Assembly: GCA_947175055.1 (NCBI GenBank)
Contig: CAMWLJ010000006.1
Location: 44-64,043 of the forward strand
Direction of reading: 5' to 3'
Source of the DNA: an uncultured Lachnospiraceae bacterium
GTDB lineage: Bacteria; Bacillota; Clostridia; Lachnospirales; Lachnospiraceae
DNA: 64,000 nucleotides
Of the stretch, positions 1 through 64,000 are shown in pieces; position 1 is the stretch's first letter; the number at the start of each line of letters is the position of its first letter. The notes beneath the pieces were generated by a model that had not been told where the DNA came from, did not search any database, and worked only from the letters and a program-made list of their open reading frames with translations. A program made the translations under genes and the position numbers.

Positions 1-229
1 GGGGAGACTATGCGCAGAGATTTTTGATTCTTGCAAAAATATATTCTTATGGTAAGGTAGATGTTGGCATAGCGGCAGGGCTTGTGGTGATCGGTAATCT
101 TCTGTGACGGGGGAATTGCAGGAAAAAGGGCAATAGAGTATAGTAATAATACAATGCAGGAATGAGAGAAGGCAGCCGGACATTGCCATGATGGCGCCGG
201 GTGCCTGCGAACAGGAAACGGAGGAGCGT

Positions 230-1747
230 ATGCGGGAAAACAAATGTTACAGGATCGAAAAAGACAGCAGGGCCATGTTTCACAATCAGGTGGATTATTG
301 TGTCGGAACAGGAAGGATGGGACTTGCGCTGCAGCAGGAATATCAGGAGCAGTTAAAGCTTGTGCAGAGTCAGATCGGGTTTCGGCATATCCGTGGGCAT
401 GGGCTTTTTTCGGACGATATGGCTATTTATCAGGAATTTGAAGAGGCAGACGGCACGAAGCGGGCGGAGTATAATTTTACCTATCTGGATCTGGTGATGG
501 ACAGTTACCGCAAATGCGGTCTTAAGCCCTTTTTGGAGCTGGGATTTATGCCGGATAAAATGGCGTCCGGCGATCAGACCGTATTCTATTGGAAAGGGAA
601 TACCACGCCGCCGGCAAGTTACGCTGCCTGGTGTGATCTGACAACGGCTACACTGCGCCATCTGATGGAACGTTATGGAGAGGACGAAGTGGTGACCTGG
701 CCGATCGAAGTATGGAATGAGCCGAATCTGCCGGGATTCTGGAAGGATGCCGATATGCAGGAGTATTTCCGGTTGTTTGAGGAGACTTTCCGTGCGGTGA
801 AGAAAGTGGACGAACGTTTTCGGGTAGGCGGACCGGCAGTCTGCGGTGTGCAGGATGAATTGTGGATCCGGAAATTTCTGGAGTTCTGCCGGGAAAGACA
901 GATAGCCTTGGATTTTGTCACCCGTCATCATTACACGACAGAACTTCCGGAGGATGTGGGGCACTATGGCTATGCCGCGCTTTCAGATGCGGAGCAGGGA
1001 TTTTTGAACCTGCAGTCTTCCCGGGATATTATCGACAGTTTTGAGGAGTACAGGGGGATGGAAATCCATATTACGGAATTTAATACTTCTTATATTCCCA
1101 ACTGCCCGCTGCACGATACCAACCAGAATGCGGCATACATCGCGCACCAGCTGTCCCGGCTGGGAGATAGGAACGAATCCTATTCCTACTGGACGTTCGG
1201 AGATATTTTCGAGGAGCGGGGCGTTCCTTTTACGCCTTTCCACGGCGGTTTCGGTTTGGTGGCCAACGGCGGCATTCCCAAACCTACCTTCTGGGTGTTT
1301 AAATTCTACAAGGATCTGAACGGCGTCTGTGTGTGCAAGGAAGAGGATCTGGTGGTGACAAAAGGGGACGACGGCATCTACCGGGGAATCGCGTGGAATG
1401 CAGCACGGCAGCGTACCGGCAGGGAATTGGAGATAACGGTTTCCTTCCCGGCGAAAGACGGGCAGGATTATGTGGTGGTGACGAAGACGGTAGATGAAGA
1501 GACCTGTAATCCGCTGCGCATGTGGCATAATCTGGGAGAGCCTTCTTCTCCGAATCAGAGACAGAAGGAGCTGATTCTGGCGTGTGCAAGACCGTTTGTG
1601 TCAAGCGGAAGGGCGAAAGCGTCCGGGGAGCAGGTTGGGTTTTCCATGTCAGTGAAAGAGCACGGGGTGATCTATTTTGAGCTGCAGCCGGTGGAAACGA
1701 CAAGTGACAGAGGCTATGATTATAACAGAGTGATGCAGTTCGATTGA
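230..1747 (+). CDS. xynB: GH39 beta-xylosidase
   Basis: GH39 motifs IRGHGLF, EVWNEPNL (acid/base), HITEFN (nucleophile), SYWTFGDIFEE, PFHGGFGL. Start placed at ATG 230 behind GGAGGAG; the ORF track starts at 188. Confidence 0.88.
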   Translation: MRENKCYRIEKDSRAMFHNQVDYCVGTGRMGLALQQEYQEQLKLVQSQIGFRHIRGHGLFSDDMAIYQEFEEADGTKRAEYNFTYLDLVMDSYRKCGLKPFLELGFMPDKMASGDQTVFYWKGNTTPPASYAAWCDLTTATLRHLMERYGEDEVVTWPIEVWNEPNLPGFWKDADMQEYFRLFEETFRAVKKVDERFRVGGPAVCGVQDELWIRKFLEFCRERQIALDFVTRHHYTTELPEDVGHYGYAALSDAEQGFLNLQSSRDIIDSFEEYRGMEIHITEFNTSYIPNCPLHDTNQNAAYIAHQLSRLGDRNESYSYWTFGDIFEERGVPFTPFHGGFGLVANGGIPKPTFWVFKFYKDLNGVCVCKEEDLVVTKGDDGIYRGIAWNAARQRTGRELEITVSFPAKDGQDYVVVTKTVDEETCNPLRMWHNLGEPSSPNQRQKELILACARPFVSSGRAKASGEQVGFSMSVKEHGVIYFELQPVETTSDRGYDYNRVMQFD

Positions 1748-1896
1748 GAGTCATTTTAAATTTGTGACGCTTCGCAATAGAGGAAAATGTGATAAACTAT
1801 AGTAAATGGCATGAAAGGTTGTTCCAGTTGCCAGTGTTTATAGAGGTGAAAGCACAATTTCAATAGAAAAGCAGGCCGATGAGGAGGCGCAACTTA

Positions 1897-3477
1897 ATGG
1901 GAATCTATCTGAATCCGGGCAACAGAGGTTTCTGGCAGTCGATTCGATCCGAGATCTATGTAGATAAGACGGGGGTGATCGCGAAGACGAACCAATATTT
2001 GAATACGGAGCAGCAGTATATATGTGTCAGCAGGCCGAGACGATTCGGTAAATCCATGGCGCTTAAGATGCTTGCGGCTTATTATAGCCGTGGCTGTGAT
2101 TCCGGGGATTTATTCAAGGGCTTTCAGATAGAAAAAGAAGAGACTTTCAGGGAACATCTGAACCAGTATGATGTTATCTTTATGAACATGCAGCAGTTTC
2201 TGATCAGAGCAAAGGAAGAGGATGTAACGGAATATCTGGAACGGGCTGTGCTTGAAGAACTGCGGGAGAGTTATGGACATTTGTTTTCGGAACGGATTAC
2301 AGGTCTGGCAGAAGCGCTTGAGAGAATTTATGCAAAAACGGAAAAGCAGTTTATCTTTCTGATCGATGAATGGGACTGTGTGATGCGGGAAAGGCAGGAA
2401 TCCGAAGAGCTGCAGAAGAAGTACCTGGATTTTCTGAGGGATCTTTTAAAGGATCAGCCTTATGTTGCGCTGGCGTATGTGACAGGAATTCTTCCCATAA
2501 AGAAATACGGGCAGCATTCCGCGCTGAATATGTTCTGGGAATACTCGATGACAGATCAGTTTATCTTTGAGGAATATACAGGCTTCACGGAGGAGGAGGT
2601 AAAAACGCTCTGCGTTCGGTATGACATGGATTTTGCAAAAGTCAGCGACTGGTATGACGGTTACAGGCTTCGGCAGTTCCGGCATATTTATAATCCGCGC
2701 TCTGTTGTGGCGGCGATGAAGAGCCGTGTTTTTTCAAACTACTGGACATCTACAGAAACTTACGAGGCATTAAAGTTATATATCGATATGGATTTTGATG
2801 GGCTGAAAGCAGATATTGTGCAGATGTTGGGCGGCGAACGGGTGAAGGTGAATACACTCAGTTTTCAAAATGATATGCACAGCTTCAGAACAAAGGATGA
2901 TGTGCTGACGCTGCTGATCCATATCGGTTATCTTGGTTATGATGCGGAGACGAAGGAAGCGTTTATTCCTAATAAAGAGATCATCGGAGAATTCGAGAAT
3001 GCCATGAGCGTGAGCGGATGGCCGGAAGTGATGCGTGTGCTGAAAGCATCGGAGAAGCTTCTGGAAGCTACTTTAAACGGTGATGAGGAAAGCGTGGCAA
3101 GAGGACTTGACCGGGCGCATATGGAAGTGGCGTCCATATTGACCTATAATGACGAGAATGCACTTGGCAGTGCCATAGGGCTTGCTTACTATAGTGCGAG
3201 GAAGGATTACAAACTGGTACGGGAGCTGCCGGCAGGAAAGGGCTTTGCAGACGTTGTTTTTCTGCCGCTGCCGCATGCGGATAAGCCGGCGTTGGTGGTA
3301 GAATTGAAATACGATAAGGATGCCAGAACGGCCATACAGCAGATCAAGGACAGGCAGTACACGCAGGCACTTGCAGGATATGCGGGTAATATATTGCTCG
3401 TGGGGATCAATTATGAGAGGGGAAATAAGGATAAACCGCATAGTTGTGTGATAGAAAGAACAGTAAAGCAAAGTTAA
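1897..3477 (+). CDS. AAA-ATPase-like protein with C-terminal PD-(D/E)XK nuclease (DUF1703-type)
   Basis: YVDKT, SRPRRFGKS Walker A, LIDEWD Walker B, C-terminal RELPAGKGFADVVF...VELK...AIQQIKDRQY. Start MGIYLNPG at 1897 behind GAGGAGG. Confidence 0.85.
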   Translation: MGIYLNPGNRGFWQSIRSEIYVDKTGVIAKTNQYLNTEQQYICVSRPRRFGKSMALKMLAAYYSRGCDSGDLFKGFQIEKEETFREHLNQYDVIFMNMQQFLIRAKEEDVTEYLERAVLEELRESYGHLFSERITGLAEALERIYAKTEKQFIFLIDEWDCVMRERQESEELQKKYLDFLRDLLKDQPYVALAYVTGILPIKKYGQHSALNMFWEYSMTDQFIFEEYTGFTEEEVKTLCVRYDMDFAKVSDWYDGYRLRQFRHIYNPRSVVAAMKSRVFSNYWTSTETYEALKLYIDMDFDGLKADIVQMLGGERVKVNTLSFQNDMHSFRTKDDVLTLLIHIGYLGYDAETKEAFIPNKEIIGEFENAMSVSGWPEVMRVLKASEKLLEATLNGDEESVARGLDRAHMEVASILTYNDENALGSAIGLAYYSARKDYKLVRELPAGKGFADVVFLPLPHADKPALVVELKYDKDARTAIQQIKDRQYTQALAGYAGNILLVGINYERGNKDKPHSCVIERTVKQS

Positions 3478-3583
3478 TAGTATTTTACCTAAAAATTGGT
3501 TGATTTTCTGATTTATTTAAGTTATCCTAATAAGGAAACCGAGTTTACTTTCATAGATTGTCCGGATGTAGATGTGTGGAGGT

Positions 3584-3760
3584 AAGGTTGAATAAATTCT
3601 CTGATGAGCAATTTAGTTCAACAAACTGAACAAGTTCAGTTAGAATTTGTGCCGAAGTGTCACAAATTCTATTGATCGCAGAGCAAAATGGGAGTATTCC
3701 TTCGGAAAACTCTTAAATTCTGCTCGCGTCCTCAGCGCAAAGCGCTTCGGAATAGAGGTA
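3584..3760 (+). repeat. Multi-hairpin dispersed intergenic element, longest copy
   Basis: 3584-3651 is identical to 18384-18451 (68 nt). Consecutive inverted repeats: GTTGAATAAATT/AATTTAGTTCAAC, AACTGAAC/GTTCAGTT, AGAATTTGTG/CACAAATTCT, AGCGC/GCGCT. Confidence 0.8.
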
Positions 3761-3763
3761 ATA

Positions 3764-4177
3764 ATGAGCGATTACGAAATGATGGTGCTGAATCTGGATG
3801 GCACCCTGCTTGACAGCAATAGTGTACTGGTGGAAGATACTAAAGTGACTCTGCAAAATTGCATGAAGAAGGGGAAAAAGATTGTTCTTTGCTCCTCTCG
3901 CTCTTATGAAGAGATGGGTACGATCGCAAGAGAATTGTATGAAGGCTGTGAAGGGCAGTATTGTATCGGGTTTGGAGGGGCGATTTGTTATACGCAGGAT
4001 GGTCAGTGTATTGTAAAGGCCGATCCAATCGAGACAGTTGTGGCAGATCACATGATAACCCTGGCAGAGCAGCGGCGTATTCATATCCACGGCGGTATAC
4101 AGGAAGAATTGGAGGCAATGGTGGAGGGGATGGGATTTCTGATCGCTTATGATGAGATGGAACTGAGCACGAGTTGA
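3764..4177 (+). pseudogene. Truncated or degenerate Cof-type HAD hydrolase (N-terminal half only)
   Basis: LNLDGTLL (motif I Asp replaced by Asn) and VLCSSRS (motif II). Only 137 aa, with no motif III/IV GDxxND. Confidence 0.55.
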
Positions 4178-4226
4178 TCAGGACTACAGCCGGAATAGCC
4201 CTACAGCAGTCGCCTTTTTCTGATTC

Positions 4227-5042
4227 TTAACCCTCCTTCCGATACTCACTGGGACTGACGCCCATCTTTTGCCGGAAGAGCCGTGAGAAATAAAGTGGGT
4301 CGATAAAACTTACCGAGTGAGCGATCACACGGATTGAAAGGTCTGTATTCTTAAGCAGGATGCAGGCCTGTTTTATACGATAATCCAATAAGTAACTTTG
4401 TATGGAAACACTTGTGAAGGACTTAAAGAGCCGGTGCAGATAGGAACGGTTGATACCCAGATGATCGGCAATGTCCTGAATCGTGATCGGATCGCAGTAG
4501 TGATCTTCGATATATTGCAGGGCATCCTCTGCGTAGCCGGATTTCTTCTGGCAGATGGCGGTCTGACCGTTAGGAAACTTCTGTGCCAGCAGGAACAGAT
4601 ATTCATAGAGGATGCTGTTCATGATTAGGTCGCGGTTCTGTGTCAGCTTGTCGGCTTCAGACATTTTCTCATGGCAGCGCCGCAGCTGTTCATCCTGCCC
4701 GAAGGAAACTACCAGACTGTCGAAAAGAGAAGTTCGTTCCAGATATCCCTTGATCTTAATGCCCTGCATCCCGATCCATGTGTATGTCCATGGCGTGTTC
4801 TGATCGGCTTCATAGTAGATCAACTCGTCAGGGCAGATCAAGAAGGCGTCCCCTTCCTGCAGACGGAACAGTTTCCCGCGGGCCTTGTAAATGCCTGTAC
4901 CCTTTAAGACATAATGGATCAGATAGCCTTTGCGCATGATAGGTCCGTAGCTATGCCCGGGGGCACAGTTTTCATAGCCGCAGGTGTAGATCATGGCGTC
5001 AATATTCTTATAGAAATCATTGGAGAAGTTGTAATCCAGCAT
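4227..5042 (-). CDS. AraC-family transcriptional regulator (MsmR-like)
   Basis: N-terminal cupin CGYENCAPGHSYGP...YLIHYVLKGTG and C-terminal double HTH ending YFSRLFRQKMGVSPSEYRK. Divergent from the PTS gene. Alternative start at 5075. Confidence 0.88.
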   Translation of the reverse strand: MLDYNFSNDFYKNIDAMIYTCGYENCAPGHSYGPIMRKGYLIHYVLKGTGIYKARGKLFRLQEGDAFLICPDELIYYEADQNTPWTYTWIGMQGIKIKGYLERTSLFDSLVVSFGQDEQLRRCHEKMSEADKLTQNRDLIMNSILYEYLFLLAQKFPNGQTAICQKKSGYAEDALQYIEDHYCDPITIQDIADHLGINRSYLHRLFKSFTSVSIQSYLLDYRIKQACILLKNTDLSIRVIAHSVSFIDPLYFSRLFRQKMGVSPSEYRKEG

Positions 5043-5354
5043 TATATTTGCCTCATTTCTGATGTTGCTTACCATAATACATTGTGCATAGTTTCATTCC
5101 AACCGCGCAGGTGGAATATGATTCGCAGATTTCCGTCATGCCTTACAGACAGATCGTCAATTTACGCTCATATGGACTCCATGTCATAATCTTCAATTAT
5201 CAAGTCACATATCTCCATATAAATCTCATTTTAGCAGACTATAATAATAGATACAAACATAACTTTTCTGTGGCCGCAGAAAACCGATAACATAAGCTTT
5301 TAGTATACTGTGGAAATCTTGGCAGTGCATAGAAGATAGAAGGAGGAGCAGGAA

Positions 5355-7322
5355 ATGGATGCAAATAAGCGTCAGCGATATGAGAAAATATCCATAGAAC
5401 TTACCAGGCTGGTTGGCGGAAAAGAGAATATTCAGGGGGTGGCGCATTGTGCGACCCGATTAAGGATCGTTCTGAAGGACAATGATATTGCGGATTTGAA
5501 GGCGATCGAGGATGTGGATCTGGCGAAAGGCGTGTTTGTGGCCGGCGATCAGGTGCAGATCATATTCGGCGCGGGGCTGGTCAATGACGTGTATGAGGTG
5601 TTTGCGGAACACAACAATATGAAAAACATGAGCCTAAGCGATTTAAAGACGGTAGCGAACAAGAAAATGAATCCGCTGCAAAGGATCATCAAGGCACTGT
5701 CTGATGTATTCGTGGATATCATGCCGGGGATCCTGGCGGCGGCGCTGCTGACCGGACTTTCCGGCGTATTGGGAAATCTTGACTTTGTGAAGTCCAATGA
5801 TACTCTGTATGGCATTAACCGTTTGATCAACATCTCTTCCGGGGCCATTTTCGGGTTCTTGCCACTTGCAGTGGCCTACAGCGCCTGCAAACGGTTCGGC
5901 GGACGGCCGATTCTGGGCATCGTGATCGGCTGTATCATGTTAAGCGACAGCCTGGCAAATGCCTATTCGGCGGCGCAGGGGACGGCGGAAGTCACCACGC
6001 TCCATATCTTCGGCATGGGCGTGGAACTGGTAGGATTCCAGGGCGGCATTATCGTGGCATTGCTGATGGGATTTGTGACGGCCAAATTGGACCTCTTTTT
6101 TGAAAAAAAGGTGCCGGAGGTCATCCGTCTGCTCGTATCTCCGCTGCTGACTACGCTGGTGGGCGCGTTGTTGCTGTTCACCGTGATCGGACCGGTGGGC
6201 CGTGGTCTTTCTTCGGGCATCACCAATGCGCTCGTATGGATGACGCAAAATCTGGGCGTGGCCGGATATGCGGTCTTCTCTGGCCTGCAGCAGCTGGTGG
6301 TCATTACAGGCCTGCACCATATATTCGGTGCGATCGAGGCGCAGCTTCTGGCGGATACCGGCAGGAACTTCCTGAATCCGCTCATGTCCGTGGCCATTAT
6401 CGCACAGGGCGGCGCAGTGCTTGGTTATCTGCTGATGCACAGGAAGAATGTGAAGACAAGAGAACTTTGTATTCCCAGTTTTATTTCGGTACTGTTTGGC
6501 ATTACGGAACCGGCGCTGTTCGGTATTAACTTAAGGTATCGTTTCCCGATCATCGGCGGATGCATCGGCGGCGCACTGGGTGGTGTGGTCGTATATATGA
6601 CGGACTTGGCGGCGGTAGGATTTGGTACTACAGTCCTTCCGGGCATCGCACTGGCGGATCCGGCGGGCAACGGTTATGTGAACTATATCATTGCCCATGC
6701 GGCAGCCATTGCGGGCGGATTTGTTATGACGCTTGTTCTGGGAAAATTCATGGATAAGACGCCGGCGGAAGCGGTTCCTTCTGGCACGCAGGAGTTGCCG
6801 GATGCAGGGCAAAGGGGAACGGATGCGGCACAGGGATGTCAGGACACAGAGCCGGAAAGTTCGGCGGAAGAAGTTTTCTACGGGTATGCCAACGGGCAGT
6901 TGATCGCCATGGAAGACGTGAAAGATGAGACCTTTGCCAATAAAGTTCTGGGTGAGGGCGTAGCGGTACTGCCAACGGACGGCAGAGTGTATGCACCTGC
7001 GGACGGCATGGTCATGAGCGTCTTTGATACGAAACATGCGGTATGCTTCGCCAGTAGATACGGCACGGAGATACTGATCCATATCGGTGTGGATACGGTC
7101 AATCTGCAGGGAAAATATTTCACGGCTCATGTGAAAGACGGCGACATGGTGAAAAAAGGGCAGCTTCTGATCGAATTTGATAAGGAACAGATTGAAAAAG
7201 CCGGATATGATACGGCGATTCCGATGATCTTTACGGATCTTCCGGAGGAGAAGACGCTGGAGGTATCTGCGCCCGGGCGGATGACACAGGATACACGAAC
7301 AGCTATTGTGCGCAGAGTATAA
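5355..7322 (+). CDS. PTS transporter EIIBCA, sucrose/trehalose/beta-glucoside family
   Basis: EIIB HCATRLR, EIIC membrane domain with ITGLHH and FGITEPALFG, EIIA with DETFA...LIHIGVDTVNL. Confidence 0.92.
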   Translation: MDANKRQRYEKISIELTRLVGGKENIQGVAHCATRLRIVLKDNDIADLKAIEDVDLAKGVFVAGDQVQIIFGAGLVNDVYEVFAEHNNMKNMSLSDLKTVANKKMNPLQRIIKALSDVFVDIMPGILAAALLTGLSGVLGNLDFVKSNDTLYGINRLINISSGAIFGFLPLAVAYSACKRFGGRPILGIVIGCIMLSDSLANAYSAAQGTAEVTTLHIFGMGVELVGFQGGIIVALLMGFVTAKLDLFFEKKVPEVIRLLVSPLLTTLVGALLLFTVIGPVGRGLSSGITNALVWMTQNLGVAGYAVFSGLQQLVVITGLHHIFGAIEAQLLADTGRNFLNPLMSVAIIAQGGAVLGYLLMHRKNVKTRELCIPSFISVLFGITEPALFGINLRYRFPIIGGCIGGALGGVVVYMTDLAAVGFGTTVLPGIALADPAGNGYVNYIIAHAAAIAGGFVMTLVLGKFMDKTPAEAVPSGTQELPDAGQRGTDAAQGCQDTEPESSAEEVFYGYANGQLIAMEDVKDETFANKVLGEGVAVLPTDGRVYAPADGMVMSVFDTKHAVCFASRYGTEILIHIGVDTVNLQGKYFTAHVKDGDMVKKGQLLIEFDKEQIEKAGYDTAIPMIFTDLPEEKTLEVSAPGRMTQDTRTAIVRRV

Positions 7323-7480
7323 ATCCTATAAAATATAATCATAGCAAACGACATACACTGAGTGCCAGAGTGTAAAGAATTTCCATCAAGTGATAATGGC
7401 ACATTATGTAAGGCACGCAGGCAGCATGAGAGCAGTGATATAGAGTCAAAGGCTGCGTGCAGCAGGAGTGAGGAAAAAGC

Positions 7481-8314
7481 ATGGACAACAAAATCATTTT
7501 TCTGGATATTGATGGAACATTGATCTCCGGAATGACTGCGCCGTCCGCGCACACCGTGGAGGCAGTACGCGGTGCGCGGGCGAAGGGGCATAAAGTTTTT
7601 TTGTGCACTGGCAGGAATATGCCGATCATCGGCAAGGATATTCTGGATGTGGGATTTGACGGGATCATTGCCAGTGCAGGAAGCCATGTGGAAGTTGAGG
7701 GAAGAGTGCTGCTTGACAGTGTCCTGTCGGAGGAGATCATTCAGGAATGTCTTGCGGTCTTCCACGCACAGGGGATGTACTGCCGGATCGAAACGGCCGA
7801 GGGAATTTATACGGATCCGCAGATGGAAGAACTCTTGAGATTGGCGAAACCGGAGCAGAGCAATTCCGAACTGATCCGGATGCAGAAGGAGATCGAGGCA
7901 GGGATTCCCATACGGACTTATGAAGAATATCCTCATAACGGAGCTTATAAAATATGCTTTACCAGCAGGGATCTTGTCTCGATCGAAAGGACAAAAGTAT
8001 ATCTGGAGGACCGTTTTGTGTATGCGGTGCATTCCTATGGAGGCAGCGCCGTCTGCTTTAACGGGGAGATCATCCCGCGGGGGATCGATAAAGGGAAGGG
8101 TATGGAACTTGTGTGCCGGCACTACGGCGTGGGTCTGCAGGACACGATAGCTTTCGGCGACAGCATGAATGATCTGGAGATGCTGCAGGCGGCGGGCATC
8201 GGCGTGGCTATGGGCAATGCCTGTAAGGAATTAAAAGCCATGGCGGATACTGTCTGCGAGACGGTCGGAGAGGACGGAATCTATCATGAATTATGCAGAA
8301 GGGGAATTTTATAA
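7481..8314 (+). CDS. Cof-type HAD-IIB phosphatase
   Basis: FLDIDGTL, CTGR, DKGKG, AFGDSMNDLEML, GVAMGNA. Confidence 0.92.
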   Translation: MDNKIIFLDIDGTLISGMTAPSAHTVEAVRGARAKGHKVFLCTGRNMPIIGKDILDVGFDGIIASAGSHVEVEGRVLLDSVLSEEIIQECLAVFHAQGMYCRIETAEGIYTDPQMEELLRLAKPEQSNSELIRMQKEIEAGIPIRTYEEYPHNGAYKICFTSRDLVSIERTKVYLEDRFVYAVHSYGGSAVCFNGEIIPRGIDKGKGMELVCRHYGVGLQDTIAFGDSMNDLEMLQAAGIGVAMGNACKELKAMADTVCETVGEDGIYHELCRRGIL

Positions 8315-8352
8315 GGAGTTGAAAACGGCTTAAGACTGACTGTAGACGAAAG

Positions 8353-8793
8353 GTGGGAAAAGATTTTATGAAAGAACCGATCATGAGATTCCAGATATTT
8401 GCGGATGATTCGCAGGTCTCGAATATGGAGGGGCCGTATGGTGCGGTGACAATGATCCCCTTTACGGGCAGGGTGGAATCAGAACTCTTCACCGGTGAGA
8501 TCCTTCCGGGAGCGGTGGACGTACAGGTGGAAAATCCCGCGGGCAGCAGGAATATGTGCGCAAAATATATGTTTCATGGAAAAGACCGGGAAGGCAATGC
8601 CTGTCATCTCTTTGTAGAAAACAACGGTTACTTCTCGAAGGCAGACAGGGAGAATGCTTTCTTTCATGCCTGCCCAAGATTTATAACGGACAGTCCTGTG
8701 CTGGGCGCTTTTCTGTGTCAGGCGAGATTCCGTTCGGAAGTCCAGTCCGTGGAGGATGGGATCGAGATACGGATCTACGATGTATTGGAATAA
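8353..8793 (+). CDS. DUF3237-like protein
   Basis: MIPFTGRV...FTGEILPGAVDVQ...AKYM...VENNG...PRFITD pattern resembles DUF3237 beta-barrel proteins. Start uncertain (8353 or 8368). Confidence 0.6.
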   Translation: MGKDFMKEPIMRFQIFADDSQVSNMEGPYGAVTMIPFTGRVESELFTGEILPGAVDVQVENPAGSRNMCAKYMFHGKDREGNACHLFVENNGYFSKADRENAFFHACPRFITDSPVLGAFLCQARFRSEVQSVEDGIEIRIYDVLE

Positions 8794-8814
8794 GCCGCCC
8801 GCTAAAGGGGCGGC
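8794..8814. terminator. Hairpin between convergent genes
   Basis: GCCGCCC-GCTAAAG-GGGCGGC lies between the stops at 8793 (+) and 8820 (-). No clear U tract. Confidence 0.45.
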
Positions 8815-8819
8815 AATCC

Positions 8820-10760
8820 CTATGGCAGCACATTTCGCTTCAGGCTGCGGTAGGCCATTACGATATAGACGGCATAGATCATGAAAAACAGCATTAGCGT
8901 TATGCAGATGATGTTGAGTGGCCGGTAAAAGCCCTCCGTGACGCCCGGATCCGTGGCATTGCACAGGTTCAGGAGAAAAGGGATGCTGACAAACAGAGGC
9001 GGAATGGCAGGCATCGTGTAGTAGATCATAAACTGCAGGCGCAGCGCCCTGTGCATTTCCTGTCGGTCCATGCCCAGCTTCTTAAGCAGCAGGAACTGCC
9101 GCCTGTACCGGTCCGTCTCGGAAAGCTGCTGGATGGTCAGGATCGTGGCCGCAGTCATGATGAGGACCAGGGCCAGATAATAAAGCGGAAGGACCAGCAT
9201 TGCTGTCGAACTTGCATACTCTGCCTGCACCTGCGGCGCGGTGTAGAGCGTAATATGACTATAGAGCTCACGTTCATCCCGGATCCGGCACAGTGTGGCA
9301 TATTGTTCTTCGCTGACAGGCTCTTTCGTCATGGCAGCGTACAGATTGTGGCTGACAGGACGGGAGAGGACGGCTTCATCCGGCAGGATGAGGATAAAGT
9401 CCGTTCCATTGACATTCCAGAGCCGTTGATTGAGAGTCTCCGTATGGATACTGCCCGGCTGCAGCGTCGCTCCTCCAATGGCGATCGGCTGCGCGCAGGC
9501 CGCCACGGCGCCCTTTTGCCAAGGTACGCAGTGAATCAGATATTCACCGGGTTTCAGGGCGACGTCAGGGTATCCGCGCATGGAGCGCAGGGCGGCGTAG
9601 TCGCTGAACTTCATCCATGTATCATAAGGATAACAGGGATAATAGTCTGTATTTTCATTAAGATAGTCCGTGATATGGGCGTCTGGTCCCTGATAGATAC
9701 TGTACGAATGCGCGGCAGTGACGGGGACGGAAGATTCTATATATGCGGTCAGGTCACTGCAGTCCTGCGTCGGGGTCTCTGTACCGATGAAAATATCGAA
9801 ACAGGTTTCGGCAGTCTGGCGGCTCTCGAAGATGGCGCCAAAGATCAAGCCGGTGCCTTGGGAGATCAACACGGCGGTAAACAACAGTGCGATCGTGGCC
9901 ATCACGATCCCCATGGTATTTAACTTGGCGGACAGCGTGCGGAAGATGAGCAGAGTCTGTCCTGTATATTTGTGCCTGGGCCGTCTGTCAAACCAGGCCG
10001 GGACGCCGGAGGAGAAGCTTAGGAAGAAGCCGTACAGGAATACGATGATGCAGGCGGATCCCAGGATGCCGGTGGGCAGGCTTCTTGTAAGGAGCAGCAA
10101 TGTTCCGGTGATTCCGAAAATAACAGACACAGTAAAAGTTCTTATCCGCCGGCCGCTCTTCGCAAGGGCGGCATTTTCATTGAGACGGTCATAGTAGATC
10201 AGATCGTATATTTTCATGGAGCGGATCTTCCGGCGGCTTCTATACTGCGCGAACAGATAGATACATGTGAAGTAGACCAGTGTGAGGCCCACTGCCCTGA
10301 AGGAAAAGGTAAACGCAAAGGTGTAGGTGATGCCGAATAATGCCAAAAGAATAGCGCGCAGCGCCTGGAAGACCAGATTGCCGAGCAGAATGCCAAGCAG
10401 CAGAGCAAATACACCAACGATCAGATTTTCCAGGAAGAAAAGCCGTGCCACCTGTCTGTTTTCCAGTCCGATCAGGATATAGGTCCCGAATTCCCGGCTG
10501 CGCTTGGTGAACATGAAACTTGTGGTGTACTGCACCAGCCAGCCCATGATACAGACTACCACGATGCTGGCGAGAACGATCGTTACGGGGAGCGATCTCA
10601 TCAGCGTGGACAATTTCAGGATCTCCGGAGAGAAGATCAGGCCATTAAAGGCGTAAAGCAGGGCGGCCGTTATGATGACCGTGACGAAATAGACCAGGTA
10701 ATCACTGGTCTGACGTTTTGCGTTGCGCAGGGAGAGCTTAGATAACGTCACTGATATCAC
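8820..10760 (-). CDS. BceB-like (FtsX-domain) ABC permease
   Basis: LSLRNAKRQTSDYLVYF, KRSREFGTYILIG, about 10 TM segments with a large extracellular loop, LKKLGM near the C-terminus. Confidence 0.85.
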   Translation of the reverse strand: MISVTLSKLSLRNAKRQTSDYLVYFVTVIITAALLYAFNGLIFSPEILKLSTLMRSLPVTIVLASIVVVCIMGWLVQYTTSFMFTKRSREFGTYILIGLENRQVARLFFLENLIVGVFALLLGILLGNLVFQALRAILLALFGITYTFAFTFSFRAVGLTLVYFTCIYLFAQYRSRRKIRSMKIYDLIYYDRLNENAALAKSGRRIRTFTVSVIFGITGTLLLLTRSLPTGILGSACIIVFLYGFFLSFSSGVPAWFDRRPRHKYTGQTLLIFRTLSAKLNTMGIVMATIALLFTAVLISQGTGLIFGAIFESRQTAETCFDIFIGTETPTQDCSDLTAYIESSVPVTAAHSYSIYQGPDAHITDYLNENTDYYPCYPYDTWMKFSDYAALRSMRGYPDVALKPGEYLIHCVPWQKGAVAACAQPIAIGGATLQPGSIHTETLNQRLWNVNGTDFILILPDEAVLSRPVSHNLYAAMTKEPVSEEQYATLCRIRDERELYSHITLYTAPQVQAEYASSTAMLVLPLYYLALVLIMTAATILTIQQLSETDRYRRQFLLLKKLGMDRQEMHRALRLQFMIYYTMPAIPPLFVSIPFLLNLCNATDPGVTEGFYRPLNIICITLMLFFMIYAVYIVMAYRSLKRNVLP

Positions 10761-11496
10761 CTCCTAACAGAGCAAGCACATTAAGGATCTCATGATAGAA
10801 GACAGAGCGGTCTCGGCTTCCGCGGATCAATTCGTTGAAAAGGCGGCCGTCTTTGAGAAACAGGATACGGGAGGCATAACTGGCGCTGTAAGCGTCGTGT
10901 GTGACCATGAGGATGGTAGCGTGCATGGTCCGGTTCATCTGCGTCATGATCTCCAGTAGATTTTTGGACGCCTTGGAATCCAGTGCACCGGTGGGTTCGT
11001 CAGCCAGAAGCAGAGACTGACCTGCCACCATGGCGCGGGCGCAGGCTGCGCGCTGCTTCTGTCCGCCGGATACCTGATAAGGGAATTTGGGCAGGATATC
11101 GGTGATACCCAGTTTCATTGCCACATTCCGGACCTTATCCTGCACGGACGCAGGATCCGTGTGCGTCAAAGAGAGCGCGAGGCCGATGTTTTCTTCTATG
11201 GTCAGCGTATCGAGCAGATTGAAGTCCTGAAACACGAATCCCAGCTTCTCACGTCTGAAACGGGCCAGCTCGGCGGAAGAAAGGTCAGAGATGTCGATAC
11301 CGTCCAGACAGATCCGCCCGGCACTGATCGTGTCGATGGTAGAGATACAATTGAGCAGCGTTGTCTTTCCGCTGCCGGATGCGCCCATAATGGCGATGAA
11401 CTCACCGTCCTCCACGCGGAAACTGACTCTGTTCAGCGCTTTGGTGACGTTTACACCGTTACCGTAATACTTTTCGATATTTTCTACTTGCAGCAT
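10738..11496 (-). CDS. BceA-like ABC ATP-binding protein
   Basis: GASGSGKT, VSGGQKQR, LADEPTGALDS, MVTHD. Confidence 0.92.
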   Translation of the reverse strand: MLQVENIEKYYGNGVNVTKALNRVSFRVEDGEFIAIMGASGSGKTTLLNCISTIDTISAGRICLDGIDISDLSSAELARFRREKLGFVFQDFNLLDTLTIEENIGLALSLTHTDPASVQDKVRNVAMKLGITDILPKFPYQVSGGQKQRAACARAMVAGQSLLLADEPTGALDSKASKNLLEIMTQMNRTMHATILMVTHDAYSASYASRILFLKDGRLFNELIRGSRDRSVFYHEILNVLALLGGDISDVI

Positions 11497-11623
11497 GTGC
11501 TACCTCCTATTCTGATTGTAGTCTTTCGACTTCTTCTTTTCGTCTGTTCGGTTGCCGAAGGGAATTCGTTATCTCCCGTCGGTATGTCCAGTATAGAGAA
11601 ACAGCAAGCAGAAAGGTATCGAA

Positions 11624-12661
11624 TCAGTATGGATTTGTCTTACGGTTTTGTAAGGTTTCCGACAGCTGCTTAGCCGGAAAAGTGAGGGTCACGGTAGTGC
11701 CCTGTTGCTCCATGGAAGAAATCTGCAGATCGATTTCCAGCAAGGCTGCCAGTTTGCGGCACAGATAGAGTCCCATGCCGGTGGAACCTCCCCGCAGCCG
11801 CCCATTGCTGCCGGTAAATCCTCTGTCGAATACACGGGGCAGTTCATGAGCCGGAATGCCGATGCCGTTATCTGAGACAGTCAGCTGTACCTGCCTGCCG
11901 CATGGCGTGGCAGTCAGGAGGACGGAAGGAGAAGCGTTACTTCGATAGCGGGATGCATTCTGCAATAGCTGCCCGAGGATGAATACTGCCCATTTCTTGT
12001 CGGTGTAGACCGTAAAGTCCAGATTGCCGGTCTCGATCTTCATCTGACTTTGGATGAGTAGTGTCCGGTGATTCCCTACGGCCTGGGAAACGATGTCGGA
12101 CAGACTGGCCTGGCGGATGATACAGTCTTGCTCCGGGCTTTCGGCCCGCGCGTAGTAAAGAGCACGCTCTACGTGAGCCTCGATCTGTGAAAGCTCTGCG
12201 GAAAATTTACGGCGGCTGTCAGGATCCATGCGCCGGCAGGTGAGTTTGGCGGCAGTGATCGGTGTTTTGATCTCATGCACCCAGCTTTCAATGTATTCCC
12301 GGTATTCCTGCATGGAAGCCTGGGCATCCGAGACGGCGCCGATCATGGCCCTGCCGGAACTGCGCATCAGCGCAAAAAGCTTCTGTTCATAGACGGTATG
12401 GGGTGGCGGCGCACATTCGCCAAACAGGTATTTCTGATCCAATCCCTGCAGGAGTGCGGACAGCTCCGACAGCCGTTGTCGGCATTTGTGATATTCGGAT
12501 ATCTGTGTGACGGTAAAGATAAGAAGCAGAAAGAGGAGCAGAAGGGTGATCACGCCGGAGGAAGTACCGGTCATCCGCAGGAAGAATGCCGCTGCGGCCG
12601 TACAGCAGAGCTGCACCATGATCTTGCCCAGTCGATCTGATAGAAACTCGTATATTGTCAT
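11624..12661 (-). CDS. BceS-like intramembrane-sensing histidine kinase
   Basis: Two short N-terminal TMs, WVHEIKTP H-box, DNGIGI, FDRGFTG, GMGLYL. Confidence 0.9.
   Translation of the reverse strand: MTIYEFLSDRLGKIMVQLCCTAAAAFFLRMTGTSSGVITLLLLFLLLIFTVTQISEYHKCRQRLSELSALLQGLDQKYLFGECAPPPHTVYEQKLFALMRSSGRAMIGAVSDAQASMQEYREYIESWVHEIKTPITAAKLTCRRMDPDSRRKFSAELSQIEAHVERALYYARAESPEQDCIIRQASLSDIVSQAVGNHRTLLIQSQMKIETGNLDFTVYTDKKWAVFILGQLLQNASRYRSNASPSVLLTATPCGRQVQLTVSDNGIGIPAHELPRVFDRGFTGSNGRLRGGSTGMGLYLCRKLAALLEIDLQISSMEQQGTTVTLTFPAKQLSETLQNRKTNPY
11639..11654 (-). promoter_or_regulatory. Putative BceR-type response regulator box upstream of the ABC operon
   Basis: Minus strand reads CTTACA-AAAC-CGTAAG, an inverted repeat like the CTTACA-N4-TGTAAG boxes of BceR/GraR-type regulators. 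A TATACT -10 lies downstream on the minus strand at 11590-11595. Confidence 0.6.
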
Positions 12662-13323
12662 AGTTGATACCCCATTCCCCGCCGTGTGCGGATGCAGTCC
12701 GGCATTCCCAGATCTTTCAGTTTCGTGCGCAGCCTGGTGACGTTCACGCTCAGAGTGTTGTCGTCAATATATATCTGGTTTTCCCACAGCACATCGATCA
12801 GATCGGCGCGGGAGACAATCTCCCCGGCATGTGCCATCAGATGTGCCAGGATCTTCAGCTCGTTACGGGTAAGCTCTTCGCTGCGGCCATTGAGGGAGAC
12901 AGTGCCCTTCGTCAGACATAAACGCAGGCCGTTTACCGTGAGCACGTCGGCTTCCGATACGCCGCCGCTGCGGCGGAGTACTGCTTTGATTCGGGCCAAA
13001 AGAACGGGTACGTCATAGGGTTTGGTGATATAGTCATCGCCGCCCATACTTAAGCCACGGAATTCGTCTGTGGAGGAATCTCTGCTGGTGACGATGATGA
13101 TGGGTAGGGTAAAATTCTTGCGGATCTGGGCACACAGCGCCAGTCCGTCCCGCCCCGGAAGCCCTAAGTCGAGCAGGACAAGGTCGGGGGCACAGTCACG
13201 GATCTGTCCAGTCATATCTGTAAAGTCCGTGATGGAGACGACCCGGTAACCTTCGTTTTCCAGAAGAAGAGACAATTCCTCCCGGATCAACGGATCGTCC
13301 TCTATGATCATGATCTTCTGCAT
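12658..13323 (-). CDS. BceR-like OmpR-family response regulator
   Basis: IIEDD, LLDLGLP, DDYITKP, DDNTLSVNVTRLR, TRRGMGY. Start MQKI at 13323 behind GGAGG. Confidence 0.92.
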   Translation of the reverse strand: MQKIMIIEDDPLIREELSLLLENEGYRVVSITDFTDMTGQIRDCAPDLVLLDLGLPGRDGLALCAQIRKNFTLPIIIVTSRDSSTDEFRGLSMGGDDYITKPYDVPVLLARIKAVLRRSGGVSEADVLTVNGLRLCLTKGTVSLNGRSEELTRNELKILAHLMAHAGEIVSRADLIDVLWENQIYIDDNTLSVNVTRLRTKLKDLGMPDCIRTRRGMGYQL

Positions 13324-13595
13324 GGTCAACCTCCCTCCGTCTGCACCTATCCCGAATACACCTTGCCTGCATGGATATGGATGCCGCACATATATAGGTA
13401 TACCATTTTGCGATAGGAAAATCAATCGGTTATCGGCCTGAAACCTCGGTCACTAACTTTTTCTATTTGTAAGATTGCAGGGAGTACTGCTATAATAATA
13501 GTAGTAACACATGCAAGACCCATAGAATCACCGAATGAAATAACTAAGTGGAATCACGGAACGAAATAACAGAACAACGAAGGGAGTAAGAGCAG

Positions 13596-14936
13596 ATGAG
13601 TACAGTTGTCACGACCAGAAAAGGGAAGATCAGAGGATGTGCGGAAAACGGATGCCTTGTATTCAAAGGCATACCCTACGCAAAACCGCCGGTGGGCGAA
13701 CTTCGCTGGCGGGCACCCCAGGAGACGGAGAGCTGGGAGGGCACCTATGAGGCGGTGCGGTTTTCCGATAAGGCGGTACAGGGAGATCAGAACGTGGGAT
13801 TCTATGGCAAAGAATTCTATGCAGATCCGGCGTATGACGTGGGGATCAGTGAAGATTGTCTGTACCTGAATATCTGGGCGCCGGAAGAAGCGGTGAGGGA
13901 AGAAGCGAAGGCGGGACTGCCGGTGGCATTCTGGATCCACGGAGGCGCGTTTATGAGTGGGTACGGGAGTGAGCAGGAGTTTGACGGTGCGGCTTATGCA
14001 AAACGGGGTGTGATCCTTGTCACCATCAACTATCGCCTGAATGTCTACGGCTTTCTGGCGCATCCCTGGCTGAGCAGGGAGAATGATAACGGTGTATCCG
14101 GGAACTATGGCATATTGGATCAGATCGCCGCATTGAAATGGGTCTTCGAGAATATAGAGGCCTTCGGCGGTGACCCCGGCAATATCACGATCTTCGGTCA
14201 GTCGGCCGGTGCGATGAGCGTGCAGACGCTTCTGTCTTCGGAGCTGACCGGGAGTATGATCGCCAAGGCGATCCTGCAGAGCGGCGGAAGCTACGGGAAC
14301 GGCATCCACCGTGACATGCCTCTGCAGGAAGCGGAAGAATACGGTAAGAGATTTGCCGGTCTGGCAGGTGCCAAAGATCTGGATGAACTTCGGGCCATGT
14401 CCACTCAGGAACTGGAGAAACCCTTTGGACAGATGATGGAAGAAGCGTTTACGTCCGGCAAAGGCCTTTTCCTCGTTCCCAATATAGATGACTACGTGTT
14501 GAAACAGGGTTATAATCATACCATAGAGGACAAAAAGCTGAAACATATTTCTTATTTGATCGGCAGCACGAAGAACGATATCATGGTGACGAAGGAACAG
14601 CTGGAGGCAGGTGAGAAGGGAACCCTGTATGAGGGCTGCATGGCGTTCAGCCATAAGATGGAGCAGCTTTGGAACGAGCCTTCCTATGTCTACTACTTTT
14701 CCAGACAGATGCCGGGGGATGAAGAGGGCGCCTTCCATTCCGCGGAATTGTGGTATGTATTCGGCACCGTGAAGCGGTGTTGGAGGCCGCTGACGGAGGC
14801 GGATGAGCAGCTGAGTGAACGGATGCTGGATTACTGGACCAATTTTATGAAGAAAGGTGATCCCAACGGGGACGGCCTGCCGGAATGGCGGACGTGCAGC
14901 GAGAAAGATCCTTTTATCATGGAATTTGATGTGTAA
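13596..14936 (+). CDS. Type B carboxylesterase (para-nitrobenzyl esterase-like)
   Basis: FKGIPYAKPP, SEDCLYLNIW, WIHGGAF, FGQSAG (catalytic Ser), GAFHSAEL (catalytic His). Confidence 0.92.
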   Translation: MSTVVTTRKGKIRGCAENGCLVFKGIPYAKPPVGELRWRAPQETESWEGTYEAVRFSDKAVQGDQNVGFYGKEFYADPAYDVGISEDCLYLNIWAPEEAVREEAKAGLPVAFWIHGGAFMSGYGSEQEFDGAAYAKRGVILVTINYRLNVYGFLAHPWLSRENDNGVSGNYGILDQIAALKWVFENIEAFGGDPGNITIFGQSAGAMSVQTLLSSELTGSMIAKAILQSGGSYGNGIHRDMPLQEAEEYGKRFAGLAGAKDLDELRAMSTQELEKPFGQMMEEAFTSGKGLFLVPNIDDYVLKQGYNHTIEDKKLKHISYLIGSTKNDIMVTKEQLEAGEKGTLYEGCMAFSHKMEQLWNEPSYVYYFSRQMPGDEEGAFHSAELWYVFGTVKRCWRPLTEADEQLSERMLDYWTNFMKKGDPNGDGLPEWRTCSEKDPFIMEFDV

Positions 14937-15022
14937 GCAGATTCAGACAGAATTTATACAAAAGCAACGTAAGACGGAGATAGATCTGGCCGGAAATGAT
15001 CAGACGAAGGAGCAGAGGATAA

Positions 15023-15451
15023 ATGGCATATGAAGATTTCTATGAGTCAGCAATAAGGCATTGGATCGATGGAGGCATTCTGGAAGAGAATGAAGAATAT
15101 GATAATGCAGTCTGCATGCAGGGATTTGCAGCAGAATGTGCCTTGAAAAAAATTATGGAGAGAATATGTTCATCCAGTGACGTCAGAAGATACAGTCATT
15201 TTGGAGAAGTGCTTTTTCAGGATATCATTATGATGCTGACAGGTGATATGGGACTGACAATGATGATCGATCCGGCATGTGCGTTAAGATTATCTCAAAT
15301 AGTGCTGCCTGAAGTTTTGTTTCGAGATCATCCGGAAAGAAGATATTTCGGAGATGATAAATTCGTGAGGAAAGATGCTGAGGATTGTCGGAAGGCGGCG
15401 GGGTGTCTGATCAGAGAGCTGGCGCTTATGCGTTTGGATGGATATGTGTAA
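15023..15451 (+). CDS. HEPN-like small helical protein
   Basis: 142 aa. Pattern SAIRH..DG..L.....DNA....GFAAECALK, a central His (YSH), then PERRY and a terminal helix. This matches the E..LK / H / RY layout of stand-alone HEPN proteins. Confidence 0.65.
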   Translation: MAYEDFYESAIRHWIDGGILEENEEYDNAVCMQGFAAECALKKIMERICSSSDVRRYSHFGEVLFQDIIMMLTGDMGLTMMIDPACALRLSQIVLPEVLFRDHPERRYFGDDKFVRKDAEDCRKAAGCLIRELALMRLDGYV

Positions 15452-15463
15452 GGAGAATGTGAT

Positions 15464-16795
15464 ATGATAACATTTAATGATACCTTGAATGCTGCAGTGG
15501 CGTGTATACGTAAATGGAATACGGATATGCTTGTGAAAGAAGTTACATTGATCAGAGACGTATACGGCAAAGTGTCTTTACTGCTGGATAACACAGAGCC
15601 TGTAGATGAGTCTGACAAAGGGACTCTTTCATCTGTTTTAAGCGGTAATATGGGAGCATATTTCAGTGGGAGAGTTTATTGGAAAAAACCAGCGCATAGC
15701 CATAAAAGAATGGGAGAGCGGGAAAAGATCATGACTGATCTTATCGAGAGTGAGCGGTCTTTCTGGAAAGAAGAAGACAGTGTTAAATTCTATTTGTCTG
15801 AGCGGGCTATTGCAAAGAAGGCCTGGGTCTGCAGACGGCAGGATCCGGAATCAGTGTGGCCCTATGAGGAGGCAGAGAATGGTGCCAAAGTGATCACGTT
15901 TTACTCATTCAAGGGCGGCATGGGAAGGACGACAGCGTTAGCCGGAGTTGCTTTGTGTCTGGTAAAGCAGGGTAAAAATGTATTGATGGTAGATACAGAT
16001 ATTGAAGCTCCCGGGCTGGCAACATTGTTTTGTGACGAGGAAGCTGTGAAACGTGGGGTTTTGGACTATCTTATAGAACAGGAGATCGATCCGGGGATAA
16101 AGCTGACAGATTTCGTATCGGATGTGGTAGAGCCCTCCCTTTTGGATGAAGATGCTGGGAAATTATTCCTTATGTCTGCCGGAAAGGTAGATGAAAACTA
16201 TCTTCAAAAGCTGGCACGCATTGATTATCAGGACAATAGAGACGGGTATTTGCGAGAGGCGTTGAAAGGATTGCTGATCGCGGCGAGAGATAGTTATGAT
16301 ATAGATTATATTCTGGTGGATGCACGGGCAGGATTCCATGATATGGGTGGTATAGCGGTTGCACAGATTCCTCATGGTGTTGTACTGTTTGGCAATGACA
16401 GCAGACAATCCTGGGACGGGATCACACAGGTTCTGAGAACAATAGCACAAGGACATGAAGAAGATTTTCCTGTTATGATAGTGGATACGATGAGCCCTAA
16501 ACCGACGGCAGATGATTTTGTTGCAGCCAGGCAGCGTTTTATCCGTAAAGCGTATACGGTCTGTATGGAAAACTACTATGATGAAAGCAGTAAAGTGCCT
16601 GGTATAGAGGCGGAGGGTGAGATTCATTATCCGGAACTTATCCCGTTTAATGACGAACTTCTGCGGGGCATAGAGTTGTATTCAGACGAGAGTCCGGAGA
16701 GGAAACAGCGTGTGAAGGCTTATAAGAATATACTGACCGGAGAAAGTTACAGGAAAATTACAGAGAGGATCTGTGGCTGGTTTGGAGAGGATTGA
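15464..16795 (+). CDS. ParA/MinD-like ATPase with deviant KGGMGRT P-loop and N-terminal extension
   Basis: TFYSFKGGMGRTT, VDTDIEAPGL (DxD), YILVDARAG (Walker B). About 140 extra N-terminal residues containing IRDVYGK. Confidence 0.8.
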   Translation: MITFNDTLNAAVACIRKWNTDMLVKEVTLIRDVYGKVSLLLDNTEPVDESDKGTLSSVLSGNMGAYFSGRVYWKKPAHSHKRMGEREKIMTDLIESERSFWKEEDSVKFYLSERAIAKKAWVCRRQDPESVWPYEEAENGAKVITFYSFKGGMGRTTALAGVALCLVKQGKNVLMVDTDIEAPGLATLFCDEEAVKRGVLDYLIEQEIDPGIKLTDFVSDVVEPSLLDEDAGKLFLMSAGKVDENYLQKLARIDYQDNRDGYLREALKGLLIAARDSYDIDYILVDARAGFHDMGGIAVAQIPHGVVLFGNDSRQSWDGITQVLRTIAQGHEEDFPVMIVDTMSPKPTADDFVAARQRFIRKAYTVCMENYYDESSKVPGIEAEGEIHYPELIPFNDELLRGIELYSDESPERKQRVKAYKNILTGESYRKITERICGWFGED

Positions 16796-16797
16796 GC

Positions 16798-18306
16798 ATG
16801 GAGATTGAAGCAAGATATAGAATACTGGAAGGGATTTTCAATTGTGTACCTGAAAATGGTTCCGGAGAAGATGAAGAGAATCTATTACAAAACTTCCTGC
16901 CTCTGCGCAGTTATGCTAAATTGGCAGATCCTAAAAATTTCCTGATCACGGGAGGACGTGGTTCAGGAAAAACGGAATTATTCCGCATTTTGACATCCTG
17001 TGGAGGACTGCGCCATGTGATCAGTGAGAAAGACAGAAAGCGATATACCGGCTTGCGGGAACAGGAGTTTTTGACCGGATATATTGCAACCGGTTTGGGG
17101 GCAAAAGCGTTTCCGACCGCCAATTCCTGCGATGATCTGGTGAAGATTGAAAAACCGGATAATCTGACTTCTTTTTGGGGTGGATTGGTCTGTTCTGTGA
17201 TCTTAAGAAAGTTTAGAGAGGACCGGGAGTTTCGTGAATTGACTGATCATTATTTTGGTGCCGAAACCAGAAGGATTCTGGAGCAGGACAGCAACGAGGT
17301 GTCAAAATGGTGGAATGACCTGGATGCCAGAAAGGAAAAATGGGAGAGCTTTCTTGATCAGGCAGATACTGTCCTTGAAAAAAGAGATATACACATTTGC
17401 CTGGTATACGATGAATTAGATCGTATCTGTGGTAACTATGGGAACCTTTTTCTATTTATCAGAAGTTTGCTTGACTTCTGGTATCGTCATAATAGCCGCT
17501 ATACACATGTGAAAGCTAAAATTTTTCTGCGCAGTGATCTGTATAATGCGAAGGCGCTTCAGTTTGTGGATGCATCAAAGATGGGTGCGTACCGACTGGA
17601 ACTGAATTGGGATACCCATTCGCTCTATCGTCTGCTTGTCAAAAGGATGGCCAATGCAGGGATTGAGGAAATGGAGTTATATTTGAAAGAAATACCGGGA
17701 TTGCTGCAGACAGAAGCCGATGGAGCATTGGGGTATCTGCCGGGCAATTCAGAAGACGCATTTCGTCTGCTTATCAATAAAATGATAGGGCAATATATGG
17801 GGAAGAATGCGAAGAGGGGTATAAGTTATACCTGGGTACCCAACCACATTCAGGATGCAAACGGAGAGACAGCACCGAGGGCTTTCTTAAAGTGCTTTGC
17901 TTTTGCAGCAGAAGAGATGTTGAACCATAAGAGTGATGTATCGTTGTTGGAGGCAAACAGGATACTTTTACCGACCAGATTACAGGGGGCGGTGGCAAAA
18001 GTTTCGGCAGACAGAGTGCAAGAACTGACACAGGAAGAATATCAATGGCTGCAAAATCTGATCAGACGTTTGTACGGCAAAACGATGTTGATGGGATTGG
18101 ATGAATTCTTGCGTTATCTGGAGCCGGAAAACTGGCCGGAGGAAGAGCATGATAAGCTGCCTGGAAAGACAAATGCCGAAATTCTTGAAGTACTGGTTAC
18201 TTTAGGCATCGTAATGAGAACGGCAGATGAAAGAATCAATATTCCCGAAATATATCTACATGGGTTCGGATTAAAGCGGAAAGGCGGAATAAAGCGCCCG
18301 AAGTAA
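16798..18306 (+). CDS. P-loop NTPase (STAND/AAA-like) with probable C-terminal winged helix
   Basis: LITGGRGSGKT Walker A, VYDELDR Walker B, KIFLRSDL, APRAFL, C-terminal LVTLGIV...INIPEIY..GFGLKRKGG. ATG lies 2 nt after the upstream stop. Confidence 0.8.
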   Translation: MEIEARYRILEGIFNCVPENGSGEDEENLLQNFLPLRSYAKLADPKNFLITGGRGSGKTELFRILTSCGGLRHVISEKDRKRYTGLREQEFLTGYIATGLGAKAFPTANSCDDLVKIEKPDNLTSFWGGLVCSVILRKFREDREFRELTDHYFGAETRRILEQDSNEVSKWWNDLDARKEKWESFLDQADTVLEKRDIHICLVYDELDRICGNYGNLFLFIRSLLDFWYRHNSRYTHVKAKIFLRSDLYNAKALQFVDASKMGAYRLELNWDTHSLYRLLVKRMANAGIEEMELYLKEIPGLLQTEADGALGYLPGNSEDAFRLLINKMIGQYMGKNAKRGISYTWVPNHIQDANGETAPRAFLKCFAFAAEEMLNHKSDVSLLEANRILLPTRLQGAVAKVSADRVQELTQEEYQWLQNLIRRLYGKTMLMGLDEFLRYLEPENWPEEEHDKLPGKTNAEILEVLVTLGIVMRTADERINIPEIYLHGFGLKRKGGIKRPK

Positions 18307-18349
18307 CAGGCAAACAAAAGCGAAGTAACAGGCAAACAAAAGCGAAGTA
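18299..18349 (+). repeat. 22-bp tandem duplication
   Basis: CGAAGTAACAGGCAAACAAAAG twice, then a partial CGAAGTA, spanning the NTPase stop codon. Confidence 0.9.
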
Positions 18350-18383
18350 CAAACGAATGGAATATTATAAGGAAACAGGAGTA

Positions 18384-18470
18384 AAGGTTGAATAAATTCT
18401 CTGATGAGCAATTTAGTTCAACAAACTGAACAAGTTCAGTTAGAATTTGTGACGATTCGGAATGGAGGAG
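18384..18470 (+). repeat. Second, internally shortened copy of the multi-hairpin element
   Basis: 68 nt identical to 3584-3651, then it continues directly into TTCGGAATGGAGG, the conserved 3' end and RBS. Confidence 0.8.
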
Positions 18471-18473
18471 AAC

Positions 18474-19256
18474 ATGCAGAATTATTCGGGAGAAGCAGGG
18501 TTACAGTATCATTTACAGATCAGACCGGGGGATGTGGGGCGGTATGTGATCCTGCCGGGAGACCCCAAGCGGAGTGAGAAGATCGCCAGGCACTTTGAGG
18601 ATGCGAAGCTGGTGGCCGACAGCAGGGAGTTTGTTACTTACACGGGATATCTGGATGGGGAAAAGGTAAGCGTGACGTCTACCGGAATCGGAGGACCTTC
18701 CGCATCGATCGCCATGGAAGAGCTGGCGCTTAGCGGTGCGGACACTTTTATCCGTGTGGGCACCTGCGGCGGTATCGATCTGGATGTCAAGGGCGGCGAT
18801 ATCGTGGTTGCCACGGGGGCGGTGCGTATGGAAGGCACCAGCAGGGAATATGCGCCCATAGAATACCCGGCGGTGCCGGACTATGAGGTGACCAATGCGC
18901 TGGTGGAGTCCTGTCGGGAGTTGGGCTTACCCTGCCATGTAGGGGTGGTTCAGTGCAAAGATGCCTTTTACGGACAACATGAGCCGGAGCGGATGCCGGT
19001 GAGCTATGAACTGTTAAATAAGTGGGAGGCGTGGAAGCGCCTCGGCTGTAAAGCTTCCGAGATGGAGTCGGCGGCGCTGTTCATTGCGGCCAGCCATCTG
19101 AGAGTGCGGTGTGGTTCCAACTTCCTGGTAGTGGGGAATCAGGAGAGAAATGCCAAGGGGCTTTATAATCCGATCATACACGATACGGAGGCGGCCATTA
19201 CGGTGGCGGTGGGAGCACTGCGGAAACTGATCAGGGCGGATCGGGAGAAGAAGTGA
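18474..19256 (+). CDS. udp: Uridine phosphorylase
   Basis: [38 protein letters not shown]. Confidence 0.92.
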
Positions 19257-19325
19257 CAGCACCGGAAGCATAATTCGGGTAGATGCTACCAGATCAGCAG
19301 TAATATCATCAGGAGGATTGTTCAA

Positions 19326-20522
19326 ATGGCGGAAAGAAAGTATAAGAGAATTTTTACGATCGTGATCGATTCACTGGGAGTGGGTGCCCTGGCGGATGCC
19401 GCTTCCTATGGGGATGAGGGGACGGATACGCTGGGACATATTTCTCAGAGCGTGGAGGAATTTAAGATTCCCAATCTGCAGAAGATGGGTATGGCAAACC
19501 TGCATCCTTTGAAGCAGGTATCGCCGGTGGAGAAACCCTTAAGTTATTTTATGAAAATGCACGAGGCCAGTACCGGCAAGGATACCATGACGGGGCATTG
19601 GGAGATGATGGGACTTCATATCACAAAGCCTTTTCAGACGTTTACGGAAACGGGATTTCCGAAGGAACTGATTGATGAGCTGTCCAGACGGACCGGCCGT
19701 GTCATCATCGGCAACAAGAGTGCCAGCGGCACGGAGATTCTGGAGGAGCTGGCGGAGGAGGAGATCGCCACGGGCCATATGATCGTCTACACTTCTGCGG
19801 ATTCCGTACTGCAGATCTGCGGCAATGAGGAGACCTTCGGCCTGGAAGAATTGTACCGCTGCTGTGAGATCGCCAGAGAGCTTACCATGAAGGATGAGTG
19901 GAAGGTAGGTCGGGTGATCGCCAGACCTTACGTGGGAAAGAAGCGGGGCGAGTTTAAGCGCACCAGTAATCGTCACGATTACGCGCTGAAACCTTACGGC
20001 AGGACGGTGTTAAATGCCTTGAAGGAGGCAGGGCTGGATGTGATCTCGGTGGGCAAGATCTTTGATATCTTTGACGGCGAAGGTCTGACGGAATCCAATA
20101 AATCCAAAAGTTCCGTGCATGGCATGGAACAGGCGATCGAGATCGCGGGCAGGGATTTTGAAGGGTTATGTTTCGTGAACCTGGTGGATTTCGATGCCTT
20201 ATGGGGGCATCGGCGTGATGTCATAGGATATGCCAAGGAACTGGAGAAGTTTGATGTAAAGCTGGGAGAATTCCTGCCGCTGCTACATGAAGACGACTTG
20301 CTGATCATTACCGCAGATCACGGAAACGACCCGACCCACACGGGCACAGATCATACAAGAGAGAAGGTACCGTTCCTTGCGTATTCTCCGTCGATGAAGG
20401 GCAGCGGGAAGCTGGAGGACACCCAGACCTTTGCGGTAATCGGGGCCACCATAGCCGATAATTTCGGAATCGACATGCCGGAAGGGACGATCGGAACCTC
20501 CGTGCTGGAGAAATTACTATAA
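19326..20522 (+). CDS. deoB: Phosphopentomutase
   Basis: [55 protein letters not shown]. Confidence 0.96.
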
Positions 20523-20619
20523 GCAATCCCCGTTATGCACACAAGATCGGAGTTTTTGGCGCATTCACGAAGTCCGCAGTGTAATGCGTACTCCTGATTG
20601 ACAGGTTATTTCTACAGTA

Positions 20620-20669
20620 ATCAAAGACCCCACTGCAAGCAGCCACTTGGCTCGTTGCTCGCGGGAATA
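20620..20669 (-). repeat. 50-bp dispersed repeat, copy 1 (inverted relative to 33638-33687)
   Basis: 45/50 identity to the reverse complement of 33638-33687. Confidence 0.8.
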
Positions 20670-20699
20670 AAGAATCGATGGAATAAAGGAGAGAACATT

Positions 20700-21368
20700 A
20701 TGAACAAGAAAGAAATGTTAAAGACAGTGGATCATACGCTGCTCACGCAGACGGCTACCTGGGAGGAGATTCGCGGGATCCTGGATGACGGGATCAAATA
20801 TCAGACCGCATCCGCATGTATTCCGGCGGCCTATGTGAAGCAGGCGGCGGAGTATGTGGAAGGCAGGCTGCCGATCTGTACGGTGATCGGGTTCCCGAAC
20901 GGATACAGCACTACGGCGGTGAAGGTTTTTGAGACGAAAGATGCCATAGAAAACGGCGCGGAAGAGATCGACATGGTGATCAATATCGGCTGGGTGAAAG
21001 ACGGGAAATACAAGGAGATCGAGGACGAGATACGGCAGATTCATGAAGCCTGCGGGGGTAAGCTCTTGAAAGTCATTATCGAGACCTGTCTGCTCACCGA
21101 GGAGGAGAAGATCAGGATGTGTGAGACCGTTACCAGGGCAGGGGCCGATTATATCAAGACCTCTACGGGATTTTCCACTGCCGGAGCTACCTTCGCGGAT
21201 GTGGAACTGATGCGCGGACATGTAGGCAAGGAAGTGAAGGTGAAAGCCGCAGGTGGCATCGCGTCACTGGAAGATGCGGAGCGATTCATCGCTCTGGGCG
21301 CAGACAGATTGGGCACCAGCAGGATTATTAAGATCATCAAGCAGACGGATGACGGGGCAGGCTATTAA
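20700..21368 (+). CDS. deoC: Deoxyribose-phosphate aldolase
   Basis: [45 protein letters not shown]. Confidence 0.96.
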
Positions 21369-21417
21369 GACGGCTGCAGAGAGAAATGTGCGATGTCTCG
21401 GAACGGAGGGATATACA

Positions 21418-21831
21418 ATGACCAACGAAGAATTGATCCTGGAGGCGAAGAAAGCCAGGGAACATGCCTACACACCGTATTCTCATTTTCGGGTAGGCGC
21501 TGCGCTTGTGACTAAGAGCGGTAAAATATATCACGGCTGCAATATCGAAAACGCGGCCTACAGTCCCACAAACTGTGCGGAGCGGACGGCCTTTTTCCGG
21601 GCGGTTTACGAAGGGGAGCGGGAGTTTACGAAGATCGCAGTGGTGGGCGGCCCGGAGGGCAGCGATGCAGATGAACTATGTGCACCCTGCGGTGTCTGCC
21701 GGCAGGTCATGATGGAATTCTGCGATCCGGAAACCTTTCAGATCATTTTGGCGGACGGTAAGGGACGGTGCTTGCAGCGTACTTTAAAGGAAATGCTGCC
21801 GTTCGGGTTTGGGCCGGAGAATTTGGACTAA
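21418..21831 (+). CDS. cdd: Cytidine deaminase
   Basis: AYTPYSHFRVGAA, GCNIEN, CAERTA, PCGVCRQ. Confidence 0.96.
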   Translation: MTNEELILEAKKAREHAYTPYSHFRVGAALVTKSGKIYHGCNIENAAYSPTNCAERTAFFRAVYEGEREFTKIAVVGGPEGSDADELCAPCGVCRQVMMEFCDPETFQIILADGKGRCLQRTLKEMLPFGFGPENLD

Positions 21832-21875
21832 AACCGGAGTTTTCCGACATGACAATAAGTCGAGGAGGCTGCTAT

Positions 21876-22964
21876 ATGAAAACAAGATCCAAAAAGAAAA
21901 AGATTCTTTTTATTGTATTAGCTATCATCGTCGTATTACTGATCGCCGGAGATTGGGGATTGTCTGCGATGGTATATAACGAGAACTTTAACCGGCGTTT
22001 TGAGAGTTATGAACCGTATATGCTGTATGTGGAAGATTTTGACGGATTGCAGCGCACGAAATATGAGTTTGCCTCCGATAAGGGACAGAAACTGACAGGA
22101 TATATGTACAGTTTGGGAGAAGGGCAGCGCGGTATCATCGTAATGGCACATGGATTTGGCGGGGGAGGGCACAATTCTTACATGGACTGTGCGGATTATT
22201 TTGCCCGTCACGGTTACTATGTGTTTGCTTATGATGCTACGGGAAATGATGAAAGTGAAGGGGAAGGAATCGGCGGACTGCCGCAGGGGGCGATAGACCT
22301 TGACTATGCGATCACATTTGTGGAAGAAAGCGGGGAATTTCCGGATCTGCCAATTGCTTTATTTGGACACAGCTGGGGCGGTTACAGCGTCTGCAGTGTA
22401 CTTACATATCATCCCGAAGTGAAGGCGGTCATAGCGTGTTCTGGTTTCAACTCTTCCGTGAACCTGTTTGAATCAGAGGGGAAGAAACAGATAGGGGATG
22501 GTATCTATTTGATGTTGCCGTTTGTGAAGCTGCATGAGAGGATCAAATATGGCAAGTATGCCTCAAATACTGCGATGGACGGTTTTGCTGAGAGTGATGC
22601 CGCCGTTATGATCGTGCATAGCCTGGATGATGAGGTAGTTCCGGTCGAATACGGCTACGACATTTACCATGAAAAATACAAGGACGATCCCCGTTTCAGC
22701 TTCCTTCTTTTTGAGGATGCAGGACATAACTACTTCAATGGCGACGCTTATCGCGATGCGTTCAATGCGGAATTTGACAAATGGCTTGAAACATTGGATT
22801 ACGACTATGATGCTGCGGAGAACAAAGAGCGGTTTTCAGAGGATAAAGCAGATTATATATACAGAAATCTTGACAGAGAGAAATGGTGCAATTCATTAGA
22901 TTTGGAGTTATTTCAAGACTTTGTTGATTTTTATGATCAAAGTATGCATAGAGCAGATCATTAA
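21876..22964 (+). CDS. Membrane-anchored or secreted alpha/beta hydrolase
   Basis: Basic then hydrophobic N-terminus, MAHGFGGG, FGHSWGG nucleophile elbow, HSLDDEVV, GH. Confidence 0.85.
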   Translation: MKTRSKKKKILFIVLAIIVVLLIAGDWGLSAMVYNENFNRRFESYEPYMLYVEDFDGLQRTKYEFASDKGQKLTGYMYSLGEGQRGIIVMAHGFGGGGHNSYMDCADYFARHGYYVFAYDATGNDESEGEGIGGLPQGAIDLDYAITFVEESGEFPDLPIALFGHSWGGYSVCSVLTYHPEVKAVIACSGFNSSVNLFESEGKKQIGDGIYLMLPFVKLHERIKYGKYASNTAMDGFAESDAAVMIVHSLDDEVVPVEYGYDIYHEKYKDDPRFSFLLFEDAGHNYFNGDAYRDAFNAEFDKWLETLDYDYDAAENKERFSEDKADYIYRNLDREKWCNSLDLELFQDFVDFYDQSMHRADH

Positions 22965-23088
22965 GAGAGTACCGATCCGGGAACTCTTGCGAAATGGTAG
23001 TATCACATTTGGGAGGGCCATAAAGTCATATGACCACTTATGTGCAAGCACAACGCGGTCTATGACTTTACAGGCTTTCTTTCCGTTA

Positions 23089-23898
23089 TTATTTTATCTT
23101 TTCCGCGATCATAATGTCCATACAATGCTGATGCGGGATTCCGCCGCTATTGCAGTTGAAAATAATTTCTTCTGTCTTATGCAATTTCCAATCATGATAG
23201 AGCATAAAAAGTTCTCCGGAATTCCAGCGGAACCGGTTGGCATCCTTATCCGGCGGAACTTCCACAAACGGTTTGTCTACAAATACATTGATCGTGTGTA
23301 TGCCATTTATGTTTGTGTGCTCTTTCAGGTTTGTCGTAATTTCTTTCCGGATTTCCGGCTTGATAAAGTGAAATACTCCACTGCAAAAAATAATGTCATA
23401 GTATTCGGTTGCACGAAAATCAGTGATGTCGGCTTTAAAAAAGTCTACATAGGTATTACATTTTTCGGCAAGTCTCTTCCCCTTTTCTATTCCGGATTCG
23501 GACAGATCAAAAGCTGTTACGATATAACCGTTCCGAGCAAGAAAAACAGCGTCTTTCCCTTCTCCGCAGCCAATATCCAACACTTTTAACGATTTGACTG
23601 GCGGCCGCATTTTCATTATCTCATAGCATAAAGTGTTAGGGATTATCCCCCAATAGTAACCAGCTGTTTCATATCGCTTATCATAATCAGAAACTACAAA
23701 GGATTTATATCCCAAAAGGGAATCTATACTTGTATTCAGTACACTTGCGATCATAGGAAGCATTTCCGTTTCCGGATAATTTGTCCCGTTCTCCCATTTC
23801 GATACTGCCTGAAAAGAAACATTTAACTTATCTGCCAAAGTTTGCTGCGTATATCCTAAGGCCTTTCTTTTATTCATGATCACCGATCCAATATTCAT
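23089..23898 (-). CDS. XRE-family HTH fused to a class I SAM methyltransferase (TehB-like)
   Basis: RKALGYTQQTLADKLNVSFQAVSKWENG (HTH_3), then VLDIGCGEGKDAVFLARNG (SAM motif I). Confidence 0.85.
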   Translation of the reverse strand: MNIGSVIMNKRKALGYTQQTLADKLNVSFQAVSKWENGTNYPETEMLPMIASVLNTSIDSLLGYKSFVVSDYDKRYETAGYYWGIIPNTLCYEIMKMRPPVKSLKVLDIGCGEGKDAVFLARNGYIVTAFDLSESGIEKGKRLAEKCNTYVDFFKADITDFRATEYYDIIFCSGVFHFIKPEIRKEITTNLKEHTNINGIHTINVFVDKPFVEVPPDKDANRFRWNSGELFMLYHDWKLHKTEEIIFNCNSGGIPHQHCMDIMIAEKIK

Positions 23899-24265
23899 TG
23901 AAACACCCCCTGTCTTTGATTTTATTTTACCATTAAAAATTGAAAAAACCATAACCGTGTCGGTTAGTTGATCATATAAATTCAACTGGCAGTAGAAAAC
24001 TAAAATATGTGAATGGCAATTCGATCATGGTTTAGATACAAAACATACAGGGAGTTGCTGGAGGAATAGCAGAAAGTCGATCATTATAATTTTTTGTACT
24101 GTTCAATCGCAGCTGTCCATGATATTCTGAAAAGAGGAAGCAGAGGACTTCAGAAGCGCATTAAATGTGCTCGTGAGGCTTTGGAATGAACGTATAAATA
24201 TGATCGACCGGTTGATGGAATACTATAGGTGATCATAAAATAAAAGGAAAAATGGAGGATATGCT

Positions 24266-25372
24266 ATGGAGAACAGGCAACTGCGGGTCGGCGTGATCGG
24301 CTGCGGCGCGATCAGCGACATTTATCTGAAAAACATGATAGATGAATTCGACAACCTGGAGGTTGCGGCATGTGCGGCGGCTCATGTGGAGAATGCCGTG
24401 AAGAAGGCAGAGCAGTATAAGATCAGAGGCTGTACGGTGGAGGAACTGCTGGCGGATGATACGATCGATATGGTGGTCATCCTGACACCGGCGTCCACCC
24501 ATTATGAGCTGGCGAAGAAGGCACTGGAAGCCGGCAAGCATGTGTACACGGAGAAGACGATGACGATCGCCCCGGATACGGCGGCGGAACTGATAAAGCT
24601 GGCGGAGGAGAAGGGATTGTATCTGGGATCCGCACCGGACACTTTTCTGGGAGCTTCCTGGCAGACGGCCAGAAAGATGATCGATGAAGAGAGGCTGGGG
24701 GAGATCACATCCTTCCAGATCAGTGCAAACCGTGATCTGGACTTTCTGGCGAGTCTCTTCGGTTTCCTGCGGATGCCGGGCGGCGGGATCTGCTATGATT
24801 ACGGTGTCTATTATCTGACTACGCTGGTGAGCCTGCTGGGACCCGTGAAGCGTGTGGCGGCGTCTGTCAGGAACGGAAAGCCTGTCCGTGTGAACGTGGC
24901 ATCTCAGTCGCCGGAGTTTGGCCAGGAATTTTCTTATCCTAATGAGAGTCAGGTATTTGCTGTTGTGGAACTGGAGAACGGCGTTACGGGTAATTTTGCC
25001 TTAAACGGTGACTCGGTCCTCGCGGATCAGGCTATGTTTACCATTTACGGAACCAAGGGCATCTTGAAGCTGACCGATCCCAACCAGTTTGGCGGGAAGA
25101 ATACTTTTATGGCTAACAGCTATGATTTTGCCAACCAGCCAGCCTGGGAGGAGATCGAGAATGTATTCCCCTATGAGGAGAACAGCCGCGGTATAGGGCC
25201 GGCCGATATGGCTGACGCGATCCTTAGCGGCAGAAAGAACCGGGCGGATAAAGAGATGGCGTATCATGTGCTGGATGTGATCGACGCGATGATGAAGAGC
25301 AGTGACAGCGGGCGGTTCGAGGAAGTCAACTCGACGTGCGAGCGGCCGCTCTCGTTGACGGAGAAATTCTAG
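24266..25372 (+). CDS. Gfo/Idh/MocA oxidoreductase
   Basis: GVIGCGAIS, GKHVYTEK, GSAPDTFLG, GGGICYDYGVYYL. Confidence 0.9.
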   Translation: MENRQLRVGVIGCGAISDIYLKNMIDEFDNLEVAACAAAHVENAVKKAEQYKIRGCTVEELLADDTIDMVVILTPASTHYELAKKALEAGKHVYTEKTMTIAPDTAAELIKLAEEKGLYLGSAPDTFLGASWQTARKMIDEERLGEITSFQISANRDLDFLASLFGFLRMPGGGICYDYGVYYLTTLVSLLGPVKRVAASVRNGKPVRVNVASQSPEFGQEFSYPNESQVFAVVELENGVTGNFALNGDSVLADQAMFTIYGTKGILKLTDPNQFGGKNTFMANSYDFANQPAWEEIENVFPYEENSRGIGPADMADAILSGRKNRADKEMAYHVLDVIDAMMKSSDSGRFEEVNSTCERPLSLTEKF

Positions 25373-25422
25373 ATCTGAAACTATTAACCGTATAAAACCG
25401 AACATGCAGGAGGAAACAGGCC

Positions 25423-25725
25423 ATGGTAAAACATCTTATTTTGTGGAAGCTGAAGGATGAACTGACAGCGGAAGAAAAGCAGAAGATCAAGCAGGAGATC
25501 AAGACTGGGCTGGAGGGACTGCTTGGAAAGATTCCCGGCCTTGTGGAGATCAAGGTACAGATAGAAGGATTGGAGTCCTCCAATGCGGATCTGATGCTGG
25601 ATTCTGTCTTCACGGATGAGGAAGCCTTGAAAGGCTACAGTGTGCACCCTGCGCATGTGGAAGTGGCGGATACGAAGGTAAGGCCTTTCACGCAGATCAG
25701 GTTGTGCCTGGATTTTAACCAATAA
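25423..25725 (+). CDS. Dabb family (stress-responsive A/B barrel) protein
   Basis: MVKHLILWKLK...KIPGL...YSVHPAH...CLDF. Confidence 0.85.
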   Translation: MVKHLILWKLKDELTAEEKQKIKQEIKTGLEGLLGKIPGLVEIKVQIEGLESSNADLMLDSVFTDEEALKGYSVHPAHVEVADTKVRPFTQIRLCLDFNQ

Positions 25726-25770
25726 CAGGACGAAAGAAATTCCCAAACAATACAAGTTGGAGGAGATGAT

Positions 25771-26907
25771 ATGAAAGCGGTTATAGCGATCGATTCCTTT
25801 AAAGGCAGCCTGTCTTCTCTGGAGGCAGGACAGGCCGCGGAGGCGGGGATCAAAAGAGTCTTTCCAGATGCTGTGACGCAAGTATGTCCGCTGGCGGACG
25901 GCGGTGAGGGAACAGTGGAAACACTGATCGGCGGTATGGGAGGCACTATCCGCCGCCTGCCTGTCACAGGGCCGCTTGGTGAGACGGTGACAGGGCGGTA
26001 CGGCATTCTGGAGGACGGTATCACGGCGGTTCTTGAGATGGCTGACGCGGCGGGGATCACCATGGTTTCACCGGAACAGAGGAACCCTCTGTATACGACG
26101 ACCTACGGAGTGGGAGAGACGATCCGGGATGCGATTGGAGAGGGGTGCCGGAAGTTCATCATCGGTATCGGCGGCAGTGCCACCAATGACGGCGGTGTGG
26201 GAATGCTGCAGGCGCTTGGATTTGAATTCCTGGACGGGGAAGGGAAACCCGTCGCTTTTGGCGCACAGGGCTTAGAGAAGCTAGTCTGCATTGGCACCCG
26301 GCATGCCATGGAAGAATTGTCTGACTGCGAATTTCATATTGCCTGCGACGTGAAAAACGGGCTGTGCGGCCCTGACGGATGCAGCGCCGTGTTTGGTCCC
26401 CAGAAAGGGGCGGATGCAGCCATGATCTGTAAGATGGACGCATGGCTTGCCGACTACGCGGCGCTTGCTGCCGCGGCTTGCGAGGGCGGAGCGGTGGATC
26501 CGGACCATCCCGGGGCCGGTGCGGCCGGCGGACTGGGCTTTGCATTCCGCACCTTTCTGCATGGTTCTCTGGAGCCGGGAGTGGAACTGATCCTGCGGGA
26601 GACAAGGCTGGAAGAGACGATCCGGGATGCCGATGTGGTAGTCACGGGAGAGGGAAGACTGGACGGGCAGACCGTTATGGGCAAGGCGCCTATCGGTGTG
26701 GCCAGGCTGGCGAAGAAGCACGGAATAAAGGTAGTCGCCTTTTCCGGCTGTGTGACGGAGGATGCACGGGCATGTAATGCCCATGGCATTGACGCGTTCT
26801 TCCCGATCGTGCGCGGTGCGGTGTCATTGGAAGAAGCGATGGACCGGGACAATGCCGCCCGGAATATGACGGATACGGCAGAGCAGGTATTCCGGCTGAT
26901 GGGGTAA
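25771..26907 (+). CDS. glxK: Glycerate kinase (GlxK/GarK family)
   Basis: IDSFKGSL, LADGGEGT, GIGGSATNDGG, FGPQKGA, GAGAAGGLG, TGEGRLD. Confidence 0.92.
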   Translation: MKAVIAIDSFKGSLSSLEAGQAAEAGIKRVFPDAVTQVCPLADGGEGTVETLIGGMGGTIRRLPVTGPLGETVTGRYGILEDGITAVLEMADAAGITMVSPEQRNPLYTTTYGVGETIRDAIGEGCRKFIIGIGGSATNDGGVGMLQALGFEFLDGEGKPVAFGAQGLEKLVCIGTRHAMEELSDCEFHIACDVKNGLCGPDGCSAVFGPQKGADAAMICKMDAWLADYAALAAAACEGGAVDPDHPGAGAAGGLGFAFRTFLHGSLEPGVELILRETRLEETIRDADVVVTGEGRLDGQTVMGKAPIGVARLAKKHGIKVVAFSGCVTEDARACNAHGIDAFFPIVRGAVSLEEAMDRDNAARNMTDTAEQVFRLMG

Positions 26908-26931
26908 TATTTTTGGAAAAGGAAACCGACA

Positions 26932-28620
26932 ATGCGTAAAGAATTCAATATCACCGGTTTATGTGTACCCGGTAAACACTACATGGTAGACTTGGGAAGC
27001 CGTCTGGAACAGATGAAGAAGATGGTGGATCAGGGACAGTACTTTACGATCAACAGGGCACGCCAATATGGAAAAACTACCACGCTGGCAGCTTTGGCGG
27101 AATATTTGAAAAAGGAATATATCGTGGTCTTCCTCGATTTTCAGATGATCGGCAGTGCGATGTACGACAGAGAGGATTCTTTCGCGCGGGCCTTCGCAGC
27201 CTGTTTTTTGGATGAATTTCGTTCGGAGTGCGAGACTATGTCGGGCAGGGAAGATCGGGCTTGGTCGGAGACAGGGCGGGACTTGTCAGGCAGTGCAGAT
27301 GTGGTTAGTGAGAGTGAGACGAATGCGCTGGATCGTGTAGTGGAGGCGCTGGAAAAGTCTTTGGCAAACAGAGAAGAGCCTTTTTATCTGCTACAGCTTT
27401 TTAAGGGGCTGACTGCTGTCTGCAGAGCTGTCGGGCGGCCGGTAGTGCTTATGGCGGATGAAGTGGACAGTGCCGCTGATAATCAGGTTTTTCTGGATTT
27501 TCTGTCCCAGCTTCGCAAGTATTATTTAGAGAGGGCCAGAAAAGGGACGGTGACCTTTCACTGCGTGATTTTGGCGAGTGTCTATGACGTGAAAAATCTG
27601 AAAAGAAAGCTGCGCCCCGGAGAAGAGCATCAGAGGAACAGTCCTTGGAATATCGCAGTGGATCTTACGCTGGATATGAGTTTTTCCAAGAATGATATCG
27701 CAGGGATGCTGCGGGAATACGAAACGGATGTGCATACGGGCATGGATATAGACGGCATGGCCGGTCTGCTGGCGGAGGAAACCTCGGGGTATCCTTTTCT
27801 TGTATGTCGTCTGTGCCGGATCATGGATATGGAATTGCCGGGAACAGAGAGATTTCCGGATCGCCATGCGGCATGGAGCCGGGCTGGGTTTCTTGAGGCA
27901 GTGAGAATTCTGGTTTCCGAGAAGAATACATTGTTTGATTCGCTCAACCACAAGCTGGAAGACTATCCGGAGTTGGAGCGTGTCATCTGCAGGCTGTTAT
28001 TTAACGGTGAACGGATCGTCTATAATCCGGATGTGGAAGAAATCGAGACTGCCATGCTGTTCGGATTTGTGAAACGAGAGGGGGCGGCGGTGGCGATCGC
28101 CAACCGGATTTTTGAGACACGCTTGTATGACCGCTTCCTGACGTCGTCGGAGTGGAAAGAAAACAGCTTGACGCAGGCTTCTTTTTCCGATATAAACGGT
28201 TTTGTGGTGGACGGCCATTTGAATATGCGAAGGATTCTCGAAAAGTTTACGCAGCATTTTCAGGAATTATACGGAGAAGAGGATGAGCGATTTGTGGAGG
28301 AGTACGGAAGAAGATTTTTCCTGCTGTATCTACGGCCGATCATCAACGGAACCGGGAATTTTTATATAGAGACGCAGACGAGAGACAGGAAGAGGACAGA
28401 CGTTATCGTAGACTATCACGGGGAACAGTTTGTGATCGAGATGAAGATCTGGCATGGAAAGGAATATCACGAGCGCGGAGAGCAGCAGTTGATCGGCTAT
28501 CTGCAAAACTACCGGAAAACAACAGGATATTTGTTGAGTTTTAACTTCAATCAGAAAAAGGAAACCGGTGTGTTTGAAAGAGTCATTGGTGAATACAGGA
28601 TCGTGGAAGCAGTAGTATAA
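26932..28620 (+). CDS. AAA-like ATPase with C-terminal PD-(D/E)XK-like domain
   Basis: FNITGLC, RARQYGKTT, MADEVD, SPWNIA, TSGYPFLV, C-terminal RTDVIV...IEMKIW. Confidence 0.82.
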   Translation: MRKEFNITGLCVPGKHYMVDLGSRLEQMKKMVDQGQYFTINRARQYGKTTTLAALAEYLKKEYIVVFLDFQMIGSAMYDREDSFARAFAACFLDEFRSECETMSGREDRAWSETGRDLSGSADVVSESETNALDRVVEALEKSLANREEPFYLLQLFKGLTAVCRAVGRPVVLMADEVDSAADNQVFLDFLSQLRKYYLERARKGTVTFHCVILASVYDVKNLKRKLRPGEEHQRNSPWNIAVDLTLDMSFSKNDIAGMLREYETDVHTGMDIDGMAGLLAEETSGYPFLVCRLCRIMDMELPGTERFPDRHAAWSRAGFLEAVRILVSEKNTLFDSLNHKLEDYPELERVICRLLFNGERIVYNPDVEEIETAMLFGFVKREGAAVAIANRIFETRLYDRFLTSSEWKENSLTQASFSDINGFVVDGHLNMRRILEKFTQHFQELYGEEDERFVEEYGRRFFLLYLRPIINGTGNFYIETQTRDRKRTDVIVDYHGEQFVIEMKIWHGKEYHERGEQQLIGYLQNYRKTTGYLLSFNFNQKKETGVFERVIGEYRIVEAVV

Positions 28621-28647
28621 GTTGTATCAGGTCGAAAGAAGCAGACC

Positions 28648-29033
28648 ATGACAGAAAAAACGGTGATCATATCATCATTATCCTTTGATACCCTGTACGC
28701 GGTGTCCGGCGAGAGAAAAGAAGAAAGCGAGATGCTTTTTGGCAGCTTTGGCTTTCGGGTAGATCTGGAGGATTCGGCAATCGCGGACAGACGGGGTGTA
28801 TGCCTGATCTTAAAGGAGACGGAAAACACATTCTATGTTATGATTCATGCGGCTAGACTGCTTCCCTTTTCTACGGATGAGAAGAAGCCATATGTGGATC
28901 TGCTGGCGCTGGAAGAGGGGCGGTTCGAGGACGGCGTTTGGAAAGCCGGCGCAGGTTTAACGGAGATGAGGCCGCCGGCCTGCGGTTTGAGGAGCCGACA
29001 CTCTTGAAGGTGAAGTTGTTTGCTTACGCATAA
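28648..29033 (+). pseudogene. Frameshifted C-terminal fragment of a DUF5597-type (GH35-associated) protein
   Basis: LEEGRFEDGVWKAG continues in another frame as RRFNGDEAAGLRFEEPTLLKVKLFAYA* (stop at 29031-29033), which implies a 1-nt deletion near 28949. No catalytic domain upstream. Confidence 0.65.
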
Positions 29034-29212
29034 ACATATGTGGGAATAAATTTTACACACACTGACCTGTATGGCGATACATGGGCCTGGATCGGTTTTG
29101 CTGTTTGTATTTTCCACGGTTACGTGATAAGATGGTAAACAACAGTGGAAAGGGAATACATAAATACTGCATTCTGCTGGTAATGACGGATATATTTGGG
29201 AGACAGACTAGA

Positions 29213-30262
29213 ATGGTTACTTTAAAAGAGATTGCCAGAGAATGTAATGTTTCGCCAACGACCGTGTCGAATATTTTGAATGGTAAGCCTAAGGTCAGTG
29301 AAGAGACGAAAGAGAGGGTGCTGGAGACCGTTAACAGGCTGGGGTACAGGCCTAATTATATTGCACAGGGTCTACGGAACCAGAAGACGAAGATGATCGG
29401 CATCATAGCGGAAGATATCGCGCAGTTTACGACGCCCGAGATCGTGGAGGGCATCATGAGCTACTGCGAGGAGAAGGGATATCGCTCTATTGTTAAGAAT
29501 CTCCGGCTTTATGCCAGATGGAGTGACTCTTGGTACAACAAAGAGTCGGATTATCATGCTATCTTGGAGCCGGCCATTAGAGAGTTGACATCGATCATGG
29601 TGGACGGGATCATTTATATTGCCGGACATGCACGGGTGATCCATTGCTTTCCGGAGGATTTTTCCACACCGGCGGTGATGACGTATGCATTTGACAGCAA
29701 TCCGGCTATTCCCTGCGTGGGGATTGATGACCAGGGGTCAGCATATGAGGCCGTGAAATACCTTATTTCCAAAGGGCACCGTAAGATCGGTGTCATCGGT
29801 GGGAGAGCGGACAATATTCATACACAGCAGAGACTTCTGGGATACCAGAAAGCGCTGTTTGAACATCAGGTCTTGTATAATCCGGCCTGGATCCGATATG
29901 CCGCGTGGGATGAAACGAGTGCTTACATAGAGGCGCTGGAGCTTATGAAGACGGAGGTGACAGCGGTTTTCTGCATGGCGGACAGAATGGCGGGCGGACT
30001 TTACCGCTGTCTGAATGAGAACGGTAAACGGGCCGGTACGGATATGGCAGTGGTGGGATTTGACGGGCAGGAGATCTCGGAATATTTCATTCCGGGATTG
30101 ACGACGATGGCGCTGCCACTCAGAAAGATCGGGCATGTATCTGCCGAGGTGTTGCTTAGGCAGATAGAATCCGGAGACAGCCGGATACGGCAGGAAGACG
30201 GGGCAGAGAAGATCTTGATACCCTGTACTTTTATAGAACGTGAATCTGTACATCAAATTTAA
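29213..30262 (+). CDS. LacI-family transcriptional regulator
   Basis: MVTLKEIARECNVSPTTVSNILN, YRPNYIAQGL, VVGFD, PGLTT, FIERES. Confidence 0.93.
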   Translation: MVTLKEIARECNVSPTTVSNILNGKPKVSEETKERVLETVNRLGYRPNYIAQGLRNQKTKMIGIIAEDIAQFTTPEIVEGIMSYCEEKGYRSIVKNLRLYARWSDSWYNKESDYHAILEPAIRELTSIMVDGIIYIAGHARVIHCFPEDFSTPAVMTYAFDSNPAIPCVGIDDQGSAYEAVKYLISKGHRKIGVIGGRADNIHTQQRLLGYQKALFEHQVLYNPAWIRYAAWDETSAYIEALELMKTEVTAVFCMADRMAGGLYRCLNENGKRAGTDMAVVGFDGQEISEYFIPGLTTMALPLRKIGHVSAEVLLRQIESGDSRIRQEDGAEKILIPCTFIERESVHQI

Positions 30263-30268
30263 AGAATG

Positions 30269-30304
30269 TCAGTCGGGATGGGGAACTGTTCCGGCTGATT
30301 TTTA
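30269..30304 (+). terminator. Intrinsic terminator after lacI
   Basis: TCAGTCGGGATGG-GGAA-CTGTTCCGGCTGA followed by TTTTT. Confidence 0.7.
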
Positions 30305-30348
30305 TCATAGGGGATTTTTTGGTTTTTTATGGAGAAATACAACTGTGA

Positions 30349-30403
30349 TTGACAAAAAAACAGCCGGAACATATAATGATTTCATAGTAGTTAAACGTTA
30401 AAC
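30349..30403 (+). promoter_or_regulatory. SigmaA promoter and LacI-type operator for the GH51 gene
   Basis: TTGACA (30349)-17 nt-TATAAT (30372). Near-palindrome GTTAAACGTTAAAC at 30390-30403. Confidence 0.85.
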
Positions 30404-30423
30404 AAGAAGGGAAGGGGTGGGGT

Positions 30424-31908
30424 ATGAAGTTACATATTCATGAAAACCAGAGGAAAGGGGTCATAGCACCGGAGATCTACGGACATTTCAGTGAGCATTT
30501 GGGGAGATGCATCTATGACGGTCTGTATGTGGGGGAGACGTCTGAGATACCCAATGTGAAAGGAATGCGGAGCGATGTAGTCGAAGCGCTTAAGGAGATC
30601 GATATTCCGGTACTGCGCTGGCCCGGGGGATGCTTTGCGGACGAGTACCACTGGAAGGACGGTATCGGCCCTAAGGAAGAGCGGAAGAAGATGGTCAATA
30701 CGCATTGGGGCGGCACGACGGAGGACAACAGCTTCGGAACCCATGAATATTTCGAGCTGTGTGAGCAGCTGGGCTGTAAGACCTATGTGTGTGGCAATGT
30801 GGGAAGCGGTACGGTGCAGGAGATGAGCGAGTGGGTAGAATATATGACCTTCGACGGTATGTCTCCGATGGCGGACCTGCGGCGGGAGAACGGACACGAG
30901 CAGGCATGGAAGCTGGACTACTTTGGTGTCGGCAATGAGAACTGGGGCTGTGGCGGTAATATGACACCGGATCATTATGCGCATTTGTACCGCAGATATC
31001 AGACTTATGTGCGGAATTACCATAAGGACCGTCCCGTCTTCAAGGTATGCGGCGGCGCGGATTCTACGGATTATGAATGGACGGATACCGTGCTGCACGA
31101 GTGTTTCCGGAAACCGGCCCCGGAAAGCGCCCATGGATTTATGGACGGGCTTTCCGTGCATTATTATGTAGGCGTGGAAAAGGGAGAGCACAAGGGAAGC
31201 GCCACGGATTTTGGCGAAGAGGAATGGAATGCTACCTTAAAGCGCGCACTGGCTATGGAAGAGTTGATCAGGAGGCACGGCGCGATCATGGATCGGTACG
31301 ATCCGGACAAGAAGATCGGCATGATCGTTGATGAGTGGGGCTGCTGGCATGACGTAGAAGTGGGAACGAACCCGGGATTCCTCTATCAGCAGAATACCAT
31401 GCGGGATGCCGTAGTGGCAGGTGTTACCCTGAATATCTTCAACAAGCATTGTGACAGAGTGAAGATGGCCTGCATTGCGCAGATCGTCAATGTACTGCAG
31501 TCGGTGGTGCTGACGGAGGGCAGCCGTATGCTGCTGACGCCCACCTATCATATATTCCACATGTATAAGCATCACCAGGGAGCAGAGCTGATCGAGAGTT
31601 ATCTGGAGGAAGAAGCAGAGAACAGCTCCATGGTGCAGGAGTCGGCCTCTATCGATCAGGACGGCGTCGTGACGGTAACGCTTACGAATTATTCCCTGCA
31701 GGAGTCCAGAGATATGGAACTTCTGTTTGAGGAGCGAAAGCCTGCCGATGTGAAGGGATACATTGTACACGGTGCTATGAATGCCTATAATACCTTTGAT
31801 GAGCCGGAGAATGTCGTGGAAGAGGAGTTTGCGGCGTTTACCGTGAACGACAGAGGGCTGTCTTTTGTGATTCCGCCGCGCAGCGTAATGATGTTCAGGA
31901 TCGGATAG
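30424..31908 (+). CDS. abfA: GH51 alpha-L-arabinofuranosidase
   Basis: [33 protein letters not shown] (acid/base), IVDEWG (nucleophile), AQIVNVLQ. Confidence 0.93.
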
Positions 31909-32004
31909 AGTTCTCTGCCGCGTAATTTATGCGGCCGGGAATCGGTGATTCGGAATAGAGAAAATGTGATGTTTCGGAATAGAGAGAAGGATGGAAAAGA
32001 ATCT

Positions 32005-33624
32005 ATGGAAGTGAGAGTATATACGAGGCAGCCGAATGAAGCTGATTATCCGCCGGGTTTAGCTTACAGCGTCCATATGGCATCCCGTGCCGGGGAGGAG
32101 GAATTTAAGCCCTGGAATAAGAATTACGGGATTCTCTTTGCAAAGGCGCTGATCCGGATGGATGACACCCTCGATACGAAAGCTCTGAAGCACCCAAGGA
32201 TTTATGAGATGAAGGACGGCAGTTATGGCATAGCTGCCGTCAGGGTGCAGGAAGACGGCAGCGAGGATGTGGACAGCAGGGGCAAAGTCTTGCTGTGGAA
32301 GACCGTGGATTTTATCAGCTTTGACAGTCTGGGCCTGGTGGATGTGTCAGAGAGCGGCTGGGAGACGGCGGGGGACTGCATTCCGGTTAAGAAGGAAGTG
32401 CTGGAGAGAGCGGCAGAGCATTGGAGTCCGGTTTTCAACACGAAGATCAGAGTGCCGGAGTGCGTCGAACTGCATTCTGAGGAAGCATTAGACCAGGTCA
32501 GGGCTGAGGCAGTCTATTCGGATGGCTCTTGTCACTCGAAGAGAGTTGTATGGGACAAAACAGGCATCGATTTGGTGCCGGGCAGCAGTTATGAAGTGAC
32601 AGGCAGTATTGTGGATCAGAGTTTTCCTTTTCCCGTCGCTGTAGGATACGGTGATCCGGTGATCTTTCCCTGGGAGGGGAAATGGTACTACATCTCCACC
32701 AATGACAATACTAACGATATCGGCCTGTATGTGCGGGAAGCGGACAGTGTAAAGGAGCTGTTTCGGGAAGACACAGTAGAGCACCTTATCCTGGCGGAGG
32801 ACGAGGAGCGGCAGCTGTTGCAGACCTTCTGGGCGCCGGAATTTCATGTGATAGGGGGAGAACTTTATATTCTGTTTGCGGTGAGCGGGCAGGTGTGGGG
32901 ACCCCAGTGCCACATGATGAGACTGCGCAAGGGAAGATCCGTCATAGAAGCGGACAGCTGGGAAGACCCGGTCAGGGTAGTGAGAGCCGACGGCAGCGCG
33001 CTGACGCAAGATGGGATCACGCTGGATATGACTTATCTGAAAACGGCCGGAAGCTCATATGTCGTATGGTCCTACAGGAAGCATATTGGAACGCCGCTGG
33101 ACAGCGGTTCGATGCTCTATATCGCCACCATCGATGAAGGAGAACCGTGGAAATTATCAAGTGAGCCGGTGCTGCTTACGAGACCGCTTCTGGGATGGGA
33201 GAATGTGGCAGGAACGATCAATAATGAGGGGCCTTACTGCTTTACGAAAGACGGGACGGTCTATCTTACTTATTCGGGCGGTTCGGCCAACAGCTATACA
33301 TATGTTCTGGGACTTTTGACGGCACGGGCAGAGGATGATCTGCTCAGCTTGGCCTCGTGGACAAAAAGGTGTACGCCGGTGCTCTCATTCTACTCGGTGG
33401 AAGGGGAATACGGGCCCGGACACAATTCTTTCTATGTCAGCGAGGAGGGGGATCTGATGATCGCCTATCACGCGGAGACTGCGCTGGATAACACCATCAG
33501 ATGTGATGGCATCAGACGGGTTCATTTCCGCAAGAACGGCCTGCCGGAGTTTGGCATGTCTGCTGAGGAAGATCTGAATCCTTCGCTGCGGCAGATTAAG
33601 ACACGTGTTATCATCAAAGAATGA
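32005..33624 (+). CDS. GH43 glycoside hydrolase with N-terminal accessory/Ig-like region
   Basis: GDPVI, FWAPEFH, ITLDMT, INNEGP, GPGHNSF. Start at 32005 chosen; the ORF track starts at 31945. Confidence 0.88.
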   Translation: MEVRVYTRQPNEADYPPGLAYSVHMASRAGEEEFKPWNKNYGILFAKALIRMDDTLDTKALKHPRIYEMKDGSYGIAAVRVQEDGSEDVDSRGKVLLWKTVDFISFDSLGLVDVSESGWETAGDCIPVKKEVLERAAEHWSPVFNTKIRVPECVELHSEEALDQVRAEAVYSDGSCHSKRVVWDKTGIDLVPGSSYEVTGSIVDQSFPFPVAVGYGDPVIFPWEGKWYYISTNDNTNDIGLYVREADSVKELFREDTVEHLILAEDEERQLLQTFWAPEFHVIGGELYILFAVSGQVWGPQCHMMRLRKGRSVIEADSWEDPVRVVRADGSALTQDGITLDMTYLKTAGSSYVVWSYRKHIGTPLDSGSMLYIATIDEGEPWKLSSEPVLLTRPLLGWENVAGTINNEGPYCFTKDGTVYLTYSGGSANSYTYVLGLLTARAEDDLLSLASWTKRCTPVLSFYSVEGEYGPGHNSFYVSEEGDLMIAYHAETALDNTIRCDGIRRVHFRKNGLPEFGMSAEEDLNPSLRQIKTRVIIKE

Positions 33625-33637
33625 TCTTAGATCAGTC

Positions 33638-33687
33638 TATTCCCGCGGGCAACGAACCGAATGGCTGCTTGCAGCGGGGTCTTTGAT
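33638..33687 (+). repeat. 50-bp dispersed repeat, copy 2
   Basis: TATTCCCGCGGGCAACGAACCGAATGGCTGCTTGCAGCGGGGTCTTTGAT; 45/50 identity to 20620-20669 in the opposite orientation. Confidence 0.8.
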
Positions 33688-33713
33688 CTTCACAACTATA
33701 TAAGTTATGACTT

Positions 33714-33743
33714 GGAACAGCGCCCCGGTGGCGCTGTTTCTTT
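33714..33743 (+). terminator. Intrinsic terminator after GH43
   Basis: GGAACAGCGCC-CCGGT-GGCGCTGTTTC followed by TTT. Confidence 0.65.
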
Positions 33744-33937
33744 GTCGTATAAGACAAAAGCAATGACCGAACTATAGGCAGGATTCTTTAAAAGAAATTT
33801 TATAATTATCATATTCGGTAAATGGTTTAACGATATTTATATATAGAATGTAAATGCGTATTTTTAAAACATGAATAATCTTTGGCATTTTCCACTAAAA
33901 AAAGGTAGGAATTTAGTAATAATTGCATAAAACATCA

Positions 33938-33993
33938 CTGACAAAAAGTCAAAACAGCTGTATTGTTTGTATATAGAAGGTAAAACGTTAAAC
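33938..33993 (+). promoter_or_regulatory. Promoter and second LacI-type operator for the sugar ABC operon
   Basis: CTGACA-17 nt-TATTGT. GTAAAACGTTAAAC at 33980-33993 is 13/14 identical to the site at 30390. Confidence 0.75.
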
Positions 33994-34012
33994 AAATCAG
34001 AGAGGATGGATA

Positions 34013-34936
34013 ATGATGCTCAGTAAAATTGATAAGAAGAAATGGTACTCTTTTAAACTGTTTCTTTATGTGCTGCCTTTTTTGGTGCTGGTACTGTTGT
34101 TTTCCTACTATCCATTGTATGGATGGCTGTATGCATTCTATGATTACAGGCCGCCGAGACCGTTTTCGGAAGCCGAGTTTGTCGGACTGAAATGGTTTAA
34201 GTCGCTGGTGGAGAATCCGGTGAAGATCTCCCAGCTGCTCCAGGTGTTGAAGAATACTTTCGTCATGAGCGGTATCACGCTGGGAACGTCATGGCTGCCC
34301 ATGCTGTTTGCCGTATTTCTTAACGAGATCAAATGCATACCGTTCAGGAAGTTTGTTCAGACAGTCACCACACTGCCGAACTTTATCAGCTGGGTATTGG
34401 TTTACTCTCTGGCGTTCAGCTTATTTAACAGCACCGGAATGGTGAACACGCTGCTGTTGAACCTGGGACTGATCAAAGAACCGGTCCTGCTCCTGCAGTC
34501 TTCCGAGCATGTATGGCTCACGCAGTGGCTGTGGCTTACATGGAAGAATCTGGGATGGGCGGCGATCATGTATATCGCGGCGATCTCCAGTATTGATGAC
34601 GAACTGTTCCAGGCGGCTAAGGTGGATGGCGCAACGAGGATGCAGATGATCCGCTATATCACGATACCGAGCTTGCTGCCGACATTCTTCGTATTGCTGA
34701 TGATGAATATCGGTAATTTCCTCTCGAATGGTATGGAACAGTATTACGTCTTCCAGAATGCATTTAACAAAGAATATATACAGGTGTTGGATCTGTATGT
34801 CTATAATCTGGCGATGGGAAGCGGCAGTTATTCCGTGTCTGTTGCCCTGAGTATGCTTAAGAGTGTTGTCAGTGTGATCCTTTTGATCGTGGCCAATGCA
34901 ATTTCCAAGATGACACGCGGCGAGAGTTTCCTGTAA
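34013..34936 (+). CDS. Carbohydrate ABC permease 1 (LplB/YteP-like)
   Basis: FVGLKWF, LPNFISWV, WKNLGWAAIMYIAAI, AAKVDGA (EAA loop). Confidence 0.9.
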   Translation: MMLSKIDKKKWYSFKLFLYVLPFLVLVLLFSYYPLYGWLYAFYDYRPPRPFSEAEFVGLKWFKSLVENPVKISQLLQVLKNTFVMSGITLGTSWLPMLFAVFLNEIKCIPFRKFVQTVTTLPNFISWVLVYSLAFSLFNSTGMVNTLLLNLGLIKEPVLLLQSSEHVWLTQWLWLTWKNLGWAAIMYIAAISSIDDELFQAAKVDGATRMQMIRYITIPSLLPTFFVLLMMNIGNFLSNGMEQYYVFQNAFNKEYIQVLDLYVYNLAMGSGSYSVSVALSMLKSVVSVILLIVANAISKMTRGESFL

Positions 34937-34957
34937 TGGTAAGTGAAGGAGGATTTC

Positions 34958-35881
34958 ATGAGTAGAGAGATTGCTTTGAAGAGAAGAAGGCATGAGAGTT
35001 TCGGGGACCAGATGGTCAGCGTTATATGTTACATAGTATTTGGAATCTGCGCGATCTTGTGTTTGTATCCGTTCTATTACATGTTTATCAATACGATCAG
35101 TGCGAATGACTTAAGCTCCAGAGGTGTGATCTTATTCTGGCCCAAGGGCGTGCACTGGAAGAATTACAGCAGCGCGCTTGGTATTGACGGTCTGTTCCAG
35201 GCGGCGAAGATCTCGGTGATGCGTACGCTTCTTGGTACCTTTGGCACCGTGAGCGCCTCGGCATTCCTGGGGTTCATGTTTTCCCAGGATAAGATGTGGC
35301 ACAGGAAGTTGTGGTACAGACTGGTGATCGCCACGATGTACTTCAATGCAGGTATCATCCCCTGGTTTTTGGTGATGAAGAACATGCATCTGACGAACAA
35401 TTTCTGGGGCTATATCCTTCCGATGATCGTATCGCCCTTCCATATTGTCCTGACGAAGACCTTCGTGGAATCTGTTCCGAAGGAGCTGCAGGAAGCGGCA
35501 GAGATTGACGGTGCGGGAATCCTGACGATCTTCTTTAAAGTGATGATACCGGTCATTAAGCCGATCATGGCCACGGTTGCCATTTTTGCAGCGGTCAACC
35601 AGTGGAACGCGTTTCAGGATACGCTGCTGCTGGTCACGGATACGAAGCTGTATCCTCTGCAGTTCGTGTTGTATCAGTATCTGAATCAGGCGAGTTCGCT
35701 GTCGGCGTTGGCCAACACCAGCAGTTCCAGCTCTTTGGCTGCCGCTGCTGCAACAACCCAGACTGCCACCAGTATCCGTATGACGATCACCATTATCGTT
35801 GTATTGCCGATCATGTGCGTATATCCTTTCTTCCAGAAGTATTTCGTGAAGGGTATCATGGTCGGAGCTGTTAAAGGCTAA
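34958..35881 (+). CDS. Carbohydrate ABC permease 2
   Basis: MYFNAGIIP, ELQEAAEIDGA, VNQWN, YPFFQKYFVKGIMVGAVKG. Confidence 0.9.
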   Translation: MSREIALKRRRHESFGDQMVSVICYIVFGICAILCLYPFYYMFINTISANDLSSRGVILFWPKGVHWKNYSSALGIDGLFQAAKISVMRTLLGTFGTVSASAFLGFMFSQDKMWHRKLWYRLVIATMYFNAGIIPWFLVMKNMHLTNNFWGYILPMIVSPFHIVLTKTFVESVPKELQEAAEIDGAGILTIFFKVMIPVIKPIMATVAIFAAVNQWNAFQDTLLLVTDTKLYPLQFVLYQYLNQASSLSALANTSSSSSLAAAAATTQTATSIRMTITIIVVLPIMCVYPFFQKYFVKGIMVGAVKG

Positions 35882-35975
35882 CGGCCAGATGTCGGTCGTA
35901 AGTGATGATAGGCGGGAATAGGCCGCTTGTTATAAAGTTTAAGAAAATAAGATAAAATTTTTAAGGAGGTAAGGA

Positions 35976-37763
35976 ATGAAAAAGCGTATTGTATCAACAT
36001 TACTGGCAGTTGTTTTGACAACTTCCATGATCCTGAGTGGATGCGGAAACGGCGGACAGGAGGAAACTGCTGCACCGGCAGAAGGGACAGAAGCTGCGGC
36101 AGAAGCACCGGAGTCCGGTGACGCAGAGAGTGCCGACGGAGAAGAAGCTGCGGCAGAAGCACCGGCAGTTTCCCATGACGAAGAGCTGACACTTGTAGTC
36201 TATGATGTGGCGGCCAACTATCAGGGATTACAGAGCGGATGGTATGGTAAGATCCTGAAGGATAAGTTCAACATAGTGCTGAATATTATCGCTCCGCAAG
36301 TATCCGGTGACGGTGAGGCACTGTATCAGACCAGAACGGCTTCAGGAAATCTGGGCGATATTATCCTGCTTGATAATGCAGACATGCTGGAATGTATCGA
36401 TGTAGGTCTCGTTGCCGACATGAGCGCAGAGATCAAGAATTATCCGAATCTGATGAGATATTGGGAGCAGATCGAGAAATTCAATGCAGGTATCGGCGAC
36501 GGCGTTTGGGCGATTCCCACAGAAATGAATACCAATGGACCGACTGCATACATGGCTGAGACCGTTTCTTCTATGCCGAGAATCCCGTGGGATTTCTATA
36601 CGGAGCTCGGACGGCCTGAACTGAATACATTGGACGATCTGATCAAGGTATTGGTAGATATGCAGGCAGCACATCCCACCAATGAAGCAGGCGACAAGGC
36701 TTATGGCATGACTCTGTGGAAAGATTGGGACGGCACATCCATCGAGAACGTTAATCAGCTGACGAAATGGTACGGACAGGAAGTGAACGGTTCCGTTTTG
36801 ATCGGTTCCGACCATTCCATCACACCGCTGACCGATAAGAACGGTGCGTATTATAAGATGCTGCACTTCTTCTTCCAGGCGAACCAGAACGGTATCGTTG
36901 ACCCGGACTCCGCTACACAGGACTGGACATCGGCCAACGATAAGATGAAGCAGAAGAGAACTTATCTTGTATGGAACAACTGGATGCTTGGTTTCACAAA
37001 CTCTCCTGAGATCGGTGAGAAGGGCGCTAACTATATGGGTATGCCGATCTCCGACATGACAGTATTCCAGACTTCCGATTACTACTACGGCAGCGGTCGT
37101 GTATTCGGTATCGGTTCTCAGGTAGATGACGAGACGAAGGCTCGTATCATGGAGTTCTTTGACTGGCTGGCATCTCCGGAAGGATGTACGATCCAGCATG
37201 CCGGTGACGAAGGCATTATCTACACGGTAAATGATGATGGTACTTATACGCTGACAGAGGACGGTTACAATAGATTTACGACAGAGATCATGATCCCTGA
37301 GGAGCTGGGTGGCGGTAACTGGACAGACGGTAACAACCAGGTTAACCAGTGGATCGTACAGAGTTACGACACGAACCCGGTCACCGGTGAGAGCTATGTG
37401 CCTGATCTGTGGGCATCTTATCTCGAGAAGAACAATACCAAGACTAACAAAGAGTGGAAAGAAATGCACGGTGCAGAGAACGAGGTTGAGTATTTGCAGG
37501 ATAAGGGCATGATGAGCCCGGTACCGAGCATTAACATGTCTCTTGCGATCGATACAACAGATATCGGCCTGATCCGCAGCCAGTGTAAGACAATCGTATG
37601 TGACTCTTCCTGGAAAGCGATTTTTGCTGCAGACGAGGCTGCTTTCGAGGCAACATGGGATGATATGTGTGCACAGCTGGAAGGCTTTGGCTGGAACGAT
37701 CTGGTAGCATTCGATACAGAGAAGTATCAGCCTGTTGTCGACGCCAGAAAAGAAGTGAAATAA
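35976..37763 (+). CDS. Carbohydrate ABC solute-binding lipoprotein
   Basis: Lipobox LSGC, Ala/Glu-rich linker, follows two permease genes. Confidence 0.87.
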   Translation: MKKRIVSTLLAVVLTTSMILSGCGNGGQEETAAPAEGTEAAAEAPESGDAESADGEEAAAEAPAVSHDEELTLVVYDVAANYQGLQSGWYGKILKDKFNIVLNIIAPQVSGDGEALYQTRTASGNLGDIILLDNADMLECIDVGLVADMSAEIKNYPNLMRYWEQIEKFNAGIGDGVWAIPTEMNTNGPTAYMAETVSSMPRIPWDFYTELGRPELNTLDDLIKVLVDMQAAHPTNEAGDKAYGMTLWKDWDGTSIENVNQLTKWYGQEVNGSVLIGSDHSITPLTDKNGAYYKMLHFFFQANQNGIVDPDSATQDWTSANDKMKQKRTYLVWNNWMLGFTNSPEIGEKGANYMGMPISDMTVFQTSDYYYGSGRVFGIGSQVDDETKARIMEFFDWLASPEGCTIQHAGDEGIIYTVNDDGTYTLTEDGYNRFTTEIMIPEELGGGNWTDGNNQVNQWIVQSYDTNPVTGESYVPDLWASYLEKNNTKTNKEWKEMHGAENEVEYLQDKGMMSPVPSINMSLAIDTTDIGLIRSQCKTIVCDSSWKAIFAADEAAFEATWDDMCAQLEGFGWNDLVAFDTEKYQPVVDARKEVK

Positions 37764-37834
37764 ACTGGGGAGATTAACTATATACACGTAACAGGAAAGT
37801 AGGGGGGCTTGATGGTTACGACTGGTCTACAGCG

Positions 37835-37863
37835 ACAGGAGGCGGTGAGAATCTGCCTCCTGT
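37835..37863. terminator. Hairpin terminator between convergent genes
   Basis: ACAGGAGGCGG-TGAGAAT-CTGCCTCCTGT. Confidence 0.65.
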
Positions 37864-37884
37864 TTGCGTGTAAATGTAAACTCA

Positions 37885-38874
37885 TCACATATGTATGGAA
37901 TTTAGTCTGTATATGATCTCATCTTCCCATGCATATTCTGGCAGATCACTGTTTGGAATATGATCTCCATCTTCCAGAAAGGCGAGAGTCCTTCTGATCC
38001 CTTCTTCTAAACTTACGGAAACATGAAAGGAAGGGATGTCCCGTGCGATCTTATCACCGCAATAAAAGCCGTTATAGCGCCAGTTCTCCCGATAACTTTC
38101 AAAGTTAGGGAGGTGGTAGGAGGCTAAGAGACTGTAAGGCGCTTCGATCATTTCTACTTCTCTGCCCACTGCATGCATCATAGCCAGATGAAATTCCTGC
38201 CAGCTGTGTGGACGCAGCCCGACCATATTGTATGCCTGCCCAAGACATTTGGGATTCCCCAGCGCGCCGGTGAACGCCGCCGCCGCATCGTCTACATGCA
38301 GGAAATTTCGCAACAGATAGGGATTACCGGTGAGGATCGGTTTTCCCTTTTTGATGCGGTCAATCCAACTGTTGTCAAACAGGAACTGGCGGAAGAAAAG
38401 CTTTTGTCGGCCATAAGTAAAGGTGGGACGGATTATGGTGACCGGGAAACGGCAGTCGCTGAATTTCTCCAGGAAAAAGTCTTCGGCGTTTTTCTTACCG
38501 ATGCCGTAAGACCAGGACGGATTGCGGGGAGCATCTTCCGGTATGGGGGTGTAGTGCGGAGGAAGCACGCCATATACTGCGCCGGTGGAGCACATGATGA
38601 AGTGTCCTACGTCATACAGCGCCGCAAAATCATCTTCCGCATCTTTTCGGTCAAAACAGATCATATCGATAGCATAGTCAAAGTGCGTCTGGCGGAGTCT
38701 GTGGACAAACATCTCCCGATCGTGCCGGTCTCCCTGAATGACCCTGTAATCTTTTGAGGAGGTTTTAGTTTCGTTGCGATTGAATAAGGTAACGTCATAT
38801 CCCTCTGCTGACAGCGCTTTGGTAATACCCGTGCTGATATTCCCGGTTCCTCCGATGATAAGTACTTTCTTCAT
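37885..38874 (-). CDS. NAD-dependent epimerase/dehydratase family (atypical SDR)
   Basis: IIGGTGNIS, GDRHD, CSTGAVYG, YGIGK, IRPTFTYG, FLHVDD. Confidence 0.85.
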   Translation of the reverse strand: MKKVLIIGGTGNISTGITKALSAEGYDVTLFNRNETKTSSKDYRVIQGDRHDREMFVHRLRQTHFDYAIDMICFDRKDAEDDFAALYDVGHFIMCSTGAVYGVLPPHYTPIPEDAPRNPSWSYGIGKKNAEDFFLEKFSDCRFPVTIIRPTFTYGRQKLFFRQFLFDNSWIDRIKKGKPILTGNPYLLRNFLHVDDAAAAFTGALGNPKCLGQAYNMVGLRPHSWQEFHLAMMHAVGREVEMIEAPYSLLASYHLPNFESYRENWRYNGFYCGDKIARDIPSFHVSVSLEEGIRRTLAFLEDGDHIPNSDLPEYAWEDEIIYRLNSIHM

Positions 38875-38989
38875 AAGTGATCTCCTTTCAGATAAAATAT
38901 GTCTATGATTTCCAAGAACATGCACATCCCAGGCGGCAGAAGTCCTGCTGTCAGGATTCAGGACAAAAGCTGTTCATAGAATGTAAAAT

Positions 38990-39973
38990 CTATGCTGCCG
39001 GAAGCGAGCAGTTCCAGCATAAGGCCCTCGTAATATTTTGCATGGCAATCCGTTGGAAACTGATGTAATTTCCGCTGTAGGTACTGTATTTTCCATAGAA
39101 ATCAGTGTCTTTAGCCGATACATGGATCTGCCCTTTCTGATTTTTCCTGACCAGGGATGCCTGAAAGGTGGAGGGTGTTACACCTACTAAATTCTTAAAT
39201 ACCCGGTTAAAGGTGGCAATACTTCCGAATCCGCAGGTAAGTGCAACTTCCGTAATAGTCATATCCGGCTGGCCCAGGAGCCGCTTGGCATTGACGATGC
39301 GAATGTACGACAGATACTGCTTGAAAGTCTGCTGAAAAGTATCTTTAAAGTAATGTGCGGTATAGTCGGCAGACAGATGAATATGTTTTGCCAGTGAATT
39401 TAAGGTGATGTCATGCTGAAAATTGTCCAGGATATAGGAAGCGATCTGCCTTTTGCGCGTATCATCTTCGGTAATAACAGTATTTTGCTGTATACAGTAA
39501 TCGTGTGCGTGCTCGAAGAGGAAGCACAGTGCGAGCAGGATATAAGCCTGACAGCGCATGGGCTGGATATTACTTGTGGCAAAAGAATTCTTATAGGCCA
39601 GTAAGAGCAGGGTCCTGATTTTATTGAGATGCAGATCCTGCACATTGTTGTTTTCGATGACGAAGGAAAGAGAAGAATCAGTTAATTCGGGCATTAATCG
39701 GGCAATCGAATCTTTATTCACGCCGATAAAAGTACAAAAACAGTAGTCTTCATCCGCCATGTAGGCATGCATATTCAGTGCGTTCACAAAGAAAATTCCT
39801 CCAGGAGAAAGCGACCAGGTCTTAGAACCGATGGTGACTTTCATAGAACCCTTCCATACGATTCCCATTTCCGCATCATAATGGTTATGCAAAGAAGTGT
39901 TATATACACCAATAGTATAAATCAGAGAATCGTGATTGTTCATGATGAAATGATCATAGTAAAAACCTTCCAT
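38990..39973 (-). CDS. AraC-family regulator
   Basis: Cupin HNHYDAE; HTH LAKHIHLSADYTAHYFK...ITEVALTCGFGSIATFNRVFK. Divergent from the Opp cluster. Confidence 0.9.
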   Translation of the reverse strand: MEGFYYDHFIMNNHDSLIYTIGVYNTSLHNHYDAEMGIVWKGSMKVTIGSKTWSLSPGGIFFVNALNMHAYMADEDYCFCTFIGVNKDSIARLMPELTDSSLSFVIENNNVQDLHLNKIRTLLLLAYKNSFATSNIQPMRCQAYILLALCFLFEHAHDYCIQQNTVITEDDTRKRQIASYILDNFQHDITLNSLAKHIHLSADYTAHYFKDTFQQTFKQYLSYIRIVNAKRLLGQPDMTITEVALTCGFGSIATFNRVFKNLVGVTPSTFQASLVRKNQKGQIHVSAKDTDFYGKYSTYSGNYISFQRIAMQNITRALCWNCSLPAA

Positions 39974-40269
39974 AATAAATCCCCTTTTCTAAAGATTTTA
40001 ACCTGAGAGCTTTGGGCACTGTCGAAAAACGACAGATTCTGTAATGACATTAACTGAATTTGCAAAGACAAAATATCTAAAATCATATAGGCTGAAATTA
40101 CAGGTTGTTGAAAAAATAAACATAAATATCTTGCTTTAAAAGCTGGAATATGGATATTATTACCATTCGATCTTTCGGAAATTCATCATTCTGGTTGATT
40201 TCGTTTAGTATAATATATTTTCTGCTATATTACAAACATTTGTTATAGAACAAATATAAGGAGGGGAAT

Positions 40270-41250
40270 ATGAACTGGGCATTGATCGGAGTGGGAAACA
40301 TTGCTGAATTATTTATGCAGTCACTTATATGGGTGGAGGAAGTCAATGTGGTGGCAGCCTATGGCAGAAATAAAGAGAGGCTGCATCGCTTCTGCGACCG
40401 ATGGGGAATTCAGAATAGATATACGGACTATACCGCACTCTATGAGCAGAATGATATCGAAGTCGTGTATCTTGCAACACCGCACATTGTTCACTATAGG
40501 CATGCGGTAAGTGCACTGGAGCATGGGAAACATGTTCTGTGCGAGAAGCCGATGGCCATGTCCCGTGAGGAGACAAGGATGCTTTCAGAGGCAGCACGGC
40601 AAAATGACGTATTCCTTATGGAAGCCATGTGGACCCGTTTCTTTCCGGCTAATATATGGCTGCAGAAATTTACCGAAAGTGGAAGATTCGGCAGACCGTT
40701 GAATGTAAACGCAGAGTTTTCCTTTGCTTATCCGTATGATCCGGATTATCGCTTTTTCCGGAAGGATCTGGGCGGCGGCTGTATGAGAAGTGCGGGTATT
40801 TATCCGTTGGCATATGCCAGTATGATATTCGGCTGTGTTCCCTGTCGGATTTCGGCTTTTGGAGAAATGAGGAATGGAGTAGACGTGCGTACGACGGCAA
40901 TCCTTCAGTTTCCGGGAGAACATGGCAGGACAGCGCAGCTGTATACAGGGTTCCAGGGCCAGTCCCAATGTATGGCTAACATTGCTTTTGAGAAAGGGAA
41001 CGTACTGATTCCGGACTTTATTCATCCGAGTCGTGTGATCGTAACGGATCTGGACGGACACAGGGAGGAAATGCTGTTCCCGTATGAGGGGCCTGGCCTG
41101 CACTACGAGATTCGGCATGCGATGGAATGCATTCGGGCGGGCCATAAAGAAAGCGAGATAATGCCGCTTGAGGAGAGTATAGAGATTGCCGGGATCACGG
41201 ATTTGATCTATCAGGAGTTGGAAAAAGCAAAGGGAAATGAGGTGAATTGA
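40270..41250 (+). CDS. Gfo/Idh/MocA oxidoreductase
   Basis: IGVGNIA, YLATPH, KHVLCEKP, LMEAMWTRF, GIYP. Confidence 0.9.
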   Translation: MNWALIGVGNIAELFMQSLIWVEEVNVVAAYGRNKERLHRFCDRWGIQNRYTDYTALYEQNDIEVVYLATPHIVHYRHAVSALEHGKHVLCEKPMAMSREETRMLSEAARQNDVFLMEAMWTRFFPANIWLQKFTESGRFGRPLNVNAEFSFAYPYDPDYRFFRKDLGGGCMRSAGIYPLAYASMIFGCVPCRISAFGEMRNGVDVRTTAILQFPGEHGRTAQLYTGFQGQSQCMANIAFEKGNVLIPDFIHPSRVIVTDLDGHREEMLFPYEGPGLHYEIRHAMECIRAGHKESEIMPLEESIEIAGITDLIYQELEKAKGNEVN

Positions 41251-42203
41251 TGAAAACATTGCGATTTATTGTAAAGCGGATTTTGCTTATGATACCGATC
41301 TTGATCGGCGTTTCGTTTATCATTTATTTTCTTTCTAATCTGATTCCCGGTTCGCCTGTGGATGCGTATATTTCGGAGACGACCACACCTGCGGACCTGG
41401 AACGGTTGACAAGAAAATTCGGGTTGGATCAGCCGATCTATATCCGGTATTGGAATTGGCTGCTCGCATGTCTGCAGGGCGATTTCGGATTTTCCTTCCG
41501 GACAGGGACGGATGTGGCGGCCATGCTGACATCCAGGATAGGACCGACACTACTGCTTGCCTTCTGTGCGTTTACGGTCTCTATGATCATCAGTATGCTT
41601 CTTGGTGTCAGCGCGGCCTGTAAACCATACTCTGCAATTGATTATATTTCTTCCGGGATTTCTTTTATCGGTTCCGGGTTTCCGGTGTTTTTCCTCGCGC
41701 TGGTCTCGATCTACTTTTTCTCGGTGCGTCTGGGCTGGCTTCCAAATTCCGGCATGTCTGCATCCGCCACGTCTAAGGATTTCGGAGATGTTCTTCGGCA
41801 TCTGATCCAGCCGACTATGGTGCTGGCGATTTCTCTATCCGGAAGTAATATCAGGCAGACGAGAAGCGCCATGTTGGAAGTTTTGAACGAAGACTATGTT
41901 CGTGTGGCCGAGGCTAAGGGTATGAAGCGGCGGGTCATCATATTGAGACATGCGTTTCGCAATGCTCTGATCCCGATCACTACGCAGGCGGGTCTGACAG
42001 TGACGGCACTGATCGGGGGAGCAGTGGTGACCGAACAGATCTTCGGGTGGCCGGGGATCGGAACGCTGCTGATGACTTCTATCAAATTCAGAGACTATCC
42101 GACGATCATGTGTATTACCCTCTACATTACGCTTGGCGTTATGATGGTGAACCTGATTGTAGATGTGATATATGGATTGCTGGATCCCAGAGTACGGACA
42201 TAA
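41250..42203 (+). CDS. oppB: Opp/Dpp ABC permease B
   Basis: FGLDQP, GDFGFS, EDYVRVAEAKG, HAFRNALIP, EQIFGWPGIG, LDPRV. Confidence 0.9.
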   Translation: MKTLRFIVKRILLMIPILIGVSFIIYFLSNLIPGSPVDAYISETTTPADLERLTRKFGLDQPIYIRYWNWLLACLQGDFGFSFRTGTDVAAMLTSRIGPTLLLAFCAFTVSMIISMLLGVSAACKPYSAIDYISSGISFIGSGFPVFFLALVSIYFFSVRLGWLPNSGMSASATSKDFGDVLRHLIQPTMVLAISLSGSNIRQTRSAMLEVLNEDYVRVAEAKGMKRRVIILRHAFRNALIPITTQAGLTVTALIGGAVVTEQIFGWPGIGTLLMTSIKFRDYPTIMCITLYITLGVMMVNLIVDVIYGLLDPRVRT

Positions 42204-42242
42204 GCTGCGGAGACAAAACAGGTAGAAAGAGGAGGAATTACT

Positions 42243-43148
42243 TTGTTTGCAGATAAGAAGAAAACTCAAATTCCAAAGGCTTCCCACTGGAAGGATGTGG
42301 TAAATAATTTCCGAAAGCATAAACTGGCAATGATATCGTTGACGATTCTTCTTGTTGAGATCGTGCTGTTGGTGATCCTGCCGATAGTCATGGATCTGGA
42401 TCCCTATTCCATTCAGGCAGGAGAATTCTATGCGGCACCGAGTGCACAACACATTTTAGGAGTGGATGATGTGGGGAGAGACGTGTTCTCCCGTCTGATC
42501 TATGGCGGCAGAATGTCACTTTTGATCGGCATTGCCTCGGCTACCTTGGCTGCGCTGATCGGGATTCCGCTGGGATTGATCGCCGGATATTATGAGAACG
42601 GTCTGCGGGTCGTTATCCTGCGCGTGACGGATATGTTCATGTCTATCCCGATGATGATCGCAGCAATGTTCATAGTATCCGTTGTAGGCACGAGCATGTG
42701 GACCGTTATGGTGGTGATCGGGTTTCTTGGTTGGCCGGGATTTTGCAGACTGGCATACGGCAGGGTACTTTCTGTTAAAGAAAACGAATATGTGGAGGCG
42801 GCGAGGGCGATAGGAACACCGACACTTCAGATCATAGTGAAGTACATTTTTCCCAATTCCGTAGCGCCGCTGCTGGTGGCTTACAGTATGTCGGTGGCAA
42901 GCTCTATCGTCACAGAGTCTTCTCTTAGCTTTCTCGGAATCGGGATTCAGCCTCCGCAGGCTTCCTGGGGTAATATGATCTATCTGGCACAATCCCTCAG
43001 CACGCTGTCATATCGGCCGTGGCTGTGGCTGCCGGCCAGTATCTGCCTGGTGGGAACGGTTTTGTCGATCAATTTTATCGGCGACGGGCTGCGGGACGCA
43101 TTGGATCCCAAAATGAAAATCTGGAGAAAAGAGGAAGCGTATGGATAA
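42243..43148 (+). CDS. oppC: Opp/Dpp ABC permease C
   Basis: HILGVDDVGRD, EYVEAARAIG, LSFLGIG, GDGLRDALDP. TTG start behind GAGGAGG. Confidence 0.9.
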   Translation: MFADKKKTQIPKASHWKDVVNNFRKHKLAMISLTILLVEIVLLVILPIVMDLDPYSIQAGEFYAAPSAQHILGVDDVGRDVFSRLIYGGRMSLLIGIASATLAALIGIPLGLIAGYYENGLRVVILRVTDMFMSIPMMIAAMFIVSVVGTSMWTVMVVIGFLGWPGFCRLAYGRVLSVKENEYVEAARAIGTPTLQIIVKYIFPNSVAPLLVAYSMSVASSIVTESSLSFLGIGIQPPQASWGNMIYLAQSLSTLSYRPWLWLPASICLVGTVLSINFIGDGLRDALDPKMKIWRKEEAYG

Positions 43149-44154
43149 TAAGGTAATTCTTGAAGTAAATCATCTGAGAACCTATTTTGAAACGAAAAGT
43201 GGAGTGGTCCCGGCCGTGGATGATATCAGTTTCCAGGTACGTGAGAAGGAAGTGTTTTGTATTGTCGGGGAAAGCGGATGCGGGAAAACGGTCACAAGTC
43301 TTTCGATTCTGAACCTGATTCCTCCAAATGCCGGCAAGATCATGGAAGGCAGTTCAGTAAAGCTGGAGGGAAAGGAGCTCACGAACCTTCCGGCGAAGGA
43401 GATGTATGATATTCGGGGAAATGATATATCCATGATCTTTCAGGATCCTATGACGTCACTGAATCCGGTATTGACGATCGAGAAACAGTTGACTGAGACG
43501 ATCATGCGGCATATGCGGATAAAGAAAAACGCGGCCAGAGCACGTGCGGTCGAGCTGCTGAATAAAGTGGGGATTCCGTCCCCGGAAATGCGATTGAAAG
43601 AATATCCTCACGAATTGTCCGGCGGTATGCGGCAGAGAGTGATGATCGCCATGGCGCTCTCCTGCGATCCAAGAATACTGATCGCGGACGAGCCTACAAC
43701 GGCGCTGGATGTGACGATCCAGGCACAGATCCTGCAGCTTATGCTGGAACTGAAGGATAATATATCCGCATCGGTGATCATGATCACGCATGATCTGGGA
43801 GTGGTGGCGGATATCGCGGATCGGATCATGGTCATGTATGCCGGAAATACCATGGAGTACGGCACAAGCTGGCAGCTGTTCAAAAATCCGCTGCATCCTT
43901 ATACGCAGGGCCTCTTGGCGTCGATCCCGCGTCTGGATAAGCGGGTGGAATCTCTGTATTCGATCAAGGGAACCGTACCGAAGCTGTCTTTGGAGATGAA
44001 AGGATGTAAATTTGCTTCCCGTTGTCCTTACGCAGATGACCGGTGCCGAAAAGAAATTCCGCCGTTGTTTGACTTGCGGGACGCATATGGGGACGGGCAC
44101 AAGGTGAGCTGCTGGAGAATGGAACGCAAATATGGGAATGATGTGGGGGAATGA
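43141..44154 (+). CDS. oppD: Opp/Dpp ABC ATPase D
   Basis: [47 protein letters not shown]. Confidence 0.92.
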
Positions 44155-44158
44155 CACG

Positions 44159-45112
44159 ATGACAAAGGAAAAGGTGCTGTTGAATGTTGAAAAGCTGACA
44201 AAAGTTTTCAGGATTTCACGGGGCGTTCATTTGAAAGCGGTGGACGGGGTAAACCTGTATGTGAAAGAAGGGGAAACTCTCGGACTCGTGGGAGAAAGCG
44301 GGTGCGGGAAATCCACATTGGGCAGATGCATTCTTCGTCTGATAGAACCAACCGAAGGAATTGTAGAATATGACGGACAGGCCATTACTTCCATGCGGCA
44401 TAAGCAATTGCGGCAGATGCGCAGGGAAATGCAGATGGTGTTCCAAAATCCATACTCGTCTTTGAACCCGCGTATGACCATCATGGACTCTGTAAAAGCG
44501 CCTCTGGACGTATTTCAGGTCGGCACACCGAAGGAAAGGATTGAGCAGGTTGTCGAGATGATGAAGATCGTCGGTCTGGATGAGAGCTATCTGTATCGGT
44601 ATCCTCATGAGTTTTCCGGAGGACAGCGGCAGCGGATCGTCATTGCCCGTGCGCTGATGCCAAGACCTAAGTTTCTTGTGTGCGATGAACCCGTTTCGGC
44701 CCTGGATGTCTCTGTCCGTTCGCAGGTTTTGAATTTAATGAATGAGATACAGAAGGAAATGGGCGTTGCCTATCTGTTTATCTCTCATGACCTTAGCGTA
44801 GTGAAGCATGTCAGCGATCGGATCGCGGTGATGTATCTGGGACAGATCGTGGAGATCTCCGATGTGGATGAACTCTATGATAATCCGCTGCATCCTTATA
44901 CACAGGCGCTGATCTCGGCAATTCCGATACCGGATGTGGGAGATAAGCGGGAAAGGATCATTCTGACAGGAGATATTCCAAGTCCGATCTCCCCGCCTGC
45001 GGGATGCCGTTTTCATCCAAGGTGCAAGTTTGCGACACAGCGCTGTAAAACAGAATGCCCTTCCTTAAAGGCTTTAGCAGCCGGACATGCCGTAGCCTGC
45101 CATTTATATTAA
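44159..45112 (+). CDS. oppF: Opp/Dpp ABC ATPase F
   Basis: GESGCGKST, YPHEFSGGQRQR, DEPVSALD, GCRFHPRC. Confidence 0.92.
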   Translation: MTKEKVLLNVEKLTKVFRISRGVHLKAVDGVNLYVKEGETLGLVGESGCGKSTLGRCILRLIEPTEGIVEYDGQAITSMRHKQLRQMRREMQMVFQNPYSSLNPRMTIMDSVKAPLDVFQVGTPKERIEQVVEMMKIVGLDESYLYRYPHEFSGGQRQRIVIARALMPRPKFLVCDEPVSALDVSVRSQVLNLMNEIQKEMGVAYLFISHDLSVVKHVSDRIAVMYLGQIVEISDVDELYDNPLHPYTQALISAIPIPDVGDKRERIILTGDIPSPISPPAGCRFHPRCKFATQRCKTECPSLKALAAGHAVACHLY

Positions 45113-45195
45113 GTTAGGTTTTTTAAAATACATGTTTTCCGGAATCTTTATGTGCCTGATTCCGGGAGACCGTAAATAAAATAAGGAGGAAATGT

Positions 45196-46281
45196 ATGAT
45201 GCAAAAAATGACGCACGCAGAACGTATCAAGTCTGTCCTGGAGGGGAAGCCTGCCGACCGGATTCCATTTGCGGCCTGGGGGCCGCACATGAATCTTGTT
45301 GACCGTAATGAAGGTGATTTTACGAAAGCGGTCATTGCCTATCAGAACCAGCACAATTTTGACGTTCTGAAGATCATGTCCAATGGACTCTACAATGTGG
45401 AGGACTTCGGTCAGGAGTTTTCGCTGCCCCAGCATGCGGATGATGCCGGTTACCGCCTTTCGACGAGAGCGGCATTTAACAGTGTGGGAGACTGGCTTCA
45501 CGCGACTAAGAAAGATCCCTATGAGGGAACAATGGGCCGGGAGCTGCGGGTGATGAAAAATCTCCGCGCATATTATGGGGACTGCGTACCGATCGTTCCG
45601 ACTATTTTCGGACCGTCCAGATCACTGATGGGGTTGAGCGGTACATCTAAAGGGAGCTTCGTTTACAATGGCTATGAGAATTTCAGAGACTTCGTACTGG
45701 ATAACGAGCAGGCATATGGCCAGATCATGGAGTTGATGACGGAGCAAGTGATCGACCTGATGAATGGGTTTATAGATATGGGAGCGGACGGTTTCTTCTA
45801 TTGTGCGGGCGGCGACGTCTATAAGGATGACGGAGATTATAAAGCAGATGGCTTCAGCACGGACGAATATTATAAGTATATTCGAGTCTATGATGATAAG
45901 GTGTTAAATGCGATCAAAGATAAAACCTGGTTTAACATGCTCCATATTCATGGAAACTCTTATCTGCGGATGGAACAGCTTGTAACACTGCCGGGCATTC
46001 AGGCGATCAACTGGGAAGACCAGTCACCGTTTAATCCTTCTCTGGCGCAGGTACGTGCCATGACGGACAAGGTGCTGATGGGCGGTGTTGACCGCTGCAA
46101 CGATTTCTATGGACCGTATCGGGATAAGATCAAAGCAATACTTCGCATGAAGGTGGAGGAAGCCGTGCGGCAGGCGGGCACGAAACTGATCGTTGCAGGC
46201 GGGTGCGAATGTGACCGGGAGACGAATCACCGCTTTGTGGTATGGGATGAAGTGTTAGAAGAAATGGCGTCAGGTAAATGA
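45196..46281 (+). CDS. Uroporphyrinogen decarboxylase-like (URO-D/MetE barrel) protein, not a canonical HemE
   Basis: ERI...G.PADRIP start, TIFGP, GADGFFY, MLHIHG, INW, LMGGVD, IVAGGC. Lacks the HemE WxMRQAGR motif. Confidence 0.75.
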   Translation: MMQKMTHAERIKSVLEGKPADRIPFAAWGPHMNLVDRNEGDFTKAVIAYQNQHNFDVLKIMSNGLYNVEDFGQEFSLPQHADDAGYRLSTRAAFNSVGDWLHATKKDPYEGTMGRELRVMKNLRAYYGDCVPIVPTIFGPSRSLMGLSGTSKGSFVYNGYENFRDFVLDNEQAYGQIMELMTEQVIDLMNGFIDMGADGFFYCAGGDVYKDDGDYKADGFSTDEYYKYIRVYDDKVLNAIKDKTWFNMLHIHGNSYLRMEQLVTLPGIQAINWEDQSPFNPSLAQVRAMTDKVLMGGVDRCNDFYGPYRDKIKAILRMKVEEAVRQAGTKLIVAGGCECDRETNHRFVVWDEVLEEMASGK

Positions 46282-46325
46282 TAACAAGAACAAAAGAGCG
46301 TTTTGAGGGAAAGGAAGGAGATTAT

Positions 46326-47987
46326 ATGAAAAAGCTGATTTGTATATTGATGACATTGGTCATGGTCGGACTGACGGCTTGCGGAAGTACGGGGAATACG
46401 CCGGCAGAGAACGAGGGAAACGCTGCAGTGCAGGATAACGAGGAGGCTGTGGCGGATACGTCGACAACGGAGCCGGCAGCAGAAGCGGATAAGGGAGAAA
46501 AGGTGGTGACCATGGGTGTGACCGGTGCCTGGATGTCTCTGTGCCATGTTCTCTGGCCGTCCAAAGACGTACAGATGGTATTTACGGCGCCGCTGTTCGA
46601 TACGCCGGCGATCCCGAACAGCGAGGGAAAGATAGAGCCGCGTCTTCTGAGCAGCTGGGAAGCGACGGACGATACGTATTCCGTTTATGTTGCCAAAGTA
46701 AATCCCGACGCTTACTGGCATGACGGAGAGAAAGTAACGGCACAGGATTTTGTCTTTACATTTAAGACACTGCTCAACCCGGCATTTGACGGTGAATTTC
46801 AGGATAAGTTTCTCTTAGGTACGGATGACGGCGGTAAGTGTGCGGACCCGGACAGCCTGGGGATCGAGGCGTTGGATGATGAGACGGTACAGTTCACATT
46901 GAAATCCGGTATGGCGGCGGATACGTATTTTGCAGGATTCCGTTATTGCTATGTGATCCCGGAACATCTGTTAAAGGATGTGGATCCTGCGGCGCTGGCG
47001 ACCGATCCTTTCTGGGAGAATCCTGTAGGAACAGGACCGTTCAAATTTGACAGTTATATCGACGGAGAGCGCATGGAGTATGTGGTCAACGATAATTACT
47101 ATCTCGGAACGGCGGACTTCGACCGTTTGATCATCAAAGTGGTAGATTCCTCGGCATTATTGTCTGCTCTGATGTCCGGTGACGTGGATATGACGGCTTA
47201 TTCTTCTGCGCTTTCGGCCAACGATCTGAAGATGGCGGAAGAATCCGAGAATCTGAACACTGTTGTGACAGAGGGCTATGCACATGACCATCTGTTGATC
47301 AACAACAAGAAGTTTGATACTGCACAGCGTATCGCGTTAAATTATATAGTAGATAAATCACTCTGCGCGCAGGCTGCTTTCGGCGAGTATGCGACGCCAG
47401 CCATCGCCATGTTCCGTCCGGAGCATCCTTTCTACTCATCGGTGATTGAGGATCTGCAGTACGAACACGATGCACAAAAGGGAATCCAGATGCTGCAGGA
47501 AGCAGGATTTGATTTCAACCAGACATATACGATTCATGTACAGTCGGATCAGCCTCAGCGTGTGGCGGCGGCAACCGTGCTGCAGCAGACGTGGACGGAG
47601 GCAGGGATCAAGTGTGAGATCATCCAGGCGGATATGGCGACGATCTCGGCAGGACTTTTTGAAGGATCCTTTGACTTTGCGGTGATGGGTTCCGCAGGAA
47701 CGAACTATAATCCTACGAATGAGGGATTTTACTATTGGGTAGACGGATGGAACCAGATGACGGATCCTACGGCTGCGAATCTGGTCGATGCGATCGATAC
47801 GGCGCTCACCTTTGAAGAACAGTACGAGCTTTGCGAGCAGTTCCAGGAATTCCAGATGAAGGAATCTCCCATGATCTATCTGTTCCACAGAATGCAGACA
47901 TTCACGATCTCCAAACGCATCTCCGGTTGTGATGTGGGAGGATTCGGACTTAAGAATTGGAAGTACTGGGAGTGGACGGTGGAGTAA
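46326..47987 (+). CDS. oppA: Opp/Dpp family-5 solute-binding lipoprotein
   Basis: Lipobox LTAC, WHDGEKVTAQDFVFT, PVGTGPFK. Confidence 0.87.
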   Translation: MKKLICILMTLVMVGLTACGSTGNTPAENEGNAAVQDNEEAVADTSTTEPAAEADKGEKVVTMGVTGAWMSLCHVLWPSKDVQMVFTAPLFDTPAIPNSEGKIEPRLLSSWEATDDTYSVYVAKVNPDAYWHDGEKVTAQDFVFTFKTLLNPAFDGEFQDKFLLGTDDGGKCADPDSLGIEALDDETVQFTLKSGMAADTYFAGFRYCYVIPEHLLKDVDPAALATDPFWENPVGTGPFKFDSYIDGERMEYVVNDNYYLGTADFDRLIIKVVDSSALLSALMSGDVDMTAYSSALSANDLKMAEESENLNTVVTEGYAHDHLLINNKKFDTAQRIALNYIVDKSLCAQAAFGEYATPAIAMFRPEHPFYSSVIEDLQYEHDAQKGIQMLQEAGFDFNQTYTIHVQSDQPQRVAAATVLQQTWTEAGIKCEIIQADMATISAGLFEGSFDFAVMGSAGTNYNPTNEGFYYWVDGWNQMTDPTAANLVDAIDTALTFEEQYELCEQFQEFQMKESPMIYLFHRMQTFTISKRISGCDVGGFGLKNWKYWEWTVE

Positions 47988-47998
47988 GAGAAACTTTA

Positions 47999-48029
47999 TT
48001 CAGGTGGCTGGTTCTTTCAGCCACCTGAA
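47999..48029 (+). other. Strong stem-loop after the SBP gene (mRNA stabiliser or partial terminator)
   Basis: TTCAGGTGGCTG-GTTCTTT-CAGCCACCTGAA, a perfect 12-bp stem with no U tract. Confidence 0.6.
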
Positions 48030-48083
48030 ATTCGTCCGTATATATGGAAGAAGCGCAGAAAATGCTCCGGCATGGAGGTAGAT

Positions 48084-49367
48084 ATGGAAATACAGAAATA
48101 TCAGGCATTTATAGACATTTTAAGGAAAGAGTTGATACCCGCCGTGGGATGCACGGAACCTACGGCAATCGCATTGGTAGCGGCGAGGACGAGAGAACTA
48201 CTCGGCTGTCTCCCGGAACGTGTAGAAGTGTACGTCAGTGGAGATATTATCAAAAATGCAAAGAGCGCCGTGGTGCCAAACACGGGTGGAAGATGTGGGA
48301 TAAGGACTGCCGTGGCAGCAGGTGTCTGTGCGGGTATGGCAGACAGATCATTGGAAGTGCTGTCTGATGTTACGGATCGGCAGCGTCAGATGATCGTAGA
48401 ATATCTGGATTCCTGCTCGATCACGGTGGCGCTTTCCGATGATGGGCATGTGTTTGAGATTGACGTGAAAGCATATGCCAGAGGTTCCTATGCAAGAGTG
48501 AAGATGCAGGAGGAACACACCAATATCGTATATGAAGAGAAAGATGGAGAAGTTCTTTATGACCGTGGAGAACAGAAACAGGAGAAAGAGGAAGCGCTTT
48601 ATGCAATGATGAATGTCGCGGATATTGTGGCGTTTGCGGATGCCTTGGAACTTACGGCGGTCTCAGATATCATTCGACGGCAGATTCAGTATAATGGCAA
48701 AATCGCGGAAGAAGGTTTGCGCAAGGATTATGGTGCGAATATCGGAAAAACGCTGCTTGCGTTGTATGGAGAGGAGGATGTACGGGTTCGGGCGAAGGCC
48801 AGAGCCGCAGCGGGATCCGATGCTCGTATGAGCGGCAGTATTCTACCCGTGATCGTGGTGAGCGGCAGCGGAAATCAGGGGATTACGGCGACTGTGCCGG
48901 TAGTGGAATATGCGAAGGCGCAGGGGGCTTCGGAGGAGATGCTGATCCGGGCGGTGGCACTTTCCGATCTGTTTGCGATTTATCTGAAACATGGAATGGG
49001 CAAACTGTCAGCCTTTTGCGGAGCGCTGTGCGCGGGGATCGGGGCTGCCTGCGGCATTGCCTATTTAAAAGGCGGAAGAGAGACGGAAATTGCGCACACG
49101 ATCGTAAATGCAGTGGCGGTTCTGTCCGGCATGATCTGTGACGGTGCCAAGCCTTCCTGCGCGGCGAAGATCGCGGCTGCGGTAGATTCAGCGATCTTTG
49201 GATATGAAATGTACTTAAACGGGCAGGAATTTCTCAGCGGCGACGGGATCATTTCCGAGAATGCGGACAAAACGATCGAGAATATCGCACATTTAGGAAG
49301 CGTGGGTTTAAAACAAGCCGACTGGGAGATCTTACAGATGATGCTGCAGAATGAAGGGAGAGGATGA
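48084..49367 (+). CDS. L-cysteine desulfidase-like protein (CyuA/YhaM, serine dehydratase alpha family)
   Basis: PAVGCTEP, IIKNA...VVP, HTNI, GSDARMSG, SGSGNQG, LSAFCG, GMICDGAKPSCAAK. Confidence 0.88.
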   Translation: MEIQKYQAFIDILRKELIPAVGCTEPTAIALVAARTRELLGCLPERVEVYVSGDIIKNAKSAVVPNTGGRCGIRTAVAAGVCAGMADRSLEVLSDVTDRQRQMIVEYLDSCSITVALSDDGHVFEIDVKAYARGSYARVKMQEEHTNIVYEEKDGEVLYDRGEQKQEKEEALYAMMNVADIVAFADALELTAVSDIIRRQIQYNGKIAEEGLRKDYGANIGKTLLALYGEEDVRVRAKARAAAGSDARMSGSILPVIVVSGSGNQGITATVPVVEYAKAQGASEEMLIRAVALSDLFAIYLKHGMGKLSAFCGALCAGIGAACGIAYLKGGRETEIAHTIVNAVAVLSGMICDGAKPSCAAKIAAAVDSAIFGYEMYLNGQEFLSGDGIISENADKTIENIAHLGSVGLKQADWEILQMMLQNEGRG

Positions 49368-50527
49368 TGACAGAATTAAGTAAACTGGCCCATAAGCAGA
49401 GCGAACATATCATTGCGCTCAGGCGCGAAATTCATCAGAATCCGGAGCTGGGATTCGAGGAATTCCATACCACCGATATCATAGCGAAAGAACTGGAAGC
49501 CTTAGGGATCCCGTATCGCCGCCTGGAACCTACCGGTATCGTTGCACAGATAGAAGGCGCGGGGAACGGAGGAACAGTAGCGCTTCGGGCGGATATTGAT
49601 GCGTTGCCCATTCAGGAGGAGACTACTTTTTCCTTCAAAAGCAAAAAGAGTGGGGTGATGCATGCCTGCGGGCACGATACCCATGCCGCCATGCTGCTGG
49701 GGGCGGCGTCCATACTACAGCAGATAAAAGAGTCTCTGAACGGGACGGTGCGGTTGATATTTCAACCGGCAGAAGAAATCGCAAAGGGAGCACGTGAAGT
49801 GATCGCCCAGGGCGGACTGGAAGGGGTGGATCGGATCTTCGCGATTCACATTGGAGTTGGCCGGCCGGTGGGAACCGTGTTGAGTCTGAAAGGGCCGACC
49901 TTTGCATCTTCGGACCGGTTCCGGATCACGGTCCGGGGAAAGAAATGTCACGGCGCTTTTCCCCATACGGGTGTAGATCCGGTGCTGGCAGGAAGTGCGA
50001 TCGTGATGGCACTGCAATCCTTTACCGCCCGTGAGTTTGATGCGCTGGAACCTTTGGTGGTGACGGTGGGGTCTTTTGTCAGTGATGGCAGTCACAATGT
50101 GATCTCGGGAAGCGCAGTGCTGGAAGGGACGATCCGAACTTACAGCAGAGAGATCCATGAGCAGGTCGAAGGGGCATTCAGACGGTTGGTAGAGAATACG
50201 GCAGCAGCATTTCGGTGTGAGACAGAGATAGACTATCGATGCCTGACGGATGTTCTGATCAATGATGATACGCTGGTGGAACTGGGAAGAAAGGCTGCCG
50301 AAAAGCTGGTCGGCGCCGAGATGATAGAGGATGGCAACTGCTATATGGGAAGCGAAGATTTTTCCGAATATACGGCAGTGGTGCCGGGGGCATTTTTTAC
50401 AGTCTGTGCAGGCGGAAATTATCCAAGTCATCATGGCAAGTTTGAGATCTGTGAGGAGGCTCTGGAGATCGGAGCGGCGCTTTATGCACAGTTTGCGGTG
50501 GATTCCCTGCAGCTTTCCTGTTTGTAG
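49364..50527 (+). CDS. M20D amidohydrolase (N-acyl amino acid hydrolase-like)
   Basis: RREIHQNPELGFEE, LRADIDALP, MHACGHD, FQPAEE, SEDF. Confidence 0.92.
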   Translation: MMTELSKLAHKQSEHIIALRREIHQNPELGFEEFHTTDIIAKELEALGIPYRRLEPTGIVAQIEGAGNGGTVALRADIDALPIQEETTFSFKSKKSGVMHACGHDTHAAMLLGAASILQQIKESLNGTVRLIFQPAEEIAKGAREVIAQGGLEGVDRIFAIHIGVGRPVGTVLSLKGPTFASSDRFRITVRGKKCHGAFPHTGVDPVLAGSAIVMALQSFTAREFDALEPLVVTVGSFVSDGSHNVISGSAVLEGTIRTYSREIHEQVEGAFRRLVENTAAAFRCETEIDYRCLTDVLINDDTLVELGRKAAEKLVGAEMIEDGNCYMGSEDFSEYTAVVPGAFFTVCAGGNYPSHHGKFEICEEALEIGAALYAQFAVDSLQLSCL

Positions 50528-50612
50528 AAATCTTGGAATCATGATAAGATAAAGACAGGGAAGGTGGGAGGCGTTTGTGGTTTGCGGTAAAGCGCCTCGG
50601 AATGGAGGGACT

Positions 50613-51827
50613 ATGGAACAATACGCAGGTCGGAAAGCAACCGTACAGATCCGTGTGACGGATGAGAAGGGAAATGCAGTAGCAAACAGAGAATTTCAGG
50701 CCGAACTTAAGAATCATGATTTCTTGTTTGGCTGCGGAGCCTTTGATGCGATTCTGCTGACGAACGAGAAAAAGGAAGATGCGTTCTATGAGGAACGTAT
50801 GCGCAAATGGCTGGCGCTGTATAATTACGGCACCATGTCCTTTTACTGGGGCAGATATGAGGAACGGGAAAATGAGCCGGCGTTTGAAAGCCGCATGAAT
50901 GCGTCCGCCTATCTGAAAGCGCATGGGAAAACCATAAAAGGCCATCCACTGTGCTGGCATACCGTGTGTGCGGACTGGCTGATGCAATATGATAATAAGA
51001 CGATCCTGGACAAGCAGCTTGCAAGGATCGACAGGGATGTCAGGGCCTTTGCCGGTGTGATCGACATGTGGGATGTGATCAATGAGGTGGTCATCATGCC
51101 GGAGTTCGACAAATACGACAATGCAGTCACCAGAATCTGTAAGGAGTACGGACGCCTTAATCTCGTCAAAGAGGTTTTTGCCGCGGCGAAAGCGGCCAAT
51201 CCACAGTCGGTGCTTCTGATCAATGATTTTAACTTAAGTGACAGGTATGCGCAGCTGATCGCCGAATGCCTGGATGCCGGCGTGGCGATCGACGCGATCG
51301 GCCTGCAGACTCATCAGCACCAGGGTTATATGGGCAGGGAAAAGCTGGAAGAGATCGTGGAGCGGTTTGCCGGGTTTGGCCTGCCGCTGCACTTTACGGA
51401 GAATACGCTGGTGTCCGGTCATATTATGCCGTCCCACATTGTGGATCTGAACGATTACCAGATTCCCGCGTGGCCCACCACACCGGAGGGAGAGAAACGG
51501 CAGGCAGAAGAAATGGAAGACATGTATCGGTTTCTTTTTGCCCATCCTTCGGTGGAAGCGATCACCGGCTGGGACTTCACGGACGGCGCATGGCTGGGCG
51601 CGCCAAGCGGTGTGCTGCGGAAAGATAACAGCGAGAAACCGTCCTACCATATGTTGAAGGATCTGATCCACAGGGAATGGCATACGTCGGAGAAGCTTCA
51701 CACGGATGAGAACGGGATTGCGGCCCTTACCGGGTTTAAGGGAACTTATACCCTGACAGGAGAGAGCGGAAGCGGAGAATTTCATCTTGGCCAGGGGGAG
51801 GAGTGTGTTACGATCACGAGAGAGTAA
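50613..51827 (+). CDS. GH10 endo-1,4-beta-xylanase-like protein with no signal peptide
   Basis: KGHPLCWH, WDVINE (acid/base), INDFN, IGLQTH, LHFTE (nucleophile). Confidence 0.87.
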   Translation: MEQYAGRKATVQIRVTDEKGNAVANREFQAELKNHDFLFGCGAFDAILLTNEKKEDAFYEERMRKWLALYNYGTMSFYWGRYEERENEPAFESRMNASAYLKAHGKTIKGHPLCWHTVCADWLMQYDNKTILDKQLARIDRDVRAFAGVIDMWDVINEVVIMPEFDKYDNAVTRICKEYGRLNLVKEVFAAAKAANPQSVLLINDFNLSDRYAQLIAECLDAGVAIDAIGLQTHQHQGYMGREKLEEIVERFAGFGLPLHFTENTLVSGHIMPSHIVDLNDYQIPAWPTTPEGEKRQAEEMEDMYRFLFAHPSVEAITGWDFTDGAWLGAPSGVLRKDNSEKPSYHMLKDLIHREWHTSEKLHTDENGIAALTGFKGTYTLTGESGSGEFHLGQGEECVTITRE

Positions 51828-51877
51828 TGCAGGTAAGGTAAATCTTCTATACATAGCTTCATACATAGAGTGATCAG

Positions 51878-51915
51878 AAGGATCCTGCGTCGAGGTTGTG
51901 ACGCAGGGTCCTTTT
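51878..51915 (+). terminator. Intrinsic terminator after GH10
   Basis: AAGGATCCTGCGTC...GACGCAGGGTCCTTTT. Confidence 0.75.
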
Positions 51916-51984
51916 ATGTCTGTATGTTTGTATATTTGTGTTTTTAAAAGGCGTATGATAAGATTAGAAAATAGAGTGCAGGAG

Positions 51985-52124
51985 ATAGCTGACAGAAGGT
52001 AACTAGTAGAAGGTAGCTGAAAGAAGATAACTGGCAGAAGGTAACTGACAGAAGATAACTAACAGAAAGTAACTGGCAGAAGGTAACTGACAGAAAATAA
52101 CTAATAGAAGATAACTGATAGAAG
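51985..52124 (+). repeat. Tandem array of ten degenerate 14-bp units (RTARCTRVYAGAAR-like, consensus GTAACTGACAGAAG)
   Basis: Units start every 14 nt from 51985 to 52111, head to tail with no spacers. Confidence 0.92.
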
Positions 52125-52153
52125 CCGGCAGATAACAGGGAGAGCTTGGGAAA

Positions 52154-53926
52154 ATGGTGAAAAACATTGCTATTGGCAGTCAGAATTTTGAGAAGATCCG
52201 CAGGGCCGGATCCTTCTACATCGATAAGACAGATTTCATCAGAGAGTGGTGGGAGGAAAATGACGAGGTGACTCTCATTACGCGTCCGCGCCGTTTCGGG
52301 AAAACACTGAATATGAGCATGTTGGAGAGCTTTTTCTCTGTCAAATATGCTGGCTGCGGCAGTCTCTTTGAAGGGCTTTCCATATGGGAGGATGAGAAAT
52401 ACCGTGCACTGCAGGGATCTTACCCGGTAATCTTTCTCAGTCTGGCGGGCGTGAAAGCAAATAATTTCCGCGGCGCCAGAAACGGTATTGTGAAAGCGCT
52501 GGCTAATGCGTATGACGCACACAGATATTTAAAAGAGAGCGGCGTTCTGAATGCAGAGGAAGAGAAAAACTATGATGCACTGCGGAACTTTGACAGCGAT
52601 CCGTCTCCGGAGAAAGAGATAGACGAGCAGTTTGTGGCAGGCGCGCTCAATACCCTCTCCATGTATTTGGCGCGTTGTTATGACAAGAAGGTTTTGATCT
52701 TTCTGGATGAATATGATACGCCGCTGCAGGAAGCGTATGCGGCAGGATATTGGGAAGAATTGGCATCTCTTGTACGCAGCCTGTTCAATGCCTCTTTCAA
52801 GACGAATCCGTTTCTTGACCGCGCGGTGATGACCGGGATCACGAGAGTGGGCAAAGAGTCGATTTTCTCCGATCTGAACAATCTTGAGGTGATCACAACT
52901 ACAACGGAAAAATACAGTACCATGTTTGGATTTACGGAAAAGGAAGTGAAGACTGCACTGGAACAATTCGGTTTGGAGAACACGCTGGACAGAGTGCGGC
53001 GTTGGTATGACGGATTTCGATTCGGAAGCAGGAAGGATATCTATAATCCATGGTCTATTACGAAGTATCTGGACAGCGGGCAATTTGGTACCTACTGGGC
53101 TAATACCAGTTCAAACAGCCTGGTGAGCAGATTTATTCGGGAGGGTGAGCCTGATGTAAAAATAGCGACAGAGGATCTTCTGGCAGGAAAAAGTATTGAT
53201 ATGGCCATTGATGAAGAGGTGGTATTTAACCAACCGGAAGAGAACAGCGCTGCCATCTGGAGCCTGCTGCTTGCGTCAGGTTATTTGAAGGTTGATGGTG
53301 TTGTGCATGCCGGAGATGAAGAGGAAATGAAGTATACACTCTCTCTGACAAACCTTGAAGTCAGAAAGGAATTCGGCAGAATGGTCCGGAACTGGTTTCA
53401 GAAATCTTCAGCACGCTATAATGATTTTGTGAAGGCGCTTCTGGAAAATGATCTGGAGTATATGAATCTGTATATGAACAAAATGACAGAGGCTGTATTC
53501 AGTTCTTTTGATACGGGAAGACATCCTTCCGGGCAGACAGAGCCAGAGCGGTTTTACCATGGATTTGTACTGGGCCTGATCGCGGATGCCGGGCTGAATT
53601 ACAGGATCACATCCAATCGGGAAAGCGGATTCGGAAGATATGATGTGATGATGGAACCCAGAGACGGCGAAGGGGACGCCTATCTGTTTGAGTTTAAGGT
53701 GAAGAACCCTTCGTCGGAAGCTGCATTGGAAGACACAGTGCTAAGCGCGCTGAAGCAGATCAGGGAGAAGAATTACGACGCGGTATTGATCGACAGAGGG
53801 ATCGCGAAGGAGAAGATCCGACATTATGGGTTTGCCTTTGAAGGAAAAAGGGTTTTGATCGGAACGCGAGGACATTTCAAAGAAGGAAGATTTTGCCAGG
53901 ATGAGCGCCGTCTTGAAGAGATGTGA
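52154..53926 (+). CDS. AAA-ATPase-like protein with PD-(D/E)XK nuclease (DUF1703-type)
   Basis: FYIDKT, TRPRRFGKT, FLDEYDTP, YNPWS, ERFYHG, SNRESGFGRYD, FEFK. Confidence 0.88.
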   Translation: MVKNIAIGSQNFEKIRRAGSFYIDKTDFIREWWEENDEVTLITRPRRFGKTLNMSMLESFFSVKYAGCGSLFEGLSIWEDEKYRALQGSYPVIFLSLAGVKANNFRGARNGIVKALANAYDAHRYLKESGVLNAEEEKNYDALRNFDSDPSPEKEIDEQFVAGALNTLSMYLARCYDKKVLIFLDEYDTPLQEAYAAGYWEELASLVRSLFNASFKTNPFLDRAVMTGITRVGKESIFSDLNNLEVITTTTEKYSTMFGFTEKEVKTALEQFGLENTLDRVRRWYDGFRFGSRKDIYNPWSITKYLDSGQFGTYWANTSSNSLVSRFIREGEPDVKIATEDLLAGKSIDMAIDEEVVFNQPEENSAAIWSLLLASGYLKVDGVVHAGDEEEMKYTLSLTNLEVRKEFGRMVRNWFQKSSARYNDFVKALLENDLEYMNLYMNKMTEAVFSSFDTGRHPSGQTEPERFYHGFVLGLIADAGLNYRITSNRESGFGRYDVMMEPRDGEGDAYLFEFKVKNPSSEAALEDTVLSALKQIREKNYDAVLIDRGIAKEKIRHYGFAFEGKRVLIGTRGHFKEGRFCQDERRLEEM

Positions 53927-54009
53927 TGTAATTTGTTCCAGTATGGAGCTATCTATCAATTCTTAAAGATGCAGAATATCTTTAAATTCTAATATAGACT
54001 ATATATTTC
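53927..54009 (-). ncRNA. Candidate degenerate CRISPR mini-array (pseudo-repeat / 23-nt spacer / pseudo-repeat)
   Basis: Minus strand reads GAAATATATAGTCTATATTA-GAATTTAAAG, whose last 10 nt equal the 3' end of the array repeat, then ATATTCTGCATCTTTAAGAATTG, then ATAGATAGCTCCATACTGGAAC, which shares TAGATA and CA.A.TGGAA with the repeat. Confidence 0.4.
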
Positions 54010-54123
54010 TATTTTATCACCGACTATTCTTTTTACAAGTAATATTTATTTTGTGTTACAATCTTTATAATATACCCATATAGTGAATTTTATATAATTG
54101 CTATAAAACTAAGTAATCTGTTA

Positions 54124-54152
54124 TTGTAATATGAGTCCCTGCATGATATACT
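54124..54152 (+). promoter_or_regulatory. Putative cas operon promoter
   Basis: TTGTAA-17 nt-TATACT with an extended -10 TG. Confidence 0.6.
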
Positions 54153-54213
54153 CTGAGTAAATGATAAAAACAGTTTGGTTATAAAACGAATCGACAGGGA
54201 GGGAGTCAGGTAC

Positions 54214-54990
54214 ATGAGATTTAAGCTTGATTTTTCCACGGACAGGCCGGAACTTCCTATAGAATACCGCAGGCTTATACTCAGCTTCATTAAGAATGCT
54301 CTATCAAAGTCCATAAATGGTGATTTATTGGGGAAGTATTATACAGATACGAATACGAAAGATTTCACATGGACTTTGATCGTCAGGAAGCCTCACTTTA
54401 CGAAAGAGAAGCTGGAATTTGAGGGCAGTGGTTTTTCAGTGATTTTCTCGACGGATGACAAAGCGCAGACAGGAATGTATCTGATGCTTGCCTTTCTGAA
54501 TCAGAAGTATAAGAAATACCCAACAGAGGAAGACAACTTTGTTGTCTTAAAAAATATAATCCAGTTGAATCAGTATGAGATCAGAGACAATGCTGCCTGC
54601 TTTGCTACAATGCCGGGCTCCTCTGTCATAGTAAGGGATCACAACAGAGAAACCAACAGAGATACATATTATACTTGTTCCGATGAGGGATACTCGGATC
54701 AGTTTGAGATAGCGCTGCAGAACCAGGCAAGGATGGCCGGGTTTTCCGAACAGGATGTGAGAAGCATCAGGGTATGTTCCGTGGAGGGCCGTAAAATAGT
54801 GGTCAAACATTATGGTGTGTATATTGACGCATCAATCGCTGAATTTGTGATAGCTGCTCCGTATTATCTATTGCAGCACTTCTATTTAAACGGAATTTGC
54901 GGGAGGAGGAGTATGGGTTTCGGGATGATTGAATATAAGGGAGGAGTGGCGGATGATGGAAGGATTTACAGAGCATCTGGAGGCGAATGA
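54214..54990 (+). CDS. cas6: CRISPR endoribonuclease Cas6
   Basis: LPIEYRRLILSFIKNAL N-terminus and C-terminal G-rich loop GICGRRSMGFGM. First gene of the cas operon. Confidence 0.92.
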   Translation: MRFKLDFSTDRPELPIEYRRLILSFIKNALSKSINGDLLGKYYTDTNTKDFTWTLIVRKPHFTKEKLEFEGSGFSVIFSTDDKAQTGMYLMLAFLNQKYKKYPTEEDNFVVLKNIIQLNQYEIRDNAACFATMPGSSVIVRDHNRETNRDTYYTCSDEGYSDQFEIALQNQARMAGFSEQDVRSIRVCSVEGRKIVVKHYGVYIDASIAEFVIAAPYYLLQHFYLNGICGRRSMGFGMIEYKGGVADDGRIYRASGGE

Positions 54991-56389
54991 CTGGAAAGAT
55001 TCTGCTGCGATCGTCGGACTGATCAGATTTTTTGAATTTGCGGGCATATCTTATAATCGTACTGAAATATTTAATGAAGATGACTATGGATTTGAACAGG
55101 AATACAGGGAAGGATTTGACATTCTCAAATTCAATGCCGAAGAGATCACGGATGAAAGGCTGACAGAGTTTATTGAGAGTTATTTTTATGATGAGATGCA
55201 TCATTGCAGTGTCGAAGAAGTATTGAGCAGATCTGAGTGGTCGGAGAAAGAGATTGAGTTTGTCAATAAGAAGATGACTGCAAATACGGTGATGAAGAAG
55301 GTTTTTGCCAGGCAGAAGTTTGACGGTACGAACAAAGAGGCCATACTGGACCTTATACAGAATAATCGCAGCATGATCGTGAAGGAAACTTACAGGAATA
55401 AGACGAATTTATACAGGAATTTCTGTAATGAAAATATTTTTCAACACCCGGCAGGTGATACTGTCCGGCTGCGGGGATATTATGTGGATTTTGCAAAAAA
55501 AGGGAAATCCGTTTCGTACCGCCATGATACAAGATTGTTTCGATCGTCGGACAGTGCGTATTATGATTTTATTCCCTTTGCATTTACTATTGGACGGGAG
55601 TCCTTTTTTATCAATGACAATTATTCGATCAAACAGCTCTATCACACGAATAAGATGTTGAGAGAAAAATGCGAGGCGCAGAAGCAGAGGGGTGGGGCGG
55701 GAAGCCCGGATATCAGGAAAGTATTATTTGAAAATATTATCTATGCGGCAGACTTTATTGATTTTGATGTGGAGATCATCAAGAAGGATATCGAAAAGCC
55801 CTATTTTGAAACTTTCTTTTTGAGAAAGGACAGTATCGATATTTTCAGGGAGATCAAGAAATACGATATTTTTTGTTGGACGATCCGCAGGGGAGAAAGG
55901 ACTGTTTCCATACAGGAGAGTGTAACAGACGCGATCAGTAATCTGCAGCTTATGGATGGGTTGATTGAATTTTTACTCAGAGAAGATGTGCAGGAAGGCA
56001 GTGGACGTTATGTCGGATTGATAAGGAGGATCGTCGATTTGAATGCCCTGATCCGCAGGAAGGTGTATGACGGAGGTGAGAATATGAATAAGGGAATGCG
56101 CAGCGCATATGCAGGCGCCGAGAACGCGGTAAAGGTTCTGACGAGCAGAAATCAGAAGAATAAAATCAACTCTTACAGAGCAAAGTTATTGAGTGCCCTG
56201 GTCTTTAACGATCATAACAGATTTTCGGAAATATTGCTTAGTTTGTCTAATTTTACGGATGTGTATTTCCCGTTTGCCTATGATTTGTTTGAAGATTTTG
56301 AAGCGAATAAAGAGGTAGCCTATACTTTTGTCAATAATTTCAACGATTATCCGCGGGAGAAGGCAGAAGAGGAAACAAAGGACGAATAG
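54953..56389 (+). CDS. cas8: Type I-B large subunit Cas8 (Cst1-like)
   Basis: Lies between cas6 and cas7. W..SAAIVGL, RLRGYYVD..KKGKS, DFIPFAF, C-terminal YRAKLLSAL...AYTFVN small-subunit-like helical region. Confidence 0.82.
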   Translation: MMEGFTEHLEANDWKDSAAIVGLIRFFEFAGISYNRTEIFNEDDYGFEQEYREGFDILKFNAEEITDERLTEFIESYFYDEMHHCSVEEVLSRSEWSEKEIEFVNKKMTANTVMKKVFARQKFDGTNKEAILDLIQNNRSMIVKETYRNKTNLYRNFCNENIFQHPAGDTVRLRGYYVDFAKKGKSVSYRHDTRLFRSSDSAYYDFIPFAFTIGRESFFINDNYSIKQLYHTNKMLREKCEAQKQRGGAGSPDIRKVLFENIIYAADFIDFDVEIIKKDIEKPYFETFFLRKDSIDIFREIKKYDIFCWTIRRGERTVSIQESVTDAISNLQLMDGLIEFLLREDVQEGSGRYVGLIRRIVDLNALIRRKVYDGGENMNKGMRSAYAGAENAVKVLTSRNQKNKINSYRAKLLSALVFNDHNRFSEILLSLSNFTDVYFPFAYDLFEDFEANKEVAYTFVNNFNDYPREKAEEETKDE

Positions 56390-56413
56390 CTGTAAACAGA
56401 GAGGGAGAGGGTT

Positions 56414-57298
56414 ATGGATCGGAAGACAATTACATTAACTGTTGTGGCAAATATGACATCAAATTATTCGGAGAATCTGGGAAACATCGGGAGTGTACAG
56501 AAGGTTTACCGAAGGGGGCATGTATATGCTATTCGTAGCCGGGAAAGTCTGAAAAATGCGATTATGGTACAGAGCGGCATGTATGACGATCTTGTGACGA
56601 CGGTAGACGGCGCTACACAAAAGCAGGCAACTCCAGAGAGGAATGCGTCCAATAACAGAGCGCTGGAAGGCGGCTACATGACAACCGGAAAGGATACCTA
56701 CATACGTAACAGCTCCTTTTATTTAACGGATGCCGTGGCTTGTGAGCCGTTTGTGAATGAAACGCGTTTTCATAATAATCTGTATCTGGCTGGTAACTTT
56801 GCCAGAGCGAACGGATTGAACCTGCAGAAAGATGCTGGCAGAGCAGGACTGATACCCTATCAATATGAATATGATAAATCCCTGCGTGTATACAGCATAA
56901 CGATCGATCTGGATATGATCGGCAGAGATCCTAATTTTACGGAGGAAGAGGCGACGGGAGAAGAGAAGGCAGCGAGAGTGAACAGCCTGCTCAGTGCAGT
57001 AGAGAATCTCAGCCTGATCGTAAGAGGTAATCTGGATAATGCAGAGCCGGTGTTTGTTGTGGGAGGATTTTCTGACAGAAAAACGCATTATTTTGAAAAT
57101 GTTGTGAAGGTATTAGAAGGTAAACTTGTGTTGTCGGAAGATCTGGTTCAGAAACTGCAGCAGGGATATTCTTCGGCATTGCTTCGTGGACATAATTTCG
57201 ACAATGAAGAAGAGATTGTTGAGAAACTGCATCCGACCGGGGTTGCGGCTTTCTTTGACACACTGCGCAGTCAGGTGAAGGAATATTACAGCGTGTAG
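56414..57298 (+). CDS. cas7: Type I-B Cas7 (Cst2/DevR)
   Basis: SNYSENLGN, SRESLKNAI, LEGGYM, IRNSSFYLTDA, FHNNL, YSITIDLD, RGNLDNAEP. Confidence 0.9.
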   Translation: MDRKTITLTVVANMTSNYSENLGNIGSVQKVYRRGHVYAIRSRESLKNAIMVQSGMYDDLVTTVDGATQKQATPERNASNNRALEGGYMTTGKDTYIRNSSFYLTDAVACEPFVNETRFHNNLYLAGNFARANGLNLQKDAGRAGLIPYQYEYDKSLRVYSITIDLDMIGRDPNFTEEEATGEEKAARVNSLLSAVENLSLIVRGNLDNAEPVFVVGGFSDRKTHYFENVVKVLEGKLVLSEDLVQKLQQGYSSALLRGHNFDNEEEIVEKLHPTGVAAFFDTLRSQVKEYYSV

Positions 57299-57333
57299 AA
57301 GTATTATTTAAGGACGGAGGAAAAGGGGCGCAG

Positions 57334-58434
57334 ATGAGTAAAGATGCAATAAGATTTATTCTCCATCAGTCCAGTGCCAATTATCGTAAGCCTGAAACAT
57401 ATGAGAACAAAATGACATATCCGCTGCCGCCGTTTTCGACAGTGATCGGAGCGATCCATAAAGCCTGCGGGTATACAAGTACCCATAAGATGGACGTCAG
57501 CATTCAGGGCAGATATGCTTCTATGGGCAGGCGGTTGTACCGTGATCTGAATTTTATGAATTCAACTTTTGATGACAGAGGCATACTGGTAAAAATGACC
57601 AATGAGAGTATGCTCAGTACCGCTTTTGTAAAAGTCGCAGAGGCAAAAAAGCAGGGAAGCAGTTTTGAAAAAAGTGAAGATATTAAGGTGATCGATCAGG
57701 CGCTTCTGAAAGAATATCAAAAGCTGAAGGTGTTGGGAAGAGAAATTCAGCAGATGAAGAACGAACGATTAAAACCCGAGCTGGAAAGATTGAAAGCAGA
57801 AAAGAAGAAACTTTCCGGCCGTAAGAAACAGCTGGATAAACGTTCCGTGGAATACGAAGCTGTCAGAAGACAGGAAGAGGAAATACAGGATAAGATAAGG
57901 AAGACAGAAAGGGAGTTTTCGGAGTATGAGCAGAATGCTTTTTCCATTCCCTATTCTCGTTTTCGGGTTGTCACAGCCTCGGTCAAGCAGTATGAGATTT
58001 TATATGACATTGACCTTATTATTCATGTCACATCAGACGACAGACAGATAATGGAGGATGTTTTTCACAATGGCTATAATATGACAGCACTGGGGAGAAG
58101 CGAAGATTTTGTTACGATAGAGAGTGTGGATCGGGTTACGCTTTCCACAGGATATGAGGAGGAACTGACCTGCGACTATTCGGCATATGTGGACATTACA
58201 AATGTGAGAAAAGAGAAAATCTTTACGAGAGATCGTGATCAGCGTTTTCCGGCAATCGGGACGAAATATGCAATGCCGAAATTATATGCAATTAATGAAA
58301 ACGGACAAAGAGAGTTTGAGCTAAAGAATGTACTGTATGTATCTAGATTCCATGCGGCTGATTTTACACAGGAGGATGGGATTTATGTGGATTACAGGGA
58401 AGACGGCAGTTACTATATTGTAAATTTTGTGTAG
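57334..58434 (+). CDS. cas5: Type I-B Cas5 (long form)
   Basis: QSSANYRKP...TYPLPPFSTVIGAIH and LGRSEDF. 366 aa with a charged coiled-coil insert. Confidence 0.92.
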   Translation: MSKDAIRFILHQSSANYRKPETYENKMTYPLPPFSTVIGAIHKACGYTSTHKMDVSIQGRYASMGRRLYRDLNFMNSTFDDRGILVKMTNESMLSTAFVKVAEAKKQGSSFEKSEDIKVIDQALLKEYQKLKVLGREIQQMKNERLKPELERLKAEKKKLSGRKKQLDKRSVEYEAVRRQEEEIQDKIRKTEREFSEYEQNAFSIPYSRFRVVTASVKQYEILYDIDLIIHVTSDDRQIMEDVFHNGYNMTALGRSEDFVTIESVDRVTLSTGYEEELTCDYSAYVDITNVRKEKIFTRDRDQRFPAIGTKYAMPKLYAINENGQREFELKNVLYVSRFHAADFTQEDGIYVDYREDGSYYIVNFV

Positions 58435-58439
58435 AGTAA

Positions 58440-58477
58440 GGGCACGATTCTGCAATAGAATTGTGCCTGTTTATTTT
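58440..58477 (+). terminator. Terminator-like hairpin between cas5 and cas3
   Basis: GGGCACGATTCT-GCAAT-AGAATTGTGCCT followed by GTTTATTTT. Confidence 0.6.
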
Positions 58478-58562
58478 AAATAGCCGGCTTTGAGTCGGGT
58501 GGGTGAAATGGCTGTGCACATAAGTTATAGTAAACGACATAACAGAGAAAGGATGTTAAATC

Positions 58563-60935
58563 ATGCATGATATTGATAATCAGGAAAATCTGTTCGCGCT
58601 TGAAAGGAAAGAGATGGTGAAACAGTATGCGAAAAGCGGCGGCATTACAATAGAAGAACATAACCGTGCGCTGAAAGAAAGGGCGGACCTCTTATTGACA
58701 ATGGGGTATATCGGTGAAGAAATCCATGAGCTGTTGTGCAGAGCTTGTGACTATCATGATCTGGGAAAAGCGAATCCCAGAATGCAGGAGCGGTTACAGG
58801 ATCATAGACTGCGATTTGAACCGGATCGGGAGATTCCGCATAATATCCTGTCTATGTATCTGCTTCCCAAAGAACCGCTCCCGGAATATTATCTGATGCA
58901 GTTTGTGGTCGGATTTCATCACGATTATGGAAATGTATTTCAAATTCTGCAGAGTACAGAAAAACAGTGTCTGGCTAAAGAGCTGCTTGCCGCATGGAAA
59001 TGTGCCAGTACTCCGGGATTTAAAGTGATCAAAGGTATGAAGCGGATTGGGGCAGACAAGGATCTGCGGAAGAAGTTGATTCTTGTCAAAGGACTTCTGC
59101 ACAAATGTGATTATTCTGCAAGCGGCAATACCGAGATAGAATATCCGAATGATTTTCTGACGGATAAGCTGGAATCCTTTTTTCAAAAGAATCATTATGA
59201 ATTGAACGAAATGCAACAGTTCTGCCGGAATCACGAAAGTGAAAATATCATGCTTGTGGGGCAGACAGGTATGGGAAAGACAGAAGCGGCGCTTCTTTGG
59301 ATCGGAGATCATAAGGGATTTATTCTGCTTCCGGTAAAAACAGCTATTAATAAGATGTATGACAGGATCAGAGAGGATATTTTAGAAGGAGATGAGAGCA
59401 ACTCTGAAAAGCGGATCGGATTGCTGCATTCAGATGCAATTCCTAAATTACTGGAAAACTATGCGATCGAGAAACCGGCTTATACAGAGATGGAGGTGAT
59501 TGAATATAACAGACAAAGCAGGCAGTTGGCCATGCCGATCACGGTATCGACGATAGATCAGTTGTTTGATTTTATTTTTAAGTATCAGACATATGAATTG
59601 AAACTTGCAACGTTGTCCTATTCAAAAGTGGTAATTGATGAAATTCAGATGTATGGGGCCGATTTGCTGGCTGATCTTATTTTTGGTCTGAAGATGATTC
59701 GAGAATTGGGAGGGAAGGCCGCGATCACGACTGCAACATTGGCGCCTTTTGTCAAAGATCTGATTGAAAATGAAGTCGGTAAGTTTACATATGGCGTGTT
59801 TTGCAATAAAGAGCAGGTCAGGCATAAAGTAAAAATTATTCCATCGAAGATCAATGCAGAAGATGTAGTTCAGAAATTCAGACAGTGTTCCGCAGTGGAG
59901 AGTCTGCCCGAAATTGATGATGGACATAAGGCAACATCTTCTGCTAAAGGCGGGAAAATACTGGTAATCTGTAATACGATACAGAAAGCGCAGTTAATGT
60001 ATCATACAATCTGTAAACTGTTGGGCGAAGAGAACAGTGAAAAAGTACATCTGTTGCATTCAAAATTTATCCGGCAGGACAGGGCAAAGAAGGAAAGAGA
60101 GATTTGTGCATGTGGCAGATATGAACATGAAGAAAATGTAATCTGGATCAGCACCTCGCTTGTGGAGGCAAGCCTTGATATTGACTTCGATTATCTTTTT
60201 ACGGAATTGCAGGATATATCCTCCCTGTTGCAGAGACTGGGAAGAGTAAACAGAAAAGGGAAGAAGGCGGTTGAGGGCTATAACTGTTATATATACATCG
60301 AAATCGATGAAAAATATCTGGAAGAATCATCTTCATCAAAGAAGAAATATACGGGAAACAGTTCTGCTTTTATTGACAGGGATATTTTTGAATTGTCCAG
60401 GATGGCACTTATAGAAACACTTGAAAACTCGACGGATGGTAGTTTGACGGAGGGCAGCAAAATGGAGATGCTGGACAGGTATTTTACAACAGAAAGACTG
60501 TCGAACACTAATTATATGAGAAAGTATAGAGAGCAGATGAAAAAGCTACAGGAAATCATCTGGTATGAGCTGGATATCAAGGATGTCAAAGTCAGAGATG
60601 ACATTTATACAAGGGACGTTATCCCATACGATATCTATAGTCTCCACAGGGAAGAAATCGAAGCAAGTGCTGAAAAAATGTGTTCCAGAAAAACTGATAT
60701 TCTTCAAAAAATAAAAGAACGCAATCATATCATGCAGTATACGGTTTCTGTGCAGGATTATATTGTAAGAGAATATCATAAAGCAATTCGTAAAGGGATG
60801 GCAGTAAGACAGCAAATGCCTTTGAAAATTGGGTTATATGAAAAAGTAGATATAGTTGATTGTTATTATGATGATCAGGCGGGGTTTCTGGAAAAGCATT
60901 TTGAGCCAGTTCCCGATGAGCCTATCTTTGTTTGA
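58563..60935 (+). CDS. cas3: Cas3 HD nuclease-helicase
   Basis: HD domain YHDLGK, PHNILS, FHH, CDYSAS. Helicase motifs QTGMGKTE, VIDEIQ, TAT, LLHS, VEASLDIDFD, QRLGRVNR. Confidence 0.96.
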   Translation: MHDIDNQENLFALERKEMVKQYAKSGGITIEEHNRALKERADLLLTMGYIGEEIHELLCRACDYHDLGKANPRMQERLQDHRLRFEPDREIPHNILSMYLLPKEPLPEYYLMQFVVGFHHDYGNVFQILQSTEKQCLAKELLAAWKCASTPGFKVIKGMKRIGADKDLRKKLILVKGLLHKCDYSASGNTEIEYPNDFLTDKLESFFQKNHYELNEMQQFCRNHESENIMLVGQTGMGKTEAALLWIGDHKGFILLPVKTAINKMYDRIREDILEGDESNSEKRIGLLHSDAIPKLLENYAIEKPAYTEMEVIEYNRQSRQLAMPITVSTIDQLFDFIFKYQTYELKLATLSYSKVVIDEIQMYGADLLADLIFGLKMIRELGGKAAITTATLAPFVKDLIENEVGKFTYGVFCNKEQVRHKVKIIPSKINAEDVVQKFRQCSAVESLPEIDDGHKATSSAKGGKILVICNTIQKAQLMYHTICKLLGEENSEKVHLLHSKFIRQDRAKKEREICACGRYEHEENVIWISTSLVEASLDIDFDYLFTELQDISSLLQRLGRVNRKGKKAVEGYNCYIYIEIDEKYLEESSSSKKKYTGNSSAFIDRDIFELSRMALIETLENSTDGSLTEGSKMEMLDRYFTTERLSNTNYMRKYREQMKKLQEIIWYELDIKDVKVRDDIYTRDVIPYDIYSLHREEIEASAEKMCSRKTDILQKIKERNHIMQYTVSVQDYIVREYHKAIRKGMAVRQQMPLKIGLYEKVDIVDCYYDDQAGFLEKHFEPVPDEPIFV

Positions 60936-61246
60936 TTTGTATTAAGAAGAATCGATAGAGAAAACAGTGATGTGTGCCGATCGAGGGTTGGATGGTATTA
61001 GCGTTGGTGCGTTGGAGTTAGGCATTGCTTGAACTTATTGTCGACCTCCAGTGCTGTCAAAAGGACGGCAGGTCGACAAACACGATTAGAGAAGAAAAAG
61101 TCCTGAATATGATGCGGTTTGAAGGCAGAGATGATTTTCAGTAGATGTTGTTAAATGACGAAAAATGTTATAAAATTTAATTTACAGGGCAGGTAGACAA
61201 AATAGGGTGTGTAGTTGGTGGAATTATGCAGTGATTTTTGCGACGG
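60936..61246 (+). promoter_or_regulatory. CRISPR leader
   Basis: Non-coding region before the first repeat. Inverted pair TTGTCGACCT (61038) / AGGTCGACAA (61070) and a direct copy GGCAGGTAGACAAA (61188). Confidence 0.8.
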
Positions 61247-64000
61247 GTAGATATAGAAACAGAATGGAATTTAAAGGATTTTTTTGATTTAGATAGGGTT
61301 TCTCGATATAAGTAGATATAGAAACAGAATGGAATTTAAAGTCCAATCTCCACCCCAGCCGTTGTTGTTTCCGTTGTGTAGATATAGAAACAGAATGGAA
61401 TTTAAAGCATTATTTTAAAATCACACTGACTACGTTATCTGTGTAGATATAGAAACAGAATGGAATTTAAAGAGTAAGGGCATACGGCGCACCTTGCGCA
61501 ACTAAATCGTAGATATAGAAACAGAATGGAATTTAAAGTTATAACGATGTACCCGATCAAGATCAAAATAATCAGTAGATATAGAAACAGAATGGAATTT
61601 AAAGAAAACTATGAAAATCTCCAAAAGCGCATCTTTGACGTAGATATAGAAACAGAATGGAATTTAAAGGATTTAAATTGTTCGATTTCATCCGCATCCG
61701 GATTTTGGTAGATATAGAAACAGAATGGAATTTAAAGTTGTATAGTCTTTTCTCATAAAATCCTGTCTTGAACCGTAGATATAGAAACAGAATGGAATTT
61801 AAAGGCAAAAAATAAAGGTAAAGTTAAATATTTCAATCGGTAGATATAGAAACAGAATGGAATTTAAAGCTTTCAGCTCCCATTTCACTCTAAGAGCGTC
61901 ATAGTAGATATAGAAACAGAATGGAATTTAAAGGCAGGAATACATGAGTACATCAAGCAGGAAGCCGACGTAGATATAGAAACAGAATGGAATTTAAAGA
62001 TATTACAAACAGTACAAACGCAAAAGAATCAACCGTAGATATAGAAACAGAATGGAATTTAAAGTTGTCTTACTCTCTTCTGAAATGTCTGAAAAAAGAC
62101 GTAGATATAGAAACAGAATGGAATTTAAAGCTTGAAGGAGGGTTTAGGATTTATCGAAAATTAGAGTAGATATAGAAACAGAATGGAATTTAAAGATCAG
62201 CCAAAAGCACCATGCTGGAGCCTGTAACTTGTAGATATAGAAACAGAATGGAATTTAAAGGCATTTGCGCATTCTGTCAATGTGATTTCTGCATTGGGTA
62301 GATATAGAAACAGAATGGAATTTAAAGTTTGTACGCTTATACGCCGCATCTAACAGCTTCTTTTGTAGATATAGAAACAGAATGGAATTTAAAGGTTTCA
62401 AACGTTCACGATCATTTTCAAGTTTTGCAGTGTAGATATAGAAACAGAATGGAATTTAAAGATATTTCTTTTTCCCAGCGACCTGCTCCTGCGTGAGTAG
62501 ATATAGAAACAGAATGGAATTTAAAGTTAGCTAAATACCTCATCATATTTATTGCGTAAAAAGTAGATATAGAAACAGAATGGAATTTAAAGAATTCTTT
62601 CAAGAGCATAATCATAAGCACTTTCCTCGTAGATATAGAAACAGAATGGAATTTAAAGGATAAGCATCAATACAGAATTGATGACGTCGTTTCTGTAGAT
62701 ATAGAAACAGAATGGAATTTAAAGAAAAAGATATTTGATAAAGTGACAGCATATCTCGGTAGATATAGAAACAGAATGGAATTTAAAGTGGCTTCCATGG
62801 TTGCTGTGTATGCAAGCGCGTCCTCGTAGATATAGAAACAGAATGGAATTTAAAGGAGAGGAATATGGTTATTTTGAGGGCAGAAAATCAAGGTAGATAT
62901 AGAAACAGAATGGAATTTAAAGTCTAATGGAAGTTTTTTCTTTTCATTGCATCCTCGTAGATATAGAAACAGAATGGAATTTAAAGATTTTTGAGTTTGT
63001 TTGTCAGCAAAGAAAAGCCCGGTAGATATAGAAACAGAATGGAATTTAAAGTCAATCACGCTACCCAGAATCGAACACTCAATCACGTAGATATAGAAAC
63101 AGAATGGAATTTAAAGTAGCCTCGCACTTGCAGAAATCCTTGTACTGGCTCACGTAGATATAGAAACAGAATGGAATTTAAAGGCCGCGTGTTTGTTTCC
63201 AGATCCCAGGCGTAAGCCAGTAGATATAGAAACAGAATGGAATTTAAAGTATCGTACACGGCAAAGGCGGAGGGTGGCAGTACGTAGATATAGAAACAGA
63301 ATGGAATTTAAAGCAAACCACTTCAACACTTCCACCTGCGAACAGCTAGTAGATATAGAAACAGAATGGAATTTAAAGTCTGGAATCCTTGTACTTGTGA
63401 ACCGCTCTAAGAAGTAGATATAGAAACAGAATGGAATTTAAAGGAGCAAAAGCGGCAGCGAGGACGTGAGCGACTGTGTAGATATAGAAACAGAATGGAA
63501 TTTAAAGATAATTCCGAATAATTCCTTATCCTTGCCTTTTTCGTAGATATAGAAACAGAATGGAATTTAAAGTATATTTCGACATTACAGATGAACAGCG
63601 GAAACATTGTAGATATAGAAACAGAATGGAATTTAAAGTCCGTCGTCCGAACATAAGATGTATTAACCATCTCTGTAGATATAGAAACAGAATGGAATTT
63701 AAAGCAATAAATGGCCATTTTCCACTTCGAAGTCAAACCTGGTAGATATAGAAACAGAATGGAATTTAAAGAGGTTCCTGAAAGAGTCAGATACGCCGTT
63801 TACGCGTAGATATAGAAACAGAATGGAATTTAAAGTCATACATAACAAGAACATGATAATGAGGCTTCTTGCGTAGATATAGAAACAGAATGGAATTTAA
63901 AGGCCGTAGTCCGCACATAAGATGTATTAACCATCTCTGTAGATATAGAAACAGAATGGAATTTAAAGATCCGCCAGACAAGCGCATACGGCGCGGCTTG
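61247..64000 (+). CRISPR. Type I-B CRISPR array, repeat GTAGATATAGAAACAGAATGGAATTTAAAG
   Basis: 42 identical 30-nt repeats (first at 61247, last at 63939), 41 complete spacers of about 34-38 nt, and one spacer cut by the window end. Confidence 0.99.

Follow-up and report, generated by a model that had tools for sequence, protein, structure and literature searches.

The three-gene cassette at positions 15,023 to 18,306 of the window, i.e., of the whole stretch of 64,000 nucleotides analysed, represents, within a clade of gut Lachnospiraceae, an intact copy of an already catalogued candidate defence system, and its assignment to the PDC-M28/HINPO family is close to certain. The PADLOC models PDC-M28A, PDC-M28B and PDC-M28C matched gene 1 (E 2.4e-13, residues 4-138), gene 2 (E 2.1e-59, residues 1-425) and gene 3 (E 1.5e-70), respectively, the models being covered at nearly full length by genes that are adjacent, co-oriented and in order. 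The sequence-only reading had rightly proposed a defence-type system and had suggested the PADLOC search that returned these matches; its view of the system as undescribed does not hold, because the three models match at full length and the description of HINPO also fits. The new element is the predicted binding of an MNT-like nucleotidyltransferase domain of gene 2 to the LDG tail of the HEPN protein encoded by gene 1.

According to the explanation favoured here, to which a probability of about 0.5 is given as a whole, the HEPN toxin, a likely RNase, would be held by a catalytically dead MNT-like domain acting as a clamp on the ParA switch of gene 2, and gene 3 would probably sense the invader. 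We infer that an ATP-dependent change in ParA would release the HEPN protein, which would likely attack RNA, and that the infected cell would then arrest or die.

Assignment to a catalogued family

HINPO was described by Li, Burroughs and Aravind (bioRxiv 10.64898/2026.10.19.760177) in a purely computational section, and its features were compared here with the text description of that preprint. The part of the text available describes a HEPN gene upstream, an ORC-CDC6/STAND ATPase downstream with occasional ParA-ORC fusion, a ParA in which Arg replaces the Lys of Walker A and sensor-1 is followed by a PG motif, and an inactive pol-beta nucleotidyltransferase domain fused to the ParA N-terminus, all of which resemble the present family. 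In contrast, the same text stresses enrichment in multicellular bacteria, whereas the present copy originates from a gut Lachnospiraceae clade, and it proposes nucleotide sensing for the dead domain, whereas that domain is modelled here as HEPN-binding. PDC systems were, according to the available part of Payne et al. (bioRxiv 10.1101/2024.01.29.577857), selected because they occur within loci of BREX, DISARM or type I RM systems. PDC-M28 (PADLOC-DB 2.0) features the same make-up as the cassette and BREX-embedded relatives were seen, but no other defence system surrounds the present copy.

In the literature searched, the name HINPO occurred in one relevant paper only, and the terms PDC-M28, KGGVGR, Sll1717 and SCO4402 were absent from the full texts, a scope exclusive of subscription papers and bioRxiv supplements. 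No searched text connects PDC-M28 with HINPO, or the family with the labels KGGVGR and Sll1717 used by NCBI, and no experimental study of PDC-M28, HINPO or this architecture was found there. The available part of a BREX paper (PMC12839542) makes no mention of ParA.

Gene layout and sequence composition

The features of the locus are as follows:

13596-14936, + strand: esterase-like flanking gene, outside the system, 446 aa; weak lipase/esterase NCBIfam matches below cut-off
15023-15451, + strand: gene 1, HEPN-T fold by model, PDC-M28A, PA-HEPN1 position in HINPO, 142 aa; likely effector
15464-16795, + strand: gene 2, whole ORF, 443 aa
15464..15880, + strand: N-terminal part of gene 2 (residues 1-139); a likely pol-beta/MNT-like nucleotidyltransferase domain, presumably inactive, predicted to bind HEPN
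15881..16795, + strand: ATPase domain of gene 2, ParA/MinD fold with the KGGxGR[ST] variant, PDC-M28B, ConB2 type
16798-18306, + strand: gene 3, Sll1717-family ORC/CDC6-like P-loop NTPase, PDC-M28C; putative sensor
18462..19256, + strand: udp, uridine phosphorylase, flanking, outside the system; TIGR01718 at 315 bits (cut-off 280)

In agreement with the sequence-only reading, the three genes are co-oriented and tightly packed, 12 and 2 nt apart, and their position between the esterase-like gene and udp is supported by both the ORF map and TIGR01718. The motifs quoted in that reading were also located, namely RH..DG, GFAAECALK, YSH and HPERRY in gene 1, KGGMGRTT at residues 150-157 of gene 2, and GGRGSGKT (52-59) and DELD (205-208) in gene 3. 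Gene 3 encodes 502 aa from its ATG, or 504 aa from the in-frame TTG at 16792.

The cassette is compositionally foreign to its flanks, with GC values of 0.43-0.45 vs. 0.52-0.57 and GC3 values of 0.39-0.45 vs. 0.65-0.67 for the esterase-like gene, udp and deoB. Values of dN/dS between 0.06 and 0.30 relative to locus L001 show purifying selection on all parts of the cassette. The esterase-like gene adjoins the cassette in loci L001 and G024 as well. An assembly artefact is contradicted by the sequencing runs X3 and X15, in each of which one contig spans the esterase-like gene through the cassette end (13545-18410). An Rfam scan of positions 8000-26000 gave no match, and the number of promoter-like sites (9 vs. 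6.6 expected) was at chance level. Four runs labelled as RNA contain the stretch; in the two examined, the depth was flat and resembled that of a DNA-type run, and these two are therefore uninformative on transcription.

The two ATPases

The family names that had been proposed for genes 2 and 3 were confirmed, the AAA_KGGVGR and ATPase_Sll1717 models both scoring above cut-off (NF047398 on gene 2, 178.7 bits, cut-off 90; NF047389 on gene 3, 107.8 bits, cut-off 75). Gene 2 carries KGGMGRTT and DTDIEAPG, i.e., the Arg in place of the Walker A Lys and the PG after sensor-1 that mark the ConB2 type, and motifs of the types SFKGGMGRTT and DxD.EAPG were present in all 43 aligned gene 2 sequences. 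The Walker A motif had been regarded as deviant: the Arg is indeed there, but it is not peculiar to gene 2, since the preprint, in its available part, names it a signature of the whole ConB2 immune ParA branch (bioRxiv 10.64898/2026.10.19.760177). Unlike ParABS and MinCDE systems, the cassette features this Arg variant rather than KGGxGK[ST] and lacks a parB or minC/minE partner, none being found among the adjoining ORFs, as had been stated before.

Gene 3 was also matched by the ORC-CDC6-like model PF24389 (30.6 bits, cut-off 27, residues 26-70 only), and its Atlas neighbours were Sll1717, ORC-CDC6-like and STAND clusters (scores 0.96-0.99). Residues G52, R54, G55, G57 and K58 of Walker A, together with D205 and D208, were invariant in 33/33 gene 3 sequences. 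For residues 395-502, claimed to be a winged helix, weak Atlas feature scores of 0.75-0.77 to ORC-CDC6-like clusters were obtained, and a sequence search of solved structures with gene 3 revealed no relative beyond the P-loop. Gene 3 may act as the sensor of the system.

Distribution and genomic neighbourhoods

Conservation of the triad elsewhere had been named as a point to establish, and it was observed: the triad is complete in 45 of the 52 evaluable loci retrieved via gene 2 (66 loci including redundant records, 14 of them cut by contig ends) and in 20 of the 29 retrieved via gene 3. It occurs across three phyla, and ParA-gene 3 fusions were found in five loci (L057, L062, L063, L123, and L133). 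At the same time, it is not a core element, being present in 1/36 same-genus genomes and 6/400 genomes of the phylum, and at least 8 of the 29 loci retrieved via gene 3 carry truncations or internal deletions that do not lie at contig ends. Locus G024 features a deletion scar at the same site, where the cassette was lost and the last 24 codons of gene 3 remain; this remnant led to its rejection as a pre-insertion empty site, and no clean empty site was found. The distribution is patchy and mobile, and the system is often lost.

Gene 2 matches were obtained in 13 plasmid records, and all seven inspected comprised HEPN, ParA and gene 3-like parts. Two of these seven loci lie inside BREX-2, between pglX and pglZ, two beside restriction-subunit genes and three beside tyrosine integrases. 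One of five viral contigs carries the system (L123), and gene 3 gave no match against 50,697 phage records. Within the Lachnospiraceae clade, restriction-modification neighbours were counted in 3/33 loci and integrase or IS genes in 5/33, figures from a scan of 150/178 picked ORFs in 33/36 picked loci that are plain counts rather than an enrichment statistic, the scan having used a simple ORF finder without a background set. The remaining loci of the clade lie among housekeeping genes, the Lachnospiraceae copies mostly standing alone, and evidence for defence-island enrichment in this clade is weak.

A housekeeping role in DNA partition, cell-division positioning or, together with udp-deoB-deoC, nucleoside salvage would be in line with the ParA/MinD fold and the co-orientation with that operon. 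It is nevertheless largely refuted and extremely improbable: partition and MinD models (ParA/MinD equivalogs) all scored far below cut-off on gene 2, partner genes of such systems are missing, and the rarity within the genus, the many unrelated neighbourhoods and the GC content below that of the flanks all speak against it.

Gene 1 and its putative active site

The AF2 model of gene 1 (pLDDT 87.5) shows a HEPN-T fold, and the HEPN fold proposed earlier was borne out by structural matches, the best five all being HEPN proteins (Z 12.2-13.9). Because the gene 1 sequence alone matched none of the NCBIfam and Pfam HEPN models, the HEPN identity is derived from its relatives and the fold; PF05168 was found in 33/56 relatives at E values up to 0.1. 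A sequence search of solved structures with the HEPN profile returned nothing useful.

Residues E38, K42 and R107 were invariant in 102/102 gene 1 sequences, and H59 was conserved in 99/102. E38 and K42 form the ExxxK motif, and the model places H59 in the insert that separates helix 2 from helix 3. AF0298-like HEPN-T proteins are characterized by Ex3[KR] in helix 2, a retained motif Arg and an alternative His in the helix 2-3 insert, an alternative active site also described for AbiV, and gene 1 fits the AF0298-like definition, E38/K42, R107 and H59 all being present. A canonical Rx4-6H motif after helix 3 is absent from gene 1, and a His at +5 to +7 from R107 occurred in only 13/102 sequences. 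The earlier caveat that this motif is not clean was therefore justified, but RRYSH is not the motif, as the conserved Arg is R107 and the alternative HEPN-T histidine is His59. Gene 1 may act as an RNase via E38/K42/H59/R107. The sacsin HEPN, a close structural relative (Z 12.3), is reported to be RNA-binding in the available part of its source.

The N-terminal domain of gene 2 and its predicted HEPN contact

Residues 1-139 of gene 2 (AF2 pLDDT 82) most likely represent a catalytically dead MNT-like domain. Six of the top seven structural matches were nucleotidyltransferases (Z 6.1-7.0, covering 85-102 residues), led by the MNT antitoxins 5yep_A and 1wot (Z 7.0, rmsd 2.5-2.8, 85-88 residues aligned). 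The fold match is of moderate strength: KH-like and transporter C-terminal folds follow within 1.1 Z of the best match, and Foldseek, with MNT 7aer_A on top (E 0.1), gave no match under E 0.001. A Pfam search of 52 members revealed no NTase family, and a sequence search of solved structures was not useful. A BolA-like identity was rejected, appearing in 1/52 rows only and ranking below MNT in the fold search. Judged by motif, the domain is likely inactive, GSx10DxD and even the GS dipeptide being absent and a loose GSx8-12[DE]x[DE] pattern occurring in 6/52 rows only. The claim that no nucleotidyltransferase antitoxin accompanies the cassette is therefore likely wrong, since the extra 139 residues most likely are such a domain, fused to gene 2.

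The complex of gene 1 with this domain was predicted with a score of 0.61 vs. 0.00 for the best control, passing a mark reached by 116/157 solved complexes and 2/215 mismatched pairs, a pass that may reflect likeness to HEPN-MNT pairs of solved structure, because the predicted interface resembles a published docking mode, in which the MNT helix docks onto the first and last HEPN helices. Prediction runs shared at least 80% of contacts, with partner pLDDT of at least 85. In the predicted complex, the domain binds HEPN at its C-terminal helix and conserved LDG tail, the closest contacts joining the conserved residues D32 (47/52) and R114 (49/52) of the domain to D139 (80/102) and G140 (78/102) of HEPN, which are likewise conserved.

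In the available text of the preprint on HINPO (bioRxiv 10.64898/2026.10.19.760177), a different model is proposed, in which gene 3 detects the DNA of an invader and steers ParA multimers that physically obstruct this DNA, nucleotides or pieces of nucleic acid are sensed by the dead nucleotidyltransferase domain, and HEPN is only a backup effector. The conserved residues K118, K119 and W121, which are absent from the predicted HEPN interface list, could bind a ligand, and the domain evolves faster than the ParA core, as a sensor might (mean identity 49% vs. 71%; dN/dS 0.30 vs. 0.07). However, the HEPN tail is the predicted partner of its most conserved residues, D32 and R114, and 45 of the 48 evaluable loci having gene 3 also retain the HEPN gene, which is tight for a dispensable backup. 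We consider this model rather unlikely; it and the clamp model are not mutually exclusive.

Relationship to HEPN toxin-antitoxin systems

The cassette resembles HEPN-MNT type VII systems (Shewanella 5YEP, Legionella 8XEH; PMC11586414, in its available part) in combining a HEPN fold with an MNT-like fold, mutual binding being predicted here. It differs in that the type VII MNT, according to the same part of that source, is active and modifies the toxin through GSx10DxD; lacking this motif, the MNT-like domain of the cassette is likely unable to AMPylate the toxin. Furthermore, this domain and ParA form a single protein, another ATPase gene follows as the third gene, the HEPN belongs to the HEPN-T type and lacks Rx4-6H, and the HEPN gene comes first, unlike in most MNT-HEPN pairs. 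Dyads of a MAE_18760-family HEPN and ParA/Soj (Anantharaman et al. 2013, PMC3710099) likewise pair a HEPN toxin with a ParA-like ATPase, for which a role as antitoxin or switch has been proposed. In the part of that paper available, however, their HEPN retains Rx4-6H, the dyads comprise two genes only, and neither an MNT-like domain nor an ORC/CDC6-like partner is mentioned.

This anatomy of HEPN-T and MNT-like domain would also suit a toxin-antitoxin or addiction module of three parts that serves dormancy under stress or its own maintenance, that may contain a HEPN binding RNA without catalysis, and that has no genuine function against phages. For the HEPNs of HEPN-MNT pairs, toxicity independent of catalysis has been suggested, most Lachnospiraceae copies stand alone among housekeeping genes, and several distant copies reside on plasmids. 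An addiction module should resist loss, yet broken loci are frequent among those retrieved via gene 3 and G024 lost its cassette; moreover, two copies are nested inside BREX-2, and two conserved ATPases exceed the needs of a simple pair. Such a module is accordingly regarded as distinctly improbable.

The favoured explanation, ParA-gated release of a clamped HEPN, is supported by the ordered PDC-M28A/B/C matches, the BREX-2 nesting, the ExxxK/R107/H59 residues, the predicted contact between HEPN and the MNT-like domain, and the patchy distribution. Against it stand the missing Rx4-6H, the RNA-binding sacsin HEPN, the moderate NTase fold, the few defence neighbours and the HEPN-first order.

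As a tentative proposal, held at somewhat less than even odds, HINPO may represent a HEPN-MNT toxin-antitoxin pair domesticated into immunity, whose antitoxin lost its chemistry, whose old active-site hairpin would clamp the LDG tail, and in which two stacked ATPases would decide on the release of a HEPN-T RNase cutting via the non-canonical His59/Arg107. The copy described here offers a specific and cheap test of the dead nucleotidyltransferase domain as a toxin inhibitor, via D32/R114 against the LDG tail. If true, the proposal would revise the published nucleotide-sensor idea, would provide, within phage defence, a first assay of the alternative active site of HEPN-T, and would show a simple toxin-antitoxin pair turning into an ATPase-gated immune system.

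Genomic Context of the Cassette

The cassette comprises three co-oriented open reading frames, separated by gaps of 12 nt and 2 nt and located between an esterase-like gene and udp. An ORF and profile check of the window returned the same coordinates, orientation, gaps, and flanks as the sequence-only reading:

13596–14936: esterase-like gene, upstream flank
15023–15451, + strand: gene 1, HEPN protein
15464–16795, + strand: gene 2, ParA-type ATPase with an N-terminal domain
16798–18306, + strand: gene 3, P-loop ATPase
18462–19256: udp (uridine phosphorylase), followed by deoB and deoC

The cassette is real, because contigs from other mouse-gut runs cover the region from the esterase through the cassette end. 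Its GC3 amounts to 0.39–0.45 versus 0.65–0.67 in the neighboring genes, its GC content is also lower, and purifying selection was detected for every part of it (dN/dS 0.06–0.30 relative to the sister locus L001). Within positions 13596–19256, the dS values of the cassette relative to L001 (0.22–0.37) were below those of the esterase and udp (0.63–0.65), which may reflect later exchange of the cassette between the two lineages or just differing codon use.

A 22-bp tandem duplication (18299–18350) extends across the end of gene 3, leaving the protein end unchanged; one copy is missing in contigs of four other runs. Immediately 5' of udp, a dispersed repeat of approximately 85 bp (18377–18470) was found, possibly representing a small mobile or REP-like element. 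It has 38 matches in its own genome at E ≤1e-10 (22 of them at least 60 bp long) and two predicted hairpins (z −1.7), obtained no match in an Rfam search, and is absent from the corresponding spacers of L001 and the related genome G024. Another high-copy repeat, located between deoB and deoC (about 20600–20672), was apparent in four runs from a sharp rise in depth and from loose ends.

Assignment to PDC-M28 and HINPO

Genes 2 and 3 exceeded the cut-offs of the NCBIfam models AAA_KGGVGR and ATPase_Sll1717, respectively, the families that the sequence-only reading had named. Moreover, the PADLOC models PDC-M28A, B, and C were matched nearly over their full length by genes 1, 2, and 3, in this order. 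PDC systems are predicted candidates, selected because they lie within BREX, DISARM, or type I RM loci (Payne et al., bioRxiv 10.1101/2024.01.29.577857). The triad likewise fits the three-gene make-up of HINPO, described as a HEPN gene, a ParA featuring an N-terminal, fast-evolving, inactive pol-beta nucleotidyltransferase domain, and an ORC-CDC6/STAND ATPase, the two latter being fused at times (Li, Burroughs and Aravind 2026). Both marks of the ConB2 branch reported there, namely an Arg in place of the Lys of Walker A and a PG motif following sensor-1, were present in all 43 aligned gene 2 sequences. As one triad fits both descriptions, we infer that PDC-M28 and HINPO are the same system; the main text of the HINPO preprint does not mention PDC. 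The initial claim of an undescribed system is thus withdrawn, the triad being already catalogued under two names. In the openly accessible literature searched, no experimental test of PDC-M28 or HINPO was found.

Predicted Functions of the Three Proteins

The HEPN fold proposed for gene 1 was recovered by structural comparison. For its AlphaFold2 model (pLDDT 87.5), the top five matches of a wide search were all HEPN proteins (Z 13.9, 13.2, 12.6, 12.3, and 12.2; rmsd 2.5–3.5 over 110–122 residues), the first clearly unrelated match following at Z 8.2. Foldseek ranked the same HEPN proteins first, but none below E 0.001, and 33 of 56 relatives obtained a Pfam HEPN match at E ≤0.1. Among 102 diverse sequences, E38, K42, and R107 were invariant, and Y108, H59, and R12 were conserved in 100, 99, and 98 sequences, respectively. 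The Rx4-6H motif, which had already seemed not clean, is indeed absent from gene 1. The same residue pattern is described for AF0298-like HEPN-T and AbiV proteins: Ex3[KR] is present, the motif Arg lacks its His, and the helix 2–3 insert supplies an alternative His, whose active-site role is a proposal in the source. Gene 1 is therefore considered only a likely RNase, and action through RNA binding without catalysis is possible.

Residues 1–139 of gene 2 adopt a confidently predicted fold (pLDDT 82). Six of its seven top structural matches were pol-beta-type nucleotidyltransferases, with MNT antitoxins ranking first (5yep_A, Z 7.0; 1wot, Z 7.0; 8xeh_E, Z 6.5; 1no5_B, Z 6.1). An MNT-like nucleotidyltransferase fold, in agreement with the HINPO preprint, is therefore assigned with moderate confidence, because the Z values are intermediate and KH-like folds rank close behind. 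In contrast to active MNTs, described as carrying GSx10DxD, this motif is absent from residues 1–139. The predicted complex between gene 1 and this domain obtained a score of 0.61 (best control, 0.00). This mark was attained by 116 of 157 complexes of known structure and by 2 of 215 mismatched pairs; the runs shared at least 80% of contacts, with partner pLDDT values of at least 85. The closest predicted contacts connect the R-D-V-Y-G hairpin, helix 85–97, and R114 of gene 2 with the last HEPN helix and L138-D139-G140, helix 1 (residues 8–15) being modeled nearby. D32 and R114 of gene 2 and D139 and G140 of gene 1 rank among the best conserved positions. The model supports binding of the N-terminal domain to HEPN, but the score may reflect mere likeness, since HEPN-MNT complexes have already been solved.

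Throughout the 33 gene 3 sequences compared, the Walker A motif is intact and D205/D208 are retained; R245, D247, and P360-R361 are also invariant. Its P-loop region passed PF24389 (ORC-CDC6-like), and its Atlas neighbors were Sll1717, ORC-CDC6-like, and STAND clusters. A C-terminal winged helix is tentative, residues 395–502 giving Atlas scores of 0.75–0.77 to ORC-CDC6-like clusters. The sensor role is inferred from the ORC/CDC6-STAND clade.

The best reading of the whole, with a probability of roughly 0.5, is that a toxin is kept in check and set free by two successive ATPase steps: an invader would be sensed by gene 3, the state of ParA would change, the dead MNT-like clamp would let go of HEPN, and the freed HEPN would damage RNA and bring the infected cell to a halt. 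The version of the HINPO preprint, in which ParA multimers act as the principal effector and the dead domain senses nucleotides, appears a weaker candidate, and a stress or addiction module is a rather unlikely explanation of the system.

Distribution, Mobility, and Loss

The triad recurs beyond the window: it was found in 20 of 29 loci retrieved via gene 3 (three cut by contig ends, six truncated remnants) and, counting redundant records, in 45 of 52 evaluable loci retrieved via gene 2. The remaining seven comprised four KGGVGR proteins without either partner and three accompanied by gene 3 without a HEPN match. Bacillota, Cyanobacteria, and Proteobacteria harbor the triad. Its occurrence is sparse, namely 1 of 36 same-genus genomes (gene 3 query) and 6 of 400 genomes of the phylum (PDC-M28B); a housekeeping role appears highly improbable.

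Comparison of the esterase–udp site among relatives revealed the cassette at the same position in L001 and L002 and its deletion in G024, where the loss of approximately 3.3 kb has joined the esterase to udp and left only the 3'-terminal 24 codons of gene 3 (L054, G024:C18, 12000–12085). In L001, a 9-nt near-direct repeat is common to the two breakpoints, which suggests that microhomology mediated the loss. G024 encodes a distant, fused copy at another site (L057).

Of seven plasmid copies inspected, two resided within BREX-2, another two next to restriction genes, and the remaining three next to integrases, whereas among 33 mostly Lachnospiraceae loci, restriction-modification genes occurred within three ORFs of the cassette in three, and integrase or IS genes in five. 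Most of these cassettes are flanked by housekeeping genes, at many different locations, which altogether counts against a simple defense-island story. In L003–L097, the cassette occupies many unrelated chromosomal sites (e.g., fliW-secA, secY, carB, flagellin, pfk, and polC), and for most of them no mobility gene lies within three ORFs. An IMG/VR contig (L123, 5204–8535) encodes HEPN and a 945-aa ParA-gene 3 fusion, which points to possible carriage of the system by a prophage or mobile element. A separate second ParA-family gene lies two ORFs 5' of the cassette in L011 (4205–5152). A GrpB-family gene, presumably of nucleotidyltransferase-like fold, occurs within two ORFs in L095 (10596–11162), L096 (4418–4984), and L097 (4496–5062), which may be chance among kin.

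What is new here is the predicted toxin–clamp interface, together with a Lachnospiraceae clade of cassettes moving and decaying outside defense islands.
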